A stretch of 64,000 bases of DNA from positions 1,536,001-1,600,000 of the forward strand of contig CBDCTJ010000007.1 of the NCBI GenBank assembly GCA_965222115.1. The letters run 5' to 3'. The stretch comes from Planctomycetota bacterium. Its GTDB lineage: Bacteria > Planctomycetota > PLA2 > JAEUHO01. The notes under the pieces are model-generated. The model ran no database searches, was not told where the DNA came from, and was given only the letters and a program-made list of their open reading frames with translations. The position numbers were made by a program, and so were the translations under genes. This document shows positions 1-64,000 of the stretch, in pieces (position 1 is the stretch's first letter; every line of letters begins with the position of its first letter).

Positions 1-2
1 CG

Positions 3-1349
3 GAGCCCGTTTCCAGCACGCGCAGGGCGGTGTTGACAGTTGTAGATCGATTGGCGGGACGCAAGCCCAGCGTCCTCGTCTGCGACCACGATCCACGTTC
101 GATTCTCACGCCGGCCGAATCTTCGGCGCTGCTCCCCGAACGTGCGAAGCGCGTCGAGCAACGTATGTGTCACTCTTCCGTATCGCGCATCCTTGATGAC
201 CTCGATTCGGCGCGCGAATCTTCAGCAAAGCTCGATGTGTATGTCGTCGGATCCATGGAATCACTTCTGGCGTCGCGATGGGAGGGTCTGCAAGTACATC
301 ATGTGGGGCCAGTCACCTCCGTTGCTAAGGGCACCAAGGATGAGATTCAAACCCTCGGTATAACGGCCGCCGCGTCGGGCGCCTGGGACCGCGTGGATAT
401 CTTTGTTGGCACATCGGGCGACGGCATGCCCACGCTTTCCGAGGGAGCAACGTCACTATCGTTGCAGCCGATTGATGACGGCAAGTGGGTCTCACGCGAT
501 GTAGCGGCCCGTGGTCAGATGGTCTCCGCGAAACTCGGCAAATCGCAAGCCATGCGTGTCTTGCCGAACCGACGTGTGGTCGCCATCGCCGACAACGGTG
601 GTGATGCCAGGCATTCTGGATTCGAGTTGCTACGCCGCATTGTGACCTTGGATTCTGGTCTGTCTTTTGGCGAGGGTGAATCGGCGCGCGTGTCACTTGG
701 CGCGGACGAAACAGGCGTGCCAACGCTGTCTGTGGACGCAGGCGAGCACGCGAGCGGTATTGTGCTCGTTGTGCCGCCTTCATACGAAGCGAGGGCCCGC
801 GCATTCGCCTCGTCGTGGTCGTTCCCAATGATTGATCGCGTCATAGGCCGTGACGAGCCCCTTGGCGAACTGCGAGTTGATGTGACCGTGGACGATTCGG
901 TGACAGCGCCGCGCTTGCTGATTGGAGGCGACCTCCTCGGGTCACGAAGTAACTTCACTGCCAGCGCACAGTTTCCCGCATTCGTATCGTCGGGCATTCG
1001 TTTCCTAGCAGGCGAGGGAGAAGCGCTGCAAGTGGATGTTGCTGTTGGCGATGCGATCTCCCTTCCAGTGGGACCGGTCACCACGCCTGTGAATACAAAG
1101 ACACAGAATGTTGACGGTGTGTTTACACCCACGGTTGCGGGCGCCTACCGATTGGGTGATGGTTCGAGCATGGCAGCAACGCTGATGCCTTGCTCGCACA
1201 ACGGGTTGTCGAATTCCGTAACGCGCGTGACACCGGAATCGGTCGCGGCGTCAAGCCGTCCGTTTACGTGGGCCTGGGTTCTCGGTCTGCTCGCGCTCAT
1301 TACGCTGTTGGTTGAGTGGGTCCTTGTCCGTCGCGAGAGGATCCCCTAG
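3..1349 (+). CDS. BatA/VWA-operon type membrane-anchored protein, 5'-truncated by the window edge
   Basis: Frame is open from base 3. Ends in a TM helix LLALITLLVEWVLVRR typical of BatA-domain proteins. Directly precedes a VWA gene. Confidence 0.6.
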   Translation, partial: EPVSSTRRAVLTVVDRLAGRKPSVLVCDHDPRSILTPAESSALLPERAKRVEQRMCHSSVSRILDDLDSARESSAKLDVYVVGSMESLLASRWEGLQVHHVGPVTSVAKGTKDEIQTLGITAAASGAWDRVDIFVGTSGDGMPTLSEGATSLSLQPIDDGKWVSRDVAARGQMVSAKLGKSQAMRVLPNRRVVAIADNGGDARHSGFELLRRIVTLDSGLSFGEGESARVSLGADETGVPTLSVDAGEHASGIVLVVPPSYEARARAFASSWSFPMIDRVIGRDEPLGELRVDVTVDDSVTAPRLLIGGDLLGSRSNFTASAQFPAFVSSGIRFLAGEGEALQVDVAVGDAISLPVGPVTTPVNTKTQNVDGVFTPTVAGAYRLGDGSSMAATLMPCSHNGLSNSVTRVTPESVAASSRPFTWAWVLGLLALITLLVEWVLVRRERIP

Positions 1350-1351
1350 TC

Positions 1352-3883
1352 GTGACGTTTGAACTCGCCATCACCTTCATGCGTCCCTCGGTGCTTGTGC
1401 TTTTGGCACTCGTACCGCTGCTGTGGTTTCTACCGCGTCGATTCCCGAACGCCATTCACGGACTACTTCGTTCGCTGGCGGTTGCTGCGTTGGTGTTGGC
1501 ACTCGCCGAACCCGCCATGATTCGCCTCGACGAGAAGCGCACGGTTCAGGTTGCGATTGTTGATCACTCGGTGAGTGTTGCGCCCGGACAGCCCTCGCTC
1601 TCAACAGACGCGTTGTTTGGGCCCATGCCTACATCGGCCGAGCGTATCGCGATTCACGTGGGAGCGTCGCCCGATCGCGCAGCCGCCGATGCGTCGATCA
1701 CCGGCGATAACGGAATTGAGTCAATCGTCATCGACGCCAATGCGTCGGCAACGCGAGGACGTGATTCCCTTGGGGTTGCACTGGACGAAGCGCTTCTTCG
1801 GATTCCTGAAGGTGTTCACGCCAGCATGACGCTTGCTACCGATGGCGCCGCCACGCATCCCTCGTGGCGAGCATCTGTCCAGCGCATCGCAGCGCGAGGC
1901 ATTCCTGTATTTGTGATTCCACGACGTCGCAAGGGCCCCGACGCCTATCCGCGGCGCATCCAATTGGTTGAGGCGGCCGTGGCGGGCCAAACCGCACGTG
2001 TACATATTGATGTTGTCGGGGTCGTGCCCCGCGGCGAGGTCGTCCTGTTCGCCGACGAGGTCGAAGTTGCGCGTGAGAAGGTTACGCAGACGTCGCGTTC
2101 ACCGATGGTCCTTGAGTTTGAACCTGAGCGACCCGGATGGGCGCAGCTTCGCGCTGAGCTTCGCAGTGACGCCGCGAGCGATGTTGTCCAGGACAACAAC
2201 GCGGTGAGCACGTGGATTCCGGTCGATGATCCGATTCGTATTCACTACGCAGGCTCTCGCATGGTGGGGGCTCAACAGGCGCTCGAGAAAGCACTCGGAC
2301 GCGGATTTTCATTGGTGCCGTTTCAAGTAGATACGTCGTCGCAAGGCGACTTGCAGAGGTCGCTAGCGAGCAGCGAACTCCTTTGGCTCGACGACATTCC
2401 CGCCAGTCAATTGTCCCCTGCTGCACACGAATCCATATCCAACGCCGTCCGTGACGACGGACTGGGCTTGCTCTATTCCGGTGGTCAGCAGGCGTTTGGA
2501 CCTGGCGGCTATGTCGACACGCCCATCGCCAAGTTGCTTCCGCTCGAGCCCAACCAGAAGGAAGAAAAGCGCGATCCCAGCACAACGTTGGTCGTGATTA
2601 TCGATACGTCGGGATCCATGGGGGGCGAGCGGGTCCAACTCGCGAAGGAGGTCGCACGCCTAGGCATGCGGCGCCTTTTGCCCCATGACAAGGTTGGCAT
2701 TGTCGAGTTTTATGGTGCCAAGCGTTGGGCCGCGCCGATTCAACCGGCATCCAACGCCATTGAACTACAACGCGCACTTAATCGACTGGATGCGGGCGGC
2801 GGCACCGTCATTATGCCCGCTATCGAAGAGGCCTACTACGGCTTGCGAAATGTCCAAACACGCTACAAGCACGTGCTTATGCTGACCGATGGGGGAGTGG
2901 AGTCGGGTGCGTTTGAACCGCTGATTCGCAAGATGGCCGAAAAGGGAATCACTACGTCCACCGTGCTTGTGGGCCCCGATGCGCATAGTGAGTTTCTCGT
3001 CAACATTGCCACGTGGGGGCGCGGACGTTACTACAGCGTTCCCAACCGATTCAACCTGCCCGAGATATTGCTGAAGCAACCGACCAACGCGCGGCTCCCG
3101 TCGTATCGACAGGGACGGGTCGAAGTTTCGATCACGGGTGGACCCAGTTGGTTTGGCGGTCGCCTGCCCAAGTCGGTGCCTGCACTCGATGGCTATGCGG
3201 AATGCAACTTGCGCGCGGGTGCCGAGCTCGTGCTTGAAACAAAGACGCGTCGTCACCCCGTGCTCGCATCGTGGATGATGGAGGCGGGACGTGTGACCGC
3301 ATTGGCTACAGAACCCACCGGTCCTGGCATGGCGCCCTGGCGTGACCTCGACGCCTACGGCGACTGGCTCGCGCGCTGGGTGCGTCGCACTGCACGCGTA
3401 CGCACGGGTCCGTATCGCTATTCAATTGAGCAGTCCGGTGGCGCCACAGTAGTCGTCGCGCGGTCGCGAACGACCACCAGCACGACGCCTGTTGTTCACC
3501 TCGTGGACGATACCGGATCACCAACCCAGTCACTCCCGTTTCGTGCCGTGGCGGATGGCGTGTATCGCGCCGACGTTCCAACTTCAGAACGACCCACGCG
3601 ACTGATTGCCGGTGAGGCGAGCGGGCGAAGGCAGCGTTTGGTTGCAACACCATTCCCTTTACTCTCCCCCGAGCTTCAAGAGAATCCGTCCAACCGTATG
3701 CCGCTTGCGCAGATCGCCCGCGCAACGGGTGGTCAAGTGATTACTGAACCTGGCGCGAGCAAGGTCGACGTCGCGCGTGTGCGCGGTGACGTGCCGAACC
3801 ACATTGTTCCTCTATGGCCCTGGTTCTTCATTGCTGCGCTACTTGGCTACTTGGCCGACGTGGCCTGGAGGCGTCGCCCCTAA
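1352..3883 (+). CDS. VWA domain protein with glutamine amidotransferase-like domain, membrane anchored
   Basis: MIDAS motif IIDTSGSM, GGT and MLTDG. GATase-like GLLYSGG segment. N- and C-terminal TM helices. GTG start 2 nt after the previous stop. Confidence 0.8.
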   Translation: MTFELAITFMRPSVLVLLALVPLLWFLPRRFPNAIHGLLRSLAVAALVLALAEPAMIRLDEKRTVQVAIVDHSVSVAPGQPSLSTDALFGPMPTSAERIAIHVGASPDRAAADASITGDNGIESIVIDANASATRGRDSLGVALDEALLRIPEGVHASMTLATDGAATHPSWRASVQRIAARGIPVFVIPRRRKGPDAYPRRIQLVEAAVAGQTARVHIDVVGVVPRGEVVLFADEVEVAREKVTQTSRSPMVLEFEPERPGWAQLRAELRSDAASDVVQDNNAVSTWIPVDDPIRIHYAGSRMVGAQQALEKALGRGFSLVPFQVDTSSQGDLQRSLASSELLWLDDIPASQLSPAAHESISNAVRDDGLGLLYSGGQQAFGPGGYVDTPIAKLLPLEPNQKEEKRDPSTTLVVIIDTSGSMGGERVQLAKEVARLGMRRLLPHDKVGIVEFYGAKRWAAPIQPASNAIELQRALNRLDAGGGTVIMPAIEEAYYGLRNVQTRYKHVLMLTDGGVESGAFEPLIRKMAEKGITTSTVLVGPDAHSEFLVNIATWGRGRYYSVPNRFNLPEILLKQPTNARLPSYRQGRVEVSITGGPSWFGGRLPKSVPALDGYAECNLRAGAELVLETKTRRHPVLASWMMEAGRVTALATEPTGPGMAPWRDLDAYGDWLARWVRRTARVRTGPYRYSIEQSGGATVVVARSRTTTSTTPVVHLVDDTGSPTQSLPFRAVADGVYRADVPTSERPTRLIAGEASGRRQRLVATPFPLLSPELQENPSNRMPLAQIARATGGQVITEPGASKVDVARVRGDVPNHIVPLWPWFFIAALLGYLADVAWRRRP

Positions 3884-6800
3884 ATGACTATGCTTCGAGA
3901 TCAATCTCGCACTTGGATCGTTGTCCTAGGCCTCTTCGCCGTTGCCGCGAGCAGTCCGTTGAACGTGGTGTTTGCGAAGAAGGACAAACCCACGCTCGAT
4001 GATGCGGCCAAGCAGGTTGTGGCCGAGGCTCTTGCAGACAAGGAGGATGCCGAGAACGCGGCCCACAATCTCGATCGTACATTCGCACTCAAAGCCTATT
4101 CGTCGGCCGCGCTCTTGGAGCATCTTCAGGCGGTAGACAAAGAAGATGCGAAACGCGCGCGCGCCGAGAGCCTTTTGTTGCATCTCTACTTGCGCGCCGG
4201 CAAGTTGCGCGATGCGTTGACGATTGCCGAGACGCAATGGAAGGATGGCGAGGCCGGTCGAAAGCTAAAGCTCGGCGAACTTCAAGAGGCCGCTGGTCGA
4301 AACGCGAAGGCACTGGATACCTATCTTTCGCTGATAGGCGAGGCCGGGGACGTCGGCTGGACCGCATCGCTGCGTGCGGCGCTCTTGCGACTTGATGGTG
4401 TCGCGAGCGCTGGGAAGACTGCCGACAAGAAGCCGACCGCCAACTCAAAGAAGCCCGAAGACAACAAAGGCGCAGACGATGGGGACAATGACAACGATCC
4501 GCTCAACCCGGTGAACATCCTCACTGAGGCGGTGAATCGTTCGCCCAAGTCCGTGCGCGAGGCGCGCGGCAACCGCGCAGCGATGGTGTTAGCGCTCACG
4601 GGCAAGGCGGACAAGGCGCGCGCGCTCTACCACGTTCCCAAGAACGCCGAGAAACCCGTGCGCGCGATGTTGCGCATGGCGCAGTGGTGCTTGCATGACC
4701 GTGCGTGGGACGAAGCGCGCACGTGGGCCGATAAAGCGATCGATGTGGCCACGCTCAAGCGGGATCGACGCTACGCCTATGCGCTGTTGACTGAGGCCTA
4801 TCGCGGGACGAATGATCTACCAAAGTTGATCGAACGATTGCTAGCGAGCGAGTCGTTATCTGATGAGGCACAGGATCTCTTAATCGAACTCCTGCGCGAG
4901 ACCGGGCAGCCCGAGAAGGCGTTGGCATTCTTCAATGAGGAAAAGCGCGCATCGTTGACACCTGAGATTCAGCGCCAGTTTCTTGAGATGTTGCGAGACG
5001 CCGGTCGTACCAAGGACATGGTGGCGCGCTACAAAGACGCCATTCACCGCGAGCCCGAACGACTGCTTTGGCGTTCGGGGCTGTCGCGCTACTACCTCGA
5101 AGAAGGCACGCCGGCGCAAGCGAAAGCAGTTTGGCGTGATCTCTTGGACGTGAGTAAGACATTTACCCCCGAGCGAGGACCGTGGATTCAGTTGGGTGCT
5201 GCCGAGGAGATTGCGTCGCAGGGGCTCCACAAACTTGCTCTTGAGCTTGGGGAGCGAGCGGCCAAGCACGAAGCGACCCAGTTTCCCGCCCTGCTTTTTC
5301 TCGCTGATGTGCATGTGCGCACCGGAAAGACAAAGTTGGCTGAAGCCGTACTCGATCGCTTTGACAAAGCGGCCGCGCCCAAAGCCAAAGAACGCCTTCA
5401 ACTGGCTGAGGTCTATGAGCGCCTGGGACGTAAGGATCGCGCGGCCACGGTCTTGGAGGACTTGCGCCGCGCCCGCGGCGAGGACAAGAGCGAAGAAGAT
5501 CTCGACATGCGCCTCGCCGTGTTGCTCAGCGAGGTCGATCGTGACGCCGACGCATTGAACCTCTGGCGCCACGTGTGGAAGCGCGTCAAAGCCCCTGCTC
5601 GCCGACAGTATGTGGAGGATCGCATACTCACCGTCGCAGCACGCGAAGGCGAACTGGCCGACATTGCAGTCGATCTCGAAGAGCGATTGGTGGCCGGAAA
5701 AGCCAATGAACGCGAGAGTGGGTTGCTGATTCGTCTGTATACGCGCGTGGGTGATCCCGTGTCGGCCGCCGAGGTGTTGGAAGAGCGCGTTAAGCGTCAG
5801 AAGTCCGATCAGGTCAAGGCGCTTCAAGAACAGGCGCGCATCTATCTCACCTGTACCGACTACTTCAACTACGAAGAGGTCGTTCGAAAACTGATTGATC
5901 TCGATCCCGAGGGTGAGCGCGATTATCTGCGTCAACTGGCCATGAGCGCATTGGAACGCGGACGTCCGCTTGAAGCGCGCGGTTCCCTTCGTCGCCTGAA
6001 GCAACTCGAAGGCGGCGTGGATGGCGCCGAGTTTGAAGCCGGCATCCTCGCGCTTGGTGGACTAAATGACGATGCCATGGCCGCCTATCGCAAGGGTCTG
6101 GCTGCGCATCCGGAACGCATTGAAGTGTATCTCCTGCTTGCCAAGACCATGGCCGCGGCGAAACAGAAGGACGAGGCGATTGGCATGTTCCAGTCGCTAC
6201 TTACAAGCGCAGAGAAGGACGATCTGTTCACCGTGGCGGTGGATGGGCTGCTCAATATGGAAGCGCCCAATCCTGTACTGCAATGGGCCCGCCGCCGCAT
6301 TGTGGAGCGCGTATCGAATCGCGTCCATCGCGTTTTCTTCTATCAGCTTTACGGCGATCTATCCGAGCAGTTGAAAGAAAACCATCGCATGGTCGTGGCC
6401 CTTTCCGAGTCACTTCCTGTGGCGGGCGAGCGCCGTGGTTCGATCCTGCGCGAGATTATGGACATCTCGTCGCAATCGGGCTTTTCGCCGTTCTACTACG
6501 GGAATCGGCGTGAAGAGGGCGGTGGAACCAAGCTTCGGTACGGTCGCCGACTACTTTTGTTGGGCGATGTGGTACCGCCTCAGGTGTATTTGGACCTTGG
6601 CCGCGCGTTTTTAGAGAATGATGAAGTGAGCGTGGCGTTGCGTACGTTTTCATTGGCTCGCGACCTGCCCGACTTCGATGCGTTTCGCAAACAAGTGGCT
6701 GAAACTTTTGAGACGGCGGGTTATTTGCCTGAAGCGCTCCGATTGTATCAACGCGCATTGATTGGCCGAGCGGAGAGCATTTCCTTGCTCAAGAAAATCG

Positions 6801-9800
6801 GCACGCTTCACGAGTTAGAAGGTCGGTATAAGGAGGCCTTTGCCCGCTATCGCCGCGCGATGAATTTGATTCTCTTGCAGCGTCCCTTTGCCGATCGTGC
6901 AGCGCTTGAGAGCTTTGATGATCGCCCCTGGATGCGGTATTGGGGTGGCAAGAACCTCGACGCCTACGACGAACACTACAGCGACACGTTGCGCGCCTAT
7001 CTAGCGACCATGCCGGAGGGCGTCGAGTTACAACCGGTTATCAAGGAGCATCTCGATTGGTTGGAAAAGGACTTTGCGGAGGTCGAGGAAGCGCTTGCGA
7101 AGCGCGCGAAGGCAAAGAAGCCCTCTGATGACGACTCAAAGATCCGCGCAGCGTCGTTTCCTCGCCTCAACAGCCGTATCAAGTTGGTGAGGCGACTCGC
7201 GCTAGCAACCGGCGACCGGGCGCTGGCCGACCGCCTTGACAAACGATTGATTTCGCTTTTTCCGAAAGACCTTTCGCTGGTGAAGACGCTGGTGCGCGGT
7301 CGGCTTGGTTGGGGACTTGTGGCGAGTGCGCTGACCATGATTGAAACTGCGTCGCTTGAGGAAGATGCCGCAAGTGAGTTATTCCTATTGGCCGGCAAAC
7401 AACCAGAAAAACCCTCCGTAGCTGCACTCGCACCTAGTGAAGCCGCGCGTGTGTTGCTGGCGCCGCTCATGCGCGGCGATGAAGACACCGTGCGATCGTT
7501 GTTGCGTCGAGTCGATGCATCGGATGCAAAGAAGGACGACATTCCTCATATCAAACTGCTGGCCAAGGCCGCGGTACACATGAGTGAGCATGAGGTGCTC
7601 CTGTCGCTCGGTCGCCGCTGGCTTCACTTGTCGGCCACATCGGGATCGGGATGGTCGCGCGGCAACGAGATTCGCGACGCGCTCGACTTCTGTTGGCCTC
7701 ACTTTGACGACGTATCACGGAAGAGCCTTGTGCATCCGCTAGGACGCGTTGTCGTGAAGGAGCCGAAAGAGGCGCAGTACGTTTTACCGATCATCGAGGA
7801 CGTGCAGTCCGCGCTCGATCTTTCGTTGTTGACCGAAGAGGAGGCTAAGAAGGTCATCGATGAGTTGGTAGGGGGAAAGCGCCGCACGTCGATGTACTCA
7901 GCCGCCAAGTTCTTTGCCCTGCTGCCCAAGGACGCTCACACGGAGTTTCTGCGCAAGATTTTTGAAAAGGAGCCCATAGAACGACGTGCCCGATCCGTGA
8001 TTTGGGCGCTGGGTCAGCTAGCGGGCAAGTTGTCCGACGACGCCCTGGATTACCTCGAAGCCACCATGCGCGGCAGCATCAAGAAGATGAAGCAACCCAT
8101 GCGTTGGTGGTCCTACGGCCAGACGCTCACATCCAATGAGGCCCAGGCAGAACTCAACTTCCGTTTTCTGAAGGTCATTACCGGTGACGATCCTGAAGAG
8201 CCGCCCCACTTGGCCGCGCTCGCCCTCGCCTATCGAACGATGGGGAAGAAGGAAAAGGCGTGGACGTATGCCGAGAAAGCGTTTTCGACGTTTATGGAGC
8301 GCGGCGCCGATGACTGGACGCTCCGTGCGCCGCTGAGTCGCGTCATCGATGTGTTTGGTGAAGACCACGCAGACGCGTTTCTCAAGGTGATCGACGAACT
8401 CGAGAAGAAGAACGGGCCCAACGAGACCACCACCACGTGGAAGCTCAATCTCCTTTCGCGCGACAAGAAGCCCGAGGAGGTGCTCGCGTTGTTGGAGAAG
8501 GCGCGGAAGAAGGACCCCAAGAACAAGTCGATTCTCAATCGCTTGCAGAATCAGTATCGAGCCATGGGCAGCCCCATGGACGCTATCAAGCTTATTCAGA
8601 AGCGCCTTGAGGATGCGCCTGACGACCAGGCACTCAAGAACCAGCTCTCGACCGCGTGGAGTCGTCTCAAACATCCGATCAATGCCGAAAAGGCCAAACG
8701 TGGTAAGGACAAGAAGAAGGGGCCCTCGAAAGAGGATAAGGAGCGCGCAAAGAAGAAGTTCAAACCCGCCACTGTCAAGCGCATTAAGGAAGCGATTGAG
8801 GGCAAGCAGCTCGACAAGGCGCGGGTGCTCATGCATCAAATGTGGCGCGGCATTTCGCCTGGCACGTCACGCAATCGCTATGGCCCGGTGATTTACTACG
8901 TCAATGGTGTTCCTCAGTTGCATGGGGGCGGCTCGCTCGCGAACGCGCTGTGGCCCGAAGAGAAGAAGAAGGATCGTCGCGTTCGGCGTGGCGGACTTCC
9001 CGATTTCGAGGCCATGCGGAAGGCCGAGGTCGAACGACGCGAAAACAAGAAGGCTGACCGGCGCCTTAGTGCCTATGAAGTGCTCGTTGATCATGAGTTT
9101 GGTCGTAAGGAGATCGAGCGCGAGCTGCGCACGATGTCAGGGTCGGGATTGGAAGGCGCCAGCAATCTGTTGCGCGCCCTCAATCGCAAACGTGAAAAGG
9201 AGATCGGCAAAGAGAAGCTGATCGAAGAACTTCTTGAGCGCGTTACAAGTGGTCACGCGCGCAGCGATACGTTCTATCGGTTGCTCTTGCTTGCCGAGGA
9301 TCAGGCCGAGGCACTCAGCGACAGCGGCGAACGAATCGCCACGAGCCTCATGACCAATGTCGCGCCCGACGATTCGCGCCTCATCCTTCGGTTGGCCAGC
9401 TGTTTGGCGGCGGCAGGCAAGACCGACGCCGTGGAGCGACTGTTGCGTTGGTGCGCCAGACTGGCCACGTCCGGCGGTGGCTTTGATCCCTTCGGCGGTT
9501 ACAGCCCGCGAGCGAGCACCCACGGTGTGATTCATGCGATACGAAAGCACCTAGAGGGTGAGCAGCGCAATCGATCGATCGAGGCGGTACTCGCCATGAG
9601 TGATCCGCGCAAGCCGAAGCTCAAGCGCAGCACCGATCGCAATCCGTGGAGCAACTTCGGTGCCGACGAGTCGTATTCGACGCTGTTGCTCAATACGTGG
9701 AGCGAGGTCATAGGTGCCGAGGCCACGCTCGAGCGATTTGAGTCCATTGTGAAGCGAGCGCTAGATACCGAACGATCGGTGCAGCGAAATGCGGCAGCTA

Positions 9801-10636
9801 CCGTTGCGCGTCTCGCGGCCGCGTCGGGCAACTATGAACTCGCACTGCGTGCATTGGAAGTCGCTGTGTGCGCCTTCCCCGACTGGTCGTTCCCCGATGA
9901 CGTCAAGCGAGACCCTAGCAATCGTTACTTCTATGAGCACCGGGAGCGTATCGCGCACAACTCAAGGGGAATCGGCTCCGATATGCTGTATGCCTTGTTT
10001 GTTCGTCAACCGGATGATGGTGAGGATGCGGTTGACAATGAGGCATCGAAGACCGATGCGGACGAAGAAGACGAAGAGGATCGCAAACCCGAATCAGACG
10101 AGGACGCAGACGACGATGAGGCGATCGACGCTGCTAATGCAAAGATCGTTTGGCTCGTGCATGCGTCAGAGACCATCGATGGGTGGGTAGAAGACAAGCG
10201 GCTGAAGGCGGCGGGTGCGTTTGGCGCTCATTGCGTCATCGCCGTCGAGCTCTTTCGTGCAGGGGCCGAAGAAGAAGCCGCGGCCCTACTTACGAAGGCC
10301 CAGCAACAAGCTCATGAGAATCCGCGTTGGGCGCTGTGGATTGCCGACGCGTATCGCGAAATGGCGCAAGAGGATGAGGCCATCGCGATTGAGCGCCAAC
10401 TGCTAAAGAGTCGAACAATCTACTTGGAGCGCGTGCCCCGAGTCGTGCGTGCCGTCTTGGAACAAGACGGTCCCCAAGCGGCCCTCAAGCTCGGCAACGA
10501 CGTGTCCAGGTTTACGCTGCACCCCGATCTTTTGCGCGTGCTCATCGAGTCTGCGTCTGCGGCAAAGGACGAGAAGGCCGAAGCCACGTGGCGGGCCATG
10601 GCGAAGGAAGCCTGGCCGAAAGACGTCTTCAAATGA
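3884..10636 (+). CDS. Giant (2250 aa) exported TPR-repeat protein
   Basis: N-terminal signal peptide, many TPR-like helical repeats, a Lys-rich and an Asp/Glu-rich linker. ATG directly follows the upstream TAA. Confidence 0.75.
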   Translation: MTMLRDQSRTWIVVLGLFAVAASSPLNVVFAKKDKPTLDDAAKQVVAEALADKEDAENAAHNLDRTFALKAYSSAALLEHLQAVDKEDAKRARAESLLLHLYLRAGKLRDALTIAETQWKDGEAGRKLKLGELQEAAGRNAKALDTYLSLIGEAGDVGWTASLRAALLRLDGVASAGKTADKKPTANSKKPEDNKGADDGDNDNDPLNPVNILTEAVNRSPKSVREARGNRAAMVLALTGKADKARALYHVPKNAEKPVRAMLRMAQWCLHDRAWDEARTWADKAIDVATLKRDRRYAYALLTEAYRGTNDLPKLIERLLASESLSDEAQDLLIELLRETGQPEKALAFFNEEKRASLTPEIQRQFLEMLRDAGRTKDMVARYKDAIHREPERLLWRSGLSRYYLEEGTPAQAKAVWRDLLDVSKTFTPERGPWIQLGAAEEIASQGLHKLALELGERAAKHEATQFPALLFLADVHVRTGKTKLAEAVLDRFDKAAAPKAKERLQLAEVYERLGRKDRAATVLEDLRRARGEDKSEEDLDMRLAVLLSEVDRDADALNLWRHVWKRVKAPARRQYVEDRILTVAAREGELADIAVDLEERLVAGKANERESGLLIRLYTRVGDPVSAAEVLEERVKRQKSDQVKALQEQARIYLTCTDYFNYEEVVRKLIDLDPEGERDYLRQLAMSALERGRPLEARGSLRRLKQLEGGVDGAEFEAGILALGGLNDDAMAAYRKGLAAHPERIEVYLLLAKTMAAAKQKDEAIGMFQSLLTSAEKDDLFTVAVDGLLNMEAPNPVLQWARRRIVERVSNRVHRVFFYQLYGDLSEQLKENHRMVVALSESLPVAGERRGSILREIMDISSQSGFSPFYYGNRREEGGGTKLRYGRRLLLLGDVVPPQVYLDLGRAFLENDEVSVALRTFSLARDLPDFDAFRKQVAETFETAGYLPEALRLYQRALIGRAESISLLKKIGTLHELEGRYKEAFARYRRAMNLILLQRPFADRAALESFDDRPWMRYWGGKNLDAYDEHYSDTLRAYLATMPEGVELQPVIKEHLDWLEKDFAEVEEALAKRAKAKKPSDDDSKIRAASFPRLNSRIKLVRRLALATGDRALADRLDKRLISLFPKDLSLVKTLVRGRLGWGLVASALTMIETASLEEDAASELFLLAGKQPEKPSVAALAPSEAARVLLAPLMRGDEDTVRSLLRRVDASDAKKDDIPHIKLLAKAAVHMSEHEVLLSLGRRWLHLSATSGSGWSRGNEIRDALDFCWPHFDDVSRKSLVHPLGRVVVKEPKEAQYVLPIIEDVQSALDLSLLTEEEAKKVIDELVGGKRRTSMYSAAKFFALLPKDAHTEFLRKIFEKEPIERRARSVIWALGQLAGKLSDDALDYLEATMRGSIKKMKQPMRWWSYGQTLTSNEAQAELNFRFLKVITGDDPEEPPHLAALALAYRTMGKKEKAWTYAEKAFSTFMERGADDWTLRAPLSRVIDVFGEDHADAFLKVIDELEKKNGPNETTTTWKLNLLSRDKKPEEVLALLEKARKKDPKNKSILNRLQNQYRAMGSPMDAIKLIQKRLEDAPDDQALKNQLSTAWSRLKHPINAEKAKRGKDKKKGPSKEDKERAKKKFKPATVKRIKEAIEGKQLDKARVLMHQMWRGISPGTSRNRYGPVIYYVNGVPQLHGGGSLANALWPEEKKKDRRVRRGGLPDFEAMRKAEVERRENKKADRRLSAYEVLVDHEFGRKEIERELRTMSGSGLEGASNLLRALNRKREKEIGKEKLIEELLERVTSGHARSDTFYRLLLLAEDQAEALSDSGERIATSLMTNVAPDDSRLILRLASCLAAAGKTDAVERLLRWCARLATSGGGFDPFGGYSPRASTHGVIHAIRKHLEGEQRNRSIEAVLAMSDPRKPKLKRSTDRNPWSNFGADESYSTLLLNTWSEVIGAEATLERFESIVKRALDTERSVQRNAAATVARLAAASGNYELALRALEVAVCAFPDWSFPDDVKRDPSNRYFYEHRERIAHNSRGIGSDMLYALFVRQPDDGEDAVDNEASKTDADEEDEEDRKPESDEDADDDEAIDAANAKIVWLVHASETIDGWVEDKRLKAAGAFGAHCVIAVELFRAGAEEEAAALLTKAQQQAHENPRWALWIADAYREMAQEDEAIAIERQLLKSRTIYLERVPRVVRAVLEQDGPQAALKLGNDVSRFTLHPDLLRVLIESASAAKDEKAEATWRAMAKEAWPKDVFK

Positions 10637-10712
10637 TGGTTGTCGTCGGATCGTTGCGAGTAGGTTGATCGCTGCGCGGCACGGACTACGCCGCCGCATC
10701 CGGAGGACGTGC

Positions 10713-12137
10713 ATGACTCAGATTCAGCTTCAAAGTTACGGGGCTTCACGCACGGTCACCGGAAGCCGTCATTTGCTTCACTACGGGAAGAAGCGCATAC
10801 TCCTGGACTGCGGGCTGTTTCAAGGGCGTCGCGACGAATCCAACGAACGCAATCGACACATTCCCTTTGCAACCGACGCAGTGGTACTCAGTCACGCACA
10901 TATCGATCACTCGGGCGCCCTGCCGAGTCTTGTCCGCAGTGGTTTTCGCGGAAAGATTCACGCCACGCCGGCCACGCGCGACCTCTGCTACTCCATGTTG
11001 GCTGATTGCGCCAAAATTGCGGCGTCCGAAGCCCGCTATCTCAACAAGCGCCGCAAGAAGAAGCGAGGGGATCCCAAGATTCGGCCCATTTACTCAATGG
11101 CCGACGTGAAACGTACGCTCTCCCAGTTTGTTTCGCACCACTATGAAGAGGAGTTCACGGTGTTGCCCGGCATTCGCGCGCGCTTCCGTGATGCCGGCCA
11201 CATTATTGGTTCTGCAGGTGTTCTTCTCACGGCAAAGGACGCTCCCTCGATCTATTTCACCGGCGACGTTGGGCGTCGCATGTATCCGATTCTGAAAGAC
11301 CCCGAGCCGCTGCCCACGGCCGATGTTGTGATATCAGAGTGCACGTACGGCACCCGAGACCATGCCAATGCGCGCATTTCGTCCGACGAGTTGATCGAAG
11401 AAGTTCGCCGCGTCTTCGCACGGAAGGGCAAACTCCTTATCCCCGCATTTTCCGTAGGTCGCACGCAGAACATTATCTACGCCATTGCGCAGGCCTGGCA
11501 CGAAGCCAAAGCGCCGCGCGTGCCCGTGTACGTCGATTCGCCTTTGGCCGAGAAGGCCACACACGTCTTTGTGGGCCATCCGGATTGTTACGACGAAGAG
11601 ACGGAGTCGTTTCTTTCAGAAGGCGGCAAGCCGTTCTATCCCAAAGGCGTGCGCTACGTTGAATCGCGTGACGAGAGTAAGAGCCTCAACAAGAAGAAGG
11701 GGCCCATGATCATCATTGCGGGCTCGGGCATGTGCGAAGCGGGTCGCATCGTCCATCACTTGAAGCATGGACTTGACGATCCTCGCAATACCGTGTTGCT
11801 CGTAGGCTGGTGCGCGCCGCATACGTTGGGACGGCGCCTCATTGACGGACGCAATCCCGTGCGTGTGTTGGGTCGCATGGTGGATGTGCGGGCTCGTGTC
11901 AACAAGCTCAATGCCTATTCCGCACATGCGGGCCGATCCGATCTGCTTAACTTCTTGGCACCCGCGCGTCGCAAACGCTCTTCGATCTATCTCGTGCATG
12001 GGGAGGAGTCCACATGCATGGCCTTCTCCAAGAATCTGATCGACGAGGGGTTTCGGCGTGTGGTCGTTCCGGAGACCTACGCGCGCTACGACCTTGCGCC
12101 CGCAGGTGCCACCTCGGCGGCGGCTGCAGCGTCTTGA
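10713..12137 (+). CDS. MBL-fold metallo-hydrolase, beta-CASP (RNA-processing) family
   Basis: Motifs LDCG, SHAHIDHSG, AGHIIGS, FTGD, SAHAG, VHGE. GGAGG RBS before ATG 10713. Confidence 0.9.
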   Translation: MTQIQLQSYGASRTVTGSRHLLHYGKKRILLDCGLFQGRRDESNERNRHIPFATDAVVLSHAHIDHSGALPSLVRSGFRGKIHATPATRDLCYSMLADCAKIAASEARYLNKRRKKKRGDPKIRPIYSMADVKRTLSQFVSHHYEEEFTVLPGIRARFRDAGHIIGSAGVLLTAKDAPSIYFTGDVGRRMYPILKDPEPLPTADVVISECTYGTRDHANARISSDELIEEVRRVFARKGKLLIPAFSVGRTQNIIYAIAQAWHEAKAPRVPVYVDSPLAEKATHVFVGHPDCYDEETESFLSEGGKPFYPKGVRYVESRDESKSLNKKKGPMIIIAGSGMCEAGRIVHHLKHGLDDPRNTVLLVGWCAPHTLGRRLIDGRNPVRVLGRMVDVRARVNKLNAYSAHAGRSDLLNFLAPARRKRSSIYLVHGEESTCMAFSKNLIDEGFRRVVVPETYARYDLAPAGATSAAAAAS

Positions 12138-12151
12138 GAATCGGTCGCATG

Positions 12152-12185
12152 AATCCACTCGCCGCTGAAGCAAGCGCAGTGGATT
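12152..12185 (+). terminator. Hairpin downstream of the beta-CASP gene, possible intrinsic terminator
   Basis: Inverted repeat AATCCACT...AGTGGATT. The U-tract is short. Confidence 0.4.
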
Positions 12186-12215
12186 TGAAACGGCGGGATA
12201 TCCACAGCGTCTAAT

Positions 12216-12791
12216 ATGGGCCCGGCCGATCGGGTGACGGTCGCATGGAGCCCCGCGATTTCAGATCCATCCACCAAATATCGCGCACTGTCGAGTCGAT
12301 GGGCCGGCCTTATTGTGCGCGCCGTGTGGTGGACCATGCTGCTGCTTCATGTCGTGGTGCTCGCCTTCGTATCGGTTGCCGTCACGCGCGACGGCGTGTC
12401 GATGCAATCTGTCGGGGATGTCGTCGCGCTCCTAGGCGCGATCGCCTTCTTCTACTTCAAGGCGCGTGATGTCGCGTGGTTACGTATTGGCGGGCGAACG
12501 AAGGGGCTGGTCGTGTGGGCGTTGCTTGCGGCGCTTGTTCATCCCCCGGCATTTCCCGCCGACGGATCATGGGCGGAGGAGATCCCGCAGTCGTTGGTCG
12601 CCGTTTGTACGGTGGTCGCCGGCGTGGCTGTTGTGACCCGCGTCATGTCGAGTCGGTTACGCATGTCCGCGCCAAACAAGCCCTCGTGGCGACGGTTGTG
12701 GCAATCGGATCCCGCGCCCATCCTGGTGCGCACACACATGGCTTGGGATGCGCGCGGACCACCTCTGTACGCGTTACCGGTAATTTCCTGA
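12216..12791 (+). CDS. 4-TM membrane protein with C-terminal RGPP motif; candidate regulatory leader/arrest peptide
   Basis: Four hydrophobic segments, His45 and His109 in TM1/TM3, RGPP at codons 180-183 (12753-12764). True start is uncertain and may be GTG 12234. Confidence 0.65.
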   Translation: MGPADRVTVAWSPAISDPSTKYRALSSRWAGLIVRAVWWTMLLLHVVVLAFVSVAVTRDGVSMQSVGDVVALLGAIAFFYFKARDVAWLRIGGRTKGLVVWALLAALVHPPAFPADGSWAEEIPQSLVAVCTVVAGVAVVTRVMSSRLRMSAPNKPSWRRLWQSDPAPILVRTHMAWDARGPPLYALPVIS

Positions 12792-12903
12792 CGCGGATAT
12801 CGCTTCTTCGCGCGTTCCTCTTCTGCTGCCGGTAACCCGTGCGCCGCCCCTTCAACCGTGGGCGCCGTGTCTCGATCACGTGGTCCTCGAGAGCAACCAT
12901 CCC

Positions 12904-15180
12904 ATGTCTCATGAACAGTCTGGAGGTATAGCGCCCCCGCGCACGCGCGGCGTTTTGCTTCTCAATCTCGGCTCGCCCAGCGGATGCGACCCGCGTTCGG
13001 TGCGGCGCTACTTGGCCGAGTTTCTTGCCGATCCCGAAGTGATCAAATTGCCGCGCGGTATGCGGTGGTTTGGGAAACCTCTTGCACGCATGATCGCGCG
13101 CTCTCGCGCCAAGCAATCGGCCCACGCCTATGCATCCGTATGGACCGACGATGGTTCTCCCTTGCTCGTGATTTCTGACGCGCAGGGCAGGGCGCTTGCC
13201 CATGTGTTGGGACGTGCATTCGATGTGCGGGTGGCCATGCGTTACGGTCATCCTTCCATTGATGATGTTGTTGCGTCGTTCGTCGAGGATGACATTCACG
13301 ACGTCACAGCGGTTCCGATGTATCCTCAGTTTGCCGGCGCGACCACAGGCACCGCGTTGGCCGCGCTGTATCGCGCCTTTGAACGTCACGCGCGAGACAC
13401 GGAACTTGTCGTTCGCAATGCGTGGTACGACGATGCGGGCTACATTCAGGCCCAAGTCGCGGTACTTAACGAGGCAATCGCGAAGCACGGCCTCACGCCC
13501 GACAACACCACGCTTGTATTTAGCGCCCACTCTCTGCCCGTGGCCTACATCAAGGCCGGCGATCCGTACCAAAAGCACATCGTGGAAACCGTTCACCTTG
13601 TGTCAAAGGCTCTTGGGTGGCCAGAAGAGCGCATCACGCTCGCCTACCAATCCAAGCTTGGTCCGGTGGAGTGGCTCGCGCCGCAAACCGCTGAAGTCAT
13701 CGAATCACTTGCTAAGAATGGCACGCCCAACGTTTTCGTGTGCCCCATCAGTTTCACGGCGGACTGTTTGGAGTCGCTTGAAGAGCTCGATATCCGTGGG
13801 CGCGACGTAGTCGAGGCGCACGGCAGCAACTTCCATCTTTGTCCCGCGCTCAATGATCACCCTGCGTTCATTGAAGCGCTGGCAGGAATTGTCCGACGAG
13901 GGACGCGGCCTATCGCGTTGGAATCCAAATGTTCGGATGATGCTCCCGCTCAGCTCGATGCCGACTGGATGAGCCGGTTGGTGGTCACGGGCCTATCGCG
14001 CGAGCCTGGCGCACTCGACGCATTGCGTGATGCGGGCGTCCACATTACTAACCATGTTGATGATGCCACGTTTGCCGCGAGCAAGCGCACCCACCAAGAG
14101 GTGCGCGGACTCTGCTCGGCGCTAGGGGAGCGTGGTGTCGAGCAGAGTGTGGTTGTTTCTACGTGCGCGCGTGTGGAAGCCTATTCGCTCGCCCCGGCCG
14201 CGAGGGAAACCGAACAAAGGAGAACGATCACACGCTTACAATCAACATTGCTAACGGACGTCCATGACGCCTCCCACCCTCAAGTGCACGTTGGCCATGA
14301 GGCCTACCGACACGCGGTGTTGACCGCGGCGGGGCTATTGAGCTCTTTGCCCGGCGATAACGACGTCAGGCTTCAGCTTTGCAGTGCGGCGCGCACGGCG
14401 GAAGATGTTGCCCACGGCGCAACAGCTATCGGCATGGTCATGACACGGGCAACGGAAGCCGCCCAAGCCCTGTCGGAGGCAACCACGTGGCGTGATTTCC
14501 GCGTGGGGTTTGCCGATGTCGCCTTGGATGGAATTTCTCGATCGGCTTCCGTGGACTGGACGCAGATGCGATCCGTTGTTGTGTTGGGTGGGTCCACGAC
14601 GGCGCGAAGCACAATTCACACGTTGCGAAGGCGTCATGGCGTGCGTCCTTCTCAGCTAACGGGCATCTACCGCACGCGCAGCCGTGGAAAACAGCTCAAG
14701 GCGCTACGCCAAGCGCTGCGCGGCGCAACACCGTTGCGTGTCGATCGCTACGATGACGCGCGTGTACTCGATGCGCTGGCCCATGCCGACGTAATCGTGT
14801 TCGCGCACGATGCTCGTGAACCGATCTGGTCCGCCGAACAGGCCATGACACGCAGCGCTCAGACCAAAGTGATCATTGATTTCAACTCGTTCCCATCCAC
14901 ACGAGGGTTTGAAGACGACGAATCAACCGCATTGTGGCGACTCTGCGACATTGAGGCCGTTGTGCGTGACTATGCGGCTTCACTTGCGGGTTGTGAGCGA
15001 TTCCGCGTTGCCGTCCGCGAGGCGTTGGCGTGGCTTGAAGAACACATTGGTGCCACGCGCGAGGGTCGATCCATGGACGCCCGCCCGAGAAACGACCGCG
15101 TGACATGTACGCGGAGCGGTTGCGGTTGCAAGCGCGCCTTCGTGCCCGAAGTTCGCACGCGTGTGGAGACGGTGTCGTGA
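12904..15180 (+). CDS. hemH: Ferrochelatase (HemH) fused to a divergent glutamyl-tRNA reductase (HemA-like) domain
   Basis: N-half: LLNLGSP, MRYGHP, PMYPQF, SAHSLP, YQSKLGPVEWLAP, DCLESLEE. C-half from about 13969: VVSTCARVEAY and EAYRH..TAAGLLS..GDNDVRLQL align to HemA STCNRxE / GLDS..GExQIxGQ. Confidence 0.88.
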   Translation: MSHEQSGGIAPPRTRGVLLLNLGSPSGCDPRSVRRYLAEFLADPEVIKLPRGMRWFGKPLARMIARSRAKQSAHAYASVWTDDGSPLLVISDAQGRALAHVLGRAFDVRVAMRYGHPSIDDVVASFVEDDIHDVTAVPMYPQFAGATTGTALAALYRAFERHARDTELVVRNAWYDDAGYIQAQVAVLNEAIAKHGLTPDNTTLVFSAHSLPVAYIKAGDPYQKHIVETVHLVSKALGWPEERITLAYQSKLGPVEWLAPQTAEVIESLAKNGTPNVFVCPISFTADCLESLEELDIRGRDVVEAHGSNFHLCPALNDHPAFIEALAGIVRRGTRPIALESKCSDDAPAQLDADWMSRLVVTGLSREPGALDALRDAGVHITNHVDDATFAASKRTHQEVRGLCSALGERGVEQSVVVSTCARVEAYSLAPAARETEQRRTITRLQSTLLTDVHDASHPQVHVGHEAYRHAVLTAAGLLSSLPGDNDVRLQLCSAARTAEDVAHGATAIGMVMTRATEAAQALSEATTWRDFRVGFADVALDGISRSASVDWTQMRSVVVLGGSTTARSTIHTLRRRHGVRPSQLTGIYRTRSRGKQLKALRQALRGATPLRVDRYDDARVLDALAHADVIVFAHDAREPIWSAEQAMTRSAQTKVIIDFNSFPSTRGFEDDESTALWRLCDIEAVVRDYAASLAGCERFRVAVREALAWLEEHIGATREGRSMDARPRNDRVTCTRSGCGCKRAFVPEVRTRVETVS

Positions 15181-16598
15181 GCTCTCTAGAGGTTGCCGTT
15201 GATCGCGAGGTGTTTCAGCGATACGTCGGTCTTTCACTTCCGCGGCACGTCTCCTACCCCATGCCCACATGGTGGTCGGCCTTCGACTCACGTGACGCAA
15301 AGCGTCTGATTGACCGTCGCACGGAACGCACGACGTTCCACGATTTGTCTCTGTATATCCACATTCCTTACTGCCAAGCGCTCTGCAAGTTCTGTGCGTG
15401 CTCGCGCGTGATTCAACGCAAGGAGGGGCGCGGTGCGGCGGAGCGAACGCAGGCTTATGTGGATGCGTTGGTGCGGGAGATTCGATCCGCGGGCCGCAGC
15501 AACAACGCCGCGCAGGTTAGGCAGATTCACTACGGCGGCGGCACGCCAACCTATTTGTCGATCGAACAACTCCGTGCGATCCACGATGCCATCAACGATA
15601 CGTTCGACATCGCCTCCGATGCGGAAGTCGCGATGGAGATCGATCCCCGGGTGACGAGTGACGAGCAGCTGGATTTGCTTGCCGACCGTGGCTTCAATCG
15701 ACTGTCCCTGGGCGTGCAGGACTTTGACCGGACGGTGCAAGAGCATGTCCATCGCGTGCAGCCCTACGAGCAAGTGAAGCAGATCGTGGATGCCTGTCGT
15801 GTGCGTGGGATCGCGTCCATCAATTTCGACCTGATCTATGGACTGCCGTACCAAACGATGGACACCGTGTCCGATACGCTCGCGCGTGTGATTGAACTTT
15901 CGCCCGATCGCGTGGCCTACTATCACTACGCACAGATTCCCGACACAATTGCTACCCAAGTTGCCATCCATCATCACGCCATGCCCGATTCCGACGTGAA
16001 GTTGGACATGTTCACGAAGGGCGTGCGTGTGTTCACGGAAGCCGGGTATCGATTCATTGGACTCGATCACTTTGCGCGAGACCACGAGGGGCTTGCCAAG
16101 GCTGAGGACGACGGCGGGTTGCATCGAAATTTTCAGGGCATGACCACCGGAGCGGCGCTCGATCTGGTGGCTTTCGGTGCCAGCGCAATCAGTGAGTGGC
16201 ACGACCTCGGCTATCTACAAAATGTCCGGGATCCCGTTGCCTACGTGAGCGCGATCAACGCAAACGGAACCGCCGTCCATCGTGGAATGGCGCTTTCGGA
16301 TGACGATCGCATCCGCAAGGCAGTGATTCACCAGATTTATTGCCATGCGCGAATAGTGCCCGCTCACATTGAATCCCAGTTTGACATTTCATTTGGAGCC
16401 TATTTCGAACGTGAACTCGACCAGTTGAATGACTTGGCATCAGACGGCATCGTGATTCCCGAGGCCGATGGCTCGTTCTCCATTCCGTATCCTCTGGGAC
16501 GGGTATTGATGCGCAATGTTGGTGCGATTTTCGACGCCTACTTGCCCGACGAGGCCTATCGCGTCGGATGTCGAAGCACCTACTCGACGAATGCGTGA
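15177..16598 (+). CDS. hemN: Oxygen-independent coproporphyrinogen III oxidase (radical SAM)
   Basis: PRHVSYP, YIHIPYCQALCKFCAC (CxxxCxxC), GGGTP, RNFQG. GTGA overlap with the upstream stop. Confidence 0.93.
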   Translation: MSSLEVAVDREVFQRYVGLSLPRHVSYPMPTWWSAFDSRDAKRLIDRRTERTTFHDLSLYIHIPYCQALCKFCACSRVIQRKEGRGAAERTQAYVDALVREIRSAGRSNNAAQVRQIHYGGGTPTYLSIEQLRAIHDAINDTFDIASDAEVAMEIDPRVTSDEQLDLLADRGFNRLSLGVQDFDRTVQEHVHRVQPYEQVKQIVDACRVRGIASINFDLIYGLPYQTMDTVSDTLARVIELSPDRVAYYHYAQIPDTIATQVAIHHHAMPDSDVKLDMFTKGVRVFTEAGYRFIGLDHFARDHEGLAKAEDDGGLHRNFQGMTTGAALDLVAFGASAISEWHDLGYLQNVRDPVAYVSAINANGTAVHRGMALSDDDRIRKAVIHQIYCHARIVPAHIESQFDISFGAYFERELDQLNDLASDGIVIPEADGSFSIPYPLGRVLMRNVGAIFDAYLPDEAYRVGCRSTYSTNA

Positions 16599-16602
16599 AG
16601 CC

Positions 16603-17670
16603 ATGCATCAACGCCTGCCCACAAACGATCTTGTGTTGCGTGCCGCGCGCGGCGAACCGACGCCGCGCACGCCTGTGTGGTTCATGCGTCAGGCGGGCCG
16701 CTTCGATCCTGCCTATCGCGCGCTCAAGGAACGCGAGCAGCGGCCGCTTGAGGCGATGTTCGCCGACCCCGACATAGCCACCGAGGTCACATTGCTTCCG
16801 CAACGCTATGGCGTAGATGCCCTAATTCTTTTTCAAGACATTCTCACAATCTGCGGGCCGATGGGGGCGCGCTTTGTGTTTCGGCCGGGTCCCGTTCTGG
16901 CGCATCCGATTCGAACCGCCCGTGATGTTCAGGGATTGCGTTCCATGAGCCCCGAAGACGACATGCCATATGTGTCGGCCTCGATTCGGCACGTTCTGAC
17001 TTCCGTGGATGGTGCGTTGCCGCTGCTTGGGTTTGCCGGTGCACCGCTCACCGTCGCCGCCTTCATGGTTGCGGGCGAGAGTCCAGGTGCGGACCTTGCC
17101 GACCTCCGGACGATGATGCGCGAGTCACCCGAGGCACTGCACGACCTTATGCGTCATCTCGCTGCGCACACAAGCCGCTATCTGGACATGAAAGTTCGCG
17201 CGGGCGTTCACGCCGTTCAACTCTTCGAATCCATGGCCGATCGTTTGTCTGTAGACGAATACAACACGTGGGCTCTTCCCTATCAGCAACAAGTGTTTAC
17301 GTCGATGCATGAAGCGGCCACGCGAATCATCTTCGCCAAGGGTTTTAGCGACGTTCGTGCGCTGCTTGCCAGTGGCGCCGAGTGTTTGAGTGTGTCCGGT
17401 GACGTAGACCTGCGCGTGGCTCGCGCGCGACCTGACTGTGAGACTGTGGGCATCCAAGGCAACCTTAGCAACGTCTTGCTTCGCGATGGAACGCCCGACG
17501 AAGTGGAGCGTGCCACGCGTGCGTGCATTGATGCGGGGAGGCACAGGGGCCATATCCTCAATCTCGATCACGGGCTCTTTCCTACCACGCCACCCGAGAA
17601 CGTGTCGCGCGCGATTCAAACAGCAAAAACATATGTTGTCTCTGCGCCGACAGGCCCACGCACAGCATGA
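16603..17670 (+). CDS. hemE: Uroporphyrinogen decarboxylase
   Basis: PVWFMRQAGR, LFQDIL, GFAGAP, IQGNL, HILNLDHG. Alternative ATG at 16591. Confidence 0.95.
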   Translation: MHQRLPTNDLVLRAARGEPTPRTPVWFMRQAGRFDPAYRALKEREQRPLEAMFADPDIATEVTLLPQRYGVDALILFQDILTICGPMGARFVFRPGPVLAHPIRTARDVQGLRSMSPEDDMPYVSASIRHVLTSVDGALPLLGFAGAPLTVAAFMVAGESPGADLADLRTMMRESPEALHDLMRHLAAHTSRYLDMKVRAGVHAVQLFESMADRLSVDEYNTWALPYQQQVFTSMHEAATRIIFAKGFSDVRALLASGAECLSVSGDVDLRVARARPDCETVGIQGNLSNVLLRDGTPDEVERATRACIDAGRHRGHILNLDHGLFPTTPPENVSRAIQTAKTYVVSAPTGPRTA

Positions 17671-19046
17671 GTGCCATTGAAACGAACGTGGCCATCGTAG
17701 GTGGTGGGATTTCAGGGCTTGTTTGCGCGTGGACGCTGGCGCGCGCGGGCACGTCGGTCGCGCTTCTTGAGGCGAGCAACGAGCTCGGTGGCTGCATGCG
17801 TACGTCCCATGGTGACGGCGTGTTGTTTGAACACGGTCCCTTCAACGTCTTGGCGAGAGCGCCTGCGTTTGTCAACTTACTACAAGCGTGTGAATCGGAC
17901 GTGGGTGTGGTGTCGCTGGCCGAGGCAAGTCGCAAACGCTATCTCGCTAAGCGTGGGGCGCTTCATGCGATTCCCATGTCGCCGTGGGGTTGGCTCAAGT
18001 CGCCGTTGCTATCACCCATGGGGCGGCTGCGCCTCTTGCGAGGTGCGCTTGTTAGTCGACGCGCGCCCAAGAGAGAAGAGACGATCCATGAGGCCGCTAC
18101 GCGACGGTTGGGACGCGATGCCGCGGAGGTACTGGTGTCATCGGCCGTGGCCGGTGTGTTTGGTGGCGACAGCAAGCAGACATCACTTGCTGCCGCGTTT
18201 CCTCACGTAAGCGACGTCGATCGGCAAACGCGGAGTCCATTGATGGCGATGGTGCGGCGCGCCAAACAGCGAAAGCGAAGCGATCAAACCCGCCCCGCAA
18301 TGATTAGCTTCAAGAACGGCTTGCAGTCACTGGCGGACTGGCTCGGCGCAAACCTCAGCGATGGCGTATACCGCGAACACTTGGTCTCCTCGATTGTGCC
18401 TCGCGACAACGGCTGGCACGTTCACGCCAAGCATCACGGTCGCGAAGTGACTGTCGAAGCAAACAAGGTCGTTCTCACCACGCCCGCACGTGCCACGGGG
18501 TTGCTCGTGCGTGAGTTGGCGCCGAACGCCTCCGAAGAGTTGATCTCGCTCCCCACGTCCACCATGGCTGTAGTCAACTTGCTCTACGCGCGAAACGACG
18601 TCGCTCATCCGTTGGATGGCTACGGATTTCTCGTCCCCAACACAGAGAGCCAGCCGAAGTGTTTGGGCGCGCTGTTCGCCGACGCGGCGTTTCCACACCA
18701 CGCGCCGGAACATCAGTGCATTGTGCGTGTGTTCTTGGGCGGTCATCGCGAACCCGACATCTTGGCGCGCACCGACAAGGAACTTCGTGCGCAGGCGCGC
18801 GAAAGTGTTGAACCGCTGCTGGGCATCTCGGCTCAGCCTCGTTTTGCGCCCGTCATGCGCTGGCCTCGCGCCATTCCGCAGTACGCGATTGGTCATGCCG
18901 AGCGCATGGCCACAGTCGAGCGCGACGTGGCTCGTTTACCGGGATTGCATCTCGTGGGCAACTACCTGCGTGGGGTGTCAATCAATGACTGCGTGCGTGA
19001 GGCCGACGCACTGGCGAGGCGCATCCTTGCGGGGGAAGCATCGTGA
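17667..19046 (+). CDS. hemG: FAD-dependent protoporphyrinogen oxidase (HemY/HemG type)
   Basis: VGGGISGL FAD motif, FEHGP, GYGFLVP, RWPRAIPQY, GNYLRGVSINDC. Confidence 0.92.
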   Translation: MSAIETNVAIVGGGISGLVCAWTLARAGTSVALLEASNELGGCMRTSHGDGVLFEHGPFNVLARAPAFVNLLQACESDVGVVSLAEASRKRYLAKRGALHAIPMSPWGWLKSPLLSPMGRLRLLRGALVSRRAPKREETIHEAATRRLGRDAAEVLVSSAVAGVFGGDSKQTSLAAAFPHVSDVDRQTRSPLMAMVRRAKQRKRSDQTRPAMISFKNGLQSLADWLGANLSDGVYREHLVSSIVPRDNGWHVHAKHHGREVTVEANKVVLTTPARATGLLVRELAPNASEELISLPTSTMAVVNLLYARNDVAHPLDGYGFLVPNTESQPKCLGALFADAAFPHHAPEHQCIVRVFLGGHREPDILARTDKELRAQARESVEPLLGISAQPRFAPVMRWPRAIPQYAIGHAERMATVERDVARLPGLHLVGNYLRGVSINDCVREADALARRILAGEAS

Positions 19047-20077
19047 CAATCAGCGAATCCTTGGGCTCCCCGCGAGGGATACCGGAGCGTCCACGGCGCT
19101 TGCGTCGCACGCCCGTCATCGCCAATCTTGTTCGCGAGATACGTGTACACCCAAGTCAACTTGTGCTGCCCGTATTCGTTGTGGAAGGGCGCGAAATAGT
19201 TGATCCCATCGAGGCCATGCCGGGATGCGCGCGGCGTTCCATCGACGCACTGATGTCGCAATGCAAGGAAGCCTACGCATTAGGCATTCGTTCCTTTGCG
19301 CTGTTTCCCAAGATCGACGACGCATTGAAGAATCCCCAAGGATCGGAAGCGCTCAACGAAGACGGCCTTGTTTGTCGGGCCGTCCGGGCCCTGCACGACG
19401 CGCTCCCAGACGCCTGCGTATTTACCGATGTTGCACTTGACCCCTTCTCGTCCCACGGGCACGATGGACTCGTGGCCGACGATGGTCGCGTACTCAACGA
19501 TGAAACCGTTGACATCTTGGCTCGCATGGCCGTTGTACACGCGAAGGCGGGCGCCGACTTTGTGGCGCCGTCCGACATGATGGACGGACGCGTGGGGGCG
19601 ATTCGACGCGCATTGGATGGCGACGGGTATTACGACGTGGGCATTCTCTCGTATTGCGCCAAGTACGCGTCGGCGTTCTATGGACCGTTTCGCGAAGCGC
19701 TCGATTCCGCACCCGTCGATCTTGCGCACGTACCGAAAGACAAGACGACCTATCAGATGGATCCAGCCAATGCGCGTGAAGCGTTGCGCGAAGCAAGGCT
19801 CGACGAGCAAGAGGGCGCAGACCTATTGATGGTGAAACCTGCACTGCCCTACCTCGATATCGTGCATCGACTGTCCATCGCTTCATCGCTGCCTATTGCG
19901 GCGTACCACGTGAGTGGTGAGTACGCGATGGTGCGTGCCGCCGGGGAGCGCGGCTGGCTCGATGCCGACGCCTGCATGCGCGAGTCGTTGATTGCTATCG
20001 CGCGGGCGGGCGCGCGCGTGATCTTTACTTACGCGGCCGTGGACTACGCGCGCTGGTGGCGTTCCACAATGGCTTGA
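19043..20077 (+). CDS. hemB: Porphobilinogen synthase, Asp-rich (non-Zn) type
   Basis: RPRRLR, DVALDPFSSHGHDG, APSDMMDGRV, SAFYGPFR, MVKP, YHVSGEY. Confidence 0.96.
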   Translation: MTISESLGSPRGIPERPRRLRRTPVIANLVREIRVHPSQLVLPVFVVEGREIVDPIEAMPGCARRSIDALMSQCKEAYALGIRSFALFPKIDDALKNPQGSEALNEDGLVCRAVRALHDALPDACVFTDVALDPFSSHGHDGLVADDGRVLNDETVDILARMAVVHAKAGADFVAPSDMMDGRVGAIRRALDGDGYYDVGILSYCAKYASAFYGPFREALDSAPVDLAHVPKDKTTYQMDPANAREALREARLDEQEGADLLMVKPALPYLDIVHRLSIASSLPIAAYHVSGEYAMVRAAGERGWLDADACMRESLIAIARAGARVIFTYAAVDYARWWRSTMA

Positions 20078-20712
20078 GCGAGCGCCTCAAGCGACGGCGT
20101 GGGCGCCTCCACCCAGAGTTCATGACCCGCGGACTGGACAGCCCGACTTGTTGTGGGGCCAAGGCTGGCAAAGGGTCGTGTTTCGTTCTTCAGCGCGGAG
20201 ACGGCCGATGGACTCGTAACGGCAATCACCGTCGCAGATGATACGCGGTCGAAGTCAAACGCGCGCCGCGTTGTTTCATAGACGATGGGTGCCGAGAACG
20301 ATGAAAACCCGTGCGACGTAGGAACGTCTGCGAGATTCGAGCGCGCATACACGACGCGACCGGTGGGGGACTTCCTTCGTAGCGACGTAAAGAGTGCGTC
20401 AACGCCGGGACCCGGACCCATCAGCGCGCACCGTGCGCCGCGCGCTTCGAGAGCATTCTTTGTAGCTGGACCCACGGCGGCGAGTTTCGGTGTGTGCAAC
20501 ATGTGTTCCGGCAGTGCGTCAACCGCGAATGCACTCGTAAGGACGAGCCAGTCGTTTTCACAAAGCGATTCAAAATCAACGGGAAGCTCGTCCACCACGC
20601 GACGTTCGAGTACGGGTTCCAGGAGAACGTCTACGCCAGCATTGCGTAATGCACGTGAAAGGGGGCCACCCTCGGATTCATCTCGCGTGACCCATACGCG
20701 CAAGCCGTCCAC
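20044..20712 (-). CDS. hemD: Uroporphyrinogen-III synthase
   Basis: VWVTR, LVLTSAFAV, AVGPAT, VYET, TSPSAV, LGPTT. Lies downstream of hemC. Confidence 0.88.
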   Translation of the reverse strand: MDGLRVWVTRDESEGGPLSRALRNAGVDVLLEPVLERRVVDELPVDFESLCENDWLVLTSAFAVDALPEHMLHTPKLAAVGPATKNALEARGARCALMGPGPGVDALFTSLRRKSPTGRVVYARSNLADVPTSHGFSSFSAPIVYETTRRAFDFDRVSSATVIAVTSPSAVSALKNETRPFASLGPTTSRAVQSAGHELWVEAPTPSLEALAQAIVERHQRA

Positions 20713-20715
20713 TGA

Positions 20716-21612
20716 CTAGTCCTCACTCAGGGTATCGGCGTCGATCAGCATGCGCGCCAACTCGCGACCGACGCGTTCCGGGTCACGGCCAACGTGGGTG
20801 CCCGAGCCCACAAGCGTGCCCTCTGTCGTAAACAACTGTCCGTGCAACGAAATGACGTCACTGGCAATCGACGCCAACGCACCAATGGGCGTTTGGCATC
20901 CCGCTTCCGCCTCATGCATGAATGCGCGTTCCGCGGTGACGGCCTTGCGTACCGTTGCATCGTCCAGATCCGAGACGAGCACATGCGCGGCGCCATCGGC
21001 GCGTGTTTGCACCGCAAGCGCTCCTTGCGCGGGTGCGGGCACGAACTGAAATGCTGGTAGTACCAGTGAACATTCCGGTTCGATGCCGAGGCGGCGTACG
21101 CCGGCCGCGGCTAATACGATGGCGTCTAAGTTGCCTTCGTGAAGTCGTTTGATGCGGGTGGGCACGTTGCCACGAATAGGGACGACCGTATGCGCCGCTT
21201 CCAGCAAGAGCTGTGCGCGGCGACGGGCACTGCCGGTGCCAATCGTCATGGGTGACTTTAAGCCATCGAGCGTGACAGGTCGTTTGGCGATGAGCAGGTC
21301 TTCTACCGCCGCGCGCGAGGGTACTGCTGCGATTGCGAGTCCCTCGGGAGACGTAGTCGGAAGATCCTTCATGCTATGAACGGCGACGTCGATCGTTCCT
21401 TCGAGTAGCGCATGTTCCAATACGCTCACGAATGCGCCGCGTTCCCAGCCCGCTTCGGACGGTACGCTGCCTTGCGAGGCATCGCCCACCGTCTTGACGA
21501 CCACGGTTTCGATTTTGAGCGTCGGATGACTGCGCGCAATGGCGGCCGCAACCCAGGCGGTTTGCGTTCGTGCCAAAGCACTGCCTCGTGTTCCCAGTCG
21601 AAGCGTTGTCAC
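20716..21612 (-). CDS. hemC: Hydroxymethylbilane synthase (porphobilinogen deaminase)
   Basis: LGTRGSALA, AVHSMKDLP, GTGSARR, RGNVPTR, PAPAQGAL, GCQTPIG. Confidence 0.96.
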   Translation of the reverse strand: MTTLRLGTRGSALARTQTAWVAAAIARSHPTLKIETVVVKTVGDASQGSVPSEAGWERGAFVSVLEHALLEGTIDVAVHSMKDLPTTSPEGLAIAAVPSRAAVEDLLIAKRPVTLDGLKSPMTIGTGSARRRAQLLLEAAHTVVPIRGNVPTRIKRLHEGNLDAIVLAAAGVRRLGIEPECSLVLPAFQFVPAPAQGALAVQTRADGAAHVLVSDLDDATVRKAVTAERAFMHEAEAGCQTPIGALASIASDVISLHGQLFTTEGTLVGSGTHVGRDPERVGRELARMLIDADTLSED

Positions 21613-22919
21613 TCGGCTATCTCTTGCAGCGACTCGCGGGCGGCACTCACGATTTGATCGATGTCGGTTTCGGTGTGGGCCGAGGAAACGAAGAATGCCT
21701 CGTAGCTACTTGGCGGAAGCCATACGCCACGCGCCAACATGGCGTGGAAGAATGCTGCGTAGCGCTTGTGATCACACGCGGTGGCATCGACATAGTCGCG
21801 CACCGGTTTCTTGGAGAACGACAGGCCGAGCATGCCGCCAAGCGCATGGGTATGGAGTGGAATCTGTAAGTCTGCGCCGGCATTCGCAATGCCATCGGCG
21901 AGACGTTGCGAAGTGGCGTGCAACTCGTCATAGAAGCGCGGGGCTTGACACAGTTTGAGCGTGGCAAGGCCACTCGCCATGCCAAGTGGATTGCCGCTCA
22001 ACGTTCCCGCTTGATACATAGGCCCGAGCGGGCTCACGAGTTCCATGATCTCGCGCCGTGCGCCATACGCTGCAACGGGCATGCCGCCGCCCATGACTTT
22101 ACCTAAGCACGTAATGTCGGGCTTGATGTTGGCGTGTACTTGGTAGCCGCCCCACGCGACGCGAAAGCCCGTCATCACCTCGTCGAACACAAGCATGGCG
22201 CCGTACTTGGTGCAGAGTTCGCGAAGTCCTTCCAGGTAGCCGACCACGGGCGCCACAAAGCCCATGTTGCCCGCTACGGGCTCAACCATAATGCCCGCGA
22301 TGTCGTCACCCTGTTCACGGAACAGTGCCTCCACCGCTTCGAGATCATTGAACGGCACAAGTAGCGTCCCCGATGCAACCGGCGCCGGAACGCCCGCGGA
22401 GTTTGGCACGCCTGTCGTTGCTGCACCCGATCCCGCCGCCACGAGCAAACCATCGGCATGACCGTGGTAACAACCGATCATCTTGACGATTTTGGTGCGC
22501 GCGGTGGCCGCTCGCGCAAGTCGCATAGCACTCATGGTTGCCTCGGTGCCGCTGTTTACGAACCGGAGCATGTCCATACTAGGCAGTGCATCGAGGATCA
22601 ACTCTGCGAGTTCGGTCTCAAGTGCGCAGCATGCGCCAAAGCTCAGGCCGTTCGCAGCCGCTTCCTGTACGGCATCGACGACTGCGGGATGGGCATGGCC
22701 CACGATGGCGGGTCCCCAACTCCCAACCAGATCGAGGTAGCGATTGCCATCCACATCGATGATCGTGGCGCCGCTTGCGGACTTTACGAAGGCTGGCGTA
22801 CCTCCCACGGAGCCGAAGGCGCGCACGGGACTGTTGACGCCACCAACCAGCACCCGCTGCGCGCGCTCAAACATGATGGTGGATCGGGATCGTGGTGTGG
22901 AACTGTCAGACGCTTGCAT
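21609..22919 (-). CDS. hemL: Glutamate-1-semialdehyde 2,1-aminomutase
   Basis: GGVNSPVRAF, VNSGTEATMSA, FDEVMTGFR, LGKVMGGG, YQAGTLSGNP. Confidence 0.97.
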   Translation of the reverse strand: MQASDSSTPRSRSTIMFERAQRVLVGGVNSPVRAFGSVGGTPAFVKSASGATIIDVDGNRYLDLVGSWGPAIVGHAHPAVVDAVQEAAANGLSFGACCALETELAELILDALPSMDMLRFVNSGTEATMSAMRLARAATARTKIVKMIGCYHGHADGLLVAAGSGAATTGVPNSAGVPAPVASGTLLVPFNDLEAVEALFREQGDDIAGIMVEPVAGNMGFVAPVVGYLEGLRELCTKYGAMLVFDEVMTGFRVAWGGYQVHANIKPDITCLGKVMGGGMPVAAYGARREIMELVSPLGPMYQAGTLSGNPLGMASGLATLKLCQAPRFYDELHATSQRLADGIANAGADLQIPLHTHALGGMLGLSFSKKPVRDYVDATACDHKRYAAFFHAMLARGVWLPPSSYEAFFVSSAHTETDIDQIVSAARESLQEIAE

Positions 22920-22940
22920 GGCAGTAAGGTACCCGCATGC

Positions 22941-23318
22941 TCAATCGTCGTCTTCATTCTGGTAAGCCGCCAATCCTCGAACGGCGCAGGCAGTCATCCA
23001 GCTGACGACGATGGCGGCGGTAGCCATGAGCGCGTAAAATATCCACTCAATGGCGATGAGCGAATGAGACGTATCGCGATCCAGTAATGAACATACAACG
23101 GGCAATGCGATGTGGCCAAGGGCATACCAGAAACCGAAGCTGTGGATTCGACGGGTGAAGAAAACGAACATGGCGGCCACTGCGACCGAGACGCCGAGTA
23201 CGACACCGAAACCGTACTCCATCATCAAACTAGGGACACGAAAGAAGTCCCATTCTCGTGGCCCAATGGCGAGCCACGCAAACCCCATCGGTAGCATGTA
23301 GGCAGCAATCGAACTCAT
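22941..23318 (-). CDS. Small hypothetical membrane protein (about 4 TM)
   Basis: Mostly hydrophobic 125-aa ORF, co-directional with hemL. Confidence 0.55.
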   Translation of the reverse strand: MSSIAAYMLPMGFAWLAIGPREWDFFRVPSLMMEYGFGVVLGVSVAVAAMFVFFTRRIHSFGFWYALGHIALPVVCSLLDRDTSHSLIAIEWIFYALMATAAIVVSWMTACAVRGLAAYQNEDDD

Positions 23319-23463
23319 GAGTCCGAGAAGTGCGTCGGTGGCGGCATTGCGCGGTGCCGATGATGGGTGGTGAGTGATCTCTGGCTCCCATAAATTCCTT
23401 GAGTGATTTCTGGCGCACGGGCGAACGAACTACGCGCAATTATCAACTAGGACGATCACGCGC

Positions 23464-24867
23464 CTATCGGCCGAGCATTTGCCAAACGGGCCCGCCAACG
23501 ACGACTTCCTTGAATCCATGAATGCCCTTGTGCCTTTTCGCTTCGAGGTCACTCTCGGGAATATGGAGCGTAACGCCAATGGCCTTATTCGGCATAAGCG
23601 TCTTTAGGTGTTGCTCATTGACGCGTCGAGCAAGAAACACTTTTGAAAACGGCGCTCGGTTCATCGTAGGAATTGGCTGAGATGAGCCGGCGAGAAACAC
23701 GGTTGCGTGGCTCTTGACGGTGATATCGCCCTCGACATCGCCATATAGAATGACAACCCCTTGCGAGCCGATCGTGACGGTGCCGTAGATATTGCCCTCC
23801 ACGACGAGTGTCGAGTGATGATTAATGTGTGCCGCTCCCAACAAATCCCCTGTGATGTACAATGTGCTGTGATTCCCCAGCTTGATCGTTGTTTCTTGTT
23901 CAACATCGGCGAGTACGGTGATGCCACTGTGCGAGTTGGCTTCCGTCGAAAATCGAGGCGGCTTGCGAAAAGCAATCGACTTCTGCGATGTGAGACGGAT
24001 GGGCACAGGTAGCTCGTCTGCCAACAACGCAGTTCGATTCATCGTAGTTGCTGCAAGAGTCGAAAATGCGCTCAATAGTTTCGATTTCGTCAAGGTGGTC
24101 ACATCCCTGAAATGCCCACCTACTTCAGTCGCCGGAGATATGTATTCCAACTTGGGAAAAATCGGCGTTGGAACAGCAGCCCCTTGCTTCGTCTCCATGG
24201 CCTCGACGTGTATCGTGCGATCGATGACTACAGGATGGGATGAAACGGCAATCGCTCGCAATCGGTAGACGCGCCCCGATGTAGACTGTGCGAAACCGAC
24301 TCCCGTGCCGTAATGATTGGACTTAAGATAGATGCGCACCTGTTGCTCGCGCAGATTCTGGGGGGCATCGCTTAGCTGATCGATGATGGGCGACACGTCC
24401 ATGATCTGGATTTGTGGCGCAATCGAGGGCAGCCTTTGATTCGCGCCGCCGTGGTGCGTTCCAAGCATGCCACCATGTCCGCTCCAAATCTCGTTCACTA
24501 CGACGTCGGCCATGTCCTGTTGATCACGCGTAACCACACGCATCCGATCGAGGTCGATGCCCTGACCCGCCCTGAGAATGAACTCGCCCGGAGGGAGATC
24601 TGCAGGCTGTGGGGCGATGTGATTGCTGCCTTGGTCTGGGGGGCGCTTCGAGGAGGCATTCGGTGCAGTCGTACCGCTCTTAAGGGCTTTCTGCTCGATG
24701 GCCGGGCCATGCAGTTGCGGTTGTTCTTCGATTGCGGGTTCCGAAGTCGAGGCCTTAGCTTTGGGAACGGATTGATCATGTGTATGGGCAGGAGAATCGT
24801 CGAGCAGCGCGGTGACACCCCATGCCGCCAGCACGCCGAAGAGGACGCCTAATAGAAATCTGCCCAT
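23464..24867 (-). CDS. Membrane-anchored hypothetical protein with C-terminal beta-helix (bactofilin-like) repeats
   Basis: N-terminal TM MGRFLLGVLFGVLAAW. About 18-residue repeats NHSTLYITGDL / HHSTLVVEGNI / SQGVVILYGDV / SHATVFLAG. Confidence 0.6.
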   Translation of the reverse strand: MGRFLLGVLFGVLAAWGVTALLDDSPAHTHDQSVPKAKASTSEPAIEEQPQLHGPAIEQKALKSGTTAPNASSKRPPDQGSNHIAPQPADLPPGEFILRAGQGIDLDRMRVVTRDQQDMADVVVNEIWSGHGGMLGTHHGGANQRLPSIAPQIQIMDVSPIIDQLSDAPQNLREQQVRIYLKSNHYGTGVGFAQSTSGRVYRLRAIAVSSHPVVIDRTIHVEAMETKQGAAVPTPIFPKLEYISPATEVGGHFRDVTTLTKSKLLSAFSTLAATTMNRTALLADELPVPIRLTSQKSIAFRKPPRFSTEANSHSGITVLADVEQETTIKLGNHSTLYITGDLLGAAHINHHSTLVVEGNIYGTVTIGSQGVVILYGDVEGDITVKSHATVFLAGSSQPIPTMNRAPFSKVFLARRVNEQHLKTLMPNKAIGVTLHIPESDLEAKRHKGIHGFKEVVVGGPVWQMLGR

Positions 24868-24922
24868 CGCACTACTATAGACGACGGCTGTGCGCGCGCC
24901 ATTCCGGCCGTAAATTGAGGGC

Positions 24923-25615
24923 ATGTGCGGACGATTCACCAAACACCTGACCCATGAGGAGCGCGCGCTTCTTGATGACCTCGATTGGAGCGAGATCAAA
25001 CTCGTCTTCAAGGGCTTTGACGCCTTCGTAAAAAAGAATCCTCGCTACAACATCGCGCCCATGCAGCAAGCCTCGATGTTGCGCTTGCGTAACGGAGCGC
25101 CCGAGATTGTTTCCGCACGTTGGAGCCTCTTGCCGTCGTGGGCGAAGGAACCGAAACTCAAGTTCTCGACGTTCAACGCGCGATCAGAGACGGCTGCGGA
25201 GAAGCCTGTCTTTCGTTCGGCCTTCAAGCGCCGTCGCTGCGTGATTCCTATCGACGGGTTCTACGAATGGACGGGGCCCAAGGGTGATCGCACGCCGCAT
25301 CACATCTTTCGAACGGATGGCGACGAGTTGTACATGGCAGGGCTCTGGGAGCTGTGGGAACACGACGATCATGAGCCGATCCTCTCGTTCACCGTACTCA
25401 CCTGTCCCGCCAATACGTTCATGGCCAACCTGCATAAGCGTATGCCCGTTATCCTTGAGCCCCACGAGATTCAGTCGTGGCTCGACCCGGACAACACAAA
25501 CAAGGAGGCGCTCAAAGCGTTTCTGGATCCGTGCCCCGAAAGAACACTCAGTGCCCACATGGTCTCGCGCTATGTGAGCAACTCCCGCAATGAAGGCTCA
25601 AAGTGTTTGGAGTAG
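24923..25615 (+). CDS. SOS response-associated peptidase (SRAP/HMCES/YedK family abasic-site protein)
   Basis: N-terminal MCGRF, YNIAP, FNARSET, RRCVIP..GFYEW, HKRMPVIL. Confidence 0.95.
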   Translation: MCGRFTKHLTHEERALLDDLDWSEIKLVFKGFDAFVKKNPRYNIAPMQQASMLRLRNGAPEIVSARWSLLPSWAKEPKLKFSTFNARSETAAEKPVFRSAFKRRRCVIPIDGFYEWTGPKGDRTPHHIFRTDGDELYMAGLWELWEHDDHEPILSFTVLTCPANTFMANLHKRMPVILEPHEIQSWLDPDNTNKEALKAFLDPCPERTLSAHMVSRYVSNSRNEGSKCLE

Positions 25616-26097
25616 AACGCGTGGCTCCGAATGCGTGGAACCGCGTGCGCGCGGTTCGACTTCGCGCCCTCGCCGATTCTCCGAAGGCATTCGGCACATT
25701 GCTTTCGGAAGATGAAGCACGTCCACTGCCGGAGTGGCGAGCGCGGCTTGAGAATCCGAATGGCGCAACGTTCTTGGCGCACACGGAAGAAGACGACATT
25801 GGCATTGTGACGATCATCGTCCATCCCGAGGACCACGAGTGCGGCCTGTTGTGTTCCATGTGGGTGGCGCCGGCAGTGCGCCGGTCGGGGCTCGGTGCGG
25901 CTTTGATTGACGCTGCGGTGGATTGGGCTCGCGGCAAGAGACTCGCGCGCGTTGTTCTAGGCGTTGGGGACTACAACCGACCAGCCATTGCGCTCTACGA
26001 AAAAATGGGCTTTGTGCCCAACGGCGTCCTCAGTACGCTTCCATCGCCCCGCGAGCACATCACGGAGCATGAGCGTGAGTTGCGGCTGAAGGACTGA
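25603..26097 (+). CDS. GNAT family N-acetyltransferase
   Basis: RLRALADSPKAFG, SMWVAPAVRRSGLG, AIALYEKMGF. Confidence 0.9.
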   Translation: MFGVERVAPNAWNRVRAVRLRALADSPKAFGTLLSEDEARPLPEWRARLENPNGATFLAHTEEDDIGIVTIIVHPEDHECGLLCSMWVAPAVRRSGLGAALIDAAVDWARGKRLARVVLGVGDYNRPAIALYEKMGFVPNGVLSTLPSPREHITEHERELRLKD

Positions 26098-26296
26098 GGC
26101 ATTGGCGCGCATCCAAGAGTCCGCGTCTGCGTGCCTCTCGATAGATCGAGTGTGCAAGACTGTTAGACATGAGCGCTTTGTGGATTAGATGCGCCGCAAG
26201 CTTGGAGTATTCTCGACGTAAAATGGGATGCCCGGAACTGGCAAATTTGTAGTTATTCGATTGCTATCGCCGTTGGCGCTCAATGACACTGTCAAC

Positions 26297-26403
26297 GATC
26301 CCGGAGGGATCACGGGTCAATAGCCCAGGGTGTAGCGCAAGCGTAGCGGCGCGGAACCCTGGGTTCACGTTCCCTCCCAATCATCCCGCCCTGTATGGGC
26401 GGC
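26297..26403. repeat. REP-like multi-hairpin element
   Basis: Three short palindromes in about 105 bp: GATCCC-GGA-GGGATC, CCCAGGG...CCCTGGG, CCGCCC-TGTAT-GGGCGG. Confidence 0.55.
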
Positions 26404-26539
26404 GGAGACGTGCACGCATTCCCGGTACCTCACGTAGAACCAAAATCGTACGGCGCGAGCATTGTTGACTGTTCGTTCCACGCATCTTGGCACGGGACAT
26501 AGGTCACGAAGTTGGTGGGAACAAGCGCGGCACGGTATC

Positions 26540-26788
26540 ATGGGGACAGAGATGATGAGTGACGCCTGCCCCAATCTGAAATACAAGCATGTCTATGTAG
26601 TAGTCCGAGTAGACATGGAGATGCTCCTTGTTGCAGAGGGCGATCTAGAGCGACAGCGTATTGAAGATTCCGTCGTAGTAACTCGAGTATTCGAAGACTG
26701 GAACCTTGCGGTTGCGGAGGCCGATCGATTGAACGAACTCAATGGTGCCAAGGGCTGTGTGTACTTTGCGCGGGTCGGGCGCCTATGA
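26540..26788 (+). CDS. Small hypothetical protein, possible orphan immunity-type cassette
   Basis: Globular-looking ORF of about 80 aa (KHVYVVVRVD...AEADRLNELN..KGCVYF). Its stop abuts a repeat also found after the Rhs immunity gene. Confidence 0.5.
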   Translation: MGTEMMSDACPNLKYKHVYVVVRVDMEMLLVAEGDLERQRIEDSVVVTRVFEDWNLAVAEADRLNELNGAKGCVYFARVGRL

Positions 26789-26803
26789 GAGATACGGAGT
26801 CAA

Positions 26804-27146
26804 GATGCGGAGTCGGGACCAAATTCACACCTTTCTTGTCTTTCAAACGGGCCATGTACGAATCGTTAACAACACGTAAGCAGTAGGTGGATTGTTCAGT
26901 CGAAAAGGTGGCGCTGGAGGGGCATCGTACATGAGAGATCGCGTGACGCTGCGTAGACTTGTCTAAATGAGTTGCCAACATGCCTCGTAACGGCGGCTTC
27001 GAGCCGACTGCGTCAGACCGCGCGCTCGCTCGATGGGCGTCGGCAAAGTGCTTGGCTTAAAGTCGGACGCGAGGGCATCAGCGCACGAATCTGAGCACAA
27101 CAAGTTGCAGCACCAAATAGTGTGAATTTGGTCCTGGCACCGTATC
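26804..27146. mobile_element. 343-bp MITE/REPIN-like relic bounded by 27-bp inverted repeats
   Basis: 26804-26830 GATGCGGAGTCGGGACCAAATTCACAC vs reverse complement of 27120-27146 GATACGGTGCCAGGACCAAATTCACAC (23/27 identical). No intact ORF inside. Confidence 0.6.
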
Positions 27147-27207
27147 CTCACTGAACTAGCGGTGAGGTTGGTCGTGAAAGCCCCAGCCGGGTGCGTCTAT
27201 GAAGACA

Positions 27208-28386
27208 CTACCGGTCAAGCGCATCCGTCTGTTCTCGAATCAAGCGACGAATAGCCTGCTGATCTTGGTAGTTCTGTAGTGCAGCGCCCGGGGCGGTGAA
27301 TGCCGGGAAAATCGGCGTGATAAGGGATGGCGAGCCCGAGAAACCGTGATCCGCGCCGAGAGATACTCCCCCGAGCTTTAGTTCCGCAGTTTTGTTCATT
27401 GCAGTCATGCTGAACTGTTCGCGAGACACGAGCTTCTCGAACGCGGCCGGATACAGCACTGTGAGTCTGTCGACCTTGGCGTTGATCGCTAGACCTTCTG
27501 TTTTGGCGACTGGGATCGTCAGCGGAAGATCGCCGACAACGATGTGCATGTGCCCATCCTGGTTCGGAATGCCCGCGTTGTTGGGCGTCACGAATGTAAC
27601 TGTTCCGTGATAATGATGTCCGTTGTGTGGTTGCTCGCCTAAGGGAAATGAGACACTGGCGACGCGGACCATGAGTTTGGGCTTTGGCTTCGGAGACTCC
27701 CGATATCCAACGGTTTGGAGAGCGAGTTTGCGGAACGCGGCTAAGACCGTCGCATTGCCAGCTGGCACGTAGAACCACCACGCGCCGTAGCGCTTGCATA
27801 CGATTGCAGCTCCTGGACCCGGATGCACGCTGGAACGAACCACTGAATTCGGGACCTTTAGGTAATCCAGATATGCTTTGTAAACGTCCTTCGCATAGGG
27901 GGTGTCATTGACGACTGGGTCCGCAAGGATTTTCAGCTTGCTCGAAGTTTCGCCTGCGAGGCCAGCGGATGGATTGAATTTTTCAACTAGCGTGCGGCCT
28001 GCTTGGTAAGCAGTTGCAGTCGTCAACGAGTTCTCTGTCACTGTTGAGTCGTCGGCGGTTCCATCTTTATCAGTCATCACCGTCTTGCTTACGCCGGTTT
28101 GTGTCGTGGAGGGGCCTGGCCCGGATGTCCGCTCCCGCGCCCACGTGCTTCCTGCAGTTCCGCCTACGGTGTCTGTTGTGTCTGCGGAGACTTCCGTGTA
28201 GTCCACATGCACGATCGGGAGCCCGTTGTAGAGCCGAACCACGTTGTCGAACACTTGATGGGAATGCAGTTGCGTTATGGTGTTCCTGGCACCTGCATGG
28301 TCGTAGTGAACTCGCTTGACGGTTTGGCAAGCAAACAAGAAAGGCAACATGAAGCAAGCAGTTACGGGAAGAAGTCCTCGTCTCAT
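27208..28386 (-). CDS. Hypothetical lipoprotein
   Basis: MRRGLLPVTACFMLPFLFA-C lipobox-like signal with a GGAG RBS. Contains a Thr-rich low-complexity segment. Confidence 0.65.
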   Translation of the reverse strand: MRRGLLPVTACFMLPFLFACQTVKRVHYDHAGARNTITQLHSHQVFDNVVRLYNGLPIVHVDYTEVSADTTDTVGGTAGSTWARERTSGPGPSTTQTGVSKTVMTDKDGTADDSTVTENSLTTATAYQAGRTLVEKFNPSAGLAGETSSKLKILADPVVNDTPYAKDVYKAYLDYLKVPNSVVRSSVHPGPGAAIVCKRYGAWWFYVPAGNATVLAAFRKLALQTVGYRESPKPKPKLMVRVASVSFPLGEQPHNGHHYHGTVTFVTPNNAGIPNQDGHMHIVVGDLPLTIPVAKTEGLAINAKVDRLTVLYPAAFEKLVSREQFSMTAMNKTAELKLGGVSLGADHGFSGSPSLITPIFPAFTAPGAALQNYQDQQAIRRLIREQTDALDR

Positions 28387-29358
28387 CTCCGTCCTCCTCA
28401 AGACACGCGAGAGGCTATGGGCCTCAGGTGCGCGGTCAAGTAATTGCACAGGTGGTAGAGATTTGGTACGGGTCTCGATCGCCTTTGAGACTCAAGAGGA
28501 AGGCGAGTAAATGCCTAAGCAGCCGGCGTCGAGGCGTAAGTCGCGTGGAGTTGACGTTGTTGTCGGGCACTGTGAACACCTTGACCAATTCACCGAGTAG
28601 CTCCTCGGGCGCAATTGTTTCGTCGCCGAGCCATTCACTCTCCGTGCGTACCGCGTCGCAGATGAAGAAGCCTGCCATGGCGTGTCCTCAAGACGACAGC
28701 CCATAGCTTCCCCCGCCAACACACGCCCCGGGACAGAACTAGGCGTCGTCGAAGGCAGCTCCTCAGCTGAAGATAGAAGAGTCATCGAGCCGGATAGTTG
28801 AGCGATTCCGAGAATTGTTGGCGGACGTCGCGCATGAATTACGAGATACTTAAAGGCATTTTTGATTTTCGAACACATTGTTGCAATAAGCGTCCGTGAT
28901 TACCGACAGAATAACCAAGATAAGAGAGAGCAAGGGTTCGCCTTCAATGCATTGAATTCGGCTAGTAGGCGCCTTGTTCAAGGAGCTATTGGCGACTCGC
29001 CAATCTCCGCTTGATTTGATTGGCTGTGTCACGCATGCGTATCTCCCACGTCACGATGTACGTGGCAAGAGTTGTGCACATCAAGATCGACTTTCGCAGG
29101 GAAACGCGGATAGCGTGCGGGTGCGCGGCCTACGGAGAGCTACGAAGAAGATCTCGAATCGCGTAAGAGCAACAATCTTTGCATAACTTTCGCCGTGGAA
29201 TTTCGCGCCACTCGAAACTCTCATCCTTACCGTCGATCTTGCGCAATCGAGAAGCACGCGCAAAGCGCCGTGTTCCTCCGGTAGCGCGAAACGCACACAT
29301 GCGGGGGGTGCATCCACGCCGATTGTGGACCGGATGGCTTCCTCGGATTGGGGGCAAC

Positions 29359-30582
29359 ATGGCCAGAATAGGGAACAGCGAGCCAAAACGGGGCCGCGAA
29401 GTCGGCGATAGCTCGCGGATTCGCTTAGATCGTGCGCAGAAGGTGAGACGCGCCGCACCTGTCGTCGGTGTGATGATCGTCGCATTCCTAGCTGCTGTGA
29501 TCACGGCAGCACCATCGAAATTTGAGAAGGACGTCTCGTTGCTGGCGAGCATCGATCCCGCCAAGCGACAAGCAGCAAGCGATCGACTCGGCAAGGGTGA
29601 CGCATCTCAAGTTACGAAGCTCTTAAACGAGCTGGATAAGAACCACTCTTCTGTTACTCGCGCCGGATTGGTTCGATCTGTATCGAAGCTGCCGGTCGAT
29701 GGTTCGCACGCGCGTCTAATCTCCGATTTGTTTGAACACGAAGATCCAAGCGCGCGAGCAAGCGCCGCCGAAGTGTTGCAGAGATCAACGGCTGCTCGTG
29801 ACAAGGTGCTGGAGAAGCTCTTGGGCGTAGCCACGAATTCGGAAGAACTGACTGGAGTAAGAACGACGGCGATTCGCGCACTTCGCGGCGCAGGCGGCAA
29901 AGCTGCGACAACTTTGGAGTCGTTGGCCGCTAGTGAATCATCCACATTGCGAAAGGCGGCGATCTCTTCTCTTGGTTTCGTTCCGACCACCGGACCATCC
30001 AAGTTGGCAGGTATTGCGACTGACGAAGGGCGTGAGCGCAAGGACAGAGAGCTTGCGATGCGTTCCCTCGGACTCGTTTCGGGATCGAATGCTTCATCGG
30101 CGTCTAGTCAGCTCAAGACCCTGGTGAAGAATTCGTCCGGATTTGTTCGTGAACACGCAACCGTTGCGTTGTCTGCCAGGGCGGAAAGTGGGAATACTAC
30201 GACGTTTGCCACTCTTATGAAGGACAAGGATGCACGTGTTCGCTTAGAGGCACTTCGCGCGATTATCGATGCCAAGGCCGTCTCAGCTCAGAAGGGGACG
30301 ATCAAGACGCTCTTGTCAGACTCAGATGTCCGCGTGCAAGTGCTTGCGTGTCGGTGTGCGGCATCGAGCAAGCCCTGGCCGCTGGTCGAAGTTCGCAGCA
30401 CATTGATCTCGCTTCTCTCTTCATCGACGTTTCAAGTTCGCCACAAGGCTGCCATGGCGCTCGCCGCCTATGGTGACAAGGGTGGTCTCTCCCAAATGAA
30501 TACAGACAAGTCCTCCAAGAACAAGATCGTCGCGGCTGAGGCCAAGGCGGCATACGACATCATCAATCAGCTTGGCAAGTAG
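29359..30582 (+). CDS. Exported HEAT-repeat protein upstream of Rhs
   Basis: Hydrophobic signal/TM segment and repeats such as VREHATVAL, VRLEALRAI, VRHKAAMAL. Start is uncertain. Confidence 0.75.
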   Translation: MARIGNSEPKRGREVGDSSRIRLDRAQKVRRAAPVVGVMIVAFLAAVITAAPSKFEKDVSLLASIDPAKRQAASDRLGKGDASQVTKLLNELDKNHSSVTRAGLVRSVSKLPVDGSHARLISDLFEHEDPSARASAAEVLQRSTAARDKVLEKLLGVATNSEELTGVRTTAIRALRGAGGKAATTLESLAASESSTLRKAAISSLGFVPTTGPSKLAGIATDEGRERKDRELAMRSLGLVSGSNASSASSQLKTLVKNSSGFVREHATVALSARAESGNTTTFATLMKDKDARVRLEALRAIIDAKAVSAQKGTIKTLLSDSDVRVQVLACRCAASSKPWPLVEVRSTLISLLSSSTFQVRHKAAMALAAYGDKGGLSQMNTDKSSKNKIVAAEAKAAYDIINQLGK

Positions 30583-30611
30583 CATCGGAATCGGCAACGG
30601 GGAGTATTGAT

Positions 30612-33600
30612 ATGGCTCGCAAGCAAGAAGCGAAGAACGCAAAGACTCTAGGTCGCCAAGATTACGCGCGACCGTTTGTTCAACGTCCGTTGGGGTTGCT
30701 CCTGGTCGGCGTTTGTACCTACCTGGCTTCGATCGCAATGCTCTCTGGAGTACTGCGTCCTGATGCTGACGCTGCTCCTCCGCCCATGATCCCTTTGGGG
30801 GCGAATCTAAAAGACACTGCGATCACGTCGGACACACAAAGCAGTCTCAAGATGGGGTATGCCGTTGACCCTGGTGCAGGAGGCGTGCACGAGTTTGACC
30901 TCAGCTCTTCCTTGCCAACAAAGTTCATCGACTTGGGGCCTCCCAACCAAAATACGATCTCAAAGGTCGATATGAACGACACCACCGGCGAGCTTGCCAT
31001 GGGCAATGCAAACGGCGACGTGATGCGGATTGACCCATCTTCGAGCACCGTTACCACAGTAGCCACAATCTCAGGCGACGCGAAGGTCCTCATGGCGGAT
31101 GAGAGTTCTCCTAGCACCGAGGCCTGGGCAACTGACGGCGCCACGAGTCAGTTGATGGAAATCAAGACTTCCGGAGCGACCTACGGTCAGGGCATGATGT
31201 CATTTCCCAATGGACCATTTGAGATGTCGGGAAAGCCTAGTCAGCCAGATTCAAACGTTTTCGCATTGGGGAAGGGGTCGGCAGAGATTGTTCGGTTTGA
31301 CAGCGCGACTCTGACGTTCTATGACGACTCTTACGGTACCGCAGTTGTGAAGCCGACTGGGCTTGCAGTGGGCGATGGAGACTATTGTTACGTGTCGGTT
31401 GAGAACGGAGCAGACAGCGAGCTGCTCCAAGTGGATACACGTGCCGCCACATTTGGATTCGTCACACCGATCTTGCACACGTTCACTGGAACCGCCGCAG
31501 TCGACGTTTCGATTGCCGGACCATGGGTGACTGTACTCCTGGAGGACTCGGGAACGAGCAGCACGGTTGCTCATGTCTTTGATGTTGGAAATCCAGGCAG
31601 CACGCTTGAAGTCGGAACGGTAATGCTTCACGGCGGCCAACTTCCCTATGGTGGACTGACGACCTGGCTCGAAGATGGTGAGAGTTACGACGACTTGAAT
31701 TTTCTCTACTCGGGCGCTACGCAAGATGTCGGGTATGTTCCGGGAACAGAGGTCATGGAGGATTGGAGCTATGGTCCTTCGACCGTAGTCACAACCGCAA
31801 CGAACAAGCCGATCATAACCAACGCGGCTTCCGGTGCGTTTGCGCAAGAGGCGCTGAACTGCACAGACTGCCCGTGCCCTCCCTTTGACGCCGAGGCACA
31901 GGGCATGATCCCCGGACCGACGCCAGATGCGCACGGGAGTACGGAGACTGGCGTATCCAACGCAGCCGCAAGCCCAGGAAGTGTCCAGTACAGCACCGGC
32001 GAAGAAGTGCTGACTCATAACCTGGTCACGTTTCCGGGCGTCGGCCTTGATCTGACGCTGAGCCTCACCTACCGATCAAGGAGAGACTACAAGCACCGCT
32101 ACGGGAACAATTGGTTCTTCAATCACGACGTCCGAGTGCATCCAGAGACAAATGGTGATGTGACGTATCAAAGTCCGTATGGGCGACTGGATACGTACAA
32201 GACGATCGGCTCCGGGAGCTTCCAGTCGCCGGTGCATTACGATACTACCTTGGTTGTGCTGCCCGGCATCGGCCACCAAGTAACCGATCGCTTCGGCACA
32301 GTAAGCACATTCGATCTCCTCGGACAGCGCATTAGTCTGGCAGATCGATACCAGAATACGATTGCATACACGTGGCAAAACGGGCTATTGACAGGGATCA
32401 GGGACACCCTCCTGCGGGACTACGTACTCAACTACGACGCCAACGCAAGGCTCTCAAGTATCGTGGACTACGGCGGTCGTATTTGGACGTTCAACTATGA
32501 CTACATGGGGAACCTTAGAACCATCAGTGCACATGGCTCAAACGGGGTCGCCGGCACGTTCTTCTCATACACCAGTAACGATCCTCAGGTGAAGTTCCAG
32601 GGGAACCTCCTGCATGTCACGAATCCCAACGGTGAGCGGGCTCAAACGCTTGAGTATGACGAACACGATATGGTCGTGAGGGAGAAGCTGGGAGATGGTG
32701 AATACTTCTTTAGCTACGACACCAATCTTCAGCAGACAACCGTCATAGACAGAGTCGGTACCAAGACGCGGTGGACATTCGGCGCCTTTGCCGTTGCTAC
32801 TGAAAAACGTATTTACAATCAGGGTATTCGCCCGAACGCGCCGGTCGGAAGCTGGGAAGACACGAAATGGGAAGTCGACCCCAACACCGGAATGGTGGTC
32901 ACTGAGTCCTACTACGCAGGCGGGCGAACTGAGTTCATCTATGATAACAAACTAAACCTGACTAACGTTCGCCGCAAGTTGATCGATACCGCTACGGATA
33001 GTTCTACCGATCTCGTTACGACATACGAATACGCCGTTCAGAAGTTTAATCAGCTGAAAGGGATTACCGATCCCATGGGCAACTACACTGCCATGACGAT
33101 CGATCTGAGCGGGAACACTATCTCTACTACGCGACCTACCGTGACGCAGCCCGTTTCGCAGACGGCGACGGAGGGCGCGACATTTGATACCCGAGGGCGG
33201 ATCACATCCTCAACCGACTCCGAGGGGCGCCTCACGACGTTTACTTACTACAACACAGGTGTTCAGTTCGGCTATTTGTATCAAGTCATCCGCGATCCAA
33301 GTGGACTCGCTCTCACGACGACGTTTGATTATGACCAGTACGGAAATGTGATCGCCGTAACCGATCCGCTAGGCAAGAAGACGGAAATGACGGTGAACCT
33401 AGGAAACTACGTCACCGAGATCAAGGCGCCTGCACCGCTCAACTACCGAAAGAAGCTGAGTTACGACAAGAACGGGAATCTGACGCTTGTTGAGACGGAG
33501 AACATTGATAAGGACGGCGTACTTGACGCGACGACCCCCTGGATTGAAGAGAGCTACACCTACAACGAGCTGGGTTGGCGTCTATCGTCAACCAGGAGCC

Positions 33601-36600
33601 TCACCGCGACAGAGGCAGCCACCACGTCGTTTGAGTACGATTTTGAGGGACGAGTAGTCCGGGTGGCTGATCCGACCGGAATTTGGACGAAGTTTCAGTA
33701 TGACGAGCGGGGGTTCTTGTTCAAGATCAAGCGCGCGGTGCAGGATGCCCCGAACACAACAACGGTAACGACGCTCCATGACGCTCGCGGCAATTTGATT
33801 AGCACGACTGACGCCGAAGGAAATACAACAGCCAGTATCTATGACAACTATGATCGCATTACTAGGCGAACGAACGCACTAGGAAACTATATAGCGTGGA
33901 CGTATGACAAGAACGGGAACGTGTTGACTTCGGCTGCGTACGACGCATCCGCCGTTCTCCAGTCTCAGACGACCAATCACTTTGACGAGCGCGATCGAAT
34001 TTGGAAGCGCGTGCGAAGCCGGTTTGGGCCGGGGCTTACGCCAAGTTATCCAACGATGACGATTCAGCACGATATGACGAACCGTGTCACTGAGATCAGA
34101 GATCCACTCAACAACAAGACGACCTACTCGTACGACGCCGTAGGACGGCAAGTCTTGGTCCAAGACGCCATCGGAAATGAAACCGAGTGGATTCTCGATG
34201 CGCGCGGGCAAGCTACAAAGATCAAGCGCAAAGACATTCCTACCGCCGGTGGATCGGAGACATTTGAGACGGAGTTCGTCTATGACGTGCTCGGGCGCAT
34301 GACTTCGCGTCGTGAGATCGATCGACTTAACGCATCCAATATTCTCACGACCAATTTTTCCTACGATAGTCGTGGGAATCTGACGTTCCGAGTTGACGCC
34401 GAGGGCAACCCGGTGCGTTGGACGTACGATCTGGCCAGCCGTCAGACAAGTTACGAGCGCGCGTTGGCAACGGGTACGGGTATTGAGGACTTTACGAACA
34501 GCATTCTTGAGACGGCGACCTATGACGCGGCGGGTCGGCTTAAGACGATTTCCGATGACAACCTGAACACGACAATCTACGCGTACGACAGTCATGGGCG
34601 GATGCATCAGACGACGTTTGCCGACGCCAAGACGGTTTCGCTCACATTTGACAAGAACAACCTCGTAAAGACCCGTACGGATCAAAACGGTACGGTTGTT
34701 ACCAATTCGCGTGACGTTCTTGGCAGGCTGACCTCCCGATCGATTGCGAGGGCCAGCGGGGTCTTGGGAGATTCCTCAGAAGTCTACACTTACGACGCGC
34801 TCAATCGCGTTACGAAGGCGTGGGATTCAGACTATCAGGTGGTGTTCACTCGTGACAGCATGGGGAACCTTCTGTCGGAGAAGCAAGGATACTCGGTTGC
34901 CGGTCAGGAGAAGTGGAAGACTGTAACGTCTTCGTATACCGACGCGGGTTCTCGGAGCGTATTGAGTTATCCCAGCGGATTCATTGTTTCCTATCAGCGT
35001 GACGCGATTTACCGCATGACGATCATGACGGATGCGTTGGCGTCGGCAAATATCGCCACCTTCACGTTCCAGGGGGCGAATCGGCTTGCTAAGACGACGA
35101 ACCAAAACTCGACCACGACCGATCACGGCTACGATGGCTTTGCGCGACTCTCGCAACTTGATCACAAGAATGGTTCGAGCCAGAGTTTCCACATGTTTGA
35201 TTATTTGTATGACAAAGTGCACAACCGGCGAATGGAGAAGAATTCGTTCAATTCCACCTGGATCAACGCGCTGCCCTCCGGCATTCAGCCGTTCCTAAAT
35301 GGGAGAAACGGCAAGGGCGATGTCTATGCCTACGATATGGCCTATCGCATGGTGGACACGCGATATGACGTGACTAGTCCTGCGGCGGAGGTGGCCACGC
35401 CCGGTTCGCAAACCTACGTCACCAAGCAGATCTACACGCTTGATGGGCTAGGTAATCGTAGCCAGACACAACAGACGCCTTGGGGAGGCTCAAGTTCGAC
35501 GACAACCTACACGTTCAACGCCATGAACGAGTACACGGCGATCGGAAGCACCTCGCGGACACACGACAGCAACGGCAGTCTGACGAATGATGGCACCCAG
35601 ACGTATCACTATGACTATCAGAATCGTTTGATCGAGGTCAGGGCCGTTGGGCCGAGTACGCTTATCGCAAGGTATAAGTACGATGCGCTGGGTCGGCGTG
35701 TAGAGAAGTACGTCGCGTCAGGAACGGCCACCACACGCTATGTGCTTGATGGCTCGGACATAGCCGAGGAGTACGACGGCGCGGACACTTGGGCAGCGCG
35801 ATACTTCCATGAAGACCGCATTGACCATCCGCGGGCGATGGATCGTGCTGACATCTCGGATGTAGATGGGGATAGCGATACGAGCGAAGTGCTACGCTTT
35901 CATTATCACCAGAATGCACTGGGGAGCGTAAGCGAGGTTTCCGCTCCCGGTGGCGGTGTGGTTGAGTGGGTGACGTATGACGTCTATGGAAAGGCGACTG
36001 TTCGCAACTCGGCTGGAACGACGCAGGGCTCAAGCTTTGTCGGCAACCCGTTCCTGTTCACGGGGCGAGAGTTCGACGCCGAATCGGGAATGTATCACTA
36101 TCGCGCGAGAGCGTATGACCCCGAGGCGGGGAGATTCTTGCAGAGAGACCCGTTGGGGTATGTGGATGGACTCAACTTGCTAGCCTACGTTGCTAGCAAC
36201 CCTGTAACACTCAATGACCCGTTGGGGCAGGCGATTCAGCTGCACAGTGGGGTAGGTGGAGGTGCACCATTCAGCCATTTTAGTGCCGTCGGTTGGGGGA
36301 CAAAACCCGTAAGTGAGGTTATTGGAAGTATCGGAAGCAGTCTACAAGGAGGATTTGAGACGCTCGGCAATTTGATGGCAGATGTGGGCGAAGAGATGGC
36401 GAGCAGCGTATCGTTGGTCTTGAGGCCGGTCACAGAACTCGGGAATGGCATCAATAGCGCTCTTGGAATAGATGATGAACTCGCGGCTGCTGAGGAGTAC
36501 GTAGGTAAGAAAGTTGAGGCGGGAATGAACTGGGCGGGCAGTAAAGTAGGTCTATCTGGGCGAGCACTAGGTGGACTTACGGGTGCCTTTGGCGGAGGTA

Positions 36601-37025
36601 CGGCTCTGGCCAGGCGGTTAAGGAGTCGTGGCGCAAGGTCAGCTCCCTCACCAGTCGACTTTGTGGATGATCCTACTCCTCCGACGACTGTCGTGACGAC
36701 TGGGACGAGCGCTGCTAAGAAGGCAAAGTGCCCAGTTGTAGTAAAAGAGAGGGTGAGCAAAGGCGCGGATGGCGCAACGTCGAGGCATATCATTGAGAAG
36801 GACGCTGGCGGAAACACTAATTCAAAGACTCATGTCGTAGAAAAGGATGGTGAAATCATCCACCAGCATCAAGAGCATGTAGGTAAGGAAGGGAGTACTC
36901 GGAGATTTCCCGATTCATGGACGGGGACGAAAAGTGTGAATGCGCGCGATCACGTAAAGACTGGCCCAAGAATGCGACCCGATCCATCCAGGCCCGATGG
37001 GAAAGAGGGTCCCCATGGGAGATGA
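30612..37025 (+). CDS. Rhs/YD-repeat polymorphic toxin with N-terminal signal/TM segment
   Basis: DUF6531-like LTYRS..YGNNW, many YD repeats, Rhs core FTGREFDAESGMYHYRARAYDP..GRFLQRDPLG..NPVTLNDPLG, variable C-terminus. Confidence 0.95.
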   Translation: MARKQEAKNAKTLGRQDYARPFVQRPLGLLLVGVCTYLASIAMLSGVLRPDADAAPPPMIPLGANLKDTAITSDTQSSLKMGYAVDPGAGGVHEFDLSSSLPTKFIDLGPPNQNTISKVDMNDTTGELAMGNANGDVMRIDPSSSTVTTVATISGDAKVLMADESSPSTEAWATDGATSQLMEIKTSGATYGQGMMSFPNGPFEMSGKPSQPDSNVFALGKGSAEIVRFDSATLTFYDDSYGTAVVKPTGLAVGDGDYCYVSVENGADSELLQVDTRAATFGFVTPILHTFTGTAAVDVSIAGPWVTVLLEDSGTSSTVAHVFDVGNPGSTLEVGTVMLHGGQLPYGGLTTWLEDGESYDDLNFLYSGATQDVGYVPGTEVMEDWSYGPSTVVTTATNKPIITNAASGAFAQEALNCTDCPCPPFDAEAQGMIPGPTPDAHGSTETGVSNAAASPGSVQYSTGEEVLTHNLVTFPGVGLDLTLSLTYRSRRDYKHRYGNNWFFNHDVRVHPETNGDVTYQSPYGRLDTYKTIGSGSFQSPVHYDTTLVVLPGIGHQVTDRFGTVSTFDLLGQRISLADRYQNTIAYTWQNGLLTGIRDTLLRDYVLNYDANARLSSIVDYGGRIWTFNYDYMGNLRTISAHGSNGVAGTFFSYTSNDPQVKFQGNLLHVTNPNGERAQTLEYDEHDMVVREKLGDGEYFFSYDTNLQQTTVIDRVGTKTRWTFGAFAVATEKRIYNQGIRPNAPVGSWEDTKWEVDPNTGMVVTESYYAGGRTEFIYDNKLNLTNVRRKLIDTATDSSTDLVTTYEYAVQKFNQLKGITDPMGNYTAMTIDLSGNTISTTRPTVTQPVSQTATEGATFDTRGRITSSTDSEGRLTTFTYYNTGVQFGYLYQVIRDPSGLALTTTFDYDQYGNVIAVTDPLGKKTEMTVNLGNYVTEIKAPAPLNYRKKLSYDKNGNLTLVETENIDKDGVLDATTPWIEESYTYNELGWRLSSTRSLTATEAATTSFEYDFEGRVVRVADPTGIWTKFQYDERGFLFKIKRAVQDAPNTTTVTTLHDARGNLISTTDAEGNTTASIYDNYDRITRRTNALGNYIAWTYDKNGNVLTSAAYDASAVLQSQTTNHFDERDRIWKRVRSRFGPGLTPSYPTMTIQHDMTNRVTEIRDPLNNKTTYSYDAVGRQVLVQDAIGNETEWILDARGQATKIKRKDIPTAGGSETFETEFVYDVLGRMTSRREIDRLNASNILTTNFSYDSRGNLTFRVDAEGNPVRWTYDLASRQTSYERALATGTGIEDFTNSILETATYDAAGRLKTISDDNLNTTIYAYDSHGRMHQTTFADAKTVSLTFDKNNLVKTRTDQNGTVVTNSRDVLGRLTSRSIARASGVLGDSSEVYTYDALNRVTKAWDSDYQVVFTRDSMGNLLSEKQGYSVAGQEKWKTVTSSYTDAGSRSVLSYPSGFIVSYQRDAIYRMTIMTDALASANIATFTFQGANRLAKTTNQNSTTTDHGYDGFARLSQLDHKNGSSQSFHMFDYLYDKVHNRRMEKNSFNSTWINALPSGIQPFLNGRNGKGDVYAYDMAYRMVDTRYDVTSPAAEVATPGSQTYVTKQIYTLDGLGNRSQTQQTPWGGSSSTTTYTFNAMNEYTAIGSTSRTHDSNGSLTNDGTQTYHYDYQNRLIEVRAVGPSTLIARYKYDALGRRVEKYVASGTATTRYVLDGSDIAEEYDGADTWAARYFHEDRIDHPRAMDRADISDVDGDSDTSEVLRFHYHQNALGSVSEVSAPGGGVVEWVTYDVYGKATVRNSAGTTQGSSFVGNPFLFTGREFDAESGMYHYRARAYDPEAGRFLQRDPLGYVDGLNLLAYVASNPVTLNDPLGQAIQLHSGVGGGAPFSHFSAVGWGTKPVSEVIGSIGSSLQGGFETLGNLMADVGEEMASSVSLVLRPVTELGNGINSALGIDDELAAAEEYVGKKVEAGMNWAGSKVGLSGRALGGLTGAFGGGTALARRLRSRGARSAPSPVDFVDDPTPPTTVVTTGTSAAKKAKCPVVVKERVSKGADGATSRHIIEKDAGGNTNSKTHVVEKDGEIIHQHQEHVGKEGSTRRFPDSWTGTKSVNARDHVKTGPRMRPDPSRPDGKEGPHGR

Positions 37026-37602
37026 TAAGAAGTTGGTTTCGCGAGAAGAGGAGCAGACAAGAGTGGAAGGTTGTGAAACGCTGCTGCGCCACTTGGTTCA
37101 GATCGCAATGGGACTGGCAAGAGTACCTCGGGCCGGCGATGTATATATGCAACGGATCTTGAATTGCGCCATAGGATGGCTCAACGATGAGAGTGGTCTT
37201 AGGGGCATCCGCGATGCGTTTCTTGAATTGTATGCAGATCTTCATTCGAGCACTGACAGCCGAAAGCCGTACGAAAAATTCATGAATGCTGTGCTCCATG
37301 ACCCGGCCGCCGAGGTCAGGGCACCTCTGGAGTTTGCTACGTACTATCTCAGTGCCGCGTGCTCTGATACAGAGATGGACTTGACGACCCGTTTTGAATT
37401 ACTAGATGCAATCTTGTGGGATTCGGTAATTCCAAACACTCAAGATTCAGTTCGAACGCACTGCGATGATTTTCGATCGTTGGTTGAAGCTGCAAGCCAC
37501 GACTTGGAAGATGGATTCGAGATCGCGGACATGCGCTTAGACGAATTACTGAGAGAAGGACGAAATCTCTTAGCTGTCATACGAGAACTTGCTAGCTCGT
37601 AG
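37015..37602 (+). CDS. Putative cognate immunity protein
   Basis: Overlaps the Rhs stop codon. Acidic 195-aa protein with lower GC. Confidence 0.65.
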   Translation: MGDDKKLVSREEEQTRVEGCETLLRHLVQIAMGLARVPRAGDVYMQRILNCAIGWLNDESGLRGIRDAFLELYADLHSSTDSRKPYEKFMNAVLHDPAAEVRAPLEFATYYLSAACSDTEMDLTTRFELLDAILWDSVIPNTQDSVRTHCDDFRSLVEAASHDLEDGFEIADMRLDELLREGRNLLAVIRELASS

Positions 37603-37603
37603 A

Positions 37604-37630
37604 GATACGGAGTACGGGCAAAATCCACAC
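37604..37630 (+). repeat. Third copy of the 27-bp repeat
   Basis: GATACGGAGTACGGGCAAAATCCACAC, 21/27 identical to 26804-26830. Begins 1 nt after the immunity-gene stop. Confidence 0.6.
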
Positions 37631-37743
37631 TTTTCGGGGAAGTGCCGGATTCATTGCCAGAGGCCGAGCAAGGACTAGGTCCTCATCCTTCGACAACAAG
37701 AACGGCGCCTGAGCGCATCTCCCCGCCACGGTAAACTAGCACC

Positions 37744-38592
37744 ATGCCCGGTCGCCCACTGCCCCACCGCTTGCGTCGCCTGACGTGGATGGCCTGTGTT
37801 CCCGTAGCGGTCGCCGTGATCCTATTGACCATTGATTTCGTGGAAGACAAGCAGCGCGCAACACCGGCGCCATTCACCCGGATTCGACCTCAAGCGCGAA
37901 CACCAGTAACGGTAATGGCGCCCACCGACAACACGTTGCTCCGTCTCGTTGAACAGATGTATCCAGATTCACCCAGAGCAAACGCGCCAATAAGCAATCA
38001 AGAATCTGCACCGACCATTCCACCCCTCCGCGCCTTCGCCATCTCCATGTGGATTCACGGTGATTCTGGAACCACATTGACATTGCGTTGCAAAGATCCA
38101 GCCCACGACATCGCCTATTGCATTGGCACCGACAACCCTGATCGAGACGTGAAGTTGGTAGGAGTGGATGTGGACGACAAACTTGCGCGCTTTACTGTCA
38201 GTCGCGGCGATGAGCAGTACACCTTCGAGTTCGATCGAAGCCGTGAGTTCCACAGCCCCGTCATTCGGTTCAGTTCGCCTGGAACAGTGCTAGGCGCTCA
38301 AGGCTATCACTCCCAAGTGGCCGCAAGCGCCAAGCACCCAGACCTCAAGGCGGTTCCTTACTTCGATAACCGCGGCAAGTGCATTGGCATGCGTGTCACC
38401 GGACTTCGCTCGGATTCGTCATGGGCGAACCGTGGGATTGAGCGTGGTGACGTGCTACTCGCGGCAGATGACATCGCGATGCACCAGCCTGCCGTGTTTC
38501 GCAAGCGAGTGAAGGGCGGATGGGCGCCAAAGAGTCTCAAGATCGGGAAGATCGAAGGTGGCGGGCTTCGTGAGGTAGAGCTGGGCGGGTAG
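37744..38592 (+). CDS. Bitopic membrane protein with C-terminal PDZ domain (GspC-like architecture)
   Basis: N-terminal TM helix and PDZ-like GMRVTGLRSDS..RGIERGDVLLAAD. Confidence 0.65.
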   Translation: MPGRPLPHRLRRLTWMACVPVAVAVILLTIDFVEDKQRATPAPFTRIRPQARTPVTVMAPTDNTLLRLVEQMYPDSPRANAPISNQESAPTIPPLRAFAISMWIHGDSGTTLTLRCKDPAHDIAYCIGTDNPDRDVKLVGVDVDDKLARFTVSRGDEQYTFEFDRSREFHSPVIRFSSPGTVLGAQGYHSQVAASAKHPDLKAVPYFDNRGKCIGMRVTGLRSDSSWANRGIERGDVLLAADDIAMHQPAVFRKRVKGGWAPKSLKIGKIEGGGLREVELGG

Positions 38593-38593
38593 T

Positions 38594-38669
38594 TGGTAGG
38601 GGCAGAGGGATTCGAACCCCCGACCAATGGATTAAAAGTCCACTGCTCTACCGACTGAGCTATGCCCCC
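38594..38669 (-). tRNA. tRNA-Lys (anticodon TTT)
   Basis: GGGGGCATAGCTCAGTCGGTAGAGCAGTGGACTTTTAATCCATTGGTCGGGGGTTCGAATCCCTCTGCCCCTACCA: 76 nt, cloverleaf, encoded CCA. Confidence 0.97.
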
Positions 38670-38741
38670 ACGTCGGAATTGGGGCGGTCAGTGTAGCGAC
38701 GGGGCGGGCGGCGTCGAGGTGGAGAATAGGGCCGGAATCAC

Positions 38742-39740
38742 CTACTGCGAGATCAGGTGGTCGGCGAGTGCGTGCGCGCTGTCCCACGCGAGGGCCGGCG
38801 GGTTGTCGTTTCCGAGGCACCAGCTGCCTACACAACCCAAGTTCTCTTCCGCGTCGAACAAGTACGGCGCGCCCAACGCGACTTCAGTGTGGGCGAAGTC
38901 CCAGCGGAACGTGCTTGCGTGAATCAGATCGGGTAGCGACGAGCGACCCAGTGCTCGCGCAAACGCTTCAGTAAGTAAGGGCAACGTCTCGGCTTCGGTG
39001 CGCAGCTGCTGTGGAATGCTCCATGACGTTGTCGCGTGTGCCATCCATAATTCTGGGAGCTGTTCGCGGCCCGGCTTATGGGATTCACACACGAGTAGCG
39101 CCAAGGGGGAGTTGTTGATGTGGGCACAGTCGTAGGGGACATCAAGTGAGTTTTCAAAAGCCACAGCGAGCGTCCATCTCGGGTGGGCCGAAACGCGGTC
39201 GAGCTGAGCAACAACGCGAGGCACCGCGTCCATGACCGACGCTGCCTGTGCTGCCGGAATGGCCGTGATCACGCCATCAAACGGGCCCGCATGTTGGTGA
39301 TCGATGTCCATCAAGTGCCATGCGTCACCACCACGCATGACACGCGCAATCCGTCGTCCCCGCTGAACGTCGACGCCCTCCAACAATGAGGCAACGACTC
39401 TCGACGCATATGGCCCGGCAGCATTCGGATCGCGTACCTCGATTGCAACCCGCTTGTTGACGCCGTTTTCGAATTGTGGATTCCACCACGTGAGGAGCCC
39501 CTCGCCGCACCATCGATCGATCTGTTTGTCCAGCGATCGATTGGATTGCCAAAGCCATGGCAGGTGGCGCCCAACATGCAACTCGCCGCGGGTCGTAGGA
39601 CGTAGCGTTCCGCCAACTGCTAAGTCTTTTTCAAAGACGGTAACGTTGCGCCCGGCGTCAACCAGGCGACGTGCCAGCGCCGCACCCGCAAGGCCGGCAC
39701 CAATGATTGCAATGCTTGATTGGATTGAAGGCTGAATCAC
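38742..39740 (-). CDS. FAD/NAD(P)-dependent oxidoreductase, renalase-like
   Basis: IAIIGAGLAG, VTVFEK, FDGVITAIPAAQA, HATTSWS, GSWCLG. Confidence 0.8.
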   Translation of the reverse strand: MIQPSIQSSIAIIGAGLAGAALARRLVDAGRNVTVFEKDLAVGGTLRPTTRGELHVGRHLPWLWQSNRSLDKQIDRWCGEGLLTWWNPQFENGVNKRVAIEVRDPNAAGPYASRVVASLLEGVDVQRGRRIARVMRGGDAWHLMDIDHQHAGPFDGVITAIPAAQAASVMDAVPRVVAQLDRVSAHPRWTLAVAFENSLDVPYDCAHINNSPLALLVCESHKPGREQLPELWMAHATTSWSIPQQLRTEAETLPLLTEAFARALGRSSLPDLIHASTFRWDFAHTEVALGAPYLFDAEENLGCVGSWCLGNDNPPALAWDSAHALADHLISQ

Positions 39741-39770
39741 GCCGAGAGCATACGGCCTAACCGCTGCGTG

Positions 39771-40199
39771 TTACGCGCATTCTGCGCAGCGACCGCGAAT
39801 CTCGATGTTGTAGGCGCGTGCATGAAAGTCGCTGGGCGCCAGCGCGTCGATGTCCAACGACTCCAGCGACTCGTGTTGAATGTCGCGCACCGCGCCGCAA
39901 CGGTCACAGAGCAAATGGTGGTGACGCACGGGGTTGGCGTCATAGCGCGCACTGCTACTGGGATGACTGATTCGATGCACAAGCCCAAGCTCGGCGAATG
40001 TTTCGAGCGAACGATAGACGGTTGTACGGGACATTCCTGAGAGGCTGCTCGACACCGCATCAAATACCATGTCGGCTGTGGGATGATCCGTGCGCGATGC
40101 CAACTCGCGATAGATCGCCAAGCGCTGCACCGTGACGGGAATCCCGCGTTCGCGAAACAGCCGCTTCAGCGCATCGGTGGCGAGGGCGCCTTGTTGCAT
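39771..40199 (-). CDS. Fur-family transcriptional regulator (PerR-like)
   Basis: TVQRLAIY, DHPTAD, SRTTVYRSL, RYDAN..HHHLLCDRCG, C-terminal CAEC. Alternative start at 40262. Confidence 0.9.
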   Translation of the reverse strand: MQQGALATDALKRLFRERGIPVTVQRLAIYRELASRTDHPTADMVFDAVSSSLSGMSRTTVYRSLETFAELGLVHRISHPSSSARYDANPVRHHHLLCDRCGAVRDIQHESLESLDIDALAPSDFHARAYNIEIRGRCAECA

Positions 40200-40306
40200 G
40201 GAAACGATCCTTCCGTCCAGGGCGGTTGGCGCGATCTTCCGGTCGTCGCCCACCGGATCCATAACGTACCTTGCACGTTGCCCGCGCAAAATCCGTGGTC
40301 GGGCTG

Positions 40307-43300
40307 TTACTTGGCCATAGGCAGTTTGAGCACCAGCATCTTGTCGTCCTCGGCGCTTGCCGCGAGGCGCGAACCGGGTAGCAGGCTGGGCGCAAATGCG
40401 GGCGATCCCTTGAGATCGGCTTCGATCGATACAGCGCCTTCGTGGGCGTTGTAGACCCACAGTCGTCCATCTGCGCGATGCGCAATGAAGTGGCCGCTCG
40501 TTCCCAGCAAGCCGCCTTGCGATACGCCGCCAAGTTCTTCGACGGACCGCGGCGTTCCATCGCGCATATTGAACATGAATACGCGCCCGCGTCGGTCACT
40601 CACCGCGGCAACATGGCCGGCTTCGGCAGGCGCACCCACGAGGTCTCCGATGCCCTGCTTCATCCAACGAACACGACCGTCTTCCGCAAGCGCAATCAAG
40701 GAGCCGTTGTGAGTGACAGCGAGTACGCCGCTCGGTCCCGAAACCACGTCGCGAATCGAGGAGCGATTGCCCTTGAGGTCAATCACCGACTTGGTGCCCG
40801 TGCGCGCCAGAACGCGAACGATCTTGCCACTTCCGGTTCCTACCCATAGGGCACCGTGACCGTAGGCCGCTCCTGTGCTGGGCTGTACACCGAGTTCAAT
40901 CTGCTTGTCGATCGCGCGCGACCCAATGATGAATAGCGTGCCTTTAGAACTCACAAGGCCCACGGACGAACCCATGGGGGCGAGTTTGCCTATGGGACGA
41001 TCGCAACGAAGTGTGTGAATCTTGGATCCATCACGCTGACTCAGAATATCGACATTGCCACTTACGTAGGCGACGACCAGGCCATGCGGTGTAGCGATGG
41101 GCGACGTGCGCAACCCCTCCACGCCGGAGTGAGACACCGACCACATGATGTTGCCCGTGTCTCCGTTGTGCAGCGACACCCGTCCCGATCGTTCTGCGGT
41201 GGCCACATGATTGCCAAACGGCGAAACGGGAAAGGTCACACGGTTGCCAACGGGCTGTTTCCACGAGGTCTCAGGAATCAGGCGGAAGTTAAGCGTGGTC
41301 ACCGGTTTTTCGGCCGCCGTTTCCACGAGCAAGCTCTGAGGTGTAAATCCAGGCGCGCTTACGCGTACGCTGGTGTTTTGGCCCCAGCCATAACGAATCA
41401 CCATGGGCGCTTTGCCAACTTCCTGTCCATTGACGGTCACCGTGGCACCGCGCGGACTGGATTCAACGCGGAGTGGTAAGGTAAACACCTGCTCGAATCG
41501 CACGAACATGTACTTGCGAATCAAGTTGACGTAGGCCTGGGCCGCTCCGTCCAGATTGCCCTGCTCTTCCAGGCCGCGAGCCACGTCAATATTGCGCCGA
41601 ATCTCGGCAATGCGGCTTCGGCGGCCTTTGACCCAGTTGGGAATGCCACGGCGCTGCAACGCTGTCCATTGTGACGCGAACGTCTGGTCTTCCGCGGCAC
41701 GACTCAGGAGCGATTCAAACTCCTTGTAGACGGCGTCGGCCTCTTCGAGGTCGCCATTGACCATCAGCTCGGGCCCGCGCTCGCGGCAGCGTCGTTCCGC
41801 GGTTGTCAAGTCGTGGCCAATCACAATGCGTCGGCACTCGGCGATATCGGATTCGATGGTCGTCGCCATGTCACGCAACGCCTTGGAACTCGCGCCCAAC
41901 TTAGCAGTCGCACTCCGCAGCGCATCGTGATCTGCCAGATCGGCGAGGCGTTGCATGGTTTCGGTGGCGCTTAGGAGATTCTCCGGATACGCGGGATCGC
42001 GAACGCCTTCGGCTTCGTGGATCAAACGCTCAAGTGAACGGGGATCGTTCTTAAGCAGTCTCGGCGCCTCGCGAATTCGTTGCAGCGTATCCATGCGCTT
42101 GGCCGCATCGCGCTCCATGCGAAATGCGTTGTTGCGCGCGGCACCTGCCACGCTGGCAAGGCGCTTGGGCAATACGGTGCGCAGTTCGGTGAGATCAATC
42201 GAGTCGAGAATCGTCGTCATCTTCTTGCTGACGTCGGGCTTGGGCAGTTCGGTGAGCAACGGTGCGAGTTCGCCGGCGGACATCTTGAGACGCTTGGACA
42301 ACTCGGGGCTGATCTTGTTGCGCTTGGTACGGCCCAGGTCGGGATTCACGATGCGTGCCTGAAGCAACCAGGCCTCTTCGGCTTCCACCGACTCCGGAAA
42401 CTCTTCAATAATTTTGGCAATGATCTCGCGCGCTTCACCCGTGCGGCCCGCTTGGGCGGCCGCGCGAGCATTGTCGAGGAGTTTGGTGGGTGATTTGGGC
42501 CAGAAGACGACGCCCGCGGCGGCCACGAGGGCCAGCAACGCGCCCATGATCGCAACGCGGCGGCGGCGCCCCACAGGGGGAGAAAGCAAAGCACGGAAAT
42601 GATTGAGCGTTGCCGTTTCACTCGGCGCAACTTCTTGGAGTGAATCCCGGAAAAACAGGGCGAGTTCGCGCTCATCGCGGTTGGCACACGTCTTGCCAAT
42701 CAAGCGCGCAACTTGCTTGCCTTGTACCGTTAGCTCTTCGGTGTTGCGCGCGCGCAAGAGTGCATGGGCATAGCGCAATCGCGCCGCCAAATTGTTGGGA
42801 TCGCGCGCAACAATGGGCGCCAAAATCTCTACCGCACGCTCGGGTTCGTCCGAGTCCATGGCATGACGCGCAAGGCGAATCGTGGAGTCGTTGTAAACCT
42901 CGTTATTGCCAGCGACTTCAGCCGCGTGTTGCCGCGCGCGAAGAATCGTGAGGCTCTGCGGGTCACGATCGAGCGCCAGATTGAGCGTGTCCACCGCGGC
43001 GCTGGCTCGACCGGTGTGAATTTGAACCGATCCCAAGGCGAGTAGCGATGCGAGCTCCGCCTTCGTGTTGCCGCTTTGCTTTGCAATGTTTACCAGCGCT
43101 TGAACCGGAACTTCGTTACCTGGTTCCACTTCACCCCATTGAAGCAAGAGACGACGTGCGCCACGGAAGTCACCGCCATTGGCGCGCACTTCGGCGGCGC
43201 GCTGCAACTCTTCGGGTTGTGCCAAGCGCGCTGCGCCGGAATCCACCAAGATGTGTGCGGCGCGCACCGCACGGAAGCGGGAGATACCGAGGAAGAGAGC

Positions 43301-43927
43301 AATCTCGCCAATAAGCGCATGGCCATCCAGGCATGCATGCACGCCGGAGATCGGATCTTCTTCGTCTTCTGGGGCTGGCGGTTCTTCTCCGGGCGTCACA
43401 ACAAAGAGCGCGGCATGGCGACCGAGTGACGCATTGATCTGGCGCCGTTCATCCAGTCGTTGTGCAGCGCGCAGCATCAAACCCGTGGGGTCAACGAGCA
43501 CGCGGCCCAGGAGCCCGAGTTTCGACTCATCCAATTCGCGCTCGTCGAAACTAAACTCGCCAGTGTTCCACGTGAGCAGATCAATGACGGTGTCGTGGGC
43601 AGCACTGCTAATGAGGAGGTTGACGTCTTGCCTCGGCAGTTGACCACTCTCCAGCAACGCGTCGAGCAGGGCTTCGCCGTCGCCGTGTTCCGTGCGCGCC
43701 ATCTTGACGACATCGGCCGTCACCACGCCACGCATGGTGAATGCGTGAATCAAATCTTCCGTGTCGAGTGACTCGGGTTCGAGCACCATGAGCCCTTCGG
43801 GACTCACATAGAGGGCCGCACGACTCGCGCCGTCTCGAAGTTGGAGGATGCCCGCCCCCTGACCCGTCAAACCCGTTTGAAGGAGGTCGGCTAGGCCAAG
43901 ATTGCCAAGATCACCTGTAAGCGCCAT
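40307..43927 (-). CDS. DUF4388-TPR-TM-PEGA-PQQ-like beta-propeller protein
   Basis: N-terminal LTGDLGNLGLADLLQ and LLTWNTGEFSF, TPRs, central TM, PEGA-like VESSPRGATVTVNG..GKAP, propeller repeats. Confidence 0.75.
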   Translation of the reverse strand: MALTGDLGNLGLADLLQTGLTGQGAGILQLRDGASRAALYVSPEGLMVLEPESLDTEDLIHAFTMRGVVTADVVKMARTEHGDGEALLDALLESGQLPRQDVNLLISSAAHDTVIDLLTWNTGEFSFDERELDESKLGLLGRVLVDPTGLMLRAAQRLDERRQINASLGRHAALFVVTPGEEPPAPEDEEDPISGVHACLDGHALIGEIALFLGISRFRAVRAAHILVDSGAARLAQPEELQRAAEVRANGGDFRGARRLLLQWGEVEPGNEVPVQALVNIAKQSGNTKAELASLLALGSVQIHTGRASAAVDTLNLALDRDPQSLTILRARQHAAEVAGNNEVYNDSTIRLARHAMDSDEPERAVEILAPIVARDPNNLAARLRYAHALLRARNTEELTVQGKQVARLIGKTCANRDERELALFFRDSLQEVAPSETATLNHFRALLSPPVGRRRRVAIMGALLALVAAAGVVFWPKSPTKLLDNARAAAQAGRTGEAREIIAKIIEEFPESVEAEEAWLLQARIVNPDLGRTKRNKISPELSKRLKMSAGELAPLLTELPKPDVSKKMTTILDSIDLTELRTVLPKRLASVAGAARNNAFRMERDAAKRMDTLQRIREAPRLLKNDPRSLERLIHEAEGVRDPAYPENLLSATETMQRLADLADHDALRSATAKLGASSKALRDMATTIESDIAECRRIVIGHDLTTAERRCRERGPELMVNGDLEEADAVYKEFESLLSRAAEDQTFASQWTALQRRGIPNWVKGRRSRIAEIRRNIDVARGLEEQGNLDGAAQAYVNLIRKYMFVRFEQVFTLPLRVESSPRGATVTVNGQEVGKAPMVIRYGWGQNTSVRVSAPGFTPQSLLVETAAEKPVTTLNFRLIPETSWKQPVGNRVTFPVSPFGNHVATAERSGRVSLHNGDTGNIMWSVSHSGVEGLRTSPIATPHGLVVAYVSGNVDILSQRDGSKIHTLRCDRPIGKLAPMGSSVGLVSSKGTLFIIGSRAIDKQIELGVQPSTGAAYGHGALWVGTGSGKIVRVLARTGTKSVIDLKGNRSSIRDVVSGPSGVLAVTHNGSLIALAEDGRVRWMKQGIGDLVGAPAEAGHVAAVSDRRGRVFMFNMRDGTPRSVEELGGVSQGGLLGTSGHFIAHRADGRLWVYNAHEGAVSIEADLKGSPAFAPSLLPGSRLAASAEDDKMLVLKLPMAK

Positions 43928-44209
43928 GTCGTTTCCACCCGCGGAGGGAGCCCGAGCCCGGGCATTGATTTGGCTCTCCTATCGACGCGGATGGACGTGC
44001 ATCTGTAGTGTTCGTGTGTGGCGGTGTGCAGAAAAATCGTCAAATAACGCCTGCGCGTACCCCAGTACTTCAGCTAGGCGCGAACGCGTTTCTGGCATCC
44101 GCTCTAACGACCTAGAACGTAAAGGGTTAGGTCGGGCCGCAGGAGATGTCACGGGCGCTGTTTGTCGTCGTGTGAGTCCCTACATGTTCATTCGGATGAA
44201 CGGTCGCCG

Positions 44210-45133
44210 CTACGTTTGCTGAGACGTAGAGGTCGCCTGAGACGTAAAGCTCGACCCCGTGAGTCGTTCGTAGATCTCGCGATAGGTGTTTGATGTTTGT
44301 TGCACGACTTCATCGGGAAGCGTGGGGGCCGGTGGATTGCGATCCCATCCATGGTCGTCGAGCCAATTGCGCACGAGTTGTTTGTCGAAGGACTTCTGAG
44401 ACTTGCCGGGCGCGTAGAGCGAGGCGTCCCAAAAGCGACTCGAATCAGGCGTTAACACTTCATCACCCAACGTGAGCGTTCCCTTGTCGTCGGCGCCAAA
44501 CTCAAACTTGGTGTCGGCAATGATGACGCCGCGTTCCGCCGCGATGGATCGCGCACGTTCGTACACCGCCTTGGAGACGGTACGCAGCGCTTCGGCCAGT
44601 TCCTTCCCTACGATGGAGATCATGGTGTCAAAGTCGATGTTTTCGTCGTGGCCCTCTTCGGCTTTGGTGGCTGGCGTGAAGAGAGGCGGAGCGAGTTTGC
44701 AACTCTGCTCCAATCCGGCAGGCAGTGCGTGCCCACAAACCGCTCCGGTGCGCGTGTAGTCTTTCCATCCGCTACCGACCAAGTATCCACGAACCACACA
44801 CTCAACCGGTGCCATCTTGAGACGCTTGACCAACATGCTGCGGCCGGCCAAGACGGAACGATGCGCGCGAACCTCGGGCGGCATGGCGTCGACATCGGCC
44901 GTAATCAGATGATTGGGCGTGAGATCGCTCAGTTGATCAAACCAAAATAGTGAAAGCCGCGTGAGGATTTCGCCCTTGAAGGGAATCGCCGGCGACAAGA
45001 CGACGTCATAGGCGCTGAGCCGGTCGGTGGCCACCAAGAGCAGGTCTTCGCCAACCTCATAGATGTCGCGCACCTTTCCGCGTTGCACGAGTTTCAATCC
45101 ATCAAGCGTGGTGCTGGATACGGCGGTGGTCAT
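44210..45133 (-). CDS. purC: SAICAR synthase
   Basis: RGKVRDIY, TDRLSAYD, VECVVRGYL.GSGW, IADTKFEFG, DEVLTPDSSRFW, SFDKQ. Confidence 0.96.
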   Translation of the reverse strand: MTTAVSSTTLDGLKLVQRGKVRDIYEVGEDLLLVATDRLSAYDVVLSPAIPFKGEILTRLSLFWFDQLSDLTPNHLITADVDAMPPEVRAHRSVLAGRSMLVKRLKMAPVECVVRGYLVGSGWKDYTRTGAVCGHALPAGLEQSCKLAPPLFTPATKAEEGHDENIDFDTMISIVGKELAEALRTVSKAVYERARSIAAERGVIIADTKFEFGADDKGTLTLGDEVLTPDSSRFWDASLYAPGKSQKSFDKQLVRNWLDDHGWDRNPPAPTLPDEVVQQTSNTYREIYERLTGSSFTSQATSTSQQT

Positions 45134-45246
45134 GGTGTCTCCTGCTATGGGCTTGTCGTGATTGCGAATCACGTTTTTGCCCGGCGAAATGCGCGTCACT
45201 CGACGCCAAAATACGGTCCGAATGAGCGCTTCCTATACTCGCGCGC

Positions 45247-46515
45247 GTGCAATGGCATGTACCTAGAATTCGCGGACCCGTCGATGTGCGTGTGGCGGTT
45301 CCGCCCTCCAAGTCTCAGCATCAGCGCTACCTCATTTTGCAGGCGCTAGCCGACACGCCGGTGCCCATTCACTCCTCAGGCGATGCCGAACCTTCCCAGG
45401 ACGTCGTGGCGCTATGGCGTGCGATGCAGTGCCTGGGCACGTGGGCGGACGGTGCGCTTGGGGCGAGTCGCGAGTCCCGCACACTAAACTTGGGCTATTG
45501 CGGCGCGGGGTTTCGATTCTCGATGGTCGCCGCGGCACTCCGGCCGGCGGGTAGCCGAACGCTCGTCACGGGTAGACCCGCACTGCTTGCGCGTCCTCAT
45601 CGCCCACTTCTAAGATCGCTCATCCGACTGGGTGTCGCTGGCAAACGACGCGGAAGCGGGGCCATGCGCGTGCTTTCGCGAGTCGTTCCGCCAGACTCCC
45701 GCGTGTGGGCGGACGCAACGACCAGTAGTCAGTTCGTGTCGGCACTTGCCCTGGCTGCGCCGCGCTGGGGTGGACTTCGCATCGACATGGTGAAGGATCC
45801 CGTATCGCTGCCCTATATCGAAACGACGCGCGATGCGCTTCGTAGCGCCGGCATTGGGTCGGCGTGGGTACTTGAGACCGATCGTCGTTCGCTCTTGATT
45901 GATGGTGGCGCGCCCGCGGCAACGAGCTTTGTCGTCGAGCCCGATGCATCGAGTGCTGCGGTATGGTGGGCGCTCGCCGCAATGCGTGGCGGACGCACGC
46001 AGGTGCAAGGACTTACGTCCACCAGCCTTCAGGCGGATATGAATCTGCTGGACGTACTCGATCTTCGCAGCGCCGTGGAGCCCAACGCAAACGACGGGTT
46101 CGTGCTCAATGTGTCTACGCCGCTCCGCGATCGAACACTTCCGAAGACGTTTGATCTGCAAGCAAGTTCGGACCTAGTGCCCATCGTCGCTGCCGCCGCC
46201 ACGCAACTGCCCGGTCACACGCGCATCGTTGGCGCGTCCCACGTGCAGTGGAAGGAGAGCCGTCGGCTCCACACCATGGCGGAGGGGATCTGCGCGCTCG
46301 GCGGTGAGGCGGATGTAACGAATGGCGTACTCACGGTCGGCGATGCTCCACTCTCCGGCGGCGTTGTCGATTGCCATGGGGATCATCGTTTGGTCATGGC
46401 GTTTGCGCTCCTGGGTGCGGGGCGCGGGGATGTCGTCGTGCGTGGAGCCCAGGCAGTTGCGAAGTCCTACCCCGAATTTCCGAATCACTTCCTGCACATC
46501 GCGCAGGCGTCGTAG
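45247..46515 (+). CDS. aroA: 3-phosphoshikimate 1-carboxyvinyltransferase (EPSP synthase), divergent
   Basis: PPSKS, SSQFVSAL, VSLPYIETT, EPDASSA, KESRR, DHRLVMA, KSYPEF. Confidence 0.9.
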   Translation: MQWHVPRIRGPVDVRVAVPPSKSQHQRYLILQALADTPVPIHSSGDAEPSQDVVALWRAMQCLGTWADGALGASRESRTLNLGYCGAGFRFSMVAAALRPAGSRTLVTGRPALLARPHRPLLRSLIRLGVAGKRRGSGAMRVLSRVVPPDSRVWADATTSSQFVSALALAAPRWGGLRIDMVKDPVSLPYIETTRDALRSAGIGSAWVLETDRRSLLIDGGAPAATSFVVEPDASSAAVWWALAAMRGGRTQVQGLTSTSLQADMNLLDVLDLRSAVEPNANDGFVLNVSTPLRDRTLPKTFDLQASSDLVPIVAAAATQLPGHTRIVGASHVQWKESRRLHTMAEGICALGGEADVTNGVLTVGDAPLSGGVVDCHGDHRLVMAFALLGAGRGDVVVRGAQAVAKSYPEFPNHFLHIAQAS

Positions 46516-46572
46516 CCGTCAAATGGGGCAGGGAACCTGCGGTTTTGCCCGTCCACAAAGTACGATTTCCTG

Positions 46573-48387
46573 ATGCGACGCTACCGCAGCCTTGGGGCCC
46601 TTGCGCTTCCGACCGTACTCGTCTTGCTTTGCATGCCGCCCGCGCATGCCAAAGAGGGGAACCGTCCGTACTTGATGGGCCTTCCTTGGGAGAGCGCCGT
46701 TGTTCGTGGCATCGATCGTCAAGACCGAGATCGACGCCGCTTGCAGGGTGCCGGCTTCGACTCGATGGTGCGTAAGTACGCCACCGCTGCGCGCCGGGAT
46801 CCCAGCCTGGCCAACCTCTACTTGCTGGGCCGAGGCAACGCCCTTCGCTATGTCTGGCGCAGGAATCGAATCAAGAACGAGAAGAACGTCTTGGAGCGCA
46901 CGAATCACGAACGGCGGGCACCTCGCGATTACTCCGATGCCGTTGCCGCCTATCGCGATGTTATGAAGAAGGAGCCGCGCTGCTACTTCGCCTATCACGA
47001 TCTCGGCATGCTTGAACTTGCGCGCGCCAAACCCAATCGTCGGCGCGCGTTTGACTACCTTGTGCAGGCGCTGCACATCAACGATCGTTATATAGACGCT
47101 CGCCGCAAGCTGATTTTGATGTATTTGGAAGGCAAGCAGTTTCCCGAAGCGATTCCACTGCTCGTGCGGTTGATTCAACAAGAGCCCGCAGATCGTATCG
47201 CGCGCGTTCAATTGATCAATGCGTATGCGAAAGTCGGTCGCTATGACGTGGCGCGATCACATTTGTCACCCTTGCTACAAACCGAACCCAACAATCCGGT
47301 GTTTCGCGACCTGTCCGCGCAACTCGATTCCAAGGTGGGACGCGCCGACCAGGCAATCGCAACGTACCGCGGTCTTGCAAAAGAGAATCCCACGTCCCCG
47401 GCGCCCTTCCTTGGCATCCTTCGCATCATTGAAAGCAAGCGTACCGCTAAGCAGCAATTCAAATTGGAAGACTACCATTTTGCATTGAGCGGCATCATGC
47501 GTATTGAGCGAGATCCTGCGCGACGCGCGGCCCTGCAAAGGGATCTCGAAAAGCTCGAACGCGCCATGGCAGCGCCCAAGACGCCGCGCGATCCCAATAA
47601 ACCGCCATCGGAGTCAGAGATCATCGCTGTGTTGGATCGTGGGACATTGGAACAGCGTCGTCAGGCGCTGCTCTACGTGTTGACGCGTGAGGAGAATCCG
47701 TCTCCCGCCATCATGAAAGCCGTCATGCGCCGTATTGCCGCGCGAACAGAGAGCGATCCGGCGAGCCGCGTGATTGCGGTGCGCACGCTGGGGCGCCGCG
47801 GCGGTTCAGCGCTAATTCCCCTCATTCGATTGGCTCTGCGGGATGCAAATGAACACGTGCGCAGTCAAGCCGCCGACACCTTGACCCGGATCGCCGAGCG
47901 CGACGGTCGCGTCAGTCGGTCCGTCATGATCATTCTGGGCCGTCATGCGTTGGCGCCCGAGATTGAGTTTCCCGCTGCGGTCCGCCTGCACATTCTGCGG
48001 TTGGCGGAAGCCCACTTGGATGTGGATTCGAAGAGTTCGGACCGTGAGCACCGCGAGGCCTTCCGCACGTGGTGGCGCACGCCCCGAGTCGAGGACTTGA
48101 TCATTCAGGGTCTGGATGGCTATGACCGTCTGGGTGATCGCTTTGCCGAGCAGATACTTGGACCGTTCGTCCGCTCGCCTTCCTTCTTGGTGTTCAAGAC
48201 GGCCTGGCGCGCGCTTGAGGCCCATCGCACGGTCATGATGGCAGATGGTGGCGCGAAGGCCGGAGGTGCGACACGTTTGGCGTGGTTTCGCGCGATGCCT
48301 CGTTACGTTGAGTCGTCGTGCGTCCCCGCCAATCACAACACCGGGCGTACGGCGTTGGAGGCATGGCTTGCGCGTGCCCCTCGTTGA
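46573..48387 (+). CDS. Exported TPR + HEAT repeat protein
   Basis: Signal peptide ending AHA, TPR repeats, then HEAT-like LRDANEHVRSQAA. Confidence 0.75.
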   Translation: MRRYRSLGALALPTVLVLLCMPPAHAKEGNRPYLMGLPWESAVVRGIDRQDRDRRRLQGAGFDSMVRKYATAARRDPSLANLYLLGRGNALRYVWRRNRIKNEKNVLERTNHERRAPRDYSDAVAAYRDVMKKEPRCYFAYHDLGMLELARAKPNRRRAFDYLVQALHINDRYIDARRKLILMYLEGKQFPEAIPLLVRLIQQEPADRIARVQLINAYAKVGRYDVARSHLSPLLQTEPNNPVFRDLSAQLDSKVGRADQAIATYRGLAKENPTSPAPFLGILRIIESKRTAKQQFKLEDYHFALSGIMRIERDPARRAALQRDLEKLERAMAAPKTPRDPNKPPSESEIIAVLDRGTLEQRRQALLYVLTREENPSPAIMKAVMRRIAARTESDPASRVIAVRTLGRRGGSALIPLIRLALRDANEHVRSQAADTLTRIAERDGRVSRSVMIILGRHALAPEIEFPAAVRLHILRLAEAHLDVDSKSSDREHREAFRTWWRTPRVEDLIIQGLDGYDRLGDRFAEQILGPFVRSPSFLVFKTAWRALEAHRTVMMADGGAKAGGATRLAWFRAMPRYVESSCVPANHNTGRTALEAWLARAPR

Positions 48388-48423
48388 GGCAGGTGTCGTT
48401 GCCTCGTTGGAGAGAGAGTTCCT

Positions 48424-50439
48424 ATGCGATCGCGAAAGCCCCGCACTCGAATCTCAACCGTCATCCTCATCGGGTTTGTTGCTTGCATGCTGTTCACGGC
48501 GCGCGGCGGACCCACGTGCTTTGCCGATGACGCCTTGGACGCGCGCGTAGAACGAGCGCGCGCCTCCCAAGATGCAGAACTTCGGCAGGCGCGCAAACGC
48601 GATCCGAAGCGCGGCGTCTACTCTTATGCCCAAGAAGTGGTCAAACGAGCCATTGAGCGACCCAACGATGCCCTGTTGCTCTACATGGCGGGCCGCGCGG
48701 CGTTTTACGCCGGACAAAAGGACCACGCCGCCACGTATATGCGTCGCGCACACAGCATTCGCCCGGATCTTTGGCACGCCGCGTTGTCCATGGCGCAGTT
48801 GAGCTACGCAAGCAAGTCTTGGGACGTGCTCGACCAGTGGCTCGCGGAAGTCTACAAACACAACCCGGAGAGCATTCGCGCACGAGACATCGAAGTGCAG
48901 GGCCTCATTGCGCGTGGGCGACATGCGGACGCGATTCCAATCCTAAAGAAGCTCGTGGCGGCCCATCCCACCGAGTTGCGCCTACGCGCGCTTCTTGCGG
49001 AGAGCCATTTCAAGGAGAAGGACGCGAAGAACGCCATCTATCACCTGGAAAAGCTGCGAGGCTCGGCGTTGTGGAACGCGGACGCGCGCGTGCGCTACCT
49101 CCTGGCCCGCTGTTATGCCGCCTCGTCCCGTTGGGACCAAGCGCTTTTGGTTATGGAAGAGTTGCGTCGCGAAGGCGCGTTTGAGAAACAGCGCGAGTTG
49201 CACCAGCAGTACGTATTTATGCTCTGGCAAGCGAAGCGAACCGAAGACTTTCTTCGGGAGGCTGCGGCCTACGTGCGGGTCGTGCCCAAAGACGCTGGGA
49301 TGTGGGCCCACTTGGAAGCCATCTATGCGACACGAAAGGAACATACCAAACGCGTGCATGCGCTCCGACAGCTCTTGACCCTTGCGAAGGACGACAAGGC
49401 GAGGAAACAGATCGCGCAACTGATCAAGAACTTTGAGCGCGCATTTGCCGACGGATTGAAGGACGGCGACCCACTGCCGGATAGTTCGGCGTCGGCCAAG
49501 ACGCCAAGCACAGGCGTGATGAAGAATTCGCTCATGGAGCTTATGAGTCGCTGCATTCACAAAGACGTGAAGGTGCGGCGTGCCGCGTTGCGCGAGTACT
49601 ACGAGTATGACATTGGTGGTGTGTACCCGATCGTCTACACGCGCTTTGATCACTCGATCGAACCCGATCCCGAGTGCCGCATATGGGCGTTGAAGATTCT
49701 GGGGCGGTTCGGCGTGTCGAGCGTCTCCGACGCAAGCCTCGTACAGGACACTGCGTGGCGCCTGGCTACAGCGCTTACCGATCCCGATAGCGGCGTGCGA
49801 AGGATCGCCGCCGAAGAGATTGGCAATCTTGGCGTGAAGTCCGCCAGTCTCTATGTTCTTCCCTACTTCTTTATTCTTCCTGTGACGAACGTGCCCAGTG
49901 TTGAGGAGCACAAAAAGTCATTGGAGGCCGAGTACAACGCCGCTCGACTGACGCTTCGAGAACTGATGGGGTTCCGCGATACGAGTGTTGGCGAAGAGAA
50001 ATGGATCAAGTTGGCCGATGCCGCGGCCAATCGCTCCACGTGGGAAACATGGCTTTCGAGTCCCGCCGGTTCTGAGGCCAAGCTTGAGGCGATTCAAGAC
50101 ATCAAAGACCTCAAGGCACGCTCGTCGCATGTGCGTCATGCCCACTGGTTGGCGCGCTACCTTAACTCCTACATTGTTGCCCCAGGGAGTCCTCCAGCCG
50201 TCGCCCGCGCGGCATACAAAATCGTGCGAGATGCGCGCGTTGCGATTCGCACTTCTAAGGAAAAGGACACGTTCTTCTCCGGATTTCCCGTCGTACGCGA
50301 TGCTGAACTCACCGACGACGCCATGGCCAATCTTGGCAAACAAATTCAACAGTGGCGCCTTGCCGCGAATCGGCGTTTGCAGAAGAAGGCGCCGCGGGCG
50401 CCCGCCGATCCACCGGCGGGTTTTCCCGGTTCAAAGTAG
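48424..50439 (+). CDS. Exported TPR + HEAT repeat protein with the same architecture as the preceding gene
   Basis: Signal peptide, TPRs, HEAT-like LTDPDSGVRRIAAEEIG. Confidence 0.75.
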   Translation: MRSRKPRTRISTVILIGFVACMLFTARGGPTCFADDALDARVERARASQDAELRQARKRDPKRGVYSYAQEVVKRAIERPNDALLLYMAGRAAFYAGQKDHAATYMRRAHSIRPDLWHAALSMAQLSYASKSWDVLDQWLAEVYKHNPESIRARDIEVQGLIARGRHADAIPILKKLVAAHPTELRLRALLAESHFKEKDAKNAIYHLEKLRGSALWNADARVRYLLARCYAASSRWDQALLVMEELRREGAFEKQRELHQQYVFMLWQAKRTEDFLREAAAYVRVVPKDAGMWAHLEAIYATRKEHTKRVHALRQLLTLAKDDKARKQIAQLIKNFERAFADGLKDGDPLPDSSASAKTPSTGVMKNSLMELMSRCIHKDVKVRRAALREYYEYDIGGVYPIVYTRFDHSIEPDPECRIWALKILGRFGVSSVSDASLVQDTAWRLATALTDPDSGVRRIAAEEIGNLGVKSASLYVLPYFFILPVTNVPSVEEHKKSLEAEYNAARLTLRELMGFRDTSVGEEKWIKLADAAANRSTWETWLSSPAGSEAKLEAIQDIKDLKARSSHVRHAHWLARYLNSYIVAPGSPPAVARAAYKIVRDARVAIRTSKEKDTFFSGFPVVRDAELTDDAMANLGKQIQQWRLAANRRLQKKAPRAPADPPAGFPGSK

Positions 50440-50525
50440 AATCAATCGCTGCACCTCGGCGCGCTCCTGAAGCGTCGATCTGCCAGAGAGACACTCAGTC
50501 ATTTTATTTTCATGATGGAGATTCC

Positions 50526-51062
50526 ATGTCCGATGGTTCGTTCCTGAGCGATATCAAAACGCTGCGTGAGCGCGCGCGTAAACACATCGAGAAGGGTGCT
50601 CTTACCGAAGGCTACCGCGCCGATGTCGATACGATTCTCAAGTTACTCAATGAAGCGCTGGCCACGGAGATTGTCTGCGTGCTGCGCTACAAGCGCCACT
50701 ACTTCATGGCGGAAGGCATGAATGCACCCGCCGCGCAGGCCGAATTTCTTGAGCATGCTAACGAGGAGCAGATGCACGCGGACCGACTTGCGGCACGCAT
50801 CGTGCAGTTGGGTGGAGAACCCAATTTTAGCCCCGAAGGCTTGGCCACGCGCAGTCACTCGGAATACGTTCCCGGCGAAACACTCAGAGAGATGATCGAG
50901 GAAGACCTTGTCGCGGAACGCATCGCGATCGAGAGCTATGGCGAGATGATTCGCTATATCGGCGATAAGGACCCCACAACCCGCCGACTGCTTGAAGACC
51001 TATTGGCGATTGAGGAGGAGCACGCAGACGATCTCGTGGGACTTCTGAAGCAAGAGGCGTAG
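50526..51062 (+). CDS. Bacterioferritin/DpsL-like ferritin-superfamily protein
   Basis: LNEALATEIVCVLRY, EHANEEQMHAD, EDLVAERIAI, EEEHADDL di-iron motifs. GGAG RBS. Confidence 0.88.
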   Translation: MSDGSFLSDIKTLRERARKHIEKGALTEGYRADVDTILKLLNEALATEIVCVLRYKRHYFMAEGMNAPAAQAEFLEHANEEQMHADRLAARIVQLGGEPNFSPEGLATRSHSEYVPGETLREMIEEDLVAERIAIESYGEMIRYIGDKDPTTRRLLEDLLAIEEEHADDLVGLLKQEA

Positions 51063-51160
51063 GCACCGAAGTGGCCCCACGACGAGCACGCGTCGGCGTG
51101 ATCAACATGTTTAGGCGCCGTGCGCTACTCAGCGAAGCGCTACCGCGTGGGGCAGCGTTT

Positions 51161-51400
51161 TTACGGGAACGTGGTGCCATCCGTTTTGTAGCCAGGCGTA
51201 AAGTTGACACCCACTTCTACGTTGTAGTGTTGGTCAAACATAGCGGGCGTGGACCATGTGCCCTCGTCAACACGCTGCAGGCTCACGCCGTCTTCCCACT
51301 CTGGACCGGGTCCGCCTGAACCGAAGTAGTCGTAGCGGAAAAGCTCCGTCGACTGATCCGGCGTGAGCAACATGACGCTGTCTCCCGGTGAGCTGTTCTC
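51161..51400 (-). pseudogene. Possible fragment of a lamin-tail-domain (LTD)-like gene
   Basis: NSSPGDSVMLL..YDY..W.DGVSLQR..W..TPG resembles the C-terminal half of LTD domains. No plausible N-terminus. Confidence 0.35.
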
Positions 51401-51602
51401 CTCATTTACCCAGCGGACTCGTCTGTTCAGAGGCCTGTTATGCTGCTGAAAGGCACGACAAGTCGCGGACTCGCGTGTTGCAGGCAAATCGGCACAGAAT
51501 TCACATCAGCCTCCTTGAGACTTGATCGACGTTATGCTCGTCTGTGCTTAACTCACGTTGAGGATCCCCCGACGGATTGGGCGAAACGTAGGAGATAGTT
51601 CG

Positions 51603-52637
51603 ATGACTGAGTCAACGCCCGCATCGGTGGACAAGTCCGCCATCAATGAAACGGACGCCGGTGGCAAGGCGGGCCCCTTGGCCGACGTCGATAGTGCGGC
51701 GATAGATGGCAGCGCCGCTATCGAAGCTACCGCGCGTGTGAGCGATGATTCCAAAGCGAAGAGGGGGTCGGCGCGTCCTTCCGACGATCGTTCGAAGCGC
51801 AAGAAGAATCGCAAGGTTGAGCATGCACGCCGTCGAGACGTCTTTCGCAACGGCATCTATCCGTACGCGACCAAGCTCAAGCGCAAAGAATATGAGAAGC
51901 AGAAGGCCGACCTTCAGATCGAACTGCTCAAAGTCATGTCCTGGGTCAAGGAAACCGGTCAGCGCGTCGTCGCACTCTTTGAGGGGCGTGACGCCGCAGG
52001 CAAGGGTGGCACCATCAAGCGCTTCATGGAGCACCTCAATCCGCGCGCGGCGCGCGTGGTGGCGCTTGAGAAGCCCACCGACATGGAACAGGGGCAGTGG
52101 TACTTCCAACGTTATGTCCAACACCTACCCACCCGCGGCGAAATCGTTCTTTTTGACCGCAGTTGGTACAACCGCGCCGGGGTCGAGCGCGTCATGGGAT
52201 TTTGTACGTCAAGGCAGTACCTTGAATTCATGCGTCAAGCTCCGCAGTTGGAACGGATGCTTGTTCAGGATGGTGTGCACATGTTCAAGTACTGGTTCTC
52301 GGTCTCGCAAGCCGAGCAGACCCGGCGGTTTCAGTCCCGCGAGCATGACCCGCTGAAACAGTGGAAGCTGAGTCCCATCGACCGTGTATCCCGTGAGAAG
52401 TGGGCGGAGTACACATCCGCCAAAGAGGCCATGTTCTTCTACACCGATACGGCCGATGCGCCCTGGACGGTAATCAAATCGGACGACAAGAAGCGCGCAC
52501 GCCTCAATTGCATGCGTCACTTCCTTTCGGGACTCGATTACCCTCAAAAGGACGTATCGATCGTGGGGCAGCCCGATCCCTTAATTGTGGGGACACCGGA
52601 TTTGGTGTTGGAGCTTGATCGCCACCAAATTTCGTAG
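51603..52637 (+). CDS. ppk2: Polyphosphate kinase 2 (class I)
   Basis: FEGRDAAGKGG, WYFQRY, FDRSWYNRAGVERVMGF, WKLSP.D, SDDKKRARLN. Confidence 0.96.
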   Translation: MTESTPASVDKSAINETDAGGKAGPLADVDSAAIDGSAAIEATARVSDDSKAKRGSARPSDDRSKRKKNRKVEHARRRDVFRNGIYPYATKLKRKEYEKQKADLQIELLKVMSWVKETGQRVVALFEGRDAAGKGGTIKRFMEHLNPRAARVVALEKPTDMEQGQWYFQRYVQHLPTRGEIVLFDRSWYNRAGVERVMGFCTSRQYLEFMRQAPQLERMLVQDGVHMFKYWFSVSQAEQTRRFQSREHDPLKQWKLSPIDRVSREKWAEYTSAKEAMFFYTDTADAPWTVIKSDDKKRARLNCMRHFLSGLDYPQKDVSIVGQPDPLIVGTPDLVLELDRHQIS

Positions 52638-52724
52638 GTGTCTCGCGCACCGTAGACTCTTTGCCTGAGGCGGCTCTTCCACGTTATGCCCGCCTCAGGT
52701 CACTCCGTGTTCAAGGAGCCACGC

Positions 52725-53204
52725 GTGCGAGTCGGCATTGGCTACGACATTCATCCATTTGAACCAGGGCGGGTCCTCGTGCTCGGCGGCATCAAGATGG
52801 ACGGTGCGTGGGGACTTAAAGGTCATTCCGACGCCGACGTTGTGCTGCACGCCATTGCCGATGCGCTGCTCGGTGCGGCGGGGCTTGGCGACTTGGGAGA
52901 CCACTTTCCCGATACCGATCCGCAGTGGAAGGACGTGCCGTCCGCCGTGCTGGTTTCCGAAGTCATGACGAAGGTGCGGGCGAAGGGGTGGCGCGTCGTG
53001 AATGCCGATGTGACGGTTATCGCCGAGCGGCCAAAGATAGCGACCTATCGACACGCCATGATCGAGCGCATCGCTGCACTTCTCGATGTGACGGCTCGAG
53101 AAATCAATGTGAAGGCCACCACACACGAAGGGTTGGGCGCCGTGGGTCGGGGCGAGGGCATTGCCACACAGGCCGTGGTGTTGCTCGCGGACGCAGATGC
53201 ATGA
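52725..53204 (+). CDS. ispF: 2-C-methyl-D-erythritol 2,4-cyclodiphosphate synthase
   Basis: GIGYDIH, GHSDADV.LHA..DALLGA, NVKATT.EGLG. AAGGAG RBS before GTG 52725. Confidence 0.96.
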   Translation: MRVGIGYDIHPFEPGRVLVLGGIKMDGAWGLKGHSDADVVLHAIADALLGAAGLGDLGDHFPDTDPQWKDVPSAVLVSEVMTKVRAKGWRVVNADVTVIAERPKIATYRHAMIERIAALLDVTAREINVKATTHEGLGAVGRGEGIATQAVVLLADADA

Positions 53205-53734
53205 TTCGCTATGTTGTGCTCGCGACTTGCGTCAGCTTGGTTGCTGTGTGCGGTTGTAGCGGTATCTCCGACAATACGCGCGAGATCATCGCCAATGTGA
53301 AGAGCCTTCGTTTTGGATCCATGACGCAACTACGCGAGAGACGGGATACGGGCCCGTTTCGAACTTACGCGGTTGCACCACGCGCCATGTTGGACATCCT
53401 CGAGCGGGCCGCACGTAAGGCGCGCGGCGAAGGCGGAAAGCCCGTTAAAGCGGTATTCGTCTCAGAACGAAAGCTTGAGGTCGTCGCGAAAGAGCGTGAA
53501 CCCGAGTTCTCCGAGCAGACTGGCTACAGCGATCAGTTCGTGTCGGCCATGCTCGCCGTGGTGCATCCTGTAGCAAGTGACCCCAATCAGTGCCGCGTTG
53601 AGATACACGAGATACGCGGCGGGCCGCTCCACCGCGGCGTAGTCAACTGGGAAGCCGACATGCCTCGCTGGATTGATGAAGTCATGCGCGAACCAATCTC
53701 GAATCCACACACAGAGCAGCCCGCACCGAAATAG
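53201..53734 (+). CDS. Hypothetical lipoprotein
   Basis: MIRYVVLATCVSLVAVCG-C lipobox-like signal. ATGA overlap with ispF. Confidence 0.65.
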   Translation: MIRYVVLATCVSLVAVCGCSGISDNTREIIANVKSLRFGSMTQLRERRDTGPFRTYAVAPRAMLDILERAARKARGEGGKPVKAVFVSERKLEVVAKEREPEFSEQTGYSDQFVSAMLAVVHPVASDPNQCRVEIHEIRGGPLHRGVVNWEADMPRWIDEVMREPISNPHTEQPAPK

Positions 53735-53741
53735 CCGACGT

Positions 53742-54197
53742 TTACGTTTCTTTCGCGGTGATCTTGATCATCCGGTCGCCTTGTCCAATGGACGTCACGA
53801 CGTCCAGTCCGTCGGTGACCTTGCCAAACACCGTGTGATTGCCGTCCAAGTGAGGCGTATCCCTAAGTGTGATGAAAAACTGGCTACCGCCCGTATTTCG
53901 GCCCGCGTGGGCCATGCTCAAGATGCCGGCCGATTCGTGCTTCTTGGGATTGTTGTCCACCTCGCACTTAATCTTGTAGCCGGGACCGCCTGTGCCGGGC
54001 ATGCCGCTCGCGCCTTCACGGGTGTTGGGGCACCCGCCCTGAATCACGAAGTTTGGCACCACCCGGTGAAACGTAAGTCCGTCATAAAAGCCCTTCTGTA
54101 TCAGGGTCACGAAGTTTTCGACGGTCTTGGGGGCCTCGGCATCGAATAACTCGAGTTCGATGTTGCCCTTGCCGGTTTCAATCGTTGCGGTCCACAT
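53742..54197 (-). CDS. Cyclophilin-type peptidyl-prolyl cis-trans isomerase
   Basis: [50 protein letters not shown]. Confidence 0.95.
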
Positions 54198-54601
54198 GCG
54201 TTTGGGTCTCCTGGCACCCCGAAGCCTCGCGGGGGCAGTTAATGGCGCAGGAAGGTTAACCGCTGGCGCAGCCCCCTCGATGGTTTTCCCTGTAACCTCC
54301 CCAAACTTGCGGCGTTCCAGGGGTAGGGCGCCGACGCGCGACCGGATCCAAGGAGCCTCGGATCCAGCGAGCATCGGAAGCTGCGATGTCCTCGTGGCGG
54401 CGCCCGCCTATCAAACCATTCAAGCCATGGTCTGTTCGGGGTCATGGTCCAATGAGGACGCGCCCTTGTGAGGCGAGACGTTTTTTGGATCCAATCGTTT
54501 TGTTCGATCAAAGCAATTGCGGGTCCATTGGCCGGAGTCGGACGTTGATTCGAATCGTGCGAGAGATCTTGAGAACCCCAGATGCTCCGCGTCTACGTTC
54601 C

Positions 54602-55828
54602 ATGGCGTCCATGGGCTGTGCTTGCGCACTGACCTTGTTCTGCATTGCGGCCTCAAGTCATCGGTCGATCAGCGCCTCAGAAGAGCAGGTTCCCGCGAAC
54701 AAGTCCTCGGCGAATGATGACGCCGACGCACTAAAGGCTGTCAAGGACGACGCCGTGGCGGCGTACCGGCTTGCCCTGCGCGCTGAGCACAACCAGAACA
54801 AGGCGCTAGCCACGAAAGCGCTTGAAGCCGTGATTAAGCTCGATCCAAATCACCGCGCGGCCCGCCGCGCCCTCGGCTACGAAAAGGTGGACACTCGTTG
54901 GCTTCGCGGCGCCGAACTCTATCGTGCGCGTGGATTCGTTCACTACAAACAGCGCTGGATGACGGCGACCGAGTTTGCCGACGCCACGCGACCGCAACGT
55001 GAAGCGGCAGAACAAAAGCGCGGTGAAGCCCGTGTGTTGATCCAGTTGGCTCGTGTCACCGATGTAAATCCCGATGTCGTCGCCTCGGCCAAGCGTGCAA
55101 TCGCCACGATGGACGATCGCTTCAAGTTGGCGCCCATGGCGCAGGCGCTTCGATGTGAACCGCCTGCCCTGCGCATCTACGCTGCTGAGACCCTGGGGCG
55201 GATGGGGAACCCGCTGGCTGTTCCCGCATTGCTCAAGCGTGCGATTCACGACGATCAAGAATCCGTGCGTGAAATTGCGGTGGATGCACTTCGCGCCATT
55301 GATTCGCCGGCCACCGTCGTGCCGCTGGGTCGAGCACTTCAGAGTCGTCATCTCGCGGTGCGTGTCAATGCGTCCAAGGCGCTCGCGCGACTCGGCGACA
55401 TTGGCGGCATGCCCTTGATCATCAAGCGGTGGGTCGGTCGCTCGGGCGATTTCCCCCGCGTCTACTTCGCGCAGATGAATCAGGTGAGTTACATCCAAGA
55501 CTTCGACGTGGAAGTTGCGCAGACGTCATTCATTGCCGATCCCATTGTGGGCGTGTTGCAAGAAGGCGTCGTTCATTCGCATAAGATTTTGGCTACCGAG
55601 TACAGCTTCACCACGGTTGAAGCGCCCGCTTACCGCGGTGCATTGGCAAAACTCGCCGGCGTTGATGAAGGCCACCAAGTCGGCGCCTGGGTGAAGTTCT
55701 GGCAGAAAGAGGGCGAGCGCCTCATGACCGAGCGCGCCGAAGCCTACGACAAACGAGCCAAAGTGCGCGAGCGTTCGAAGCGCCGACGATCCGGTGAGCG
55801 AGCACGAGGCGCACCCGCCGCGCGGTAG
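54602..55828 (+). CDS. Exported HEAT-repeat protein with secretin-like hairpin segment
   Basis: Signal-like N-terminus, HEAT repeats, NQVSYIQDFDVEVAQTSFIADPIVGVLQEG. Start is uncertain. Confidence 0.7.
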   Translation: MASMGCACALTLFCIAASSHRSISASEEQVPANKSSANDDADALKAVKDDAVAAYRLALRAEHNQNKALATKALEAVIKLDPNHRAARRALGYEKVDTRWLRGAELYRARGFVHYKQRWMTATEFADATRPQREAAEQKRGEARVLIQLARVTDVNPDVVASAKRAIATMDDRFKLAPMAQALRCEPPALRIYAAETLGRMGNPLAVPALLKRAIHDDQESVREIAVDALRAIDSPATVVPLGRALQSRHLAVRVNASKALARLGDIGGMPLIIKRWVGRSGDFPRVYFAQMNQVSYIQDFDVEVAQTSFIADPIVGVLQEGVVHSHKILATEYSFTTVEAPAYRGALAKLAGVDEGHQVGAWVKFWQKEGERLMTERAEAYDKRAKVRERSKRRRSGERARGAPAAR

Positions 55829-55837
55829 CGCGAAACG

Positions 55838-56842
55838 ATGAAGAATTCGAGATTCTTAGGAGCGTTCTGTATGTACCACCTGAAGCTACGCACACACGCG
55901 CGACTCATTTTCGCGTGTGTCATCTGCCTATCGGCCAGTGCATTTGCTGGTGCCGACCGGGAAGCCCCAGCAAAGGGAGTTGCTGACGCGCCGACAAACC
56001 GGCAGGGTGCATCCAGCGCGAAGGTGTCAGCCGACGAAGGCTCAACGGAGGCCGCAACCCGGGTGGCAATCAACAAGAGTCCTGCGGTGCGGCGCGCGCG
56101 CGTCTTTCTCGCGTGGATGGCGGGAAAAGACGAGCAACTCAAGGCCCAGGGCAAGGCGTCACTTGAGAAGGAGACCGAGGCGGTTCAATACGCGCTGCTT
56201 CAGGAAGCACTGCGCCACAAGTCGCCTGTTTTGCGTTCGTATGCGGCCAAGCGCCTGTCCAATGTTTCGGTTCCCAAGGGATTCAAGACGCTCCTAACCA
56301 CCGCGCTGCGTGATACAGATCCGTCGGTTCGCGTTACGGCGGCGAAGGCACTCAAGCACCCTGCCTATTCGCGCGCGGTGCATGTGTTTGGGCGGGGTCT
56401 ATTCACCGCGTCCACGGCCATTCAGCGTCGGTCATTGGCAGCGTTGACGTCGATTGGCGACGAGCTCGCCGTGGGCTACATCGTTCAGCGTTGGGAGAAG
56501 CGCAGCGGTGATTTCACCCGCGTCTATTTCATGCAGATGAACCAACTCGGCTACATCCAAGACTTCGATGTTGAGGTTGCGAGTACGTCGTTTATCGCAG
56601 ACCCTGTGGTCGGCGTCTTGCAAGAAGGCGTCTTGCAAGACGTCCGCATCCTTGCCACGTCCCAAGAAGGAACCACCGTCCGCGCCGCCACCTATCGCCG
56701 CGCGCTATCTTCAATCGCGGGCATAGACAAAGGCGCCAAGGTCAGCGCCTGGCGCAAGTACTGGGACACCAAGAAGCACGACCTCGCCACAAAGCGCGCC
56801 AACCGCCTCCGCACCGCCAATCGCCCAACCACTGAACGCTAG
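55838..56842 (+). CDS. Paralogous exported HEAT-repeat protein with the same segment
   Basis: Signal peptide, HEAT repeats, NQLGYIQDFDVEVASTSFIADPVVGVLQEG. Confidence 0.72.
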   Translation: MKNSRFLGAFCMYHLKLRTHARLIFACVICLSASAFAGADREAPAKGVADAPTNRQGASSAKVSADEGSTEAATRVAINKSPAVRRARVFLAWMAGKDEQLKAQGKASLEKETEAVQYALLQEALRHKSPVLRSYAAKRLSNVSVPKGFKTLLTTALRDTDPSVRVTAAKALKHPAYSRAVHVFGRGLFTASTAIQRRSLAALTSIGDELAVGYIVQRWEKRSGDFTRVYFMQMNQLGYIQDFDVEVASTSFIADPVVGVLQEGVLQDVRILATSQEGTTVRAATYRRALSSIAGIDKGAKVSAWRKYWDTKKHDLATKRANRLRTANRPTTER

Positions 56843-56849
56843 CTTCCTC

Positions 56850-56882
56850 ATGCGCCACAGAAACCAGGTATTTTTGGCGCAT
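56850..56882. repeat. 33-bp imperfect palindrome, copy A (may double as a bidirectional terminator)
   Basis: ATGCGCCACAGAAACCAGGTATTTTTGGCGCAT, between convergent genes. Confidence 0.65.
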
Positions 56883-59800
56883 TAGCGTTGGTTTCCCGGC
56901 AGTAGCGTGCGCTCGATTCGCCATGCGCGGTCGATTGGCGCAAGCATCAGCTCGTCGAGTTGCGGGGCACGTGCCTCGTGCCACCATGACGACGTATCCT
57001 TCAGGAATTCGTCATCAACGAATTCGACACCGCTACCACTTCTGAGCGCCCATCGTCCCTTCCCTGCGACCGTCGATGTTTGACCCTCGATTAGTCGCAG
57101 GCCGAGCGTTACACCCGTTCCGTCTGTGTCGCGTGATGCAATGATCGAAACACCGGCCACAACTCGCGTCCGATTGACAGCGACGTGTTGTAGTACTGAC
57201 AATACGTCCTTACCCCGCAGCGGTTGACCAATCAATGACTCTGTGAGCTGCTTCAACTTGTCACTGGGTGAAGCACCTGGCGTTTCCCAGTGAACGTCAT
57301 GCACAATGCATGAGAGGCGTCGAATGAGCCAGTCGAGTTGCTCTGCTTCACTCGATGTGGGAGCCTTCACTTGTCTGAGGACGGGAATCACACCTAGCCC
57401 GAGACGTACGAGTACACCCTCCGCACGTGAGCGCTCTTTGTCGTCTGAGGCGCGCTGCCAATGTTGCAATGCAGCCTTTACTCGCTGGCCAGAAACGGGT
57501 TTGGGTTTCGGACGCGTAGGTACCGCTACCGCTTCCAGGTTGTTTGCCTTCCGCCATGTGTTCAGAAAGCGGTAGCGCGTAGTCAACGAAGATGCCATGT
57601 AGGCCGTTTCGTCATAGAGGTAACGATTCGGCCAAAGGAGTCCCAACCGCTTTGCGGCTAGATCGCCGACTCGCTTGGGGTCGAGGTGACGCATATTCGA
57701 CGGTCCGGTATGTGACGTGATTATGCGACGGTCCCGAAGCATTTGGACAAGTAGCGCTTCAAGCAGCATTGACGTCTGTTCTGGGACGAAGACGTCAGAA
57801 AAGAGTATGTGATTGGGCGTCGTTTCCGGCGACAAAGGCGCTTCGCTATTGTCTCGTACGGCAATCTCCCTCGCGACGTAGGCGCAAAGAGCAGGTGAGG
57901 CCTTTTCGATCGACTCCTTCATACGTCGTAGCGACCGTTGCGGATCCGCCTTGCACATAAAACGAATCAGCTCCCTGGGCTCGACGCCCTGCTTCGCCGG
58001 CCCCAAGCTCACAAAACTCACCGTCAACGTGTCACTGGCAAGCGTGTACCAGTCCGGGAGAATCGCATTCAATCCACTGACATCGTCCCGAGCAAGAAGC
58101 GTCTCCGCGGCGGCCAATCGTGGTGCGGCATCACCTTTGCGCGCAAGCGACCGTAGAAGCGCGCTCGCCTCCTTTGTCCGGATCGGTGCCAAGGCACGAG
58201 TTAGCGCACTCGCTCGAAGTGGACCCTTGCTGGCCGCGATCGCGTCTCGTATTGGATCAAGAGCCTGTTTTGGAAAACGAAGCGCGAGTCGCTCAGCCTG
58301 TTTGACAGACGCGGAGGTCCCAGCGCGAATCCCGTCAATGAGGACGGCGGCCTCACCCTTCTTCTTTGCGGACTTCCACCAGTGTTCGACGATCTCTCGC
58401 GGCGTGGGTGACGTATCGTCGACTCGTCGAATGTTGACATCGAATTCTATCCGAGGCGTCTCAACGAACTTGCGTCCCGCAATGTGTTCGAGGAGTGCGT
58501 GAGCAAGTTCATTGACTCGGACGACTCTGAATTGAAAGGGGTGCCAAGTCTTCCATCGACGATCTTGTATCGCCACCCGTGTAAATCGAGTGTCTTCCAG
58601 CGCCTCTATGAGCGCAGGCACCGCTTCATAGCCAAGGCGCTTAAGATGTGTTACGGGCGCTTGGCGCCCCTCTACGATTCGATTGTGAATCGTGAAGCGG
58701 TCTGACAAAAACAGCTTGCCAACGCACCATCGTTGCACATTGGGTAGCGCGCGAACAAGGGTCTTTGGGTCCAGGGTAGCCCCTTGGACGGCTCCTAAAT
58801 CAGGTAGCTTGTAGTGCACCTCTTCAGCCGCCATCGCGCGCAACGTCTCAACGTCCTGAGAATAGTCAACTTGCATTCGTCGCTGAAGATCCTCAAGCGC
58901 TTTCAAGGATTCCCGCCACGTCTTGTGCTCCCTCACAAGGTCGTGCTGCCAACTCGTGTGCAGGCGGTGAATGACGCCACTGCGAAGCTGCTCTACGACG
59001 CTCCACGTGCCGTATCCCGCGTGAAACCGAATGTCGATGCTTCCTACGTGCTTCCAGATTCGCAGCGCAAGCTGCTTCTGTCCTCGACCGTATAGCGCCA
59101 TGGCGATTAGAAATCCTCGCCGTCGGTTGAAATCTGCGAACGCGAAGTCCATAAAGGGGTTGTTCTTTGTCTTCTTCGCCGAATGCTCAAGGCGGGCTAG
59201 TGGTTTGGCTATCTCCCGATCGATCGCTAGCGACTCAATACGCGGGTACCTGCTCGAGCCCGGCAGCTGCTTTGGGAACTTTGCGCGCCGCATCATGACG
59301 TCGAACACCGTCGTGTGAGTAGGCGTTTCGCTAACGACAAATCCATGAACGACGTCGCCCGGTCCGTCGTCTCCCGCAACCCGTGATGCATGGGTAACTT
59401 TGACCATTGGAATCGAACTGACGTCCGGAAGTCCCGTCGTCTTCCACCAGGCGATGGCGCGTTGAAGTCCGGCTTCATCCGCGTCAACGGGAAATCGCAG
59501 TGCGTGTACTTTTCGCCGATTCTCACGCCATTCGTCGGCCTTGAGATTCGTGTACCACTCATCCCACGCTGGTCGATTCCATCCTTCGCCCGATCCCCCA
59601 AACCGTTTTCCCGACACATCTCGAAGGTAACTCCAACCCAAGTGACCAGTTACATTGAGCGAATCGATCAGTATCTTCAGGCCGCGTCGTTCGCCCTGTT
59701 CCGCCAAGGCCCAGGCCAGCGCCAAGCGAACATGGAAGTCCTTTTCGCTTGTCAATTGCTTTGTAAGCCATGGGACCAGTTGATCGGGCGCATAGTGCTC

Positions 59801-59989
59801 GCGCGCAATCGACTTCGCTGATTGCTCGCGAGTTCGTGTGTCATTCGACTCAAACTGCAAGAGCAGCGCCTGCAACTTGGCGTGTGCCGCATTCTTGGCC
59901 GCAGCCTCGTCTTCCTTTGCCCACACAGTCCCGGTTGTCGAAACTGTGAGCACCCCAAACATCACCAAGCACGCGACTACACGCTTCAT
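56882..59989 (-). CDS. Large exported hypothetical protein with HEAT-like repeats (about 1035 aa)
   Basis: GGAGG RBS at 60002-59998, signal peptide MKRVVACLVMFGVLTVSTTGTVWA, HEAT-like VRLALAWAL and AVPALIEALED. Confidence 0.75.
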   Translation of the reverse strand: MKRVVACLVMFGVLTVSTTGTVWAKEDEAAAKNAAHAKLQALLLQFESNDTRTREQSAKSIAREHYAPDQLVPWLTKQLTSEKDFHVRLALAWALAEQGERRGLKILIDSLNVTGHLGWSYLRDVSGKRFGGSGEGWNRPAWDEWYTNLKADEWRENRRKVHALRFPVDADEAGLQRAIAWWKTTGLPDVSSIPMVKVTHASRVAGDDGPGDVVHGFVVSETPTHTTVFDVMMRRAKFPKQLPGSSRYPRIESLAIDREIAKPLARLEHSAKKTKNNPFMDFAFADFNRRRGFLIAMALYGRGQKQLALRIWKHVGSIDIRFHAGYGTWSVVEQLRSGVIHRLHTSWQHDLVREHKTWRESLKALEDLQRRMQVDYSQDVETLRAMAAEEVHYKLPDLGAVQGATLDPKTLVRALPNVQRWCVGKLFLSDRFTIHNRIVEGRQAPVTHLKRLGYEAVPALIEALEDTRFTRVAIQDRRWKTWHPFQFRVVRVNELAHALLEHIAGRKFVETPRIEFDVNIRRVDDTSPTPREIVEHWWKSAKKKGEAAVLIDGIRAGTSASVKQAERLALRFPKQALDPIRDAIAASKGPLRASALTRALAPIRTKEASALLRSLARKGDAAPRLAAAETLLARDDVSGLNAILPDWYTLASDTLTVSFVSLGPAKQGVEPRELIRFMCKADPQRSLRRMKESIEKASPALCAYVAREIAVRDNSEAPLSPETTPNHILFSDVFVPEQTSMLLEALLVQMLRDRRIITSHTGPSNMRHLDPKRVGDLAAKRLGLLWPNRYLYDETAYMASSLTTRYRFLNTWRKANNLEAVAVPTRPKPKPVSGQRVKAALQHWQRASDDKERSRAEGVLVRLGLGVIPVLRQVKAPTSSEAEQLDWLIRRLSCIVHDVHWETPGASPSDKLKQLTESLIGQPLRGKDVLSVLQHVAVNRTRVVAGVSIIASRDTDGTGVTLGLRLIEGQTSTVAGKGRWALRSGSGVEFVDDEFLKDTSSWWHEARAPQLDELMLAPIDRAWRIERTLLPGNQR

Positions 59990-60002
59990 CGTCAAGACCT
60001 CC

Positions 60003-60076
60003 ATGCGCCCAATAAACCAGGCTTTCTTGACGCAATTGTCACCGTGCGCCACAAAAGCCTGGCATTTGTGGCGCGT
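60003..60076. repeat. Two further copies (B, C) of the 33-bp palindrome
   Basis: 60003-60035 ATGCGCCCAATAAACCAGGCTTTCTTGACGCAA (25/33 to A) and 60044-60076 GTGCGCCACAAAAGCCTGGCATTTGTGGCGCGT (26/33 to A). Confidence 0.65.
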
Positions 60077-60219
60077 ACCCCGTGGAGAGGGGGAAGTTGC
60101 GGAGAAGTGGGATAGGTGTTTGACGGATTGGGCGGGCAACTCTTAGGGACTGGTTGGGTTTCAAAACGCAACATCGAACGGCGAACCGGCCGCGACGATC
60201 CCGCGAAAGGAACAGTCCC

Positions 60220-60927
60220 ATGAAAAATCAACGAGAACCTCGAACAACTCGCACGCTACGCATTGGCGTTGCAGCAGGAGCAGCACTCGCTCTTGCGCTC
60301 CTAACGGTAGCTCCCACGTCTGCTTCGGCGGAAGAGGGTGCGCGCAAGGGCAAGCGCGGACGCGCTGGCAAGTGCCACAAGCGTCCCTTCAAGAAACTTG
60401 ATACGAATGGTGATGGCGTTCTCACGAAAGATGAGGTGCCCGAGCGTGCTTGGAAGCGTCTCGCCAAAGCCGACAAAGACGGCGACGGAAGTGTGAGTCG
60501 CGAGGAAGCGCGCGCGGCCGGCAAGAAGCGCCGTGCCAAACGTGGTAAGCGTGGCAAGCGACGTGCGCGTCGAGGGCACATGCGCCGTCGGCTCAAGCAA
60601 GCCGACACGAATGGCGATGGCGCGATTGGCAAGGACGAAGTATCGGCCGAGGCATGGACACGATTGGCCGCACTGGACACGGACGGCGACCTTGTTGTTA
60701 CCCGTGCAGAAGTTCGCGCCAAGGCGAAGGAACGCGCAGAAGCACGTTTCGCCAAGAAGGATGCGAATGGCGACGGTGCACTGAGCGAAGATGAAGTCGG
60801 CGAGCGGTTGTGGAAGCGCATCGCTCGTGCCGACAGCAATGCCGATGGCGTCGTCACGCTTGACGAGCTCCGTGAGGCCCGCAAGGCCCGTCGTGCGAAG
60901 CGCAAGGCGTCACGCGACGCCAAGTAA
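60220..60927 (+). CDS. Exported EF-hand protein
   Basis: Signal peptide, six DxN/DGDG-type loops in three pairs, Arg/Lys-rich linkers. Confidence 0.85.
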   Translation: MKNQREPRTTRTLRIGVAAGAALALALLTVAPTSASAEEGARKGKRGRAGKCHKRPFKKLDTNGDGVLTKDEVPERAWKRLAKADKDGDGSVSREEARAAGKKRRAKRGKRGKRRARRGHMRRRLKQADTNGDGAIGKDEVSAEAWTRLAALDTDGDLVVTRAEVRAKAKERAEARFAKKDANGDGALSEDEVGERLWKRIARADSNADGVVTLDELREARKARRAKRKASRDAK

Positions 60928-60932
60928 CGCTG

Positions 60933-62180
60933 TTACACGTCTTCTGATTCGACAGGGTTGGATTCGATAGTGACGGGTTCGCTTGATGGTGCCGGTACGG
61001 CGGGTGTGGCCATGCGTGTCATGCCCGCCGCTTCCAGAGCACCCATCTTACGCTCGTAGTCGGCAGCTTCATTCGTTCCGATGAAGGCTTTGGATGCTGC
61101 GTACTGCCGACTCAAGCCAGCCAGCATGTAGTCAGAGGCAACGGCCATCGTGAGTAATAAGTTGGCGCCTGCCAAGACGAAGAAGTTGAGCGCCGAAAGA
61201 AAGTCGATGCCCTCCATGCTAAATACGTAGATCGCTATCAACACGACGCCAAGTCCGCTAAACACCATGGATATAAATCCAGCGGATTGAACGCTACGAA
61301 TCGCTTCATCTTTGCTGTGAACACGAACCAAATCGCGCGCACGGATTAGGTAGATACCCGCACTCAGCAGTAGGCAAAGTAGCCCCAACATGATTGTCCA
61401 CTTGCCCTCAAGCTGAATCATAGTGGAGAACATGATGAGCAGCATCATCATAAAGACTGGCGCCGCCAGCACAGTGACATAGGCGGGCGTTGGGCTTTCG
61501 TGAAACATGGTTTTGAGCATCATCCCCGCTCGCATGAGGCCAGGGAAGATCGACACAAGCTTCGGTGCCAGTGCGAAGAACACTTGTAGACTAAATAGGA
61601 ATGCAAGCGTCTTTGTCATCATCTCTGCTTTCGGACCAAGATGCGTAAAGTCGAGTAGCGAAGACCAGGGAATCACGCACAGTGCGAGAGGCGTAATCAA
61701 GGACACGAAGAAAGCGCTCCGCGCGAGGCGTCTCGAAGCGGCAACGTGGAGCCACTTCCATGCGGCAAGCACAACCAAAATAGCGATCGCCACGGCCGCG
61801 AGTGCGGAAACGACGTTCCATATTTCAAGCGTTGAGAGATTTCCATCTCCGACGTTTGCTACAACATTTCGGCGCACGTGCTCGATTTGTTCGGCCGATA
61901 GTTCTCCGTTTGCACTTTGCTCTTCAACGGCACCGTCTGTCATGATTGACTCGAACGACGAGTAGTTGACGAGCAGAAATATGGCGTGGAGAACAAAGAG
62001 GACGGCCGCTAAGAGAAGGAGTGATCGCCGCCACACGACATAGTCTTGCACGTGGGGCTCTTCGATGGGCGGGTCAAGTTTGCTAAGCGTCGAGCGTTCC
62101 CCGTCCACCGCCATGGGCGTAAAGAATTCGCCTTGCGTCACTCGCCGAATTGCCAATTCGAAGTCCTTTCCGGAAGCCAT
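60933..62180 (-). CDS. Polytopic hypothetical membrane protein
   Basis: About 8 hydrophobic segments. No family motif recognised. Confidence 0.7.
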   Translation of the reverse strand: MASGKDFELAIRRVTQGEFFTPMAVDGERSTLSKLDPPIEEPHVQDYVVWRRSLLLLAAVLFVLHAIFLLVNYSSFESIMTDGAVEEQSANGELSAEQIEHVRRNVVANVGDGNLSTLEIWNVVSALAAVAIAILVVLAAWKWLHVAASRRLARSAFFVSLITPLALCVIPWSSLLDFTHLGPKAEMMTKTLAFLFSLQVFFALAPKLVSIFPGLMRAGMMLKTMFHESPTPAYVTVLAAPVFMMMLLIMFSTMIQLEGKWTIMLGLLCLLLSAGIYLIRARDLVRVHSKDEAIRSVQSAGFISMVFSGLGVVLIAIYVFSMEGIDFLSALNFFVLAGANLLLTMAVASDYMLAGLSRQYAASKAFIGTNEAADYERKMGALEAAGMTRMATPAVPAPSSEPVTIESNPVESEDV

Positions 62181-62238
62181 AGCTAGTTACCCTTCGCCAA
62201 CGAAACGCTGCGCACATGTCTACGCATCGACCGTGAGT

Positions 62239-62931
62239 TTACTTGGGGCCGTTCACGGGACGCATCGCAATCATCCGCATCATGCTGGGGGGCAGCCCGT
62301 CATCATCGTTTTCGATAGTGAAGTGCTCGCGTGCGATGGTTGTCAAATCTCCCAGCCCCGAGAGCTCATCGGGATGAAGCGGCCATGGTGGACCCTCTGG
62401 AGGCGCAACATCGGCACGTACGCGTGTGGCCAATGCGAGATAGCCGCCGGGTGAGAGCAGTGAACGAACGCAAGCCACGGCGCGCTCTCGCATACCCACC
62501 GGTATAGCCTGCAACGTATAGACCTCGAACACCAGGTCGAAGGCGCCGGCCCATGCATCGGGAAGTTCGAACAGGTCTTCAACCCGGTAGTTGACCTGTG
62601 AATCGGGAAAGCGCTCACGGCACCAATCGATGGCCGTAGCAGATACATCGAATGCGGTCACCGACCAGCCGTGTGCCGCAAGGTGTTCGGCATCGTCGCC
62701 GAGTCCGCAGCCAATCACGATGGCTTCGCCGGGCGCAACGCCTTCGAGTTGCTCAAATATCCAGGGAAATAGATGCCGACTTGGGCCCAAGTCAGCCCAC
62801 GGAATCCCATCGGGATTGCCGTTTGCCCTAGCATAGAGTTCCTCAAACCATCCCAGCGCGTCATCCTCGGCGATGGCGCGATGGGCGAGATCGCGTGCCT
62901 CGTTGCGGGCGGGGTCGTGTTCGTCTGCCAC
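62239..62931 (-). CDS. Class I SAM-dependent methyltransferase (TPMT-like)
   Basis: IPWA, VIGCGLGDDAE, AFDVSATAI, FDLVFEVYTLQA, GPPWPL. Confidence 0.88.
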   Translation of the reverse strand: MADEHDPARNEARDLAHRAIAEDDALGWFEELYARANGNPDGIPWADLGPSRHLFPWIFEQLEGVAPGEAIVIGCGLGDDAEHLAAHGWSVTAFDVSATAIDWCRERFPDSQVNYRVEDLFELPDAWAGAFDLVFEVYTLQAIPVGMRERAVACVRSLLSPGGYLALATRVRADVAPPEGPPWPLHPDELSGLGDLTTIAREHFTIENDDDGLPPSMMRMIAMRPVNGPK

Positions 62932-63998
62932 TACTTAGATTCGTCCTTCGGTTCTTGAAATAGCACATCAATGTCACTGCGCCCGCGCAGCGACTCGAAT
63001 GCGGGGTCGACGCGCGCAGTCTCTCGCAAGTCGGGGCTCTCGGTGAGCGCGCGCACCACGTGGTCGCCTGCTGCGCCCTTCTTGTTTAGCCCAATTAGCG
63101 CCTTTGCTAGTGCCAAGCGTGCTCCGCCGTTGGTCGGATCTTCTTCAACGACCTTTGCAAGCAGGCGTTCGGCTTGTTGCCACTGCTTCGCGGCCAACAT
63201 CTCCGCGCCCAGCAGCATGTGCCCCTGATGGAAGTAGTTGCGCGCCAACTTGGCGTCGAAGCGTGCCGCGGCCTTGGCCGCCGAGATCAGCCAGTCGGCG
63301 CGCTTCGCACTCGGCACCACCGATTGTCCGCGGTCATCCGTTATCGTTGTGAGCACAAGCAGTGCGCGCCACCACGCCACGCTCCGCCGAAAGCGTCGTT
63401 CTTTGCTCAGTTCCGTTGCTCGAGAGGCTACGCGATCCGGATGAAACCACCCGGCCAATGACAATGCCGCCAGTCGAATGGTTGCAGCCCGAAAGGCGCG
63501 ATCTGCCCCTTGGGTATCGAGCTTGGGCCTCTCGATGGACACCTCTTTGCGTGCTGCTTCGATGCGCGCTTCGCCGATATCAAGGAAGCGTGTAGCCTCG
63601 CGCTCTATACTCCCGCACACGCGTCGGTCTTTCTCAAGACCCAGTTGCAAAATGCCCGCCAGCATGGGTTCCGAGGCCCGCCCCTCGGTTTCTGCCAATC
63701 GAAACGACTCAACGACGATCTCGGTGGGGGCGTCGGGACTCTCGACGCCGAGTCGTTTGAGGGCCTCGCGTAGGCGTCCGCCCGCCTTCTCTACATTCTC
63801 CTTTCCACCGCTGCGGCGCAACTGGCGTGCGTCCGCCACGAGGTTTTCAAATCGCTCGGGCGCAAGGGCGCGCGCACGGTTGTACGCCATCAAAACGTCT
63901 GCCGATGGGTTCGCTTCGGGTGGATCGCCCGGTACGGGTTCCGGCCCGAGTTCAAGATGGGCAAGTCGAATCGCAACGTCGAAACGCGTGGGGTCGTG
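62931..63998 (-). CDS. TPR-containing protein, 5'-truncated by the window edge
   Basis: Frame is open to the window end. C-terminal TPR and ARVDPAFESLR motif. Confidence 0.65.
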   Translation of the reverse strand, partial: HDPTRFDVAIRLAHLELGPEPVPGDPPEANPSADVLMAYNRARALAPERFENLVADARQLRRSGGKENVEKAGGRLREALKRLGVESPDAPTEIVVESFRLAETEGRASEPMLAGILQLGLEKDRRVCGSIEREATRFLDIGEARIEAARKEVSIERPKLDTQGADRAFRAATIRLAALSLAGWFHPDRVASRATELSKERRFRRSVAWWRALLVLTTITDDRGQSVVPSAKRADWLISAAKAAARFDAKLARNYFHQGHMLLGAEMLAAKQWQQAERLLAKVVEEDPTNGGARLALAKALIGLNKKGAAGDHVVRALTESPDLRETARVDPAFESLRGRSDIDVLFQEPKDESK

Positions 63999-64000
63999 TT

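Follow-up and report, generated by a model that had tools for sequence, protein, structure and literature searches.

A four-helix membrane protein ending in R-G-P-P heads a haem biosynthesis operon in a planctomycete and may act as a haem-sensing translational arrest leader

Introduction

Translational arrest close to a stop codon, dependent on a small molecule and coupled to Rho-dependent termination in the spacer that follows, is known from TnaC, the tryptophanase leader of E. coli, and is comparable to what we propose here for a haem operon; TnaC differs in that its ligand binds in the ribosome tunnel and causes the arrest, and in having neither a membrane domain nor a RAPP motif. Feedback on haem synthesis in bacteria is known mainly through HemA stability and transcription factors.

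In Bordetella pertussis, an operon is headed by CruR (Bp2923, DUF2946), a small protein that is exported or targeted to the membrane, and the mechanism described for it is that the stalled ribosome excludes Rho from a C-rich stretch until Cu binding to the nascent chain frees the ribosome (PMC9426467). As long as the ribosome is stalled on CruR, at RAPP, the genes downstream stay on; the ligand lifts the arrest (PMC9426467, PMC12992588). Another DUF2946 protein, CutF of Rhodobacter capsulatus, senses through its nascent chain, carries a proline-rich stalling motif at its C-terminus and controls the gene that follows; as the preprint describes it, copper induces the stall and the stall melts a stem-loop at the RBS (10.1101/2025.02.05.636593).

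RAPP-type arrest peptides hold R-A-P on the P-site tRNA with Pro-tRNA in the A site (PMC10951233; for the CruR toeprint, PMC12992588). According to the text of Fujiwara et al. (EMBO J, December 2025), RAPP and especially RGPP arrest translation in many sequence contexts, are refractory to EF-P, are among the most avoided tetrapeptides and depleted from proteomes, and are enriched close to the C-terminus in small secretory or membrane proteins encoded upstream of functionally diverse genes (PMC12992588). Seven S. lividans proteins with RAPP/RGPP at the C-terminus were tested there, and every one stalls in a motif-dependent manner in vitro and in vivo, RGPP giving the strongest arrest; four of the seven have four TM segments, and one carries conserved His residues predicted to bind metal (PMC12992588). 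The same text leaves as a question the origin of the pulling force on arrest peptides that have no part in monitoring Sec/YidC (PMC12992588).

Here we describe a short gene, referred to below as the leader, that stands at the head of a haem operon in a planctomycete. Like CruR it encodes a small membrane protein, but the two share no sequence relation: CruR has a signal peptide and CXXC, the leader four TM segments and two His. The target of CruR is a TonB-dependent receptor and that of the leader would be a biosynthetic operon; of the two it is CruR that is known to depend on Rho, and control by stalling and ligand relief is proposed for the leader by analogy. The leader resembles CutF in its proposed role and its C-terminal motif, whereas a stem-loop of the CutF kind is predicted only inconsistently at the haem loci. 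SLIV_18480 (metal-related), SLIV_27375 and SLIV_33595/33605 of S. lividans are, like the leader, four-TM proteins of <300 aa with C-terminal RAPP/RGPP and conserved TM residues (His in SLIV_18480), and in them RAPP/RGPP-dependent arrest was shown in vitro and in vivo; SLIV_33595/33605 precede ECF sigma factors, the downstream genes are unlike those of the leader, and the likeness is one of published description (PMC12992588). MifM, SecM and VemP combine a localisation signal with a C-terminal arrest sequence, as the leader is predicted to, and show the force-dependent release and next-gene control that we propose for it (PMC7897499, PMC10987492, PMC12992588). Unlike the leader, they monitor Sec/YidC, precede sec/yidC genes and are poorly conserved in their N-terminal parts.

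The first-pass annotation of this DNA held that no system of this kind had been described. For the arrest class itself this does not stand, as the RAPP/RGPP class was described in December 2025 (PMC12992588), but no haem-linked member was found: heme, haem, ferrochelatase, hemH and porphyrin do not occur in the main text of that paper (PMC12992588), and full-text literature searches returned no haem-linked arrest peptide, the co-mentions, in 14 papers, being incidental (1-3 heme mentions each). A co-translational sensor for feedback on haem synthesis was likewise not found in the literature searched.

Results

The leader gene and the haem operon

The window, by which we mean the whole 64,000-nt stretch of Planctomycetota DNA analysed here (contig CBDCTJ010000007.1), carries a complete haem pathway in one cluster, and the leader is the first ORF of the hem unit. 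The features are as follows.

12216..12791, + strand: leader gene, a 191-aa ORF with an ATG start, encoding a four-TM protein with C-terminal RGPP
12348..12350, + strand: His45 codon CAT, inside TM helix 1 (model helix 19-59), invariant in the family
12540..12542, + strand: His109 codon CAT, at the end of TM helix 3 (model helix 94-108), invariant in the family
12753..12764, + strand: R-G-P-P codons CGC GGA CCA CCT, residues 180-183, the predicted arrest site
12789..12791, + strand: leader stop TGA, 8 codons (LYALPVIS) past the motif, compared with 1-4 in most homologues
12792..12903, + strand: untranslated spacer of 112 nt, C-rich (44 C, 29 G), candidate read-out site (Rho loading or RNA structure)
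12904..15180, + strand: ferrochelatase (hemH) with a divergent GlutR-like fusion (PF00762, 2e-98; PF05201 (GlutR_N), 2.2e-12; TIGR00109)
15105..16598, + strand: hemN, oxygen-independent coproporphyrinogen oxidase (TIGR00538, 8.5e-135)
16516..17670, + strand: hemE, uroporphyrinogen decarboxylase, URO-D (PF01208, 3.8e-88)
17667..19046, + strand: protoporphyrinogen oxidase of the HemY type (TIGR00562, 3.9e-72)
19043..20077, + strand: hemB, ALAD (PF00490, 2.2e-130)
20044..22919, - strand: convergent hemD, hemC and hemL (PF02602, PF01379/PF03900, PF00202)

The fusion gene probably starts at ATG 12904, which aligns with the starts at three other loci; the listed ORF starts at GTG 12880. It is the sole ferrochelatase and the sole GlutR-like sequence found in the 90%-complete genome of the window, and the HemH-GlutR fusion represents the last and probably also the first enzyme of the haem pathway. 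A scan of 11800-13100 revealed no intrinsic terminator and no sigma-70 promoter. The GC content of the leader ORF by codon position (0.646/0.536/0.714) follows the same pattern as the adjoining hem genes, and for this reason the frame looks coding. Among sequencing runs, four of DNA from one study and none of RNA were listed for it.

An AlphaFold2 model of the leader, built on the family alignment described below, reached a pLDDT of 74 and consists of four long helices (residues 19-59, 63-83, 94-108 and 125-150) followed by a tail of low confidence. These helix limits place His45 inside helix 1 and His109 just past helix 3. The protein is basic at its N-terminus, in the TM2-TM3 loop and in the tail, which suggests an N-in/C-in topology. 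Judged from the sequence and the model helices, His45 would then sit about 10 residues deep in TM1, and His109 about 12 deep in TM3, counted from the cytoplasmic end. By a crude hydropathy scan the last TM segment ends at residue 145, 35 residues ahead of the motif Arg. The four TM segments, the placement of the two His and the RGPP eight codons before the stop (residues 180-183 of 191) are therefore as first annotated, and the distance after the last TM, given there as about 40 residues, was a fair estimate.

No Pfam or NCBIfam family matches the window leader protein, and Foldseek found no match of its model in the PDB at E<=0.001. In particular, there is no Pfam match to DUF2946, the CruR/CutF family, nor any conserved Cys and hence no CXXC; similarity to the described haem-binding TM families (HemJ/CopD-like, cytochrome b561) is likewise absent by Pfam/NCBIfam, PDB and Foldseek. 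In the ESM Atlas the leader lies nearest to clusters of hypothetical proteins, unnamed, from Planctomycetota and Acidobacteriota. DUF6412, an ESM Atlas lead (0.81) for the family of the leader, was rejected on finding no match in the genome or the controls.

An unnamed family with two invariant histidines

A word-index search with the leader returned a single homologue, P0002 (51% identity), which has the two His and closes with AWDARGPP and one further residue. The profile of these two proteins, run against 1.84 billion cluster representatives, retrieved 51 representatives at E<=0.001, all of 149-241 aa. A word-index search with the 51-sequence alignment gave four proteins, for which the sole name was 'hypothetical protein'. 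Against genome contigs and metagenome contigs the two-sequence alignment found no related loci, and an 11-sequence alignment found one and two, respectively. Within the window's own order, no leader homologue was found in the 39 other genomes. The 51 representatives were combined with 11 proteins read from genomic loci into an alignment of 62 sequences, 61 of them distinct.

His45, Phe79 and His109 are invariant, in 51/51 representatives and in all 62 aligned sequences, and W38, L72, K82, L89, R90, R180, P182 and P183 are at least 90% conserved in the 51-sequence alignment. That alignment contains no conserved Cys, Met, Asp or Glu that could serve as a ligand; the two His are the only invariant candidates. 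Strong conservation is confined to a Trp/His face of TM1, the stretch FF-x-LK...D-x-x-x-LR at the junction of TM2 and the following loop, the His ending TM3, and the R-(A/G)-P-P that lies one to a few codons ahead of the stop. Hydropathy indicates four hydrophobic segments in most of the 62 sequences. The 51 representatives have no Pfam family in common, and the family profile gave 0 matches to PDB sequences at E<=1. As far as these comparisons by sequence go, the leader and its relatives are an unnamed family without a Pfam, NCBIfam or PDB relative.

The C-terminal R-x-P-P motif

R-x-P-P lies 1-12 residues from the stop, within the last 16, in 46/51 representatives, although in most profile matches the matched stretch stopped short of the C-terminus. 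By type the 51 divide into RAPP (24), RGPP (17), RPPP (4), RSPP (1) and none in the last 16 residues (5), RAPP or RGPP together accounting for 41. Among the 57 motif-bearing sequences, a single residue follows the motif in 25 and 2-4 residues follow it in 27, which makes 1-4 in 52/57; the eight residues in the window leader are the second longest such tail. Measured by crude hydropathy, the motif Arg follows the end of the last TM at a median distance of 51 residues (IQR 45-56), compared with 35 in the window and 32 in P0002.

The third positions of the motif codons vary between loci and the amino acids are constant; selection therefore acts on the motif as a peptide. In the genome of the window, only 4/7416 coding-like ORFs, a crude set, have RAPP/RGPP within 12 residues of the C-terminus. 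This rarity, together with the conservation across the family, shows that RGPP is no chance feature of the leader.

Genomic contexts

The next same-strand gene is a ferrochelatase in 9/12 genomic contexts and a secreted protein in the other three; the 12 come mostly from one phylum and several are related, and about 45 representatives lie outside this count. The nine ferrochelatase-next loci are the window, L037, L038, L039, L040, L047, L051, L052 and L053. A GlutR-like domain is fused to the ferrochelatase in 8/9 of them, and in L039 the contig ends inside the gene. L038 is a contig of a Planctomycetota MAG, and L039 and L040 are metagenome contigs, all three hem-linked. In G295 (L037) RGPPALD forms the end of the leader, after which come the fusion, hemN, hemE and hemY; further genomes with ferrochelatase next to the leader are G423, G419, G427 and G551. 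Between the leader stop and the hemH start there are about 95-160 nt in the hem-linked loci, the 112 nt of the window included. The upstream neighbours in five loci all differ (a beta-CASP RNase, purD, a TPR protein, an aminotransferase and a sigma-54 response regulator), and it follows that the conserved unit is the leader plus the hem operon. Homologues thus exist, and the His pair, the R(G/A)PP motif, its spacing and the place ahead of hem genes, which the first-pass annotation had singled out as the features to be checked for conservation, are those that recur among them.

Of 201 genomes sampled in the order of G295, five have the fusion-type GlutR domain, and 5/5 of these also have the leader; in a sample of 401 genomes across the phylum, the leader was found in two, the same two that have a strong match to the fusion. 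In the window's own order, a plain hemH is present in 37/39 other genomes (32-44% identical, over the ferrochelatase part only), and none has the leader. From these counts the leader-fusion cassette looks patchily distributed. Two matches were dropped from the counts: a weak leader match in G525, which falls in an unrelated region, and a sixth GlutR-like match in the 201-genome sample (G554), which is a stand-alone gene with no fusion.

Genomes without haem genes that keep the leader

The three remaining contexts belong to G433, G594 and G449. Their leader homologues retain the two His and an RGPP or RAPP, and the gene after each encodes a secreted protein without a Pfam family; two of these genes lie at L056 2114-3295 and L057 1647-2717. 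No ferrochelatase, ALAD or URO-D was detectable in these genomes (99%, 93% and 96% complete, respectively), a small set of three of which two are of one family. In two hem-linked control genomes, ALAD and URO-D were both found and ferrochelatase lies directly 3' of the leader. Two of the secreted proteins are 52% identical; the third has faint collinear similarity only, and a sub-threshold match to a DNRLRE domain.

Because the leader outlives the loss of the pathway and then precedes an exported protein, we read it as a sensor of supply rather than as a subunit of an enzyme. From gene content, a leader that tracks the supply of haem (or of iron or porphyrin) fits better than one that tracks a single biosynthetic enzyme.

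RNA read-out

In the MFE fold of the window locus the RGPP codons (GGACCAC) pair with GUGGUCC, 18-24 nt 5' of the hemH ATG (z -2.2); such a 7-bp helix arises in 357/2000 shuffles. Stall site and start region were notably complementary at 1/9 loci, L037, where a 10-bp helix was reached by 12/2000 shuffles, and comparable pairing of stall site and RBS is absent from 7/8 loci other than the window. When a stalled ribosome was imposed as a constraint at five loci, the mean unpaired probability at the hemH start (partition function) shifted by -0.09 to +0.22. We make no claim for stall-dependent unmasking of the RBS, as the unmasking is inconsistent across the five loci and the pairing is common in shuffles.

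The leader 3' end and the spacer show a mild excess of C over G in most of the five loci, about 1-2 SD over background, and the genome of the window encodes both Rho and EF-P. These observations lend weak support to a possible CruR-like Rho read-out.

Discussion

Its C-terminal motif, its size and TM segments and the linked co-directional gene are the sequence-level criteria on which we assign the leader to the RAPP/RGPP class of arrest peptides. That it acts as a regulatory leader of the arrest type, in one form or another, is likely. The explanation that we favour in full seems probable: a RAPP-class arrest leader of the CruR type, in which the bis-His bundle, while still nascent, responds to haem status and governs the genes downstream. 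Its most specific form, in which haem b is caught between His45 and His109, folding releases the ribosome and the operon goes off, is put forward tentatively.

By analogy with CruR, the ribosome would stall at 12759-12764 with R-G-P in the P site (Pro182) and Pro-tRNA in the A site (Pro183). As the linker measures 35-50 residues, all four TM helices should by then be out of the tunnel and able to assemble in the membrane, where His45 and His109, probably mid-membrane at similar depth, would bind a ligand, most likely haem b. Folding or packing driven by the ligand would pull on the nascent chain and release the arrest. A ribosome left stalled when the ligand is scarce would keep the downstream genes on, and its release when the ligand is replete would turn them off; we choose this direction because no other logic suits both the biosynthetic and the putative scavenging contexts. 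The most likely route of shut-off would be the exposure of the vacated C-rich spacer to Rho, as in CruR, and a less likely one a change of RNA structure at the hemH start. The outcome would be end-product feedback on the genome's only hemH and hemA-like gene. In relatives without the haem pathway, the same sensor would have been rewired to the secreted protein, which would then be a new haem-scavenging factor.

What the His pair of the same arrest leader senses might instead be a metal such as Fe(II), a porphyrin intermediate, or the state of redox or oxygen, a reading that we consider unlikely. It agrees with the known ligand-sensing RAPP leaders, which sense copper via Cys or His, and the secreted proteins of the haem-less genomes could equally serve iron uptake. 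Moreover, ferrochelatase requires Fe(II), and His side chains bind metals. Set against this, the leader offers two invariant ligand-type residues only, both in the membrane span, which would make a poor metal site: a metal site normally needs 3-4 ligands, and a His pair within the membrane is the usual arrangement for haem b. Switching the operon off when iron is replete would, in addition, be an odd logic for haem synthesis. Haem b thus stays the ligand that we prefer for the nascent bundle.

It is less probable again that the leader encodes a stable membrane protein that binds haem or another cofactor and regulates nothing downstream. Such a protein could be a small cytochrome b, or could serve ferrochelatase as chaperone or haem acceptor, and R-x-P-P would then only slow translation for the protein's own folding or serve some other purpose. 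The strongly conserved TM core with its invariant His and Phe and its conserved Trp is unusual for a leader peptide and speaks for such a protein, as do the frequent functional partnership of operon partners and the failure of the five-locus constraint test and the nine-locus pairing test to find a conserved RNA switch. However, a motif placed 1-4 residues from the stop in nearly all motif-bearing sequences suits signalling to the spacer and not folding, the spacer of 95-160 nt is maintained in the hem-linked loci, and the gene is retained in the same upstream position in genomes without hemH, hemB and hemE. RAPP and RGPP are, besides, highly avoided tetrapeptides that EF-P does not relieve, as described by Fujiwara et al. 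(PMC12992588). Because its TM domain is far better conserved than those of the classical monitoring substrates, the leader protein may nevertheless have a function of its own, in addition to regulation or in place of it.

The first-pass annotation had also offered membrane insertion as the signal, which would make the leader a Sec/YidC monitoring substrate of the MifM/SecM kind that reports insertion capacity. The architecture is the same, TM segments and then a C-terminal arrest motif, and the linker length would allow an insertion force to act, but a Sec or YidC component is never found downstream in the 12 contexts and the invariant His would have no role; given that no such gene follows the leader, we regard insertion sensing as very improbable. 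That the ORF is spurious, its RGPP having arisen by chance in GC-rich DNA, might be suggested by the lack of a Pfam/NCBIfam match and of homologues in the 39 other genomes of the order; this reading is refuted and deserves almost no weight, in view of the coding-type GC by codon position, the conserved synteny, and the 51%-identical homologue and 49 more distant ones that share the invariant residues.

If the favoured explanation of a haem-sensing arrest leader is true, ligand sensing by RAPP arrest peptides would reach beyond copper to include a tetrapyrrole cofactor and a biosynthetic operon, and such a leader would bear on what supplies the pulling force where an arrest peptide does not monitor Sec/YidC. 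Made of one small gene with two His and four C-terminal residues, the module would be compact and genetically simple, and could be put to use as a haem-responsive switch. In the apparently haem-auxotrophic relatives, which are probably planctomycetes, the secreted protein encoded after the leader would then be a candidate haem-acquisition factor.

A ferrochelatase fused to a glutamyl-tRNA-reductase-like domain

The gene following the leader in the window encodes a ferrochelatase (HemH) fused to a divergent glutamyl-tRNA-reductase (GlutR)-like domain comprising GlutR_N and a Rossmann-type part, and fusion proteins of this kind, 758-814 aa in length, were found at four leader loci.

Window 12904-15180, ferrochelatase-GlutR-like fusion
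L037 (genome G295) 10580-13012, ferrochelatase-GlutR-like fusion
L038 (Planctomycetota MAG contig) 5692-8079, ferrochelatase-GlutR-like fusion
L040 (metagenome contig) 4619-7063, ferrochelatase-GlutR-like fusion

Apart from this domain, the window's genome has no GlutR-like sequence, and the fusion combines in a single protein the last haem-synthesis enzyme with what is probably the first. Where a survey covering 482 ferrochelatase sequences was consulted, its text names only a HemH-ChdC fusion as the length outlier (PMC8529089). At three further leader loci the HemH fusion carries a Cys-rich N-terminal extension with the pattern C-x-n-C-x-G-C-S-G-x-n-C-V-C-H, possibly a site for a metal or cluster; the window's fusion protein lacks this extension.

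L051 from about 2126, Cys-rich extension
L052 and L053, equivalent positions, reverse complement, Cys-rich extension

Flanking genes and spacer elements

Two genes 5' of the leader lies an ORF of 2250 aa (window 3884-10636) with abundant helical-repeat-like sequence. Between it and the leader sits a gene of the beta-CASP/MBL RNase type, with its Pfam match within 10449-12137; 78 nt separate the end of this gene from the leader start. As listed, the hemN ORF shares its first 76 nt with the 3' end of the fusion gene (window 15105-15180); because the TIGR00538 match starts only at residue 32, the real hemN start is probably more 3'.

Three related loci share a short, conserved hairpin-like element, ACGGC-N3-GCCGT followed by GCGAT, in the spacer between leader and hemH, and AACGGAA(A/C)G is conserved immediately 5' of the hemH ATG; the window has neither.

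L039 (metagenome contig) ~2915-2935, hairpin-like element
L040 ~4595-4615, hairpin-like element
L038 ~5595-5615, hairpin-like element

Related features elsewhere

Beyond the window, its genome holds two Rho-like genes, scoring above and below the curated TIGR00767 cut-off, respectively, and three further crude, putative ORFs with RGPP or RAPP at most 12 residues from the C-terminus.

Contig C7 1483712-1484824 (-), Rho-like gene, 522 bits
Contig C7 1714042-1715142 (+), Rho-like gene, 475 bits
Contig C1 290326-290580 (+), RGPP/RAPP ORF
Contig C7 1685825-1686061 (-), RGPP/RAPP ORF
Contig C7 1857894-1858973 (+), RGPP/RAPP ORF

Three other genomes, in which hemH, hemB and hemE were not detectable, encode a secreted protein downstream of the leader homologue.

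L056 (G433) 2114-3295, secreted protein
L057 (G594) 1647-2717, secreted protein
L055 (G449) 11736-11011, minus strand, secreted protein

None of the three matched a Pfam family; two share 52% identity, and both of these terminate in dockerin/EF-hand-like repeats. We regard these secreted proteins as candidate haem- or iron-acquisition proteins.

Follow-up and report, generated by a model that had tools for sequence, protein, structure and literature searches.

The window analyzed here (the whole 64-kb stretch of Planctomycetota DNA) contains one open reading frame that joins a ferrochelatase (HemH) domain to a short module related to glutamyl-tRNA reductase (GluTR). With a probability of about 0.68, its product is a bifunctional heme-pathway protein, the C-terminal half of which serves the organism as the GluTR of the C5 pathway; in a weaker part of this proposal, the HemH module also acts as a non-catalytic partner of the GluTR-like module.

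Organization of the fused gene

The reading frame is open throughout, in line with the preliminary description of this DNA, where a single uninterrupted ORF had been recognized at 12904..15180. The first ATG, at 12904, is an alternative start giving a protein of 758 aa, which is the form stored in the public protein set (P0002). Residue numbers given below (His217, Cys429, Pfam ranges) refer to the 766-aa form, and those of the linker refer to the 758-aa form P0002. The gene includes the following elements.

12880..15180, + strand: fused HemH/GluTR-like ORF, 766 aa from GTG at 12880, stop codon TGA at 15178-15180
12946..13899, + strand: ferrochelatase (HemH) domain, residues 23-340
13528..13530, + strand: codon CAC of His217 in the motif S-A-H-S-L-P
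13771..13773, + strand: codon of Glu298 in the motif D-C-L-E-S-L-E-E-L-D, a conserved column in alignments
13921..13947, + strand: inter-domain linker, P0002 residues 340-348
13966..15087, + strand: short-form GluTR-like module with a catalytic domain, a Rossmann domain, and two terminal helices, without the dimerization domain
14161..14178, + strand: T-C-A-R-V-E motif with Cys429, the presumed thioester-forming nucleophile, codons checked
14587..14604, + strand: atypical nucleotide-binding loop G-G-S-T-T-A
15088..15177, + strand: disordered C-terminal tail of 30 residues with pLDDT < 50 and three Cys (C-x5-C-x-C)

The flexible linker was the sole internal segment with pLDDT < 50 in the full-length AF2 model, and it is short because this low-confidence stretch comprises P0002 residues 340-348 alone; the linker region was alignable across relatives. 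The first elements of the C-terminal module appeared in the full-length model at P0002 residues 355-365 (nt 13966-13998), close to the position of about 13969 from which a HemA-like domain had been proposed. The model had a pTM of 0.66, and the orientation of the domains was not fixed; together with the low-confidence linker, this means that no fixed contact between the HemH and GluTR-like modules is predicted. Complex prediction for the HemH domain and the C-terminal half gave a score of 0.00 in both runs, made without controls, and weighs neither way. Tails with at least three Cys were found in 69 of 261 family members.

Ferrochelatase module

The N-terminal module matched PF00762 with 329.7 bits (cut-off 27), covering profile positions 2-315 of 317, and the NCBIfam hemH model TIGR00109 with 286.5 bits (cut-off 124.6). 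Both scores lie above the curated cut-offs, as expected from the full HemH domain initially seen in this half. The nearest solved structures were human ferrochelatase 2PO7 (E = 1.7e-38) and the yeast enzyme 1L8X (E = 6.5e-33), and the domain is closest to such protoporphyrin-type enzymes. His217 and Glu298 occupy the positions of the conserved active-site His and Glu of the human and B. subtilis ferrochelatases; both residues were kept in all 12 fusions of the intact type aligned to the domain HMM. Judging by these alignments, the ferrochelatase active site of the N-terminal module is intact. Insertion of iron into protoporphyrin IX, and not into coproporphyrin III, would fit a cluster that contains hemN and the gene of a HemY-type oxidase, as well as the nearest solved relatives.

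GluTR-like module

The GlutR_N domain (PF05201) was found at residues 406-533 with 47.5 bits (cut-off 27). The NCBIfam hemA model TIGR01035 gave 43.9 bits over residues 417-668 against a cut-off of 209.55, so that the equivalog level was missed, and the NF0007xx hemA models gave 21.9-50.7 bits against cut-offs of 289-478. In a PDB search with the profile of the C-module family, 1GPJ (E = 5.3e-21) and 4N7R (E = 1.3e-20) were retrieved. The AF2 model of the module (pLDDT 88.7, pTM 0.87) matched exclusively GluTR chains (4N7R, 1GPJ, 5YJL, and 5CHE) at Foldseek ranks 1-7, with E values from 2.3e-14 to 8.1e-13 and TM scores of 0.41-0.61, while the match at rank 8 had an E value of 1.2e-4. Profile and predicted fold identify the C-terminal half as a homolog of glutamyl-tRNA reductase; the HemA-like nature suggested for it earlier is borne out by the profile match to 1GPJ and by the modeled fold, which is that of GluTR.

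In the alignments, the T-C-A-R-V-E motif corresponds to T-S-N-R-V-E in 1GPJ and to T-C-N-R-M-E in 4N7R. Motif conservation was counted in 168 aligned relatives, each of fusion length (at least 590 aa). Within the nucleophile motif, T, C, and E were kept in all 168 of them and R in 167; G485 and Q499 were present in 168/168 and S488 in 166/168. Conservation extends to the motif columns that the two solved GluTRs have in common (T-C-x-R-x-E, H-x-x-R, G-L-x-S, G-E/D, and Q). The nucleotide-binding loop aligns with G-A-G-E-M-G of 1GPJ, and its family consensus is G-G-S-T-T-S, with G570, S572, and T574 in 168/168; Ser and Ser/Ala replace the second and third Gly of the canonical loop. A Rossmann fold is present in the model, and matches to shikimate-DH-type profiles were weak. 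Because of the altered Gly positions, cofactor binding and even catalysis by the C-terminal half should be considered putative.

No match to GlutR_dimer (PF00745), the domain borne on a long spinal helix in canonical GluTR, was found in the fused ORF by Pfam and NCBIfam scans, and the modeled C-terminus consists of two helices and the disordered tail, consistent with the shortened HemA C-terminus noticed at the outset. PF00745 was detected only in the 4 canonical proteins among 59 scanned and was absent from every family member scanned. In the two pairs of loci closest to each other, dN/dS amounted to 0.096 and 0.042 for the HemH half and to 0.160 in either pair for the C-terminal half including the tail; these low values indicate purifying selection on both halves.

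At several motif positions the window protein deviates from the family consensus: the residue after the Cys is A where the family has N/H/Q, L-N-S is replaced by L-L-S-S, and F-G-S-T by F-P-S-T. It is an outlier, sharing no more than 44% identity with its full-length relatives among the matches listed, and a word-index protein search with the C-terminal half returned its own protein as the only match.

Heme biosynthesis gene cluster

The fused gene belongs to a cluster of densely packed hem genes with 4-nt overlaps, which includes the following members.

15105..16598, + strand: hemN, oxygen-independent coproporphyrinogen III oxidase, TIGR00538 450.1 bits (cut-off 324.95)
16516..17670, + strand: hemE, uroporphyrinogen decarboxylase, PF01208 296.2 bits
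17667..19046, + strand: protoporphyrinogen oxidase of the HemY type, TIGR00562 243.3 bits (cut-off 97.85)
19043..20077, + strand: hemB, porphobilinogen synthase, NF006762 461.9 bits (cut-off 297)
20044..20712, - strand: hemD, uroporphyrinogen-III synthase, PF02602 84 bits
20716..21612, - strand: hemC, hydroxymethylbilane synthase, TIGR00212 266.1 bits (cut-off 164)
21609..22919, - strand: hemL, glutamate-1-semialdehyde 2,1-aminomutase, which consumes the GluTR product, TIGR00713 585.1 bits (cut-off 527.3)

The start of hemN is uncertain and could be ATG at 15105, with a 76-nt overlap with the fusion, or GTG at 15177, forming G-T-G-A with the fusion stop codon. For hemE, TIGR01464 gave 281.7 bits, a little under the cut-off of 302.95.

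A search of the window with 67 HemA-like queries yielded 53 matches at 13-15 kb and one stray match at 29 kb; no second hemA was found within these 64 kb, out of about 3.07 Mb. HemA-like queries likewise revealed no other hemA at distances of up to 10 kb from the fusion in 20 related loci. A cluster with every other step of the pathway and without a separate hemA had been described from the letters alone, and within the 64 kb both the profiles and the 67 queries agree with this. Since hemL and the genes for all later steps are present in the window and no other hemA occurs in it, the role of GluTR may be assigned to the C-terminal half of the fusion.

Distribution of the fusion among relatives

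In-frame fusions with both halves and without a stop codon were found in 20/20 related loci of Planctomycetota (Phycisphaerae). In eighteen of them the ORF is complete and encodes 762-836 aa, and two run off their contigs. The gene lies inside a hem cluster with the same gene order in 20/20 loci and is followed by hemN in 18/20; hemL, hemC, and hemD are present in the five loci with contigs long enough. The loci were retrieved with the patterns LPGERDV.. and VIGGSTTSA, which have no match in the window itself; they sample a single sub-clade in a biased way and include neither the window's own genome nor more distant forms. A full-length protein search extended the picture, and both PF00762 and PF05201 were present in 120/120 of the clusters listed (at least 120 in all). 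Nearly all of the named clusters among those listed are called "ferrochelatase" only. Being seen in 20/20 related loci, the fusion is more than a chance or one-off event, and it is widespread in Phycisphaerae. The doubts attached to the preliminary description thus did not materialize: no stop or frameshift was seen in the 20 loci, the relatives retrieved encode one protein and not two, the C-terminal half has the fold of GluTR, and the combination of Ferrochelatase and GlutR_N in one architecture was recovered in at least 120 clusters.

Some relatives carry a degenerate HemH domain. Among 19 such proteins, the active-site His was kept in one, His and Glu together in none, and the GluTR motif in all 19. 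Those with names belong to Gemmatimonadota and, in one case, to Zixiibacteriota. The Gemmatimonadota relatives therefore seem to combine a ferrochelatase-like domain, predicted to be catalytically dead, with the same GluTR-like module. A few JGI records give these degenerate-HemH forms the automated name "glutamyl-tRNA reductase."

In a quick LG+G4 tree search, with SH-aLRT support alone and the root assumed to lie on canonical GluTR, the degenerate types fell into two clades with SH-aLRT support of 100 and 99, both branching from within the intact fusions. A branch supported at 100% split the short-form clade from 22 canonical GluTR sequences, and the window protein was located on a long branch (1.38). 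The C-terminal half belongs to a separate clade of GluTR that has diverged deeply and has a changed nucleotide loop. Stand-alone short forms also exist (P0008, P0047, P0054, and the group of about 350 aa), so the loss of the dimerization domain is probably older than the fusion. Eight other candidates for stand-alone forms were rejected. P0019, P0028, P0045, and P0048 have a HemH C-terminal remnant at their N-termini; P0025, P0029, P0057, and P0062 are each placed beside a degenerate-fusion partner in the tree and are probably truncated gene calls.

Proposed function

In the proposed pathway, Cys429 would attack Glu-tRNA(Glu) with the formation of a thioester, which would be reduced by a nicotinamide cofactor to glutamate-1-semialdehyde. 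The latter could be converted to 5-aminolevulinate by the cluster-encoded HemL, and HemB, HemC, HemD, HemE, HemN, and the HemY-type oxidase would enable the synthesis of protoporphyrin IX, into which the N-terminal module of the same polypeptide would insert iron. More tentatively, the HemH module may be a scaffold or a stability or regulatory partner standing in for the lost C-terminal domain of GluTR; such a non-catalytic role is suggested because relatives from another phylum retain the module after its catalytic residues have decayed. Coupling of end-product sensing to pathway entry, anchoring of a heme metabolon, and dimerization supplied by HemH, as raised in the preliminary description, would be hypothetical roles of the fusion.

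An elaboration of this proposal, which we consider unlikely, is that iron status, or porphyrin or heme bound in the HemH pocket, gates a monomeric short-form GluTR lacking the canonical dimerization and regulatory domain, the Gemmatimonadota module being a catalytically dead, purely regulatory pseudo-ferrochelatase. Known controls of GluTR include HemX, FLU/GBP, and proteolysis. If the module is indeed a sensor, the protein would contain within itself an end-to-start feedback control of tetrapyrrole flux, with a mechanism unlike any of these.

The fusion matters for genome annotation, as pathway reconstructions for Phycisphaerae, and probably for Gemmatimonadota, may miss the C5 entry enzyme; it may appear missing because records mostly name the fusion "ferrochelatase." Textbook GluTR is an obligate V-shaped dimer. 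A short-form GluTR clade without the dimerization domain and with a different loop would challenge this picture and raises the question of how such an enzyme engages its tRNA, its cofactor, and HemL. The covalent link between the flux-controlling first step and the terminal step, together with the lineage of presumably dead chelatases, could provide a simple and testable system for studying heme end-product sensing.

Alternative explanations

It is possible, although on the whole we think it somewhat unlikely, that operon neighbors were joined passively in the "Rosetta-stone" manner, with independent halves gaining co-expression and 1:1 stoichiometry only, and with no sensing, scaffolding, or channeling. 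The tight packing of the hem genes with 4-nt overlaps would have favored such an event, and the low-confidence linker with its unfixed inter-domain orientation is consistent with it. In addition, hemN is also fused on in three clusters of relatives (P0004, P0195, and P0240), which resembles opportunistic fusion of neighbors. However, two clades keep the HemH-like domain after the loss of its catalytic residues, and this is hard to explain if the domain does nothing for the GluTR-like module. The fusion also coincides with the loss of the dimerization domain, which argues against a passive joining, though that loss probably predates the fusion.

The C-terminal half might instead be a GluTR-derived non-catalytic or regulatory module that tunes the ferrochelatase; another locus of the genome would then encode the actual GluTR or an ALA synthase. 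Possible ligands of such a module are Glu-tRNA, a nucleotide, and a tetrapyrrole. This would account for hemA scores far under every curated cut-off, the altered glycine-rich loop, and the absent dimerization domain, and the search for another hemA covered a window of 64 kb out of about 3.07 Mb. On the contrary, a pseudo-enzyme is unlikely to retain the Cys and the T, R, and E around it in nearly every relative (167-168 of 168) across at least two phyla, dN/dS of the C-terminal half is 0.16, and decay in Gemmatimonadota has affected the HemH half, not the GluTR-like half. Moreover, the hemL gene of the cluster would be left without another substrate supplier in the 64 kb. For these reasons, we find a regulatory nature of the C-terminal half improbable.

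Reduction of an activated acyl substrate other than Glu-tRNA, in a different pathway, could be considered in view of the large sequence divergence of the C-terminal half and the x-D of the fusion family at the Q-E of canonical G-E-Q-E-I-L, but it is very improbable given that the gene lies within a hem cluster in 20/20 loci, that the motif columns of both solved GluTRs are conserved, and that the fold is matched strongly by GluTRs only. Nothing but its general possibility speaks for an artifact of assembly, sequencing, or gene calling (a lost stop or a frameshift between hemH and hemA). It is effectively refuted by the in-frame, stop-free arrangement of the two halves in 20/20 independent genomes, by the presence of both domains in all of at least 120 clusters from several sources, and by a linker region alignable across relatives.

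Comparison with known systems

The bifunctional protein proposed here shares homologous catalytic and Rossmann domains with canonical GluTR (HemA/GtrR; Methanopyrus kandleri 1GPJ, Arabidopsis 4N7R/5CHE/5YJL), as well as the Thr-Cys-x-Arg-x-Glu motif, the H..R, G-L-x-S, G-E/D, and Q columns, and location in a hem cluster with hemL. Unlike canonical GluTR, it lacks PF00745, has the loop G-G-S-T-T-S/A and low hemA scores, and is attached to HemH. With protoporphyrin ferrochelatase (HemH/PpfC; human, yeast), it has in common a full-length domain and the active-site His and Glu. Unlike the human enzyme, it continues with a further module, about 400 residues long, beyond the end of the alignment (chain residue 324 of 359), a position that presumably lies just before the C-terminal extension with dimer contacts and [2Fe-2S] ligands in the human protein.

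A literature search, outside of which lay most subscription-journal papers, turned up no published account of HemH fused to GluTR, nor of a GluTR in short form. A conceptual parallel is the plant FC2/FLU/POR/GluTR inactivation complex, in which ferrochelatase is reported to be physically tied to the machinery restraining GluTR, and the end of the heme branch is thereby linked to ALA synthesis (bioRxiv 10.1101/2022.10.12.511875). The plant complex is non-covalent, multi-protein, and membrane-bound and contains canonical GluTR, and the parallel with the fusion is conceptual only.

The statement in the preliminary description that known HemA and HemH fusions have other partners is consistent with two reported cases. 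The natural HemH-HemQ (CpfC-ChdC) fusion of Cutibacterium acnes, which historically helped to assign the function of the partner (PMC13564367), combines HemH with the enzyme of an adjacent step, the last one of the coproporphyrin pathway, whereas the partner in the fusion studied here would perform the first committed step, seven reactions away. The HemA-HemB fusion was reported in one Sulfolobus assembly (PMC11237513); it has another partner, comes from another domain of life, and is represented in that report by a single assembly, compared to at least 120 clusters for HemH-GluTR.

Reading frame of the fusion and its domains

One open reading frame (ORF) of the window joins a ferrochelatase (HemH) to a module resembling glutamyl-tRNA reductase (GluTR, HemA), as the preliminary description had proposed at this position, taking the ATG as the start. 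Residues are numbered from the GTG.

12880..15180, + strand, fused HemH/GluTR-like gene, a single ORF of 766 aa with a GTG start
12904, + strand, first ATG, an alternative start of the fusion giving the 758-aa form, entry P0002 of the public protein set

P0002 is encoded on a contig of 3,070,730 bp. Pfam identified both domains, Ferrochelatase (PF00762) at residues 23-340 (329.7 bits) and GlutR_N (PF05201) at residues 406-533 (47.5 bits versus a gathering score of 27). The NCBIfam hemH model TIGR00109 scored 286.5 bits against a cut-off of 124.6, and the hemA models, matching residues ~413-668, scored 21.9-50.7 bits against cut-offs of 209-478. The full-length AlphaFold2 model comprised two confidently folded modules (pLDDT 90.2) separated by a 9-residue low-confidence linker; because the global pTM was only 0.66, a fixed orientation of the modules is not predicted.

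The GluTR-like module is followed by a disordered C-terminal tail (15088-15180) with three cysteines (C-x5-C-x-C). Across the family, the tail carries at least three cysteines in 69 of 261 members and a C-x-x-C in 55 of 261. Animal ferrochelatases have cluster ligands at the C-terminus, and by analogy a metal or Fe-S site in this tail is conceivable, as pure speculation.

Heme biosynthesis cluster

Pfam and NCBIfam assigned the + strand neighbors of the fusion to hemN (450.1 bits versus 324.95), hemE, a HemY-type protoporphyrinogen oxidase, and hemB, and the - strand neighbors to hemD, hemC, and hemL. Therefore, all steps following GluTR are encoded within 10 kb. Since hemN is genuine and the oxidase is of the HemY type, the natural reading of the cluster would be a protoporphyrin-dependent route. 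The cluster does lack a separate hemA, as had been claimed: 67 HemA-like tblastn queries against the 64-kb window gave 53 matches, all at 13-15 kb, plus one stray at 29 kb, and neither the window nor the sequence flanking 20 related loci that carry the fusion yielded another hemA.

The TGA stop of the fusion (15178-15180) shares bases with a GTG codon that lies in the hemN frame at 15177 (G-T-G-A), while an alternative hemN start upstream, ATG 15105, would produce a 76-nt overlap; the two genes look translationally coupled under either start. The hemN match also begins ahead of the fusion stop in several relatives. The hem genes at 16516-22919 are tightly packed, with 4-nt overlaps of hemE/hemY (17667-17670), hemY/hemB (19043-19046), and hemC/hemL (21609-21612), and the convergent ORFs hemB (+) and hemD (-) overlap by 34 nt as listed.

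Distribution of the fusion

With the C-half by itself as query, exhaustive searching with HMMER yielded 212 matches with E ≤ 1e-3, of which 75 reached ≤ 1e-10 and 28 reached ≤ 1e-30; the strong matches were mostly 600-800 aa long and aligned through their C-terminal half. GlutR_N was present in all 59 matches scanned with Pfam, accompanied by Ferrochelatase in 30, while the dimerization domain GlutR_dimer (PF00745) was confined to four canonical-length HemA proteins. A full-length word-index search returned 180 matches, and the two domains co-occurred in each of the best 120 of them, 655-1270 aa long, with 36-44% identity to the window protein (self-match excepted) and 83-98% coverage; the combination for which a domain-architecture search had been suggested is common in this bacterial group. 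Named proteins among these best 120 of 180 were called "ferrochelatase," except two JGI variants (P0195 and P0205), and the organisms named were Planctomycetota, Phycisphaerae, or Phycisphaerales.

The 20 loci came from a scan of species-representative genomes; at least 16 are titled Planctomycetota, Phycisphaerae, or Phycisphaeraceae and two "uncultured bacterium." The HemH and GluTR-like matches share one frame with no intervening stop in all 20, and none encodes two separate proteins. Eighteen ORFs are complete (762-836 aa) and two run off contigs. The next gene is hemN in 18 of the 20, the order hemE, hemY, hemB continues downstream wherever the contig extends, and hemD, hemC, and hemL were found in reverse orientation in the five longest loci. 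The stop-free frame in 20 of 20 loci, together with both domains in all of the best 120 of 180 matches, excludes an assembly or gene-call artifact for the family, and the window itself bears no sign of one.

Both halves are under purifying selection, with dN/dS for the two closest locus pairs of 0.096 and 0.042 in the HemH half and of 0.160 in each pair for the C-half including the variable tail; dS of the second pair is ~1, near saturation.

Properties of the two halves

The expected GluTR fold of the C-half was recovered by structure prediction. Its AlphaFold2 model (pLDDT 88.7, pTM 0.87, disorder limited to the last 30 residues) retrieved GluTR chains from PDB at Foldseek ranks 1-7 (E 2.3e-14 to 8.1e-13, TM 0.41-0.61), followed at rank 8 by a generic Rossmann dehydrogenase (E 1.2e-4). 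The single sequence matched GluTR of M. kandleri (1GPJ) with E 3e-4, and a 48-sequence family profile matched 1GPJ (E 5.3e-21) and Arabidopsis GluTR (4N7R, E 1.3e-20) over the catalytic domain as well as the nucleotide-binding domain.

The motif T-C-A-R-V-E (Cys429) aligns with T-C-N-R-M-E of 4N7R and T-S-N-R-V-E of 1GPJ, where we take the serine to be a replacement of the catalytic cysteine in the crystallized protein. MAFFT alignment of 168 family members, each 590 aa or longer, showed T, C, and E of the nucleophile motif to be invariant (168/168) and R to be present in 167; in a second motif, G485 and Q499 occur in all 168 and S488 in 166. The loop opposite G-A-G-E-M-G of 1GPJ reads G-G-S-T-T-S in the family and G-G-S-T-T-A in the window protein, and the nucleotide loop columns G570, S572, and T574 are invariant (168/168). 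Judged by sequence and model, the C-half is a GluTR homologue with an apparently preserved catalytic apparatus. Its C-terminus is indeed shortened, as noted earlier: no clade member among the 59 proteins scanned with Pfam matched the dimerization domain, and the last structured elements in both the full-length and separate models are two helices. Since two features that define the curated GluTR family, the equivalog score and the dimerization domain, are lacking, the C-half was filed as a distinct short-form GluTR clade rather than an ordinary hemA.

The closest solved relatives of the N-half were human ferrochelatase (2PO7, E 1.7e-38) and yeast ferrochelatases. Intact-type fusions conserve His217 and Glu298, presumably the active-site residues, along with the adjacent R-Y and Y columns.

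Phylogeny and related architectures

In a quick IQ-TREE phylogeny of 98 rows (LG+G4, SH-aLRT support only), with 22 canonical GluTRs as the outgroup, a fully supported branch (100%) separated a divergent clade of 76 rows from canonical GluTR. Stand-alone proteins of ~350 aa branch first in this clade (support 100), followed by a small stand-alone group of P0008, P0047, and P0054 (support 98). The remainder comprises intact HemH fusions, among which two clades (100 and 99) are nested whose members nearly all have an only weakly ferrochelatase-like N-domain. The window protein has a long branch (1.38) and no firm placement within the fused group.

According to a dedicated HemH-domain HMM, the catalytic His is kept in 1 of 19 representatives of the degenerate type and His and Glu together in none (0/19), versus both in all 12 intact-type controls; Tyr replaces His in some further relatives. 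Named degenerate-type members belong to Gemmatimonadota (P0009, P0273, P0277) and one to Zixiibacteriota (P0274). JGI names a few "glutamyl-tRNA reductase" and one (P0296) "glutamyl-tRNA reductase/protoheme ferro-lyase," so at least one pipeline has seen both halves. Genomes with this type should encode a separate working hemH.

P0004, P0195, and P0240 are predicted triple fusions of HemH, the GluTR-like module, and radical-SAM HemN (1231-1270 aa), one such cluster having 10 member sequences. In P0010 and P0321 a SirC/Met8-like NAD_binding_7 domain replaces HemH, a second putative case of the reductase joined to a late tetrapyrrole enzyme.

Possible function

The protein is probably bifunctional, with a likelihood of roughly two in three. 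The C-module would convert Glu-tRNA(Glu) to glutamate-1-semialdehyde, with a thioester on Cys429 as intermediate and a nicotinamide cofactor as reductant; the products of hemL and the remaining cluster genes would continue the pathway as far as protoporphyrin IX, into which the N-module would insert iron. This reading is the best because the catalytic motif is conserved, selection is purifying, hemL is present, and the window and flanks of the 20 loci contain no other hemA; it is held back by a nucleotide loop and an oligomeric state differing from those of every characterized GluTR.

Two clades have kept a catalytically dead HemH-like domain fused to the reductase, which argues for some role of this domain in the reductase, be it scaffolding, stabilization, or regulation. 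The putative end-product sensing and HemH-supplied dimerization suggested in the preliminary description are compatible with such a role. In the tree, the short stand-alone proteins split off below the fused forms; under the assumed root, the dimerization domain was therefore probably lost before fusion, which probably did not compensate for this loss at the outset.

Other features of the window

The stretch at ~26000-38700, which may be an acquired island, has a G+C content of 0.53-0.56, versus ~0.60 elsewhere in the window. A 2137-aa RHS-repeat/DUF6531 protein (30612-37025) is encoded within it, and a tRNA-Lys(ttt) gene (38594-38669, - strand) marks its end. A regulatory gene lies ~17 kb from the hem cluster.

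39771-40460, - strand, Fur-family regulator (PF01475, E 2.7e-24)

Genes for very large TPR/HEAT-repeat proteins are numerous (3884-10636, 40307-43927, 46573-50439, 54386-60139), and one of the very large proteins has DUF4388, PEGA, and PQQ-like propeller domains. They fit the Planctomycetota-like affinity suggested by relatives of the hem genes, hemB being 65-68% identical to that of Phycisphaerae loci.

Comparison with known systems

The HemA and HemH fusions found in print do have other partners, as had been stated: C. acnes joins HemH to HemQ (PMC13564367), and in a single Sulfolobus assembly HemA is fused to HemB (PMC11237513). Plant ferrochelatase 2 associates with the FLU/POR complex inactivating GluTR (bioRxiv 10.1101/2022.10.12.511875), a conceptual parallel only, since that association is non-covalent. 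A full-text search, with most subscription journals outside its scope, found no published description of a HemH-GluTR fusion or a dimerization-less GluTR clade. In databases the architecture can be recognized from precomputed Pfam domains and from a few names given by JGI, but most entries mislabel it "ferrochelatase." The HemH/GluTR fusion is real and widespread, apparently an undescribed variant of known enzymes rather than a categorically new one; it is relevant to specialists in tetrapyrroles and lends itself readily to testing.
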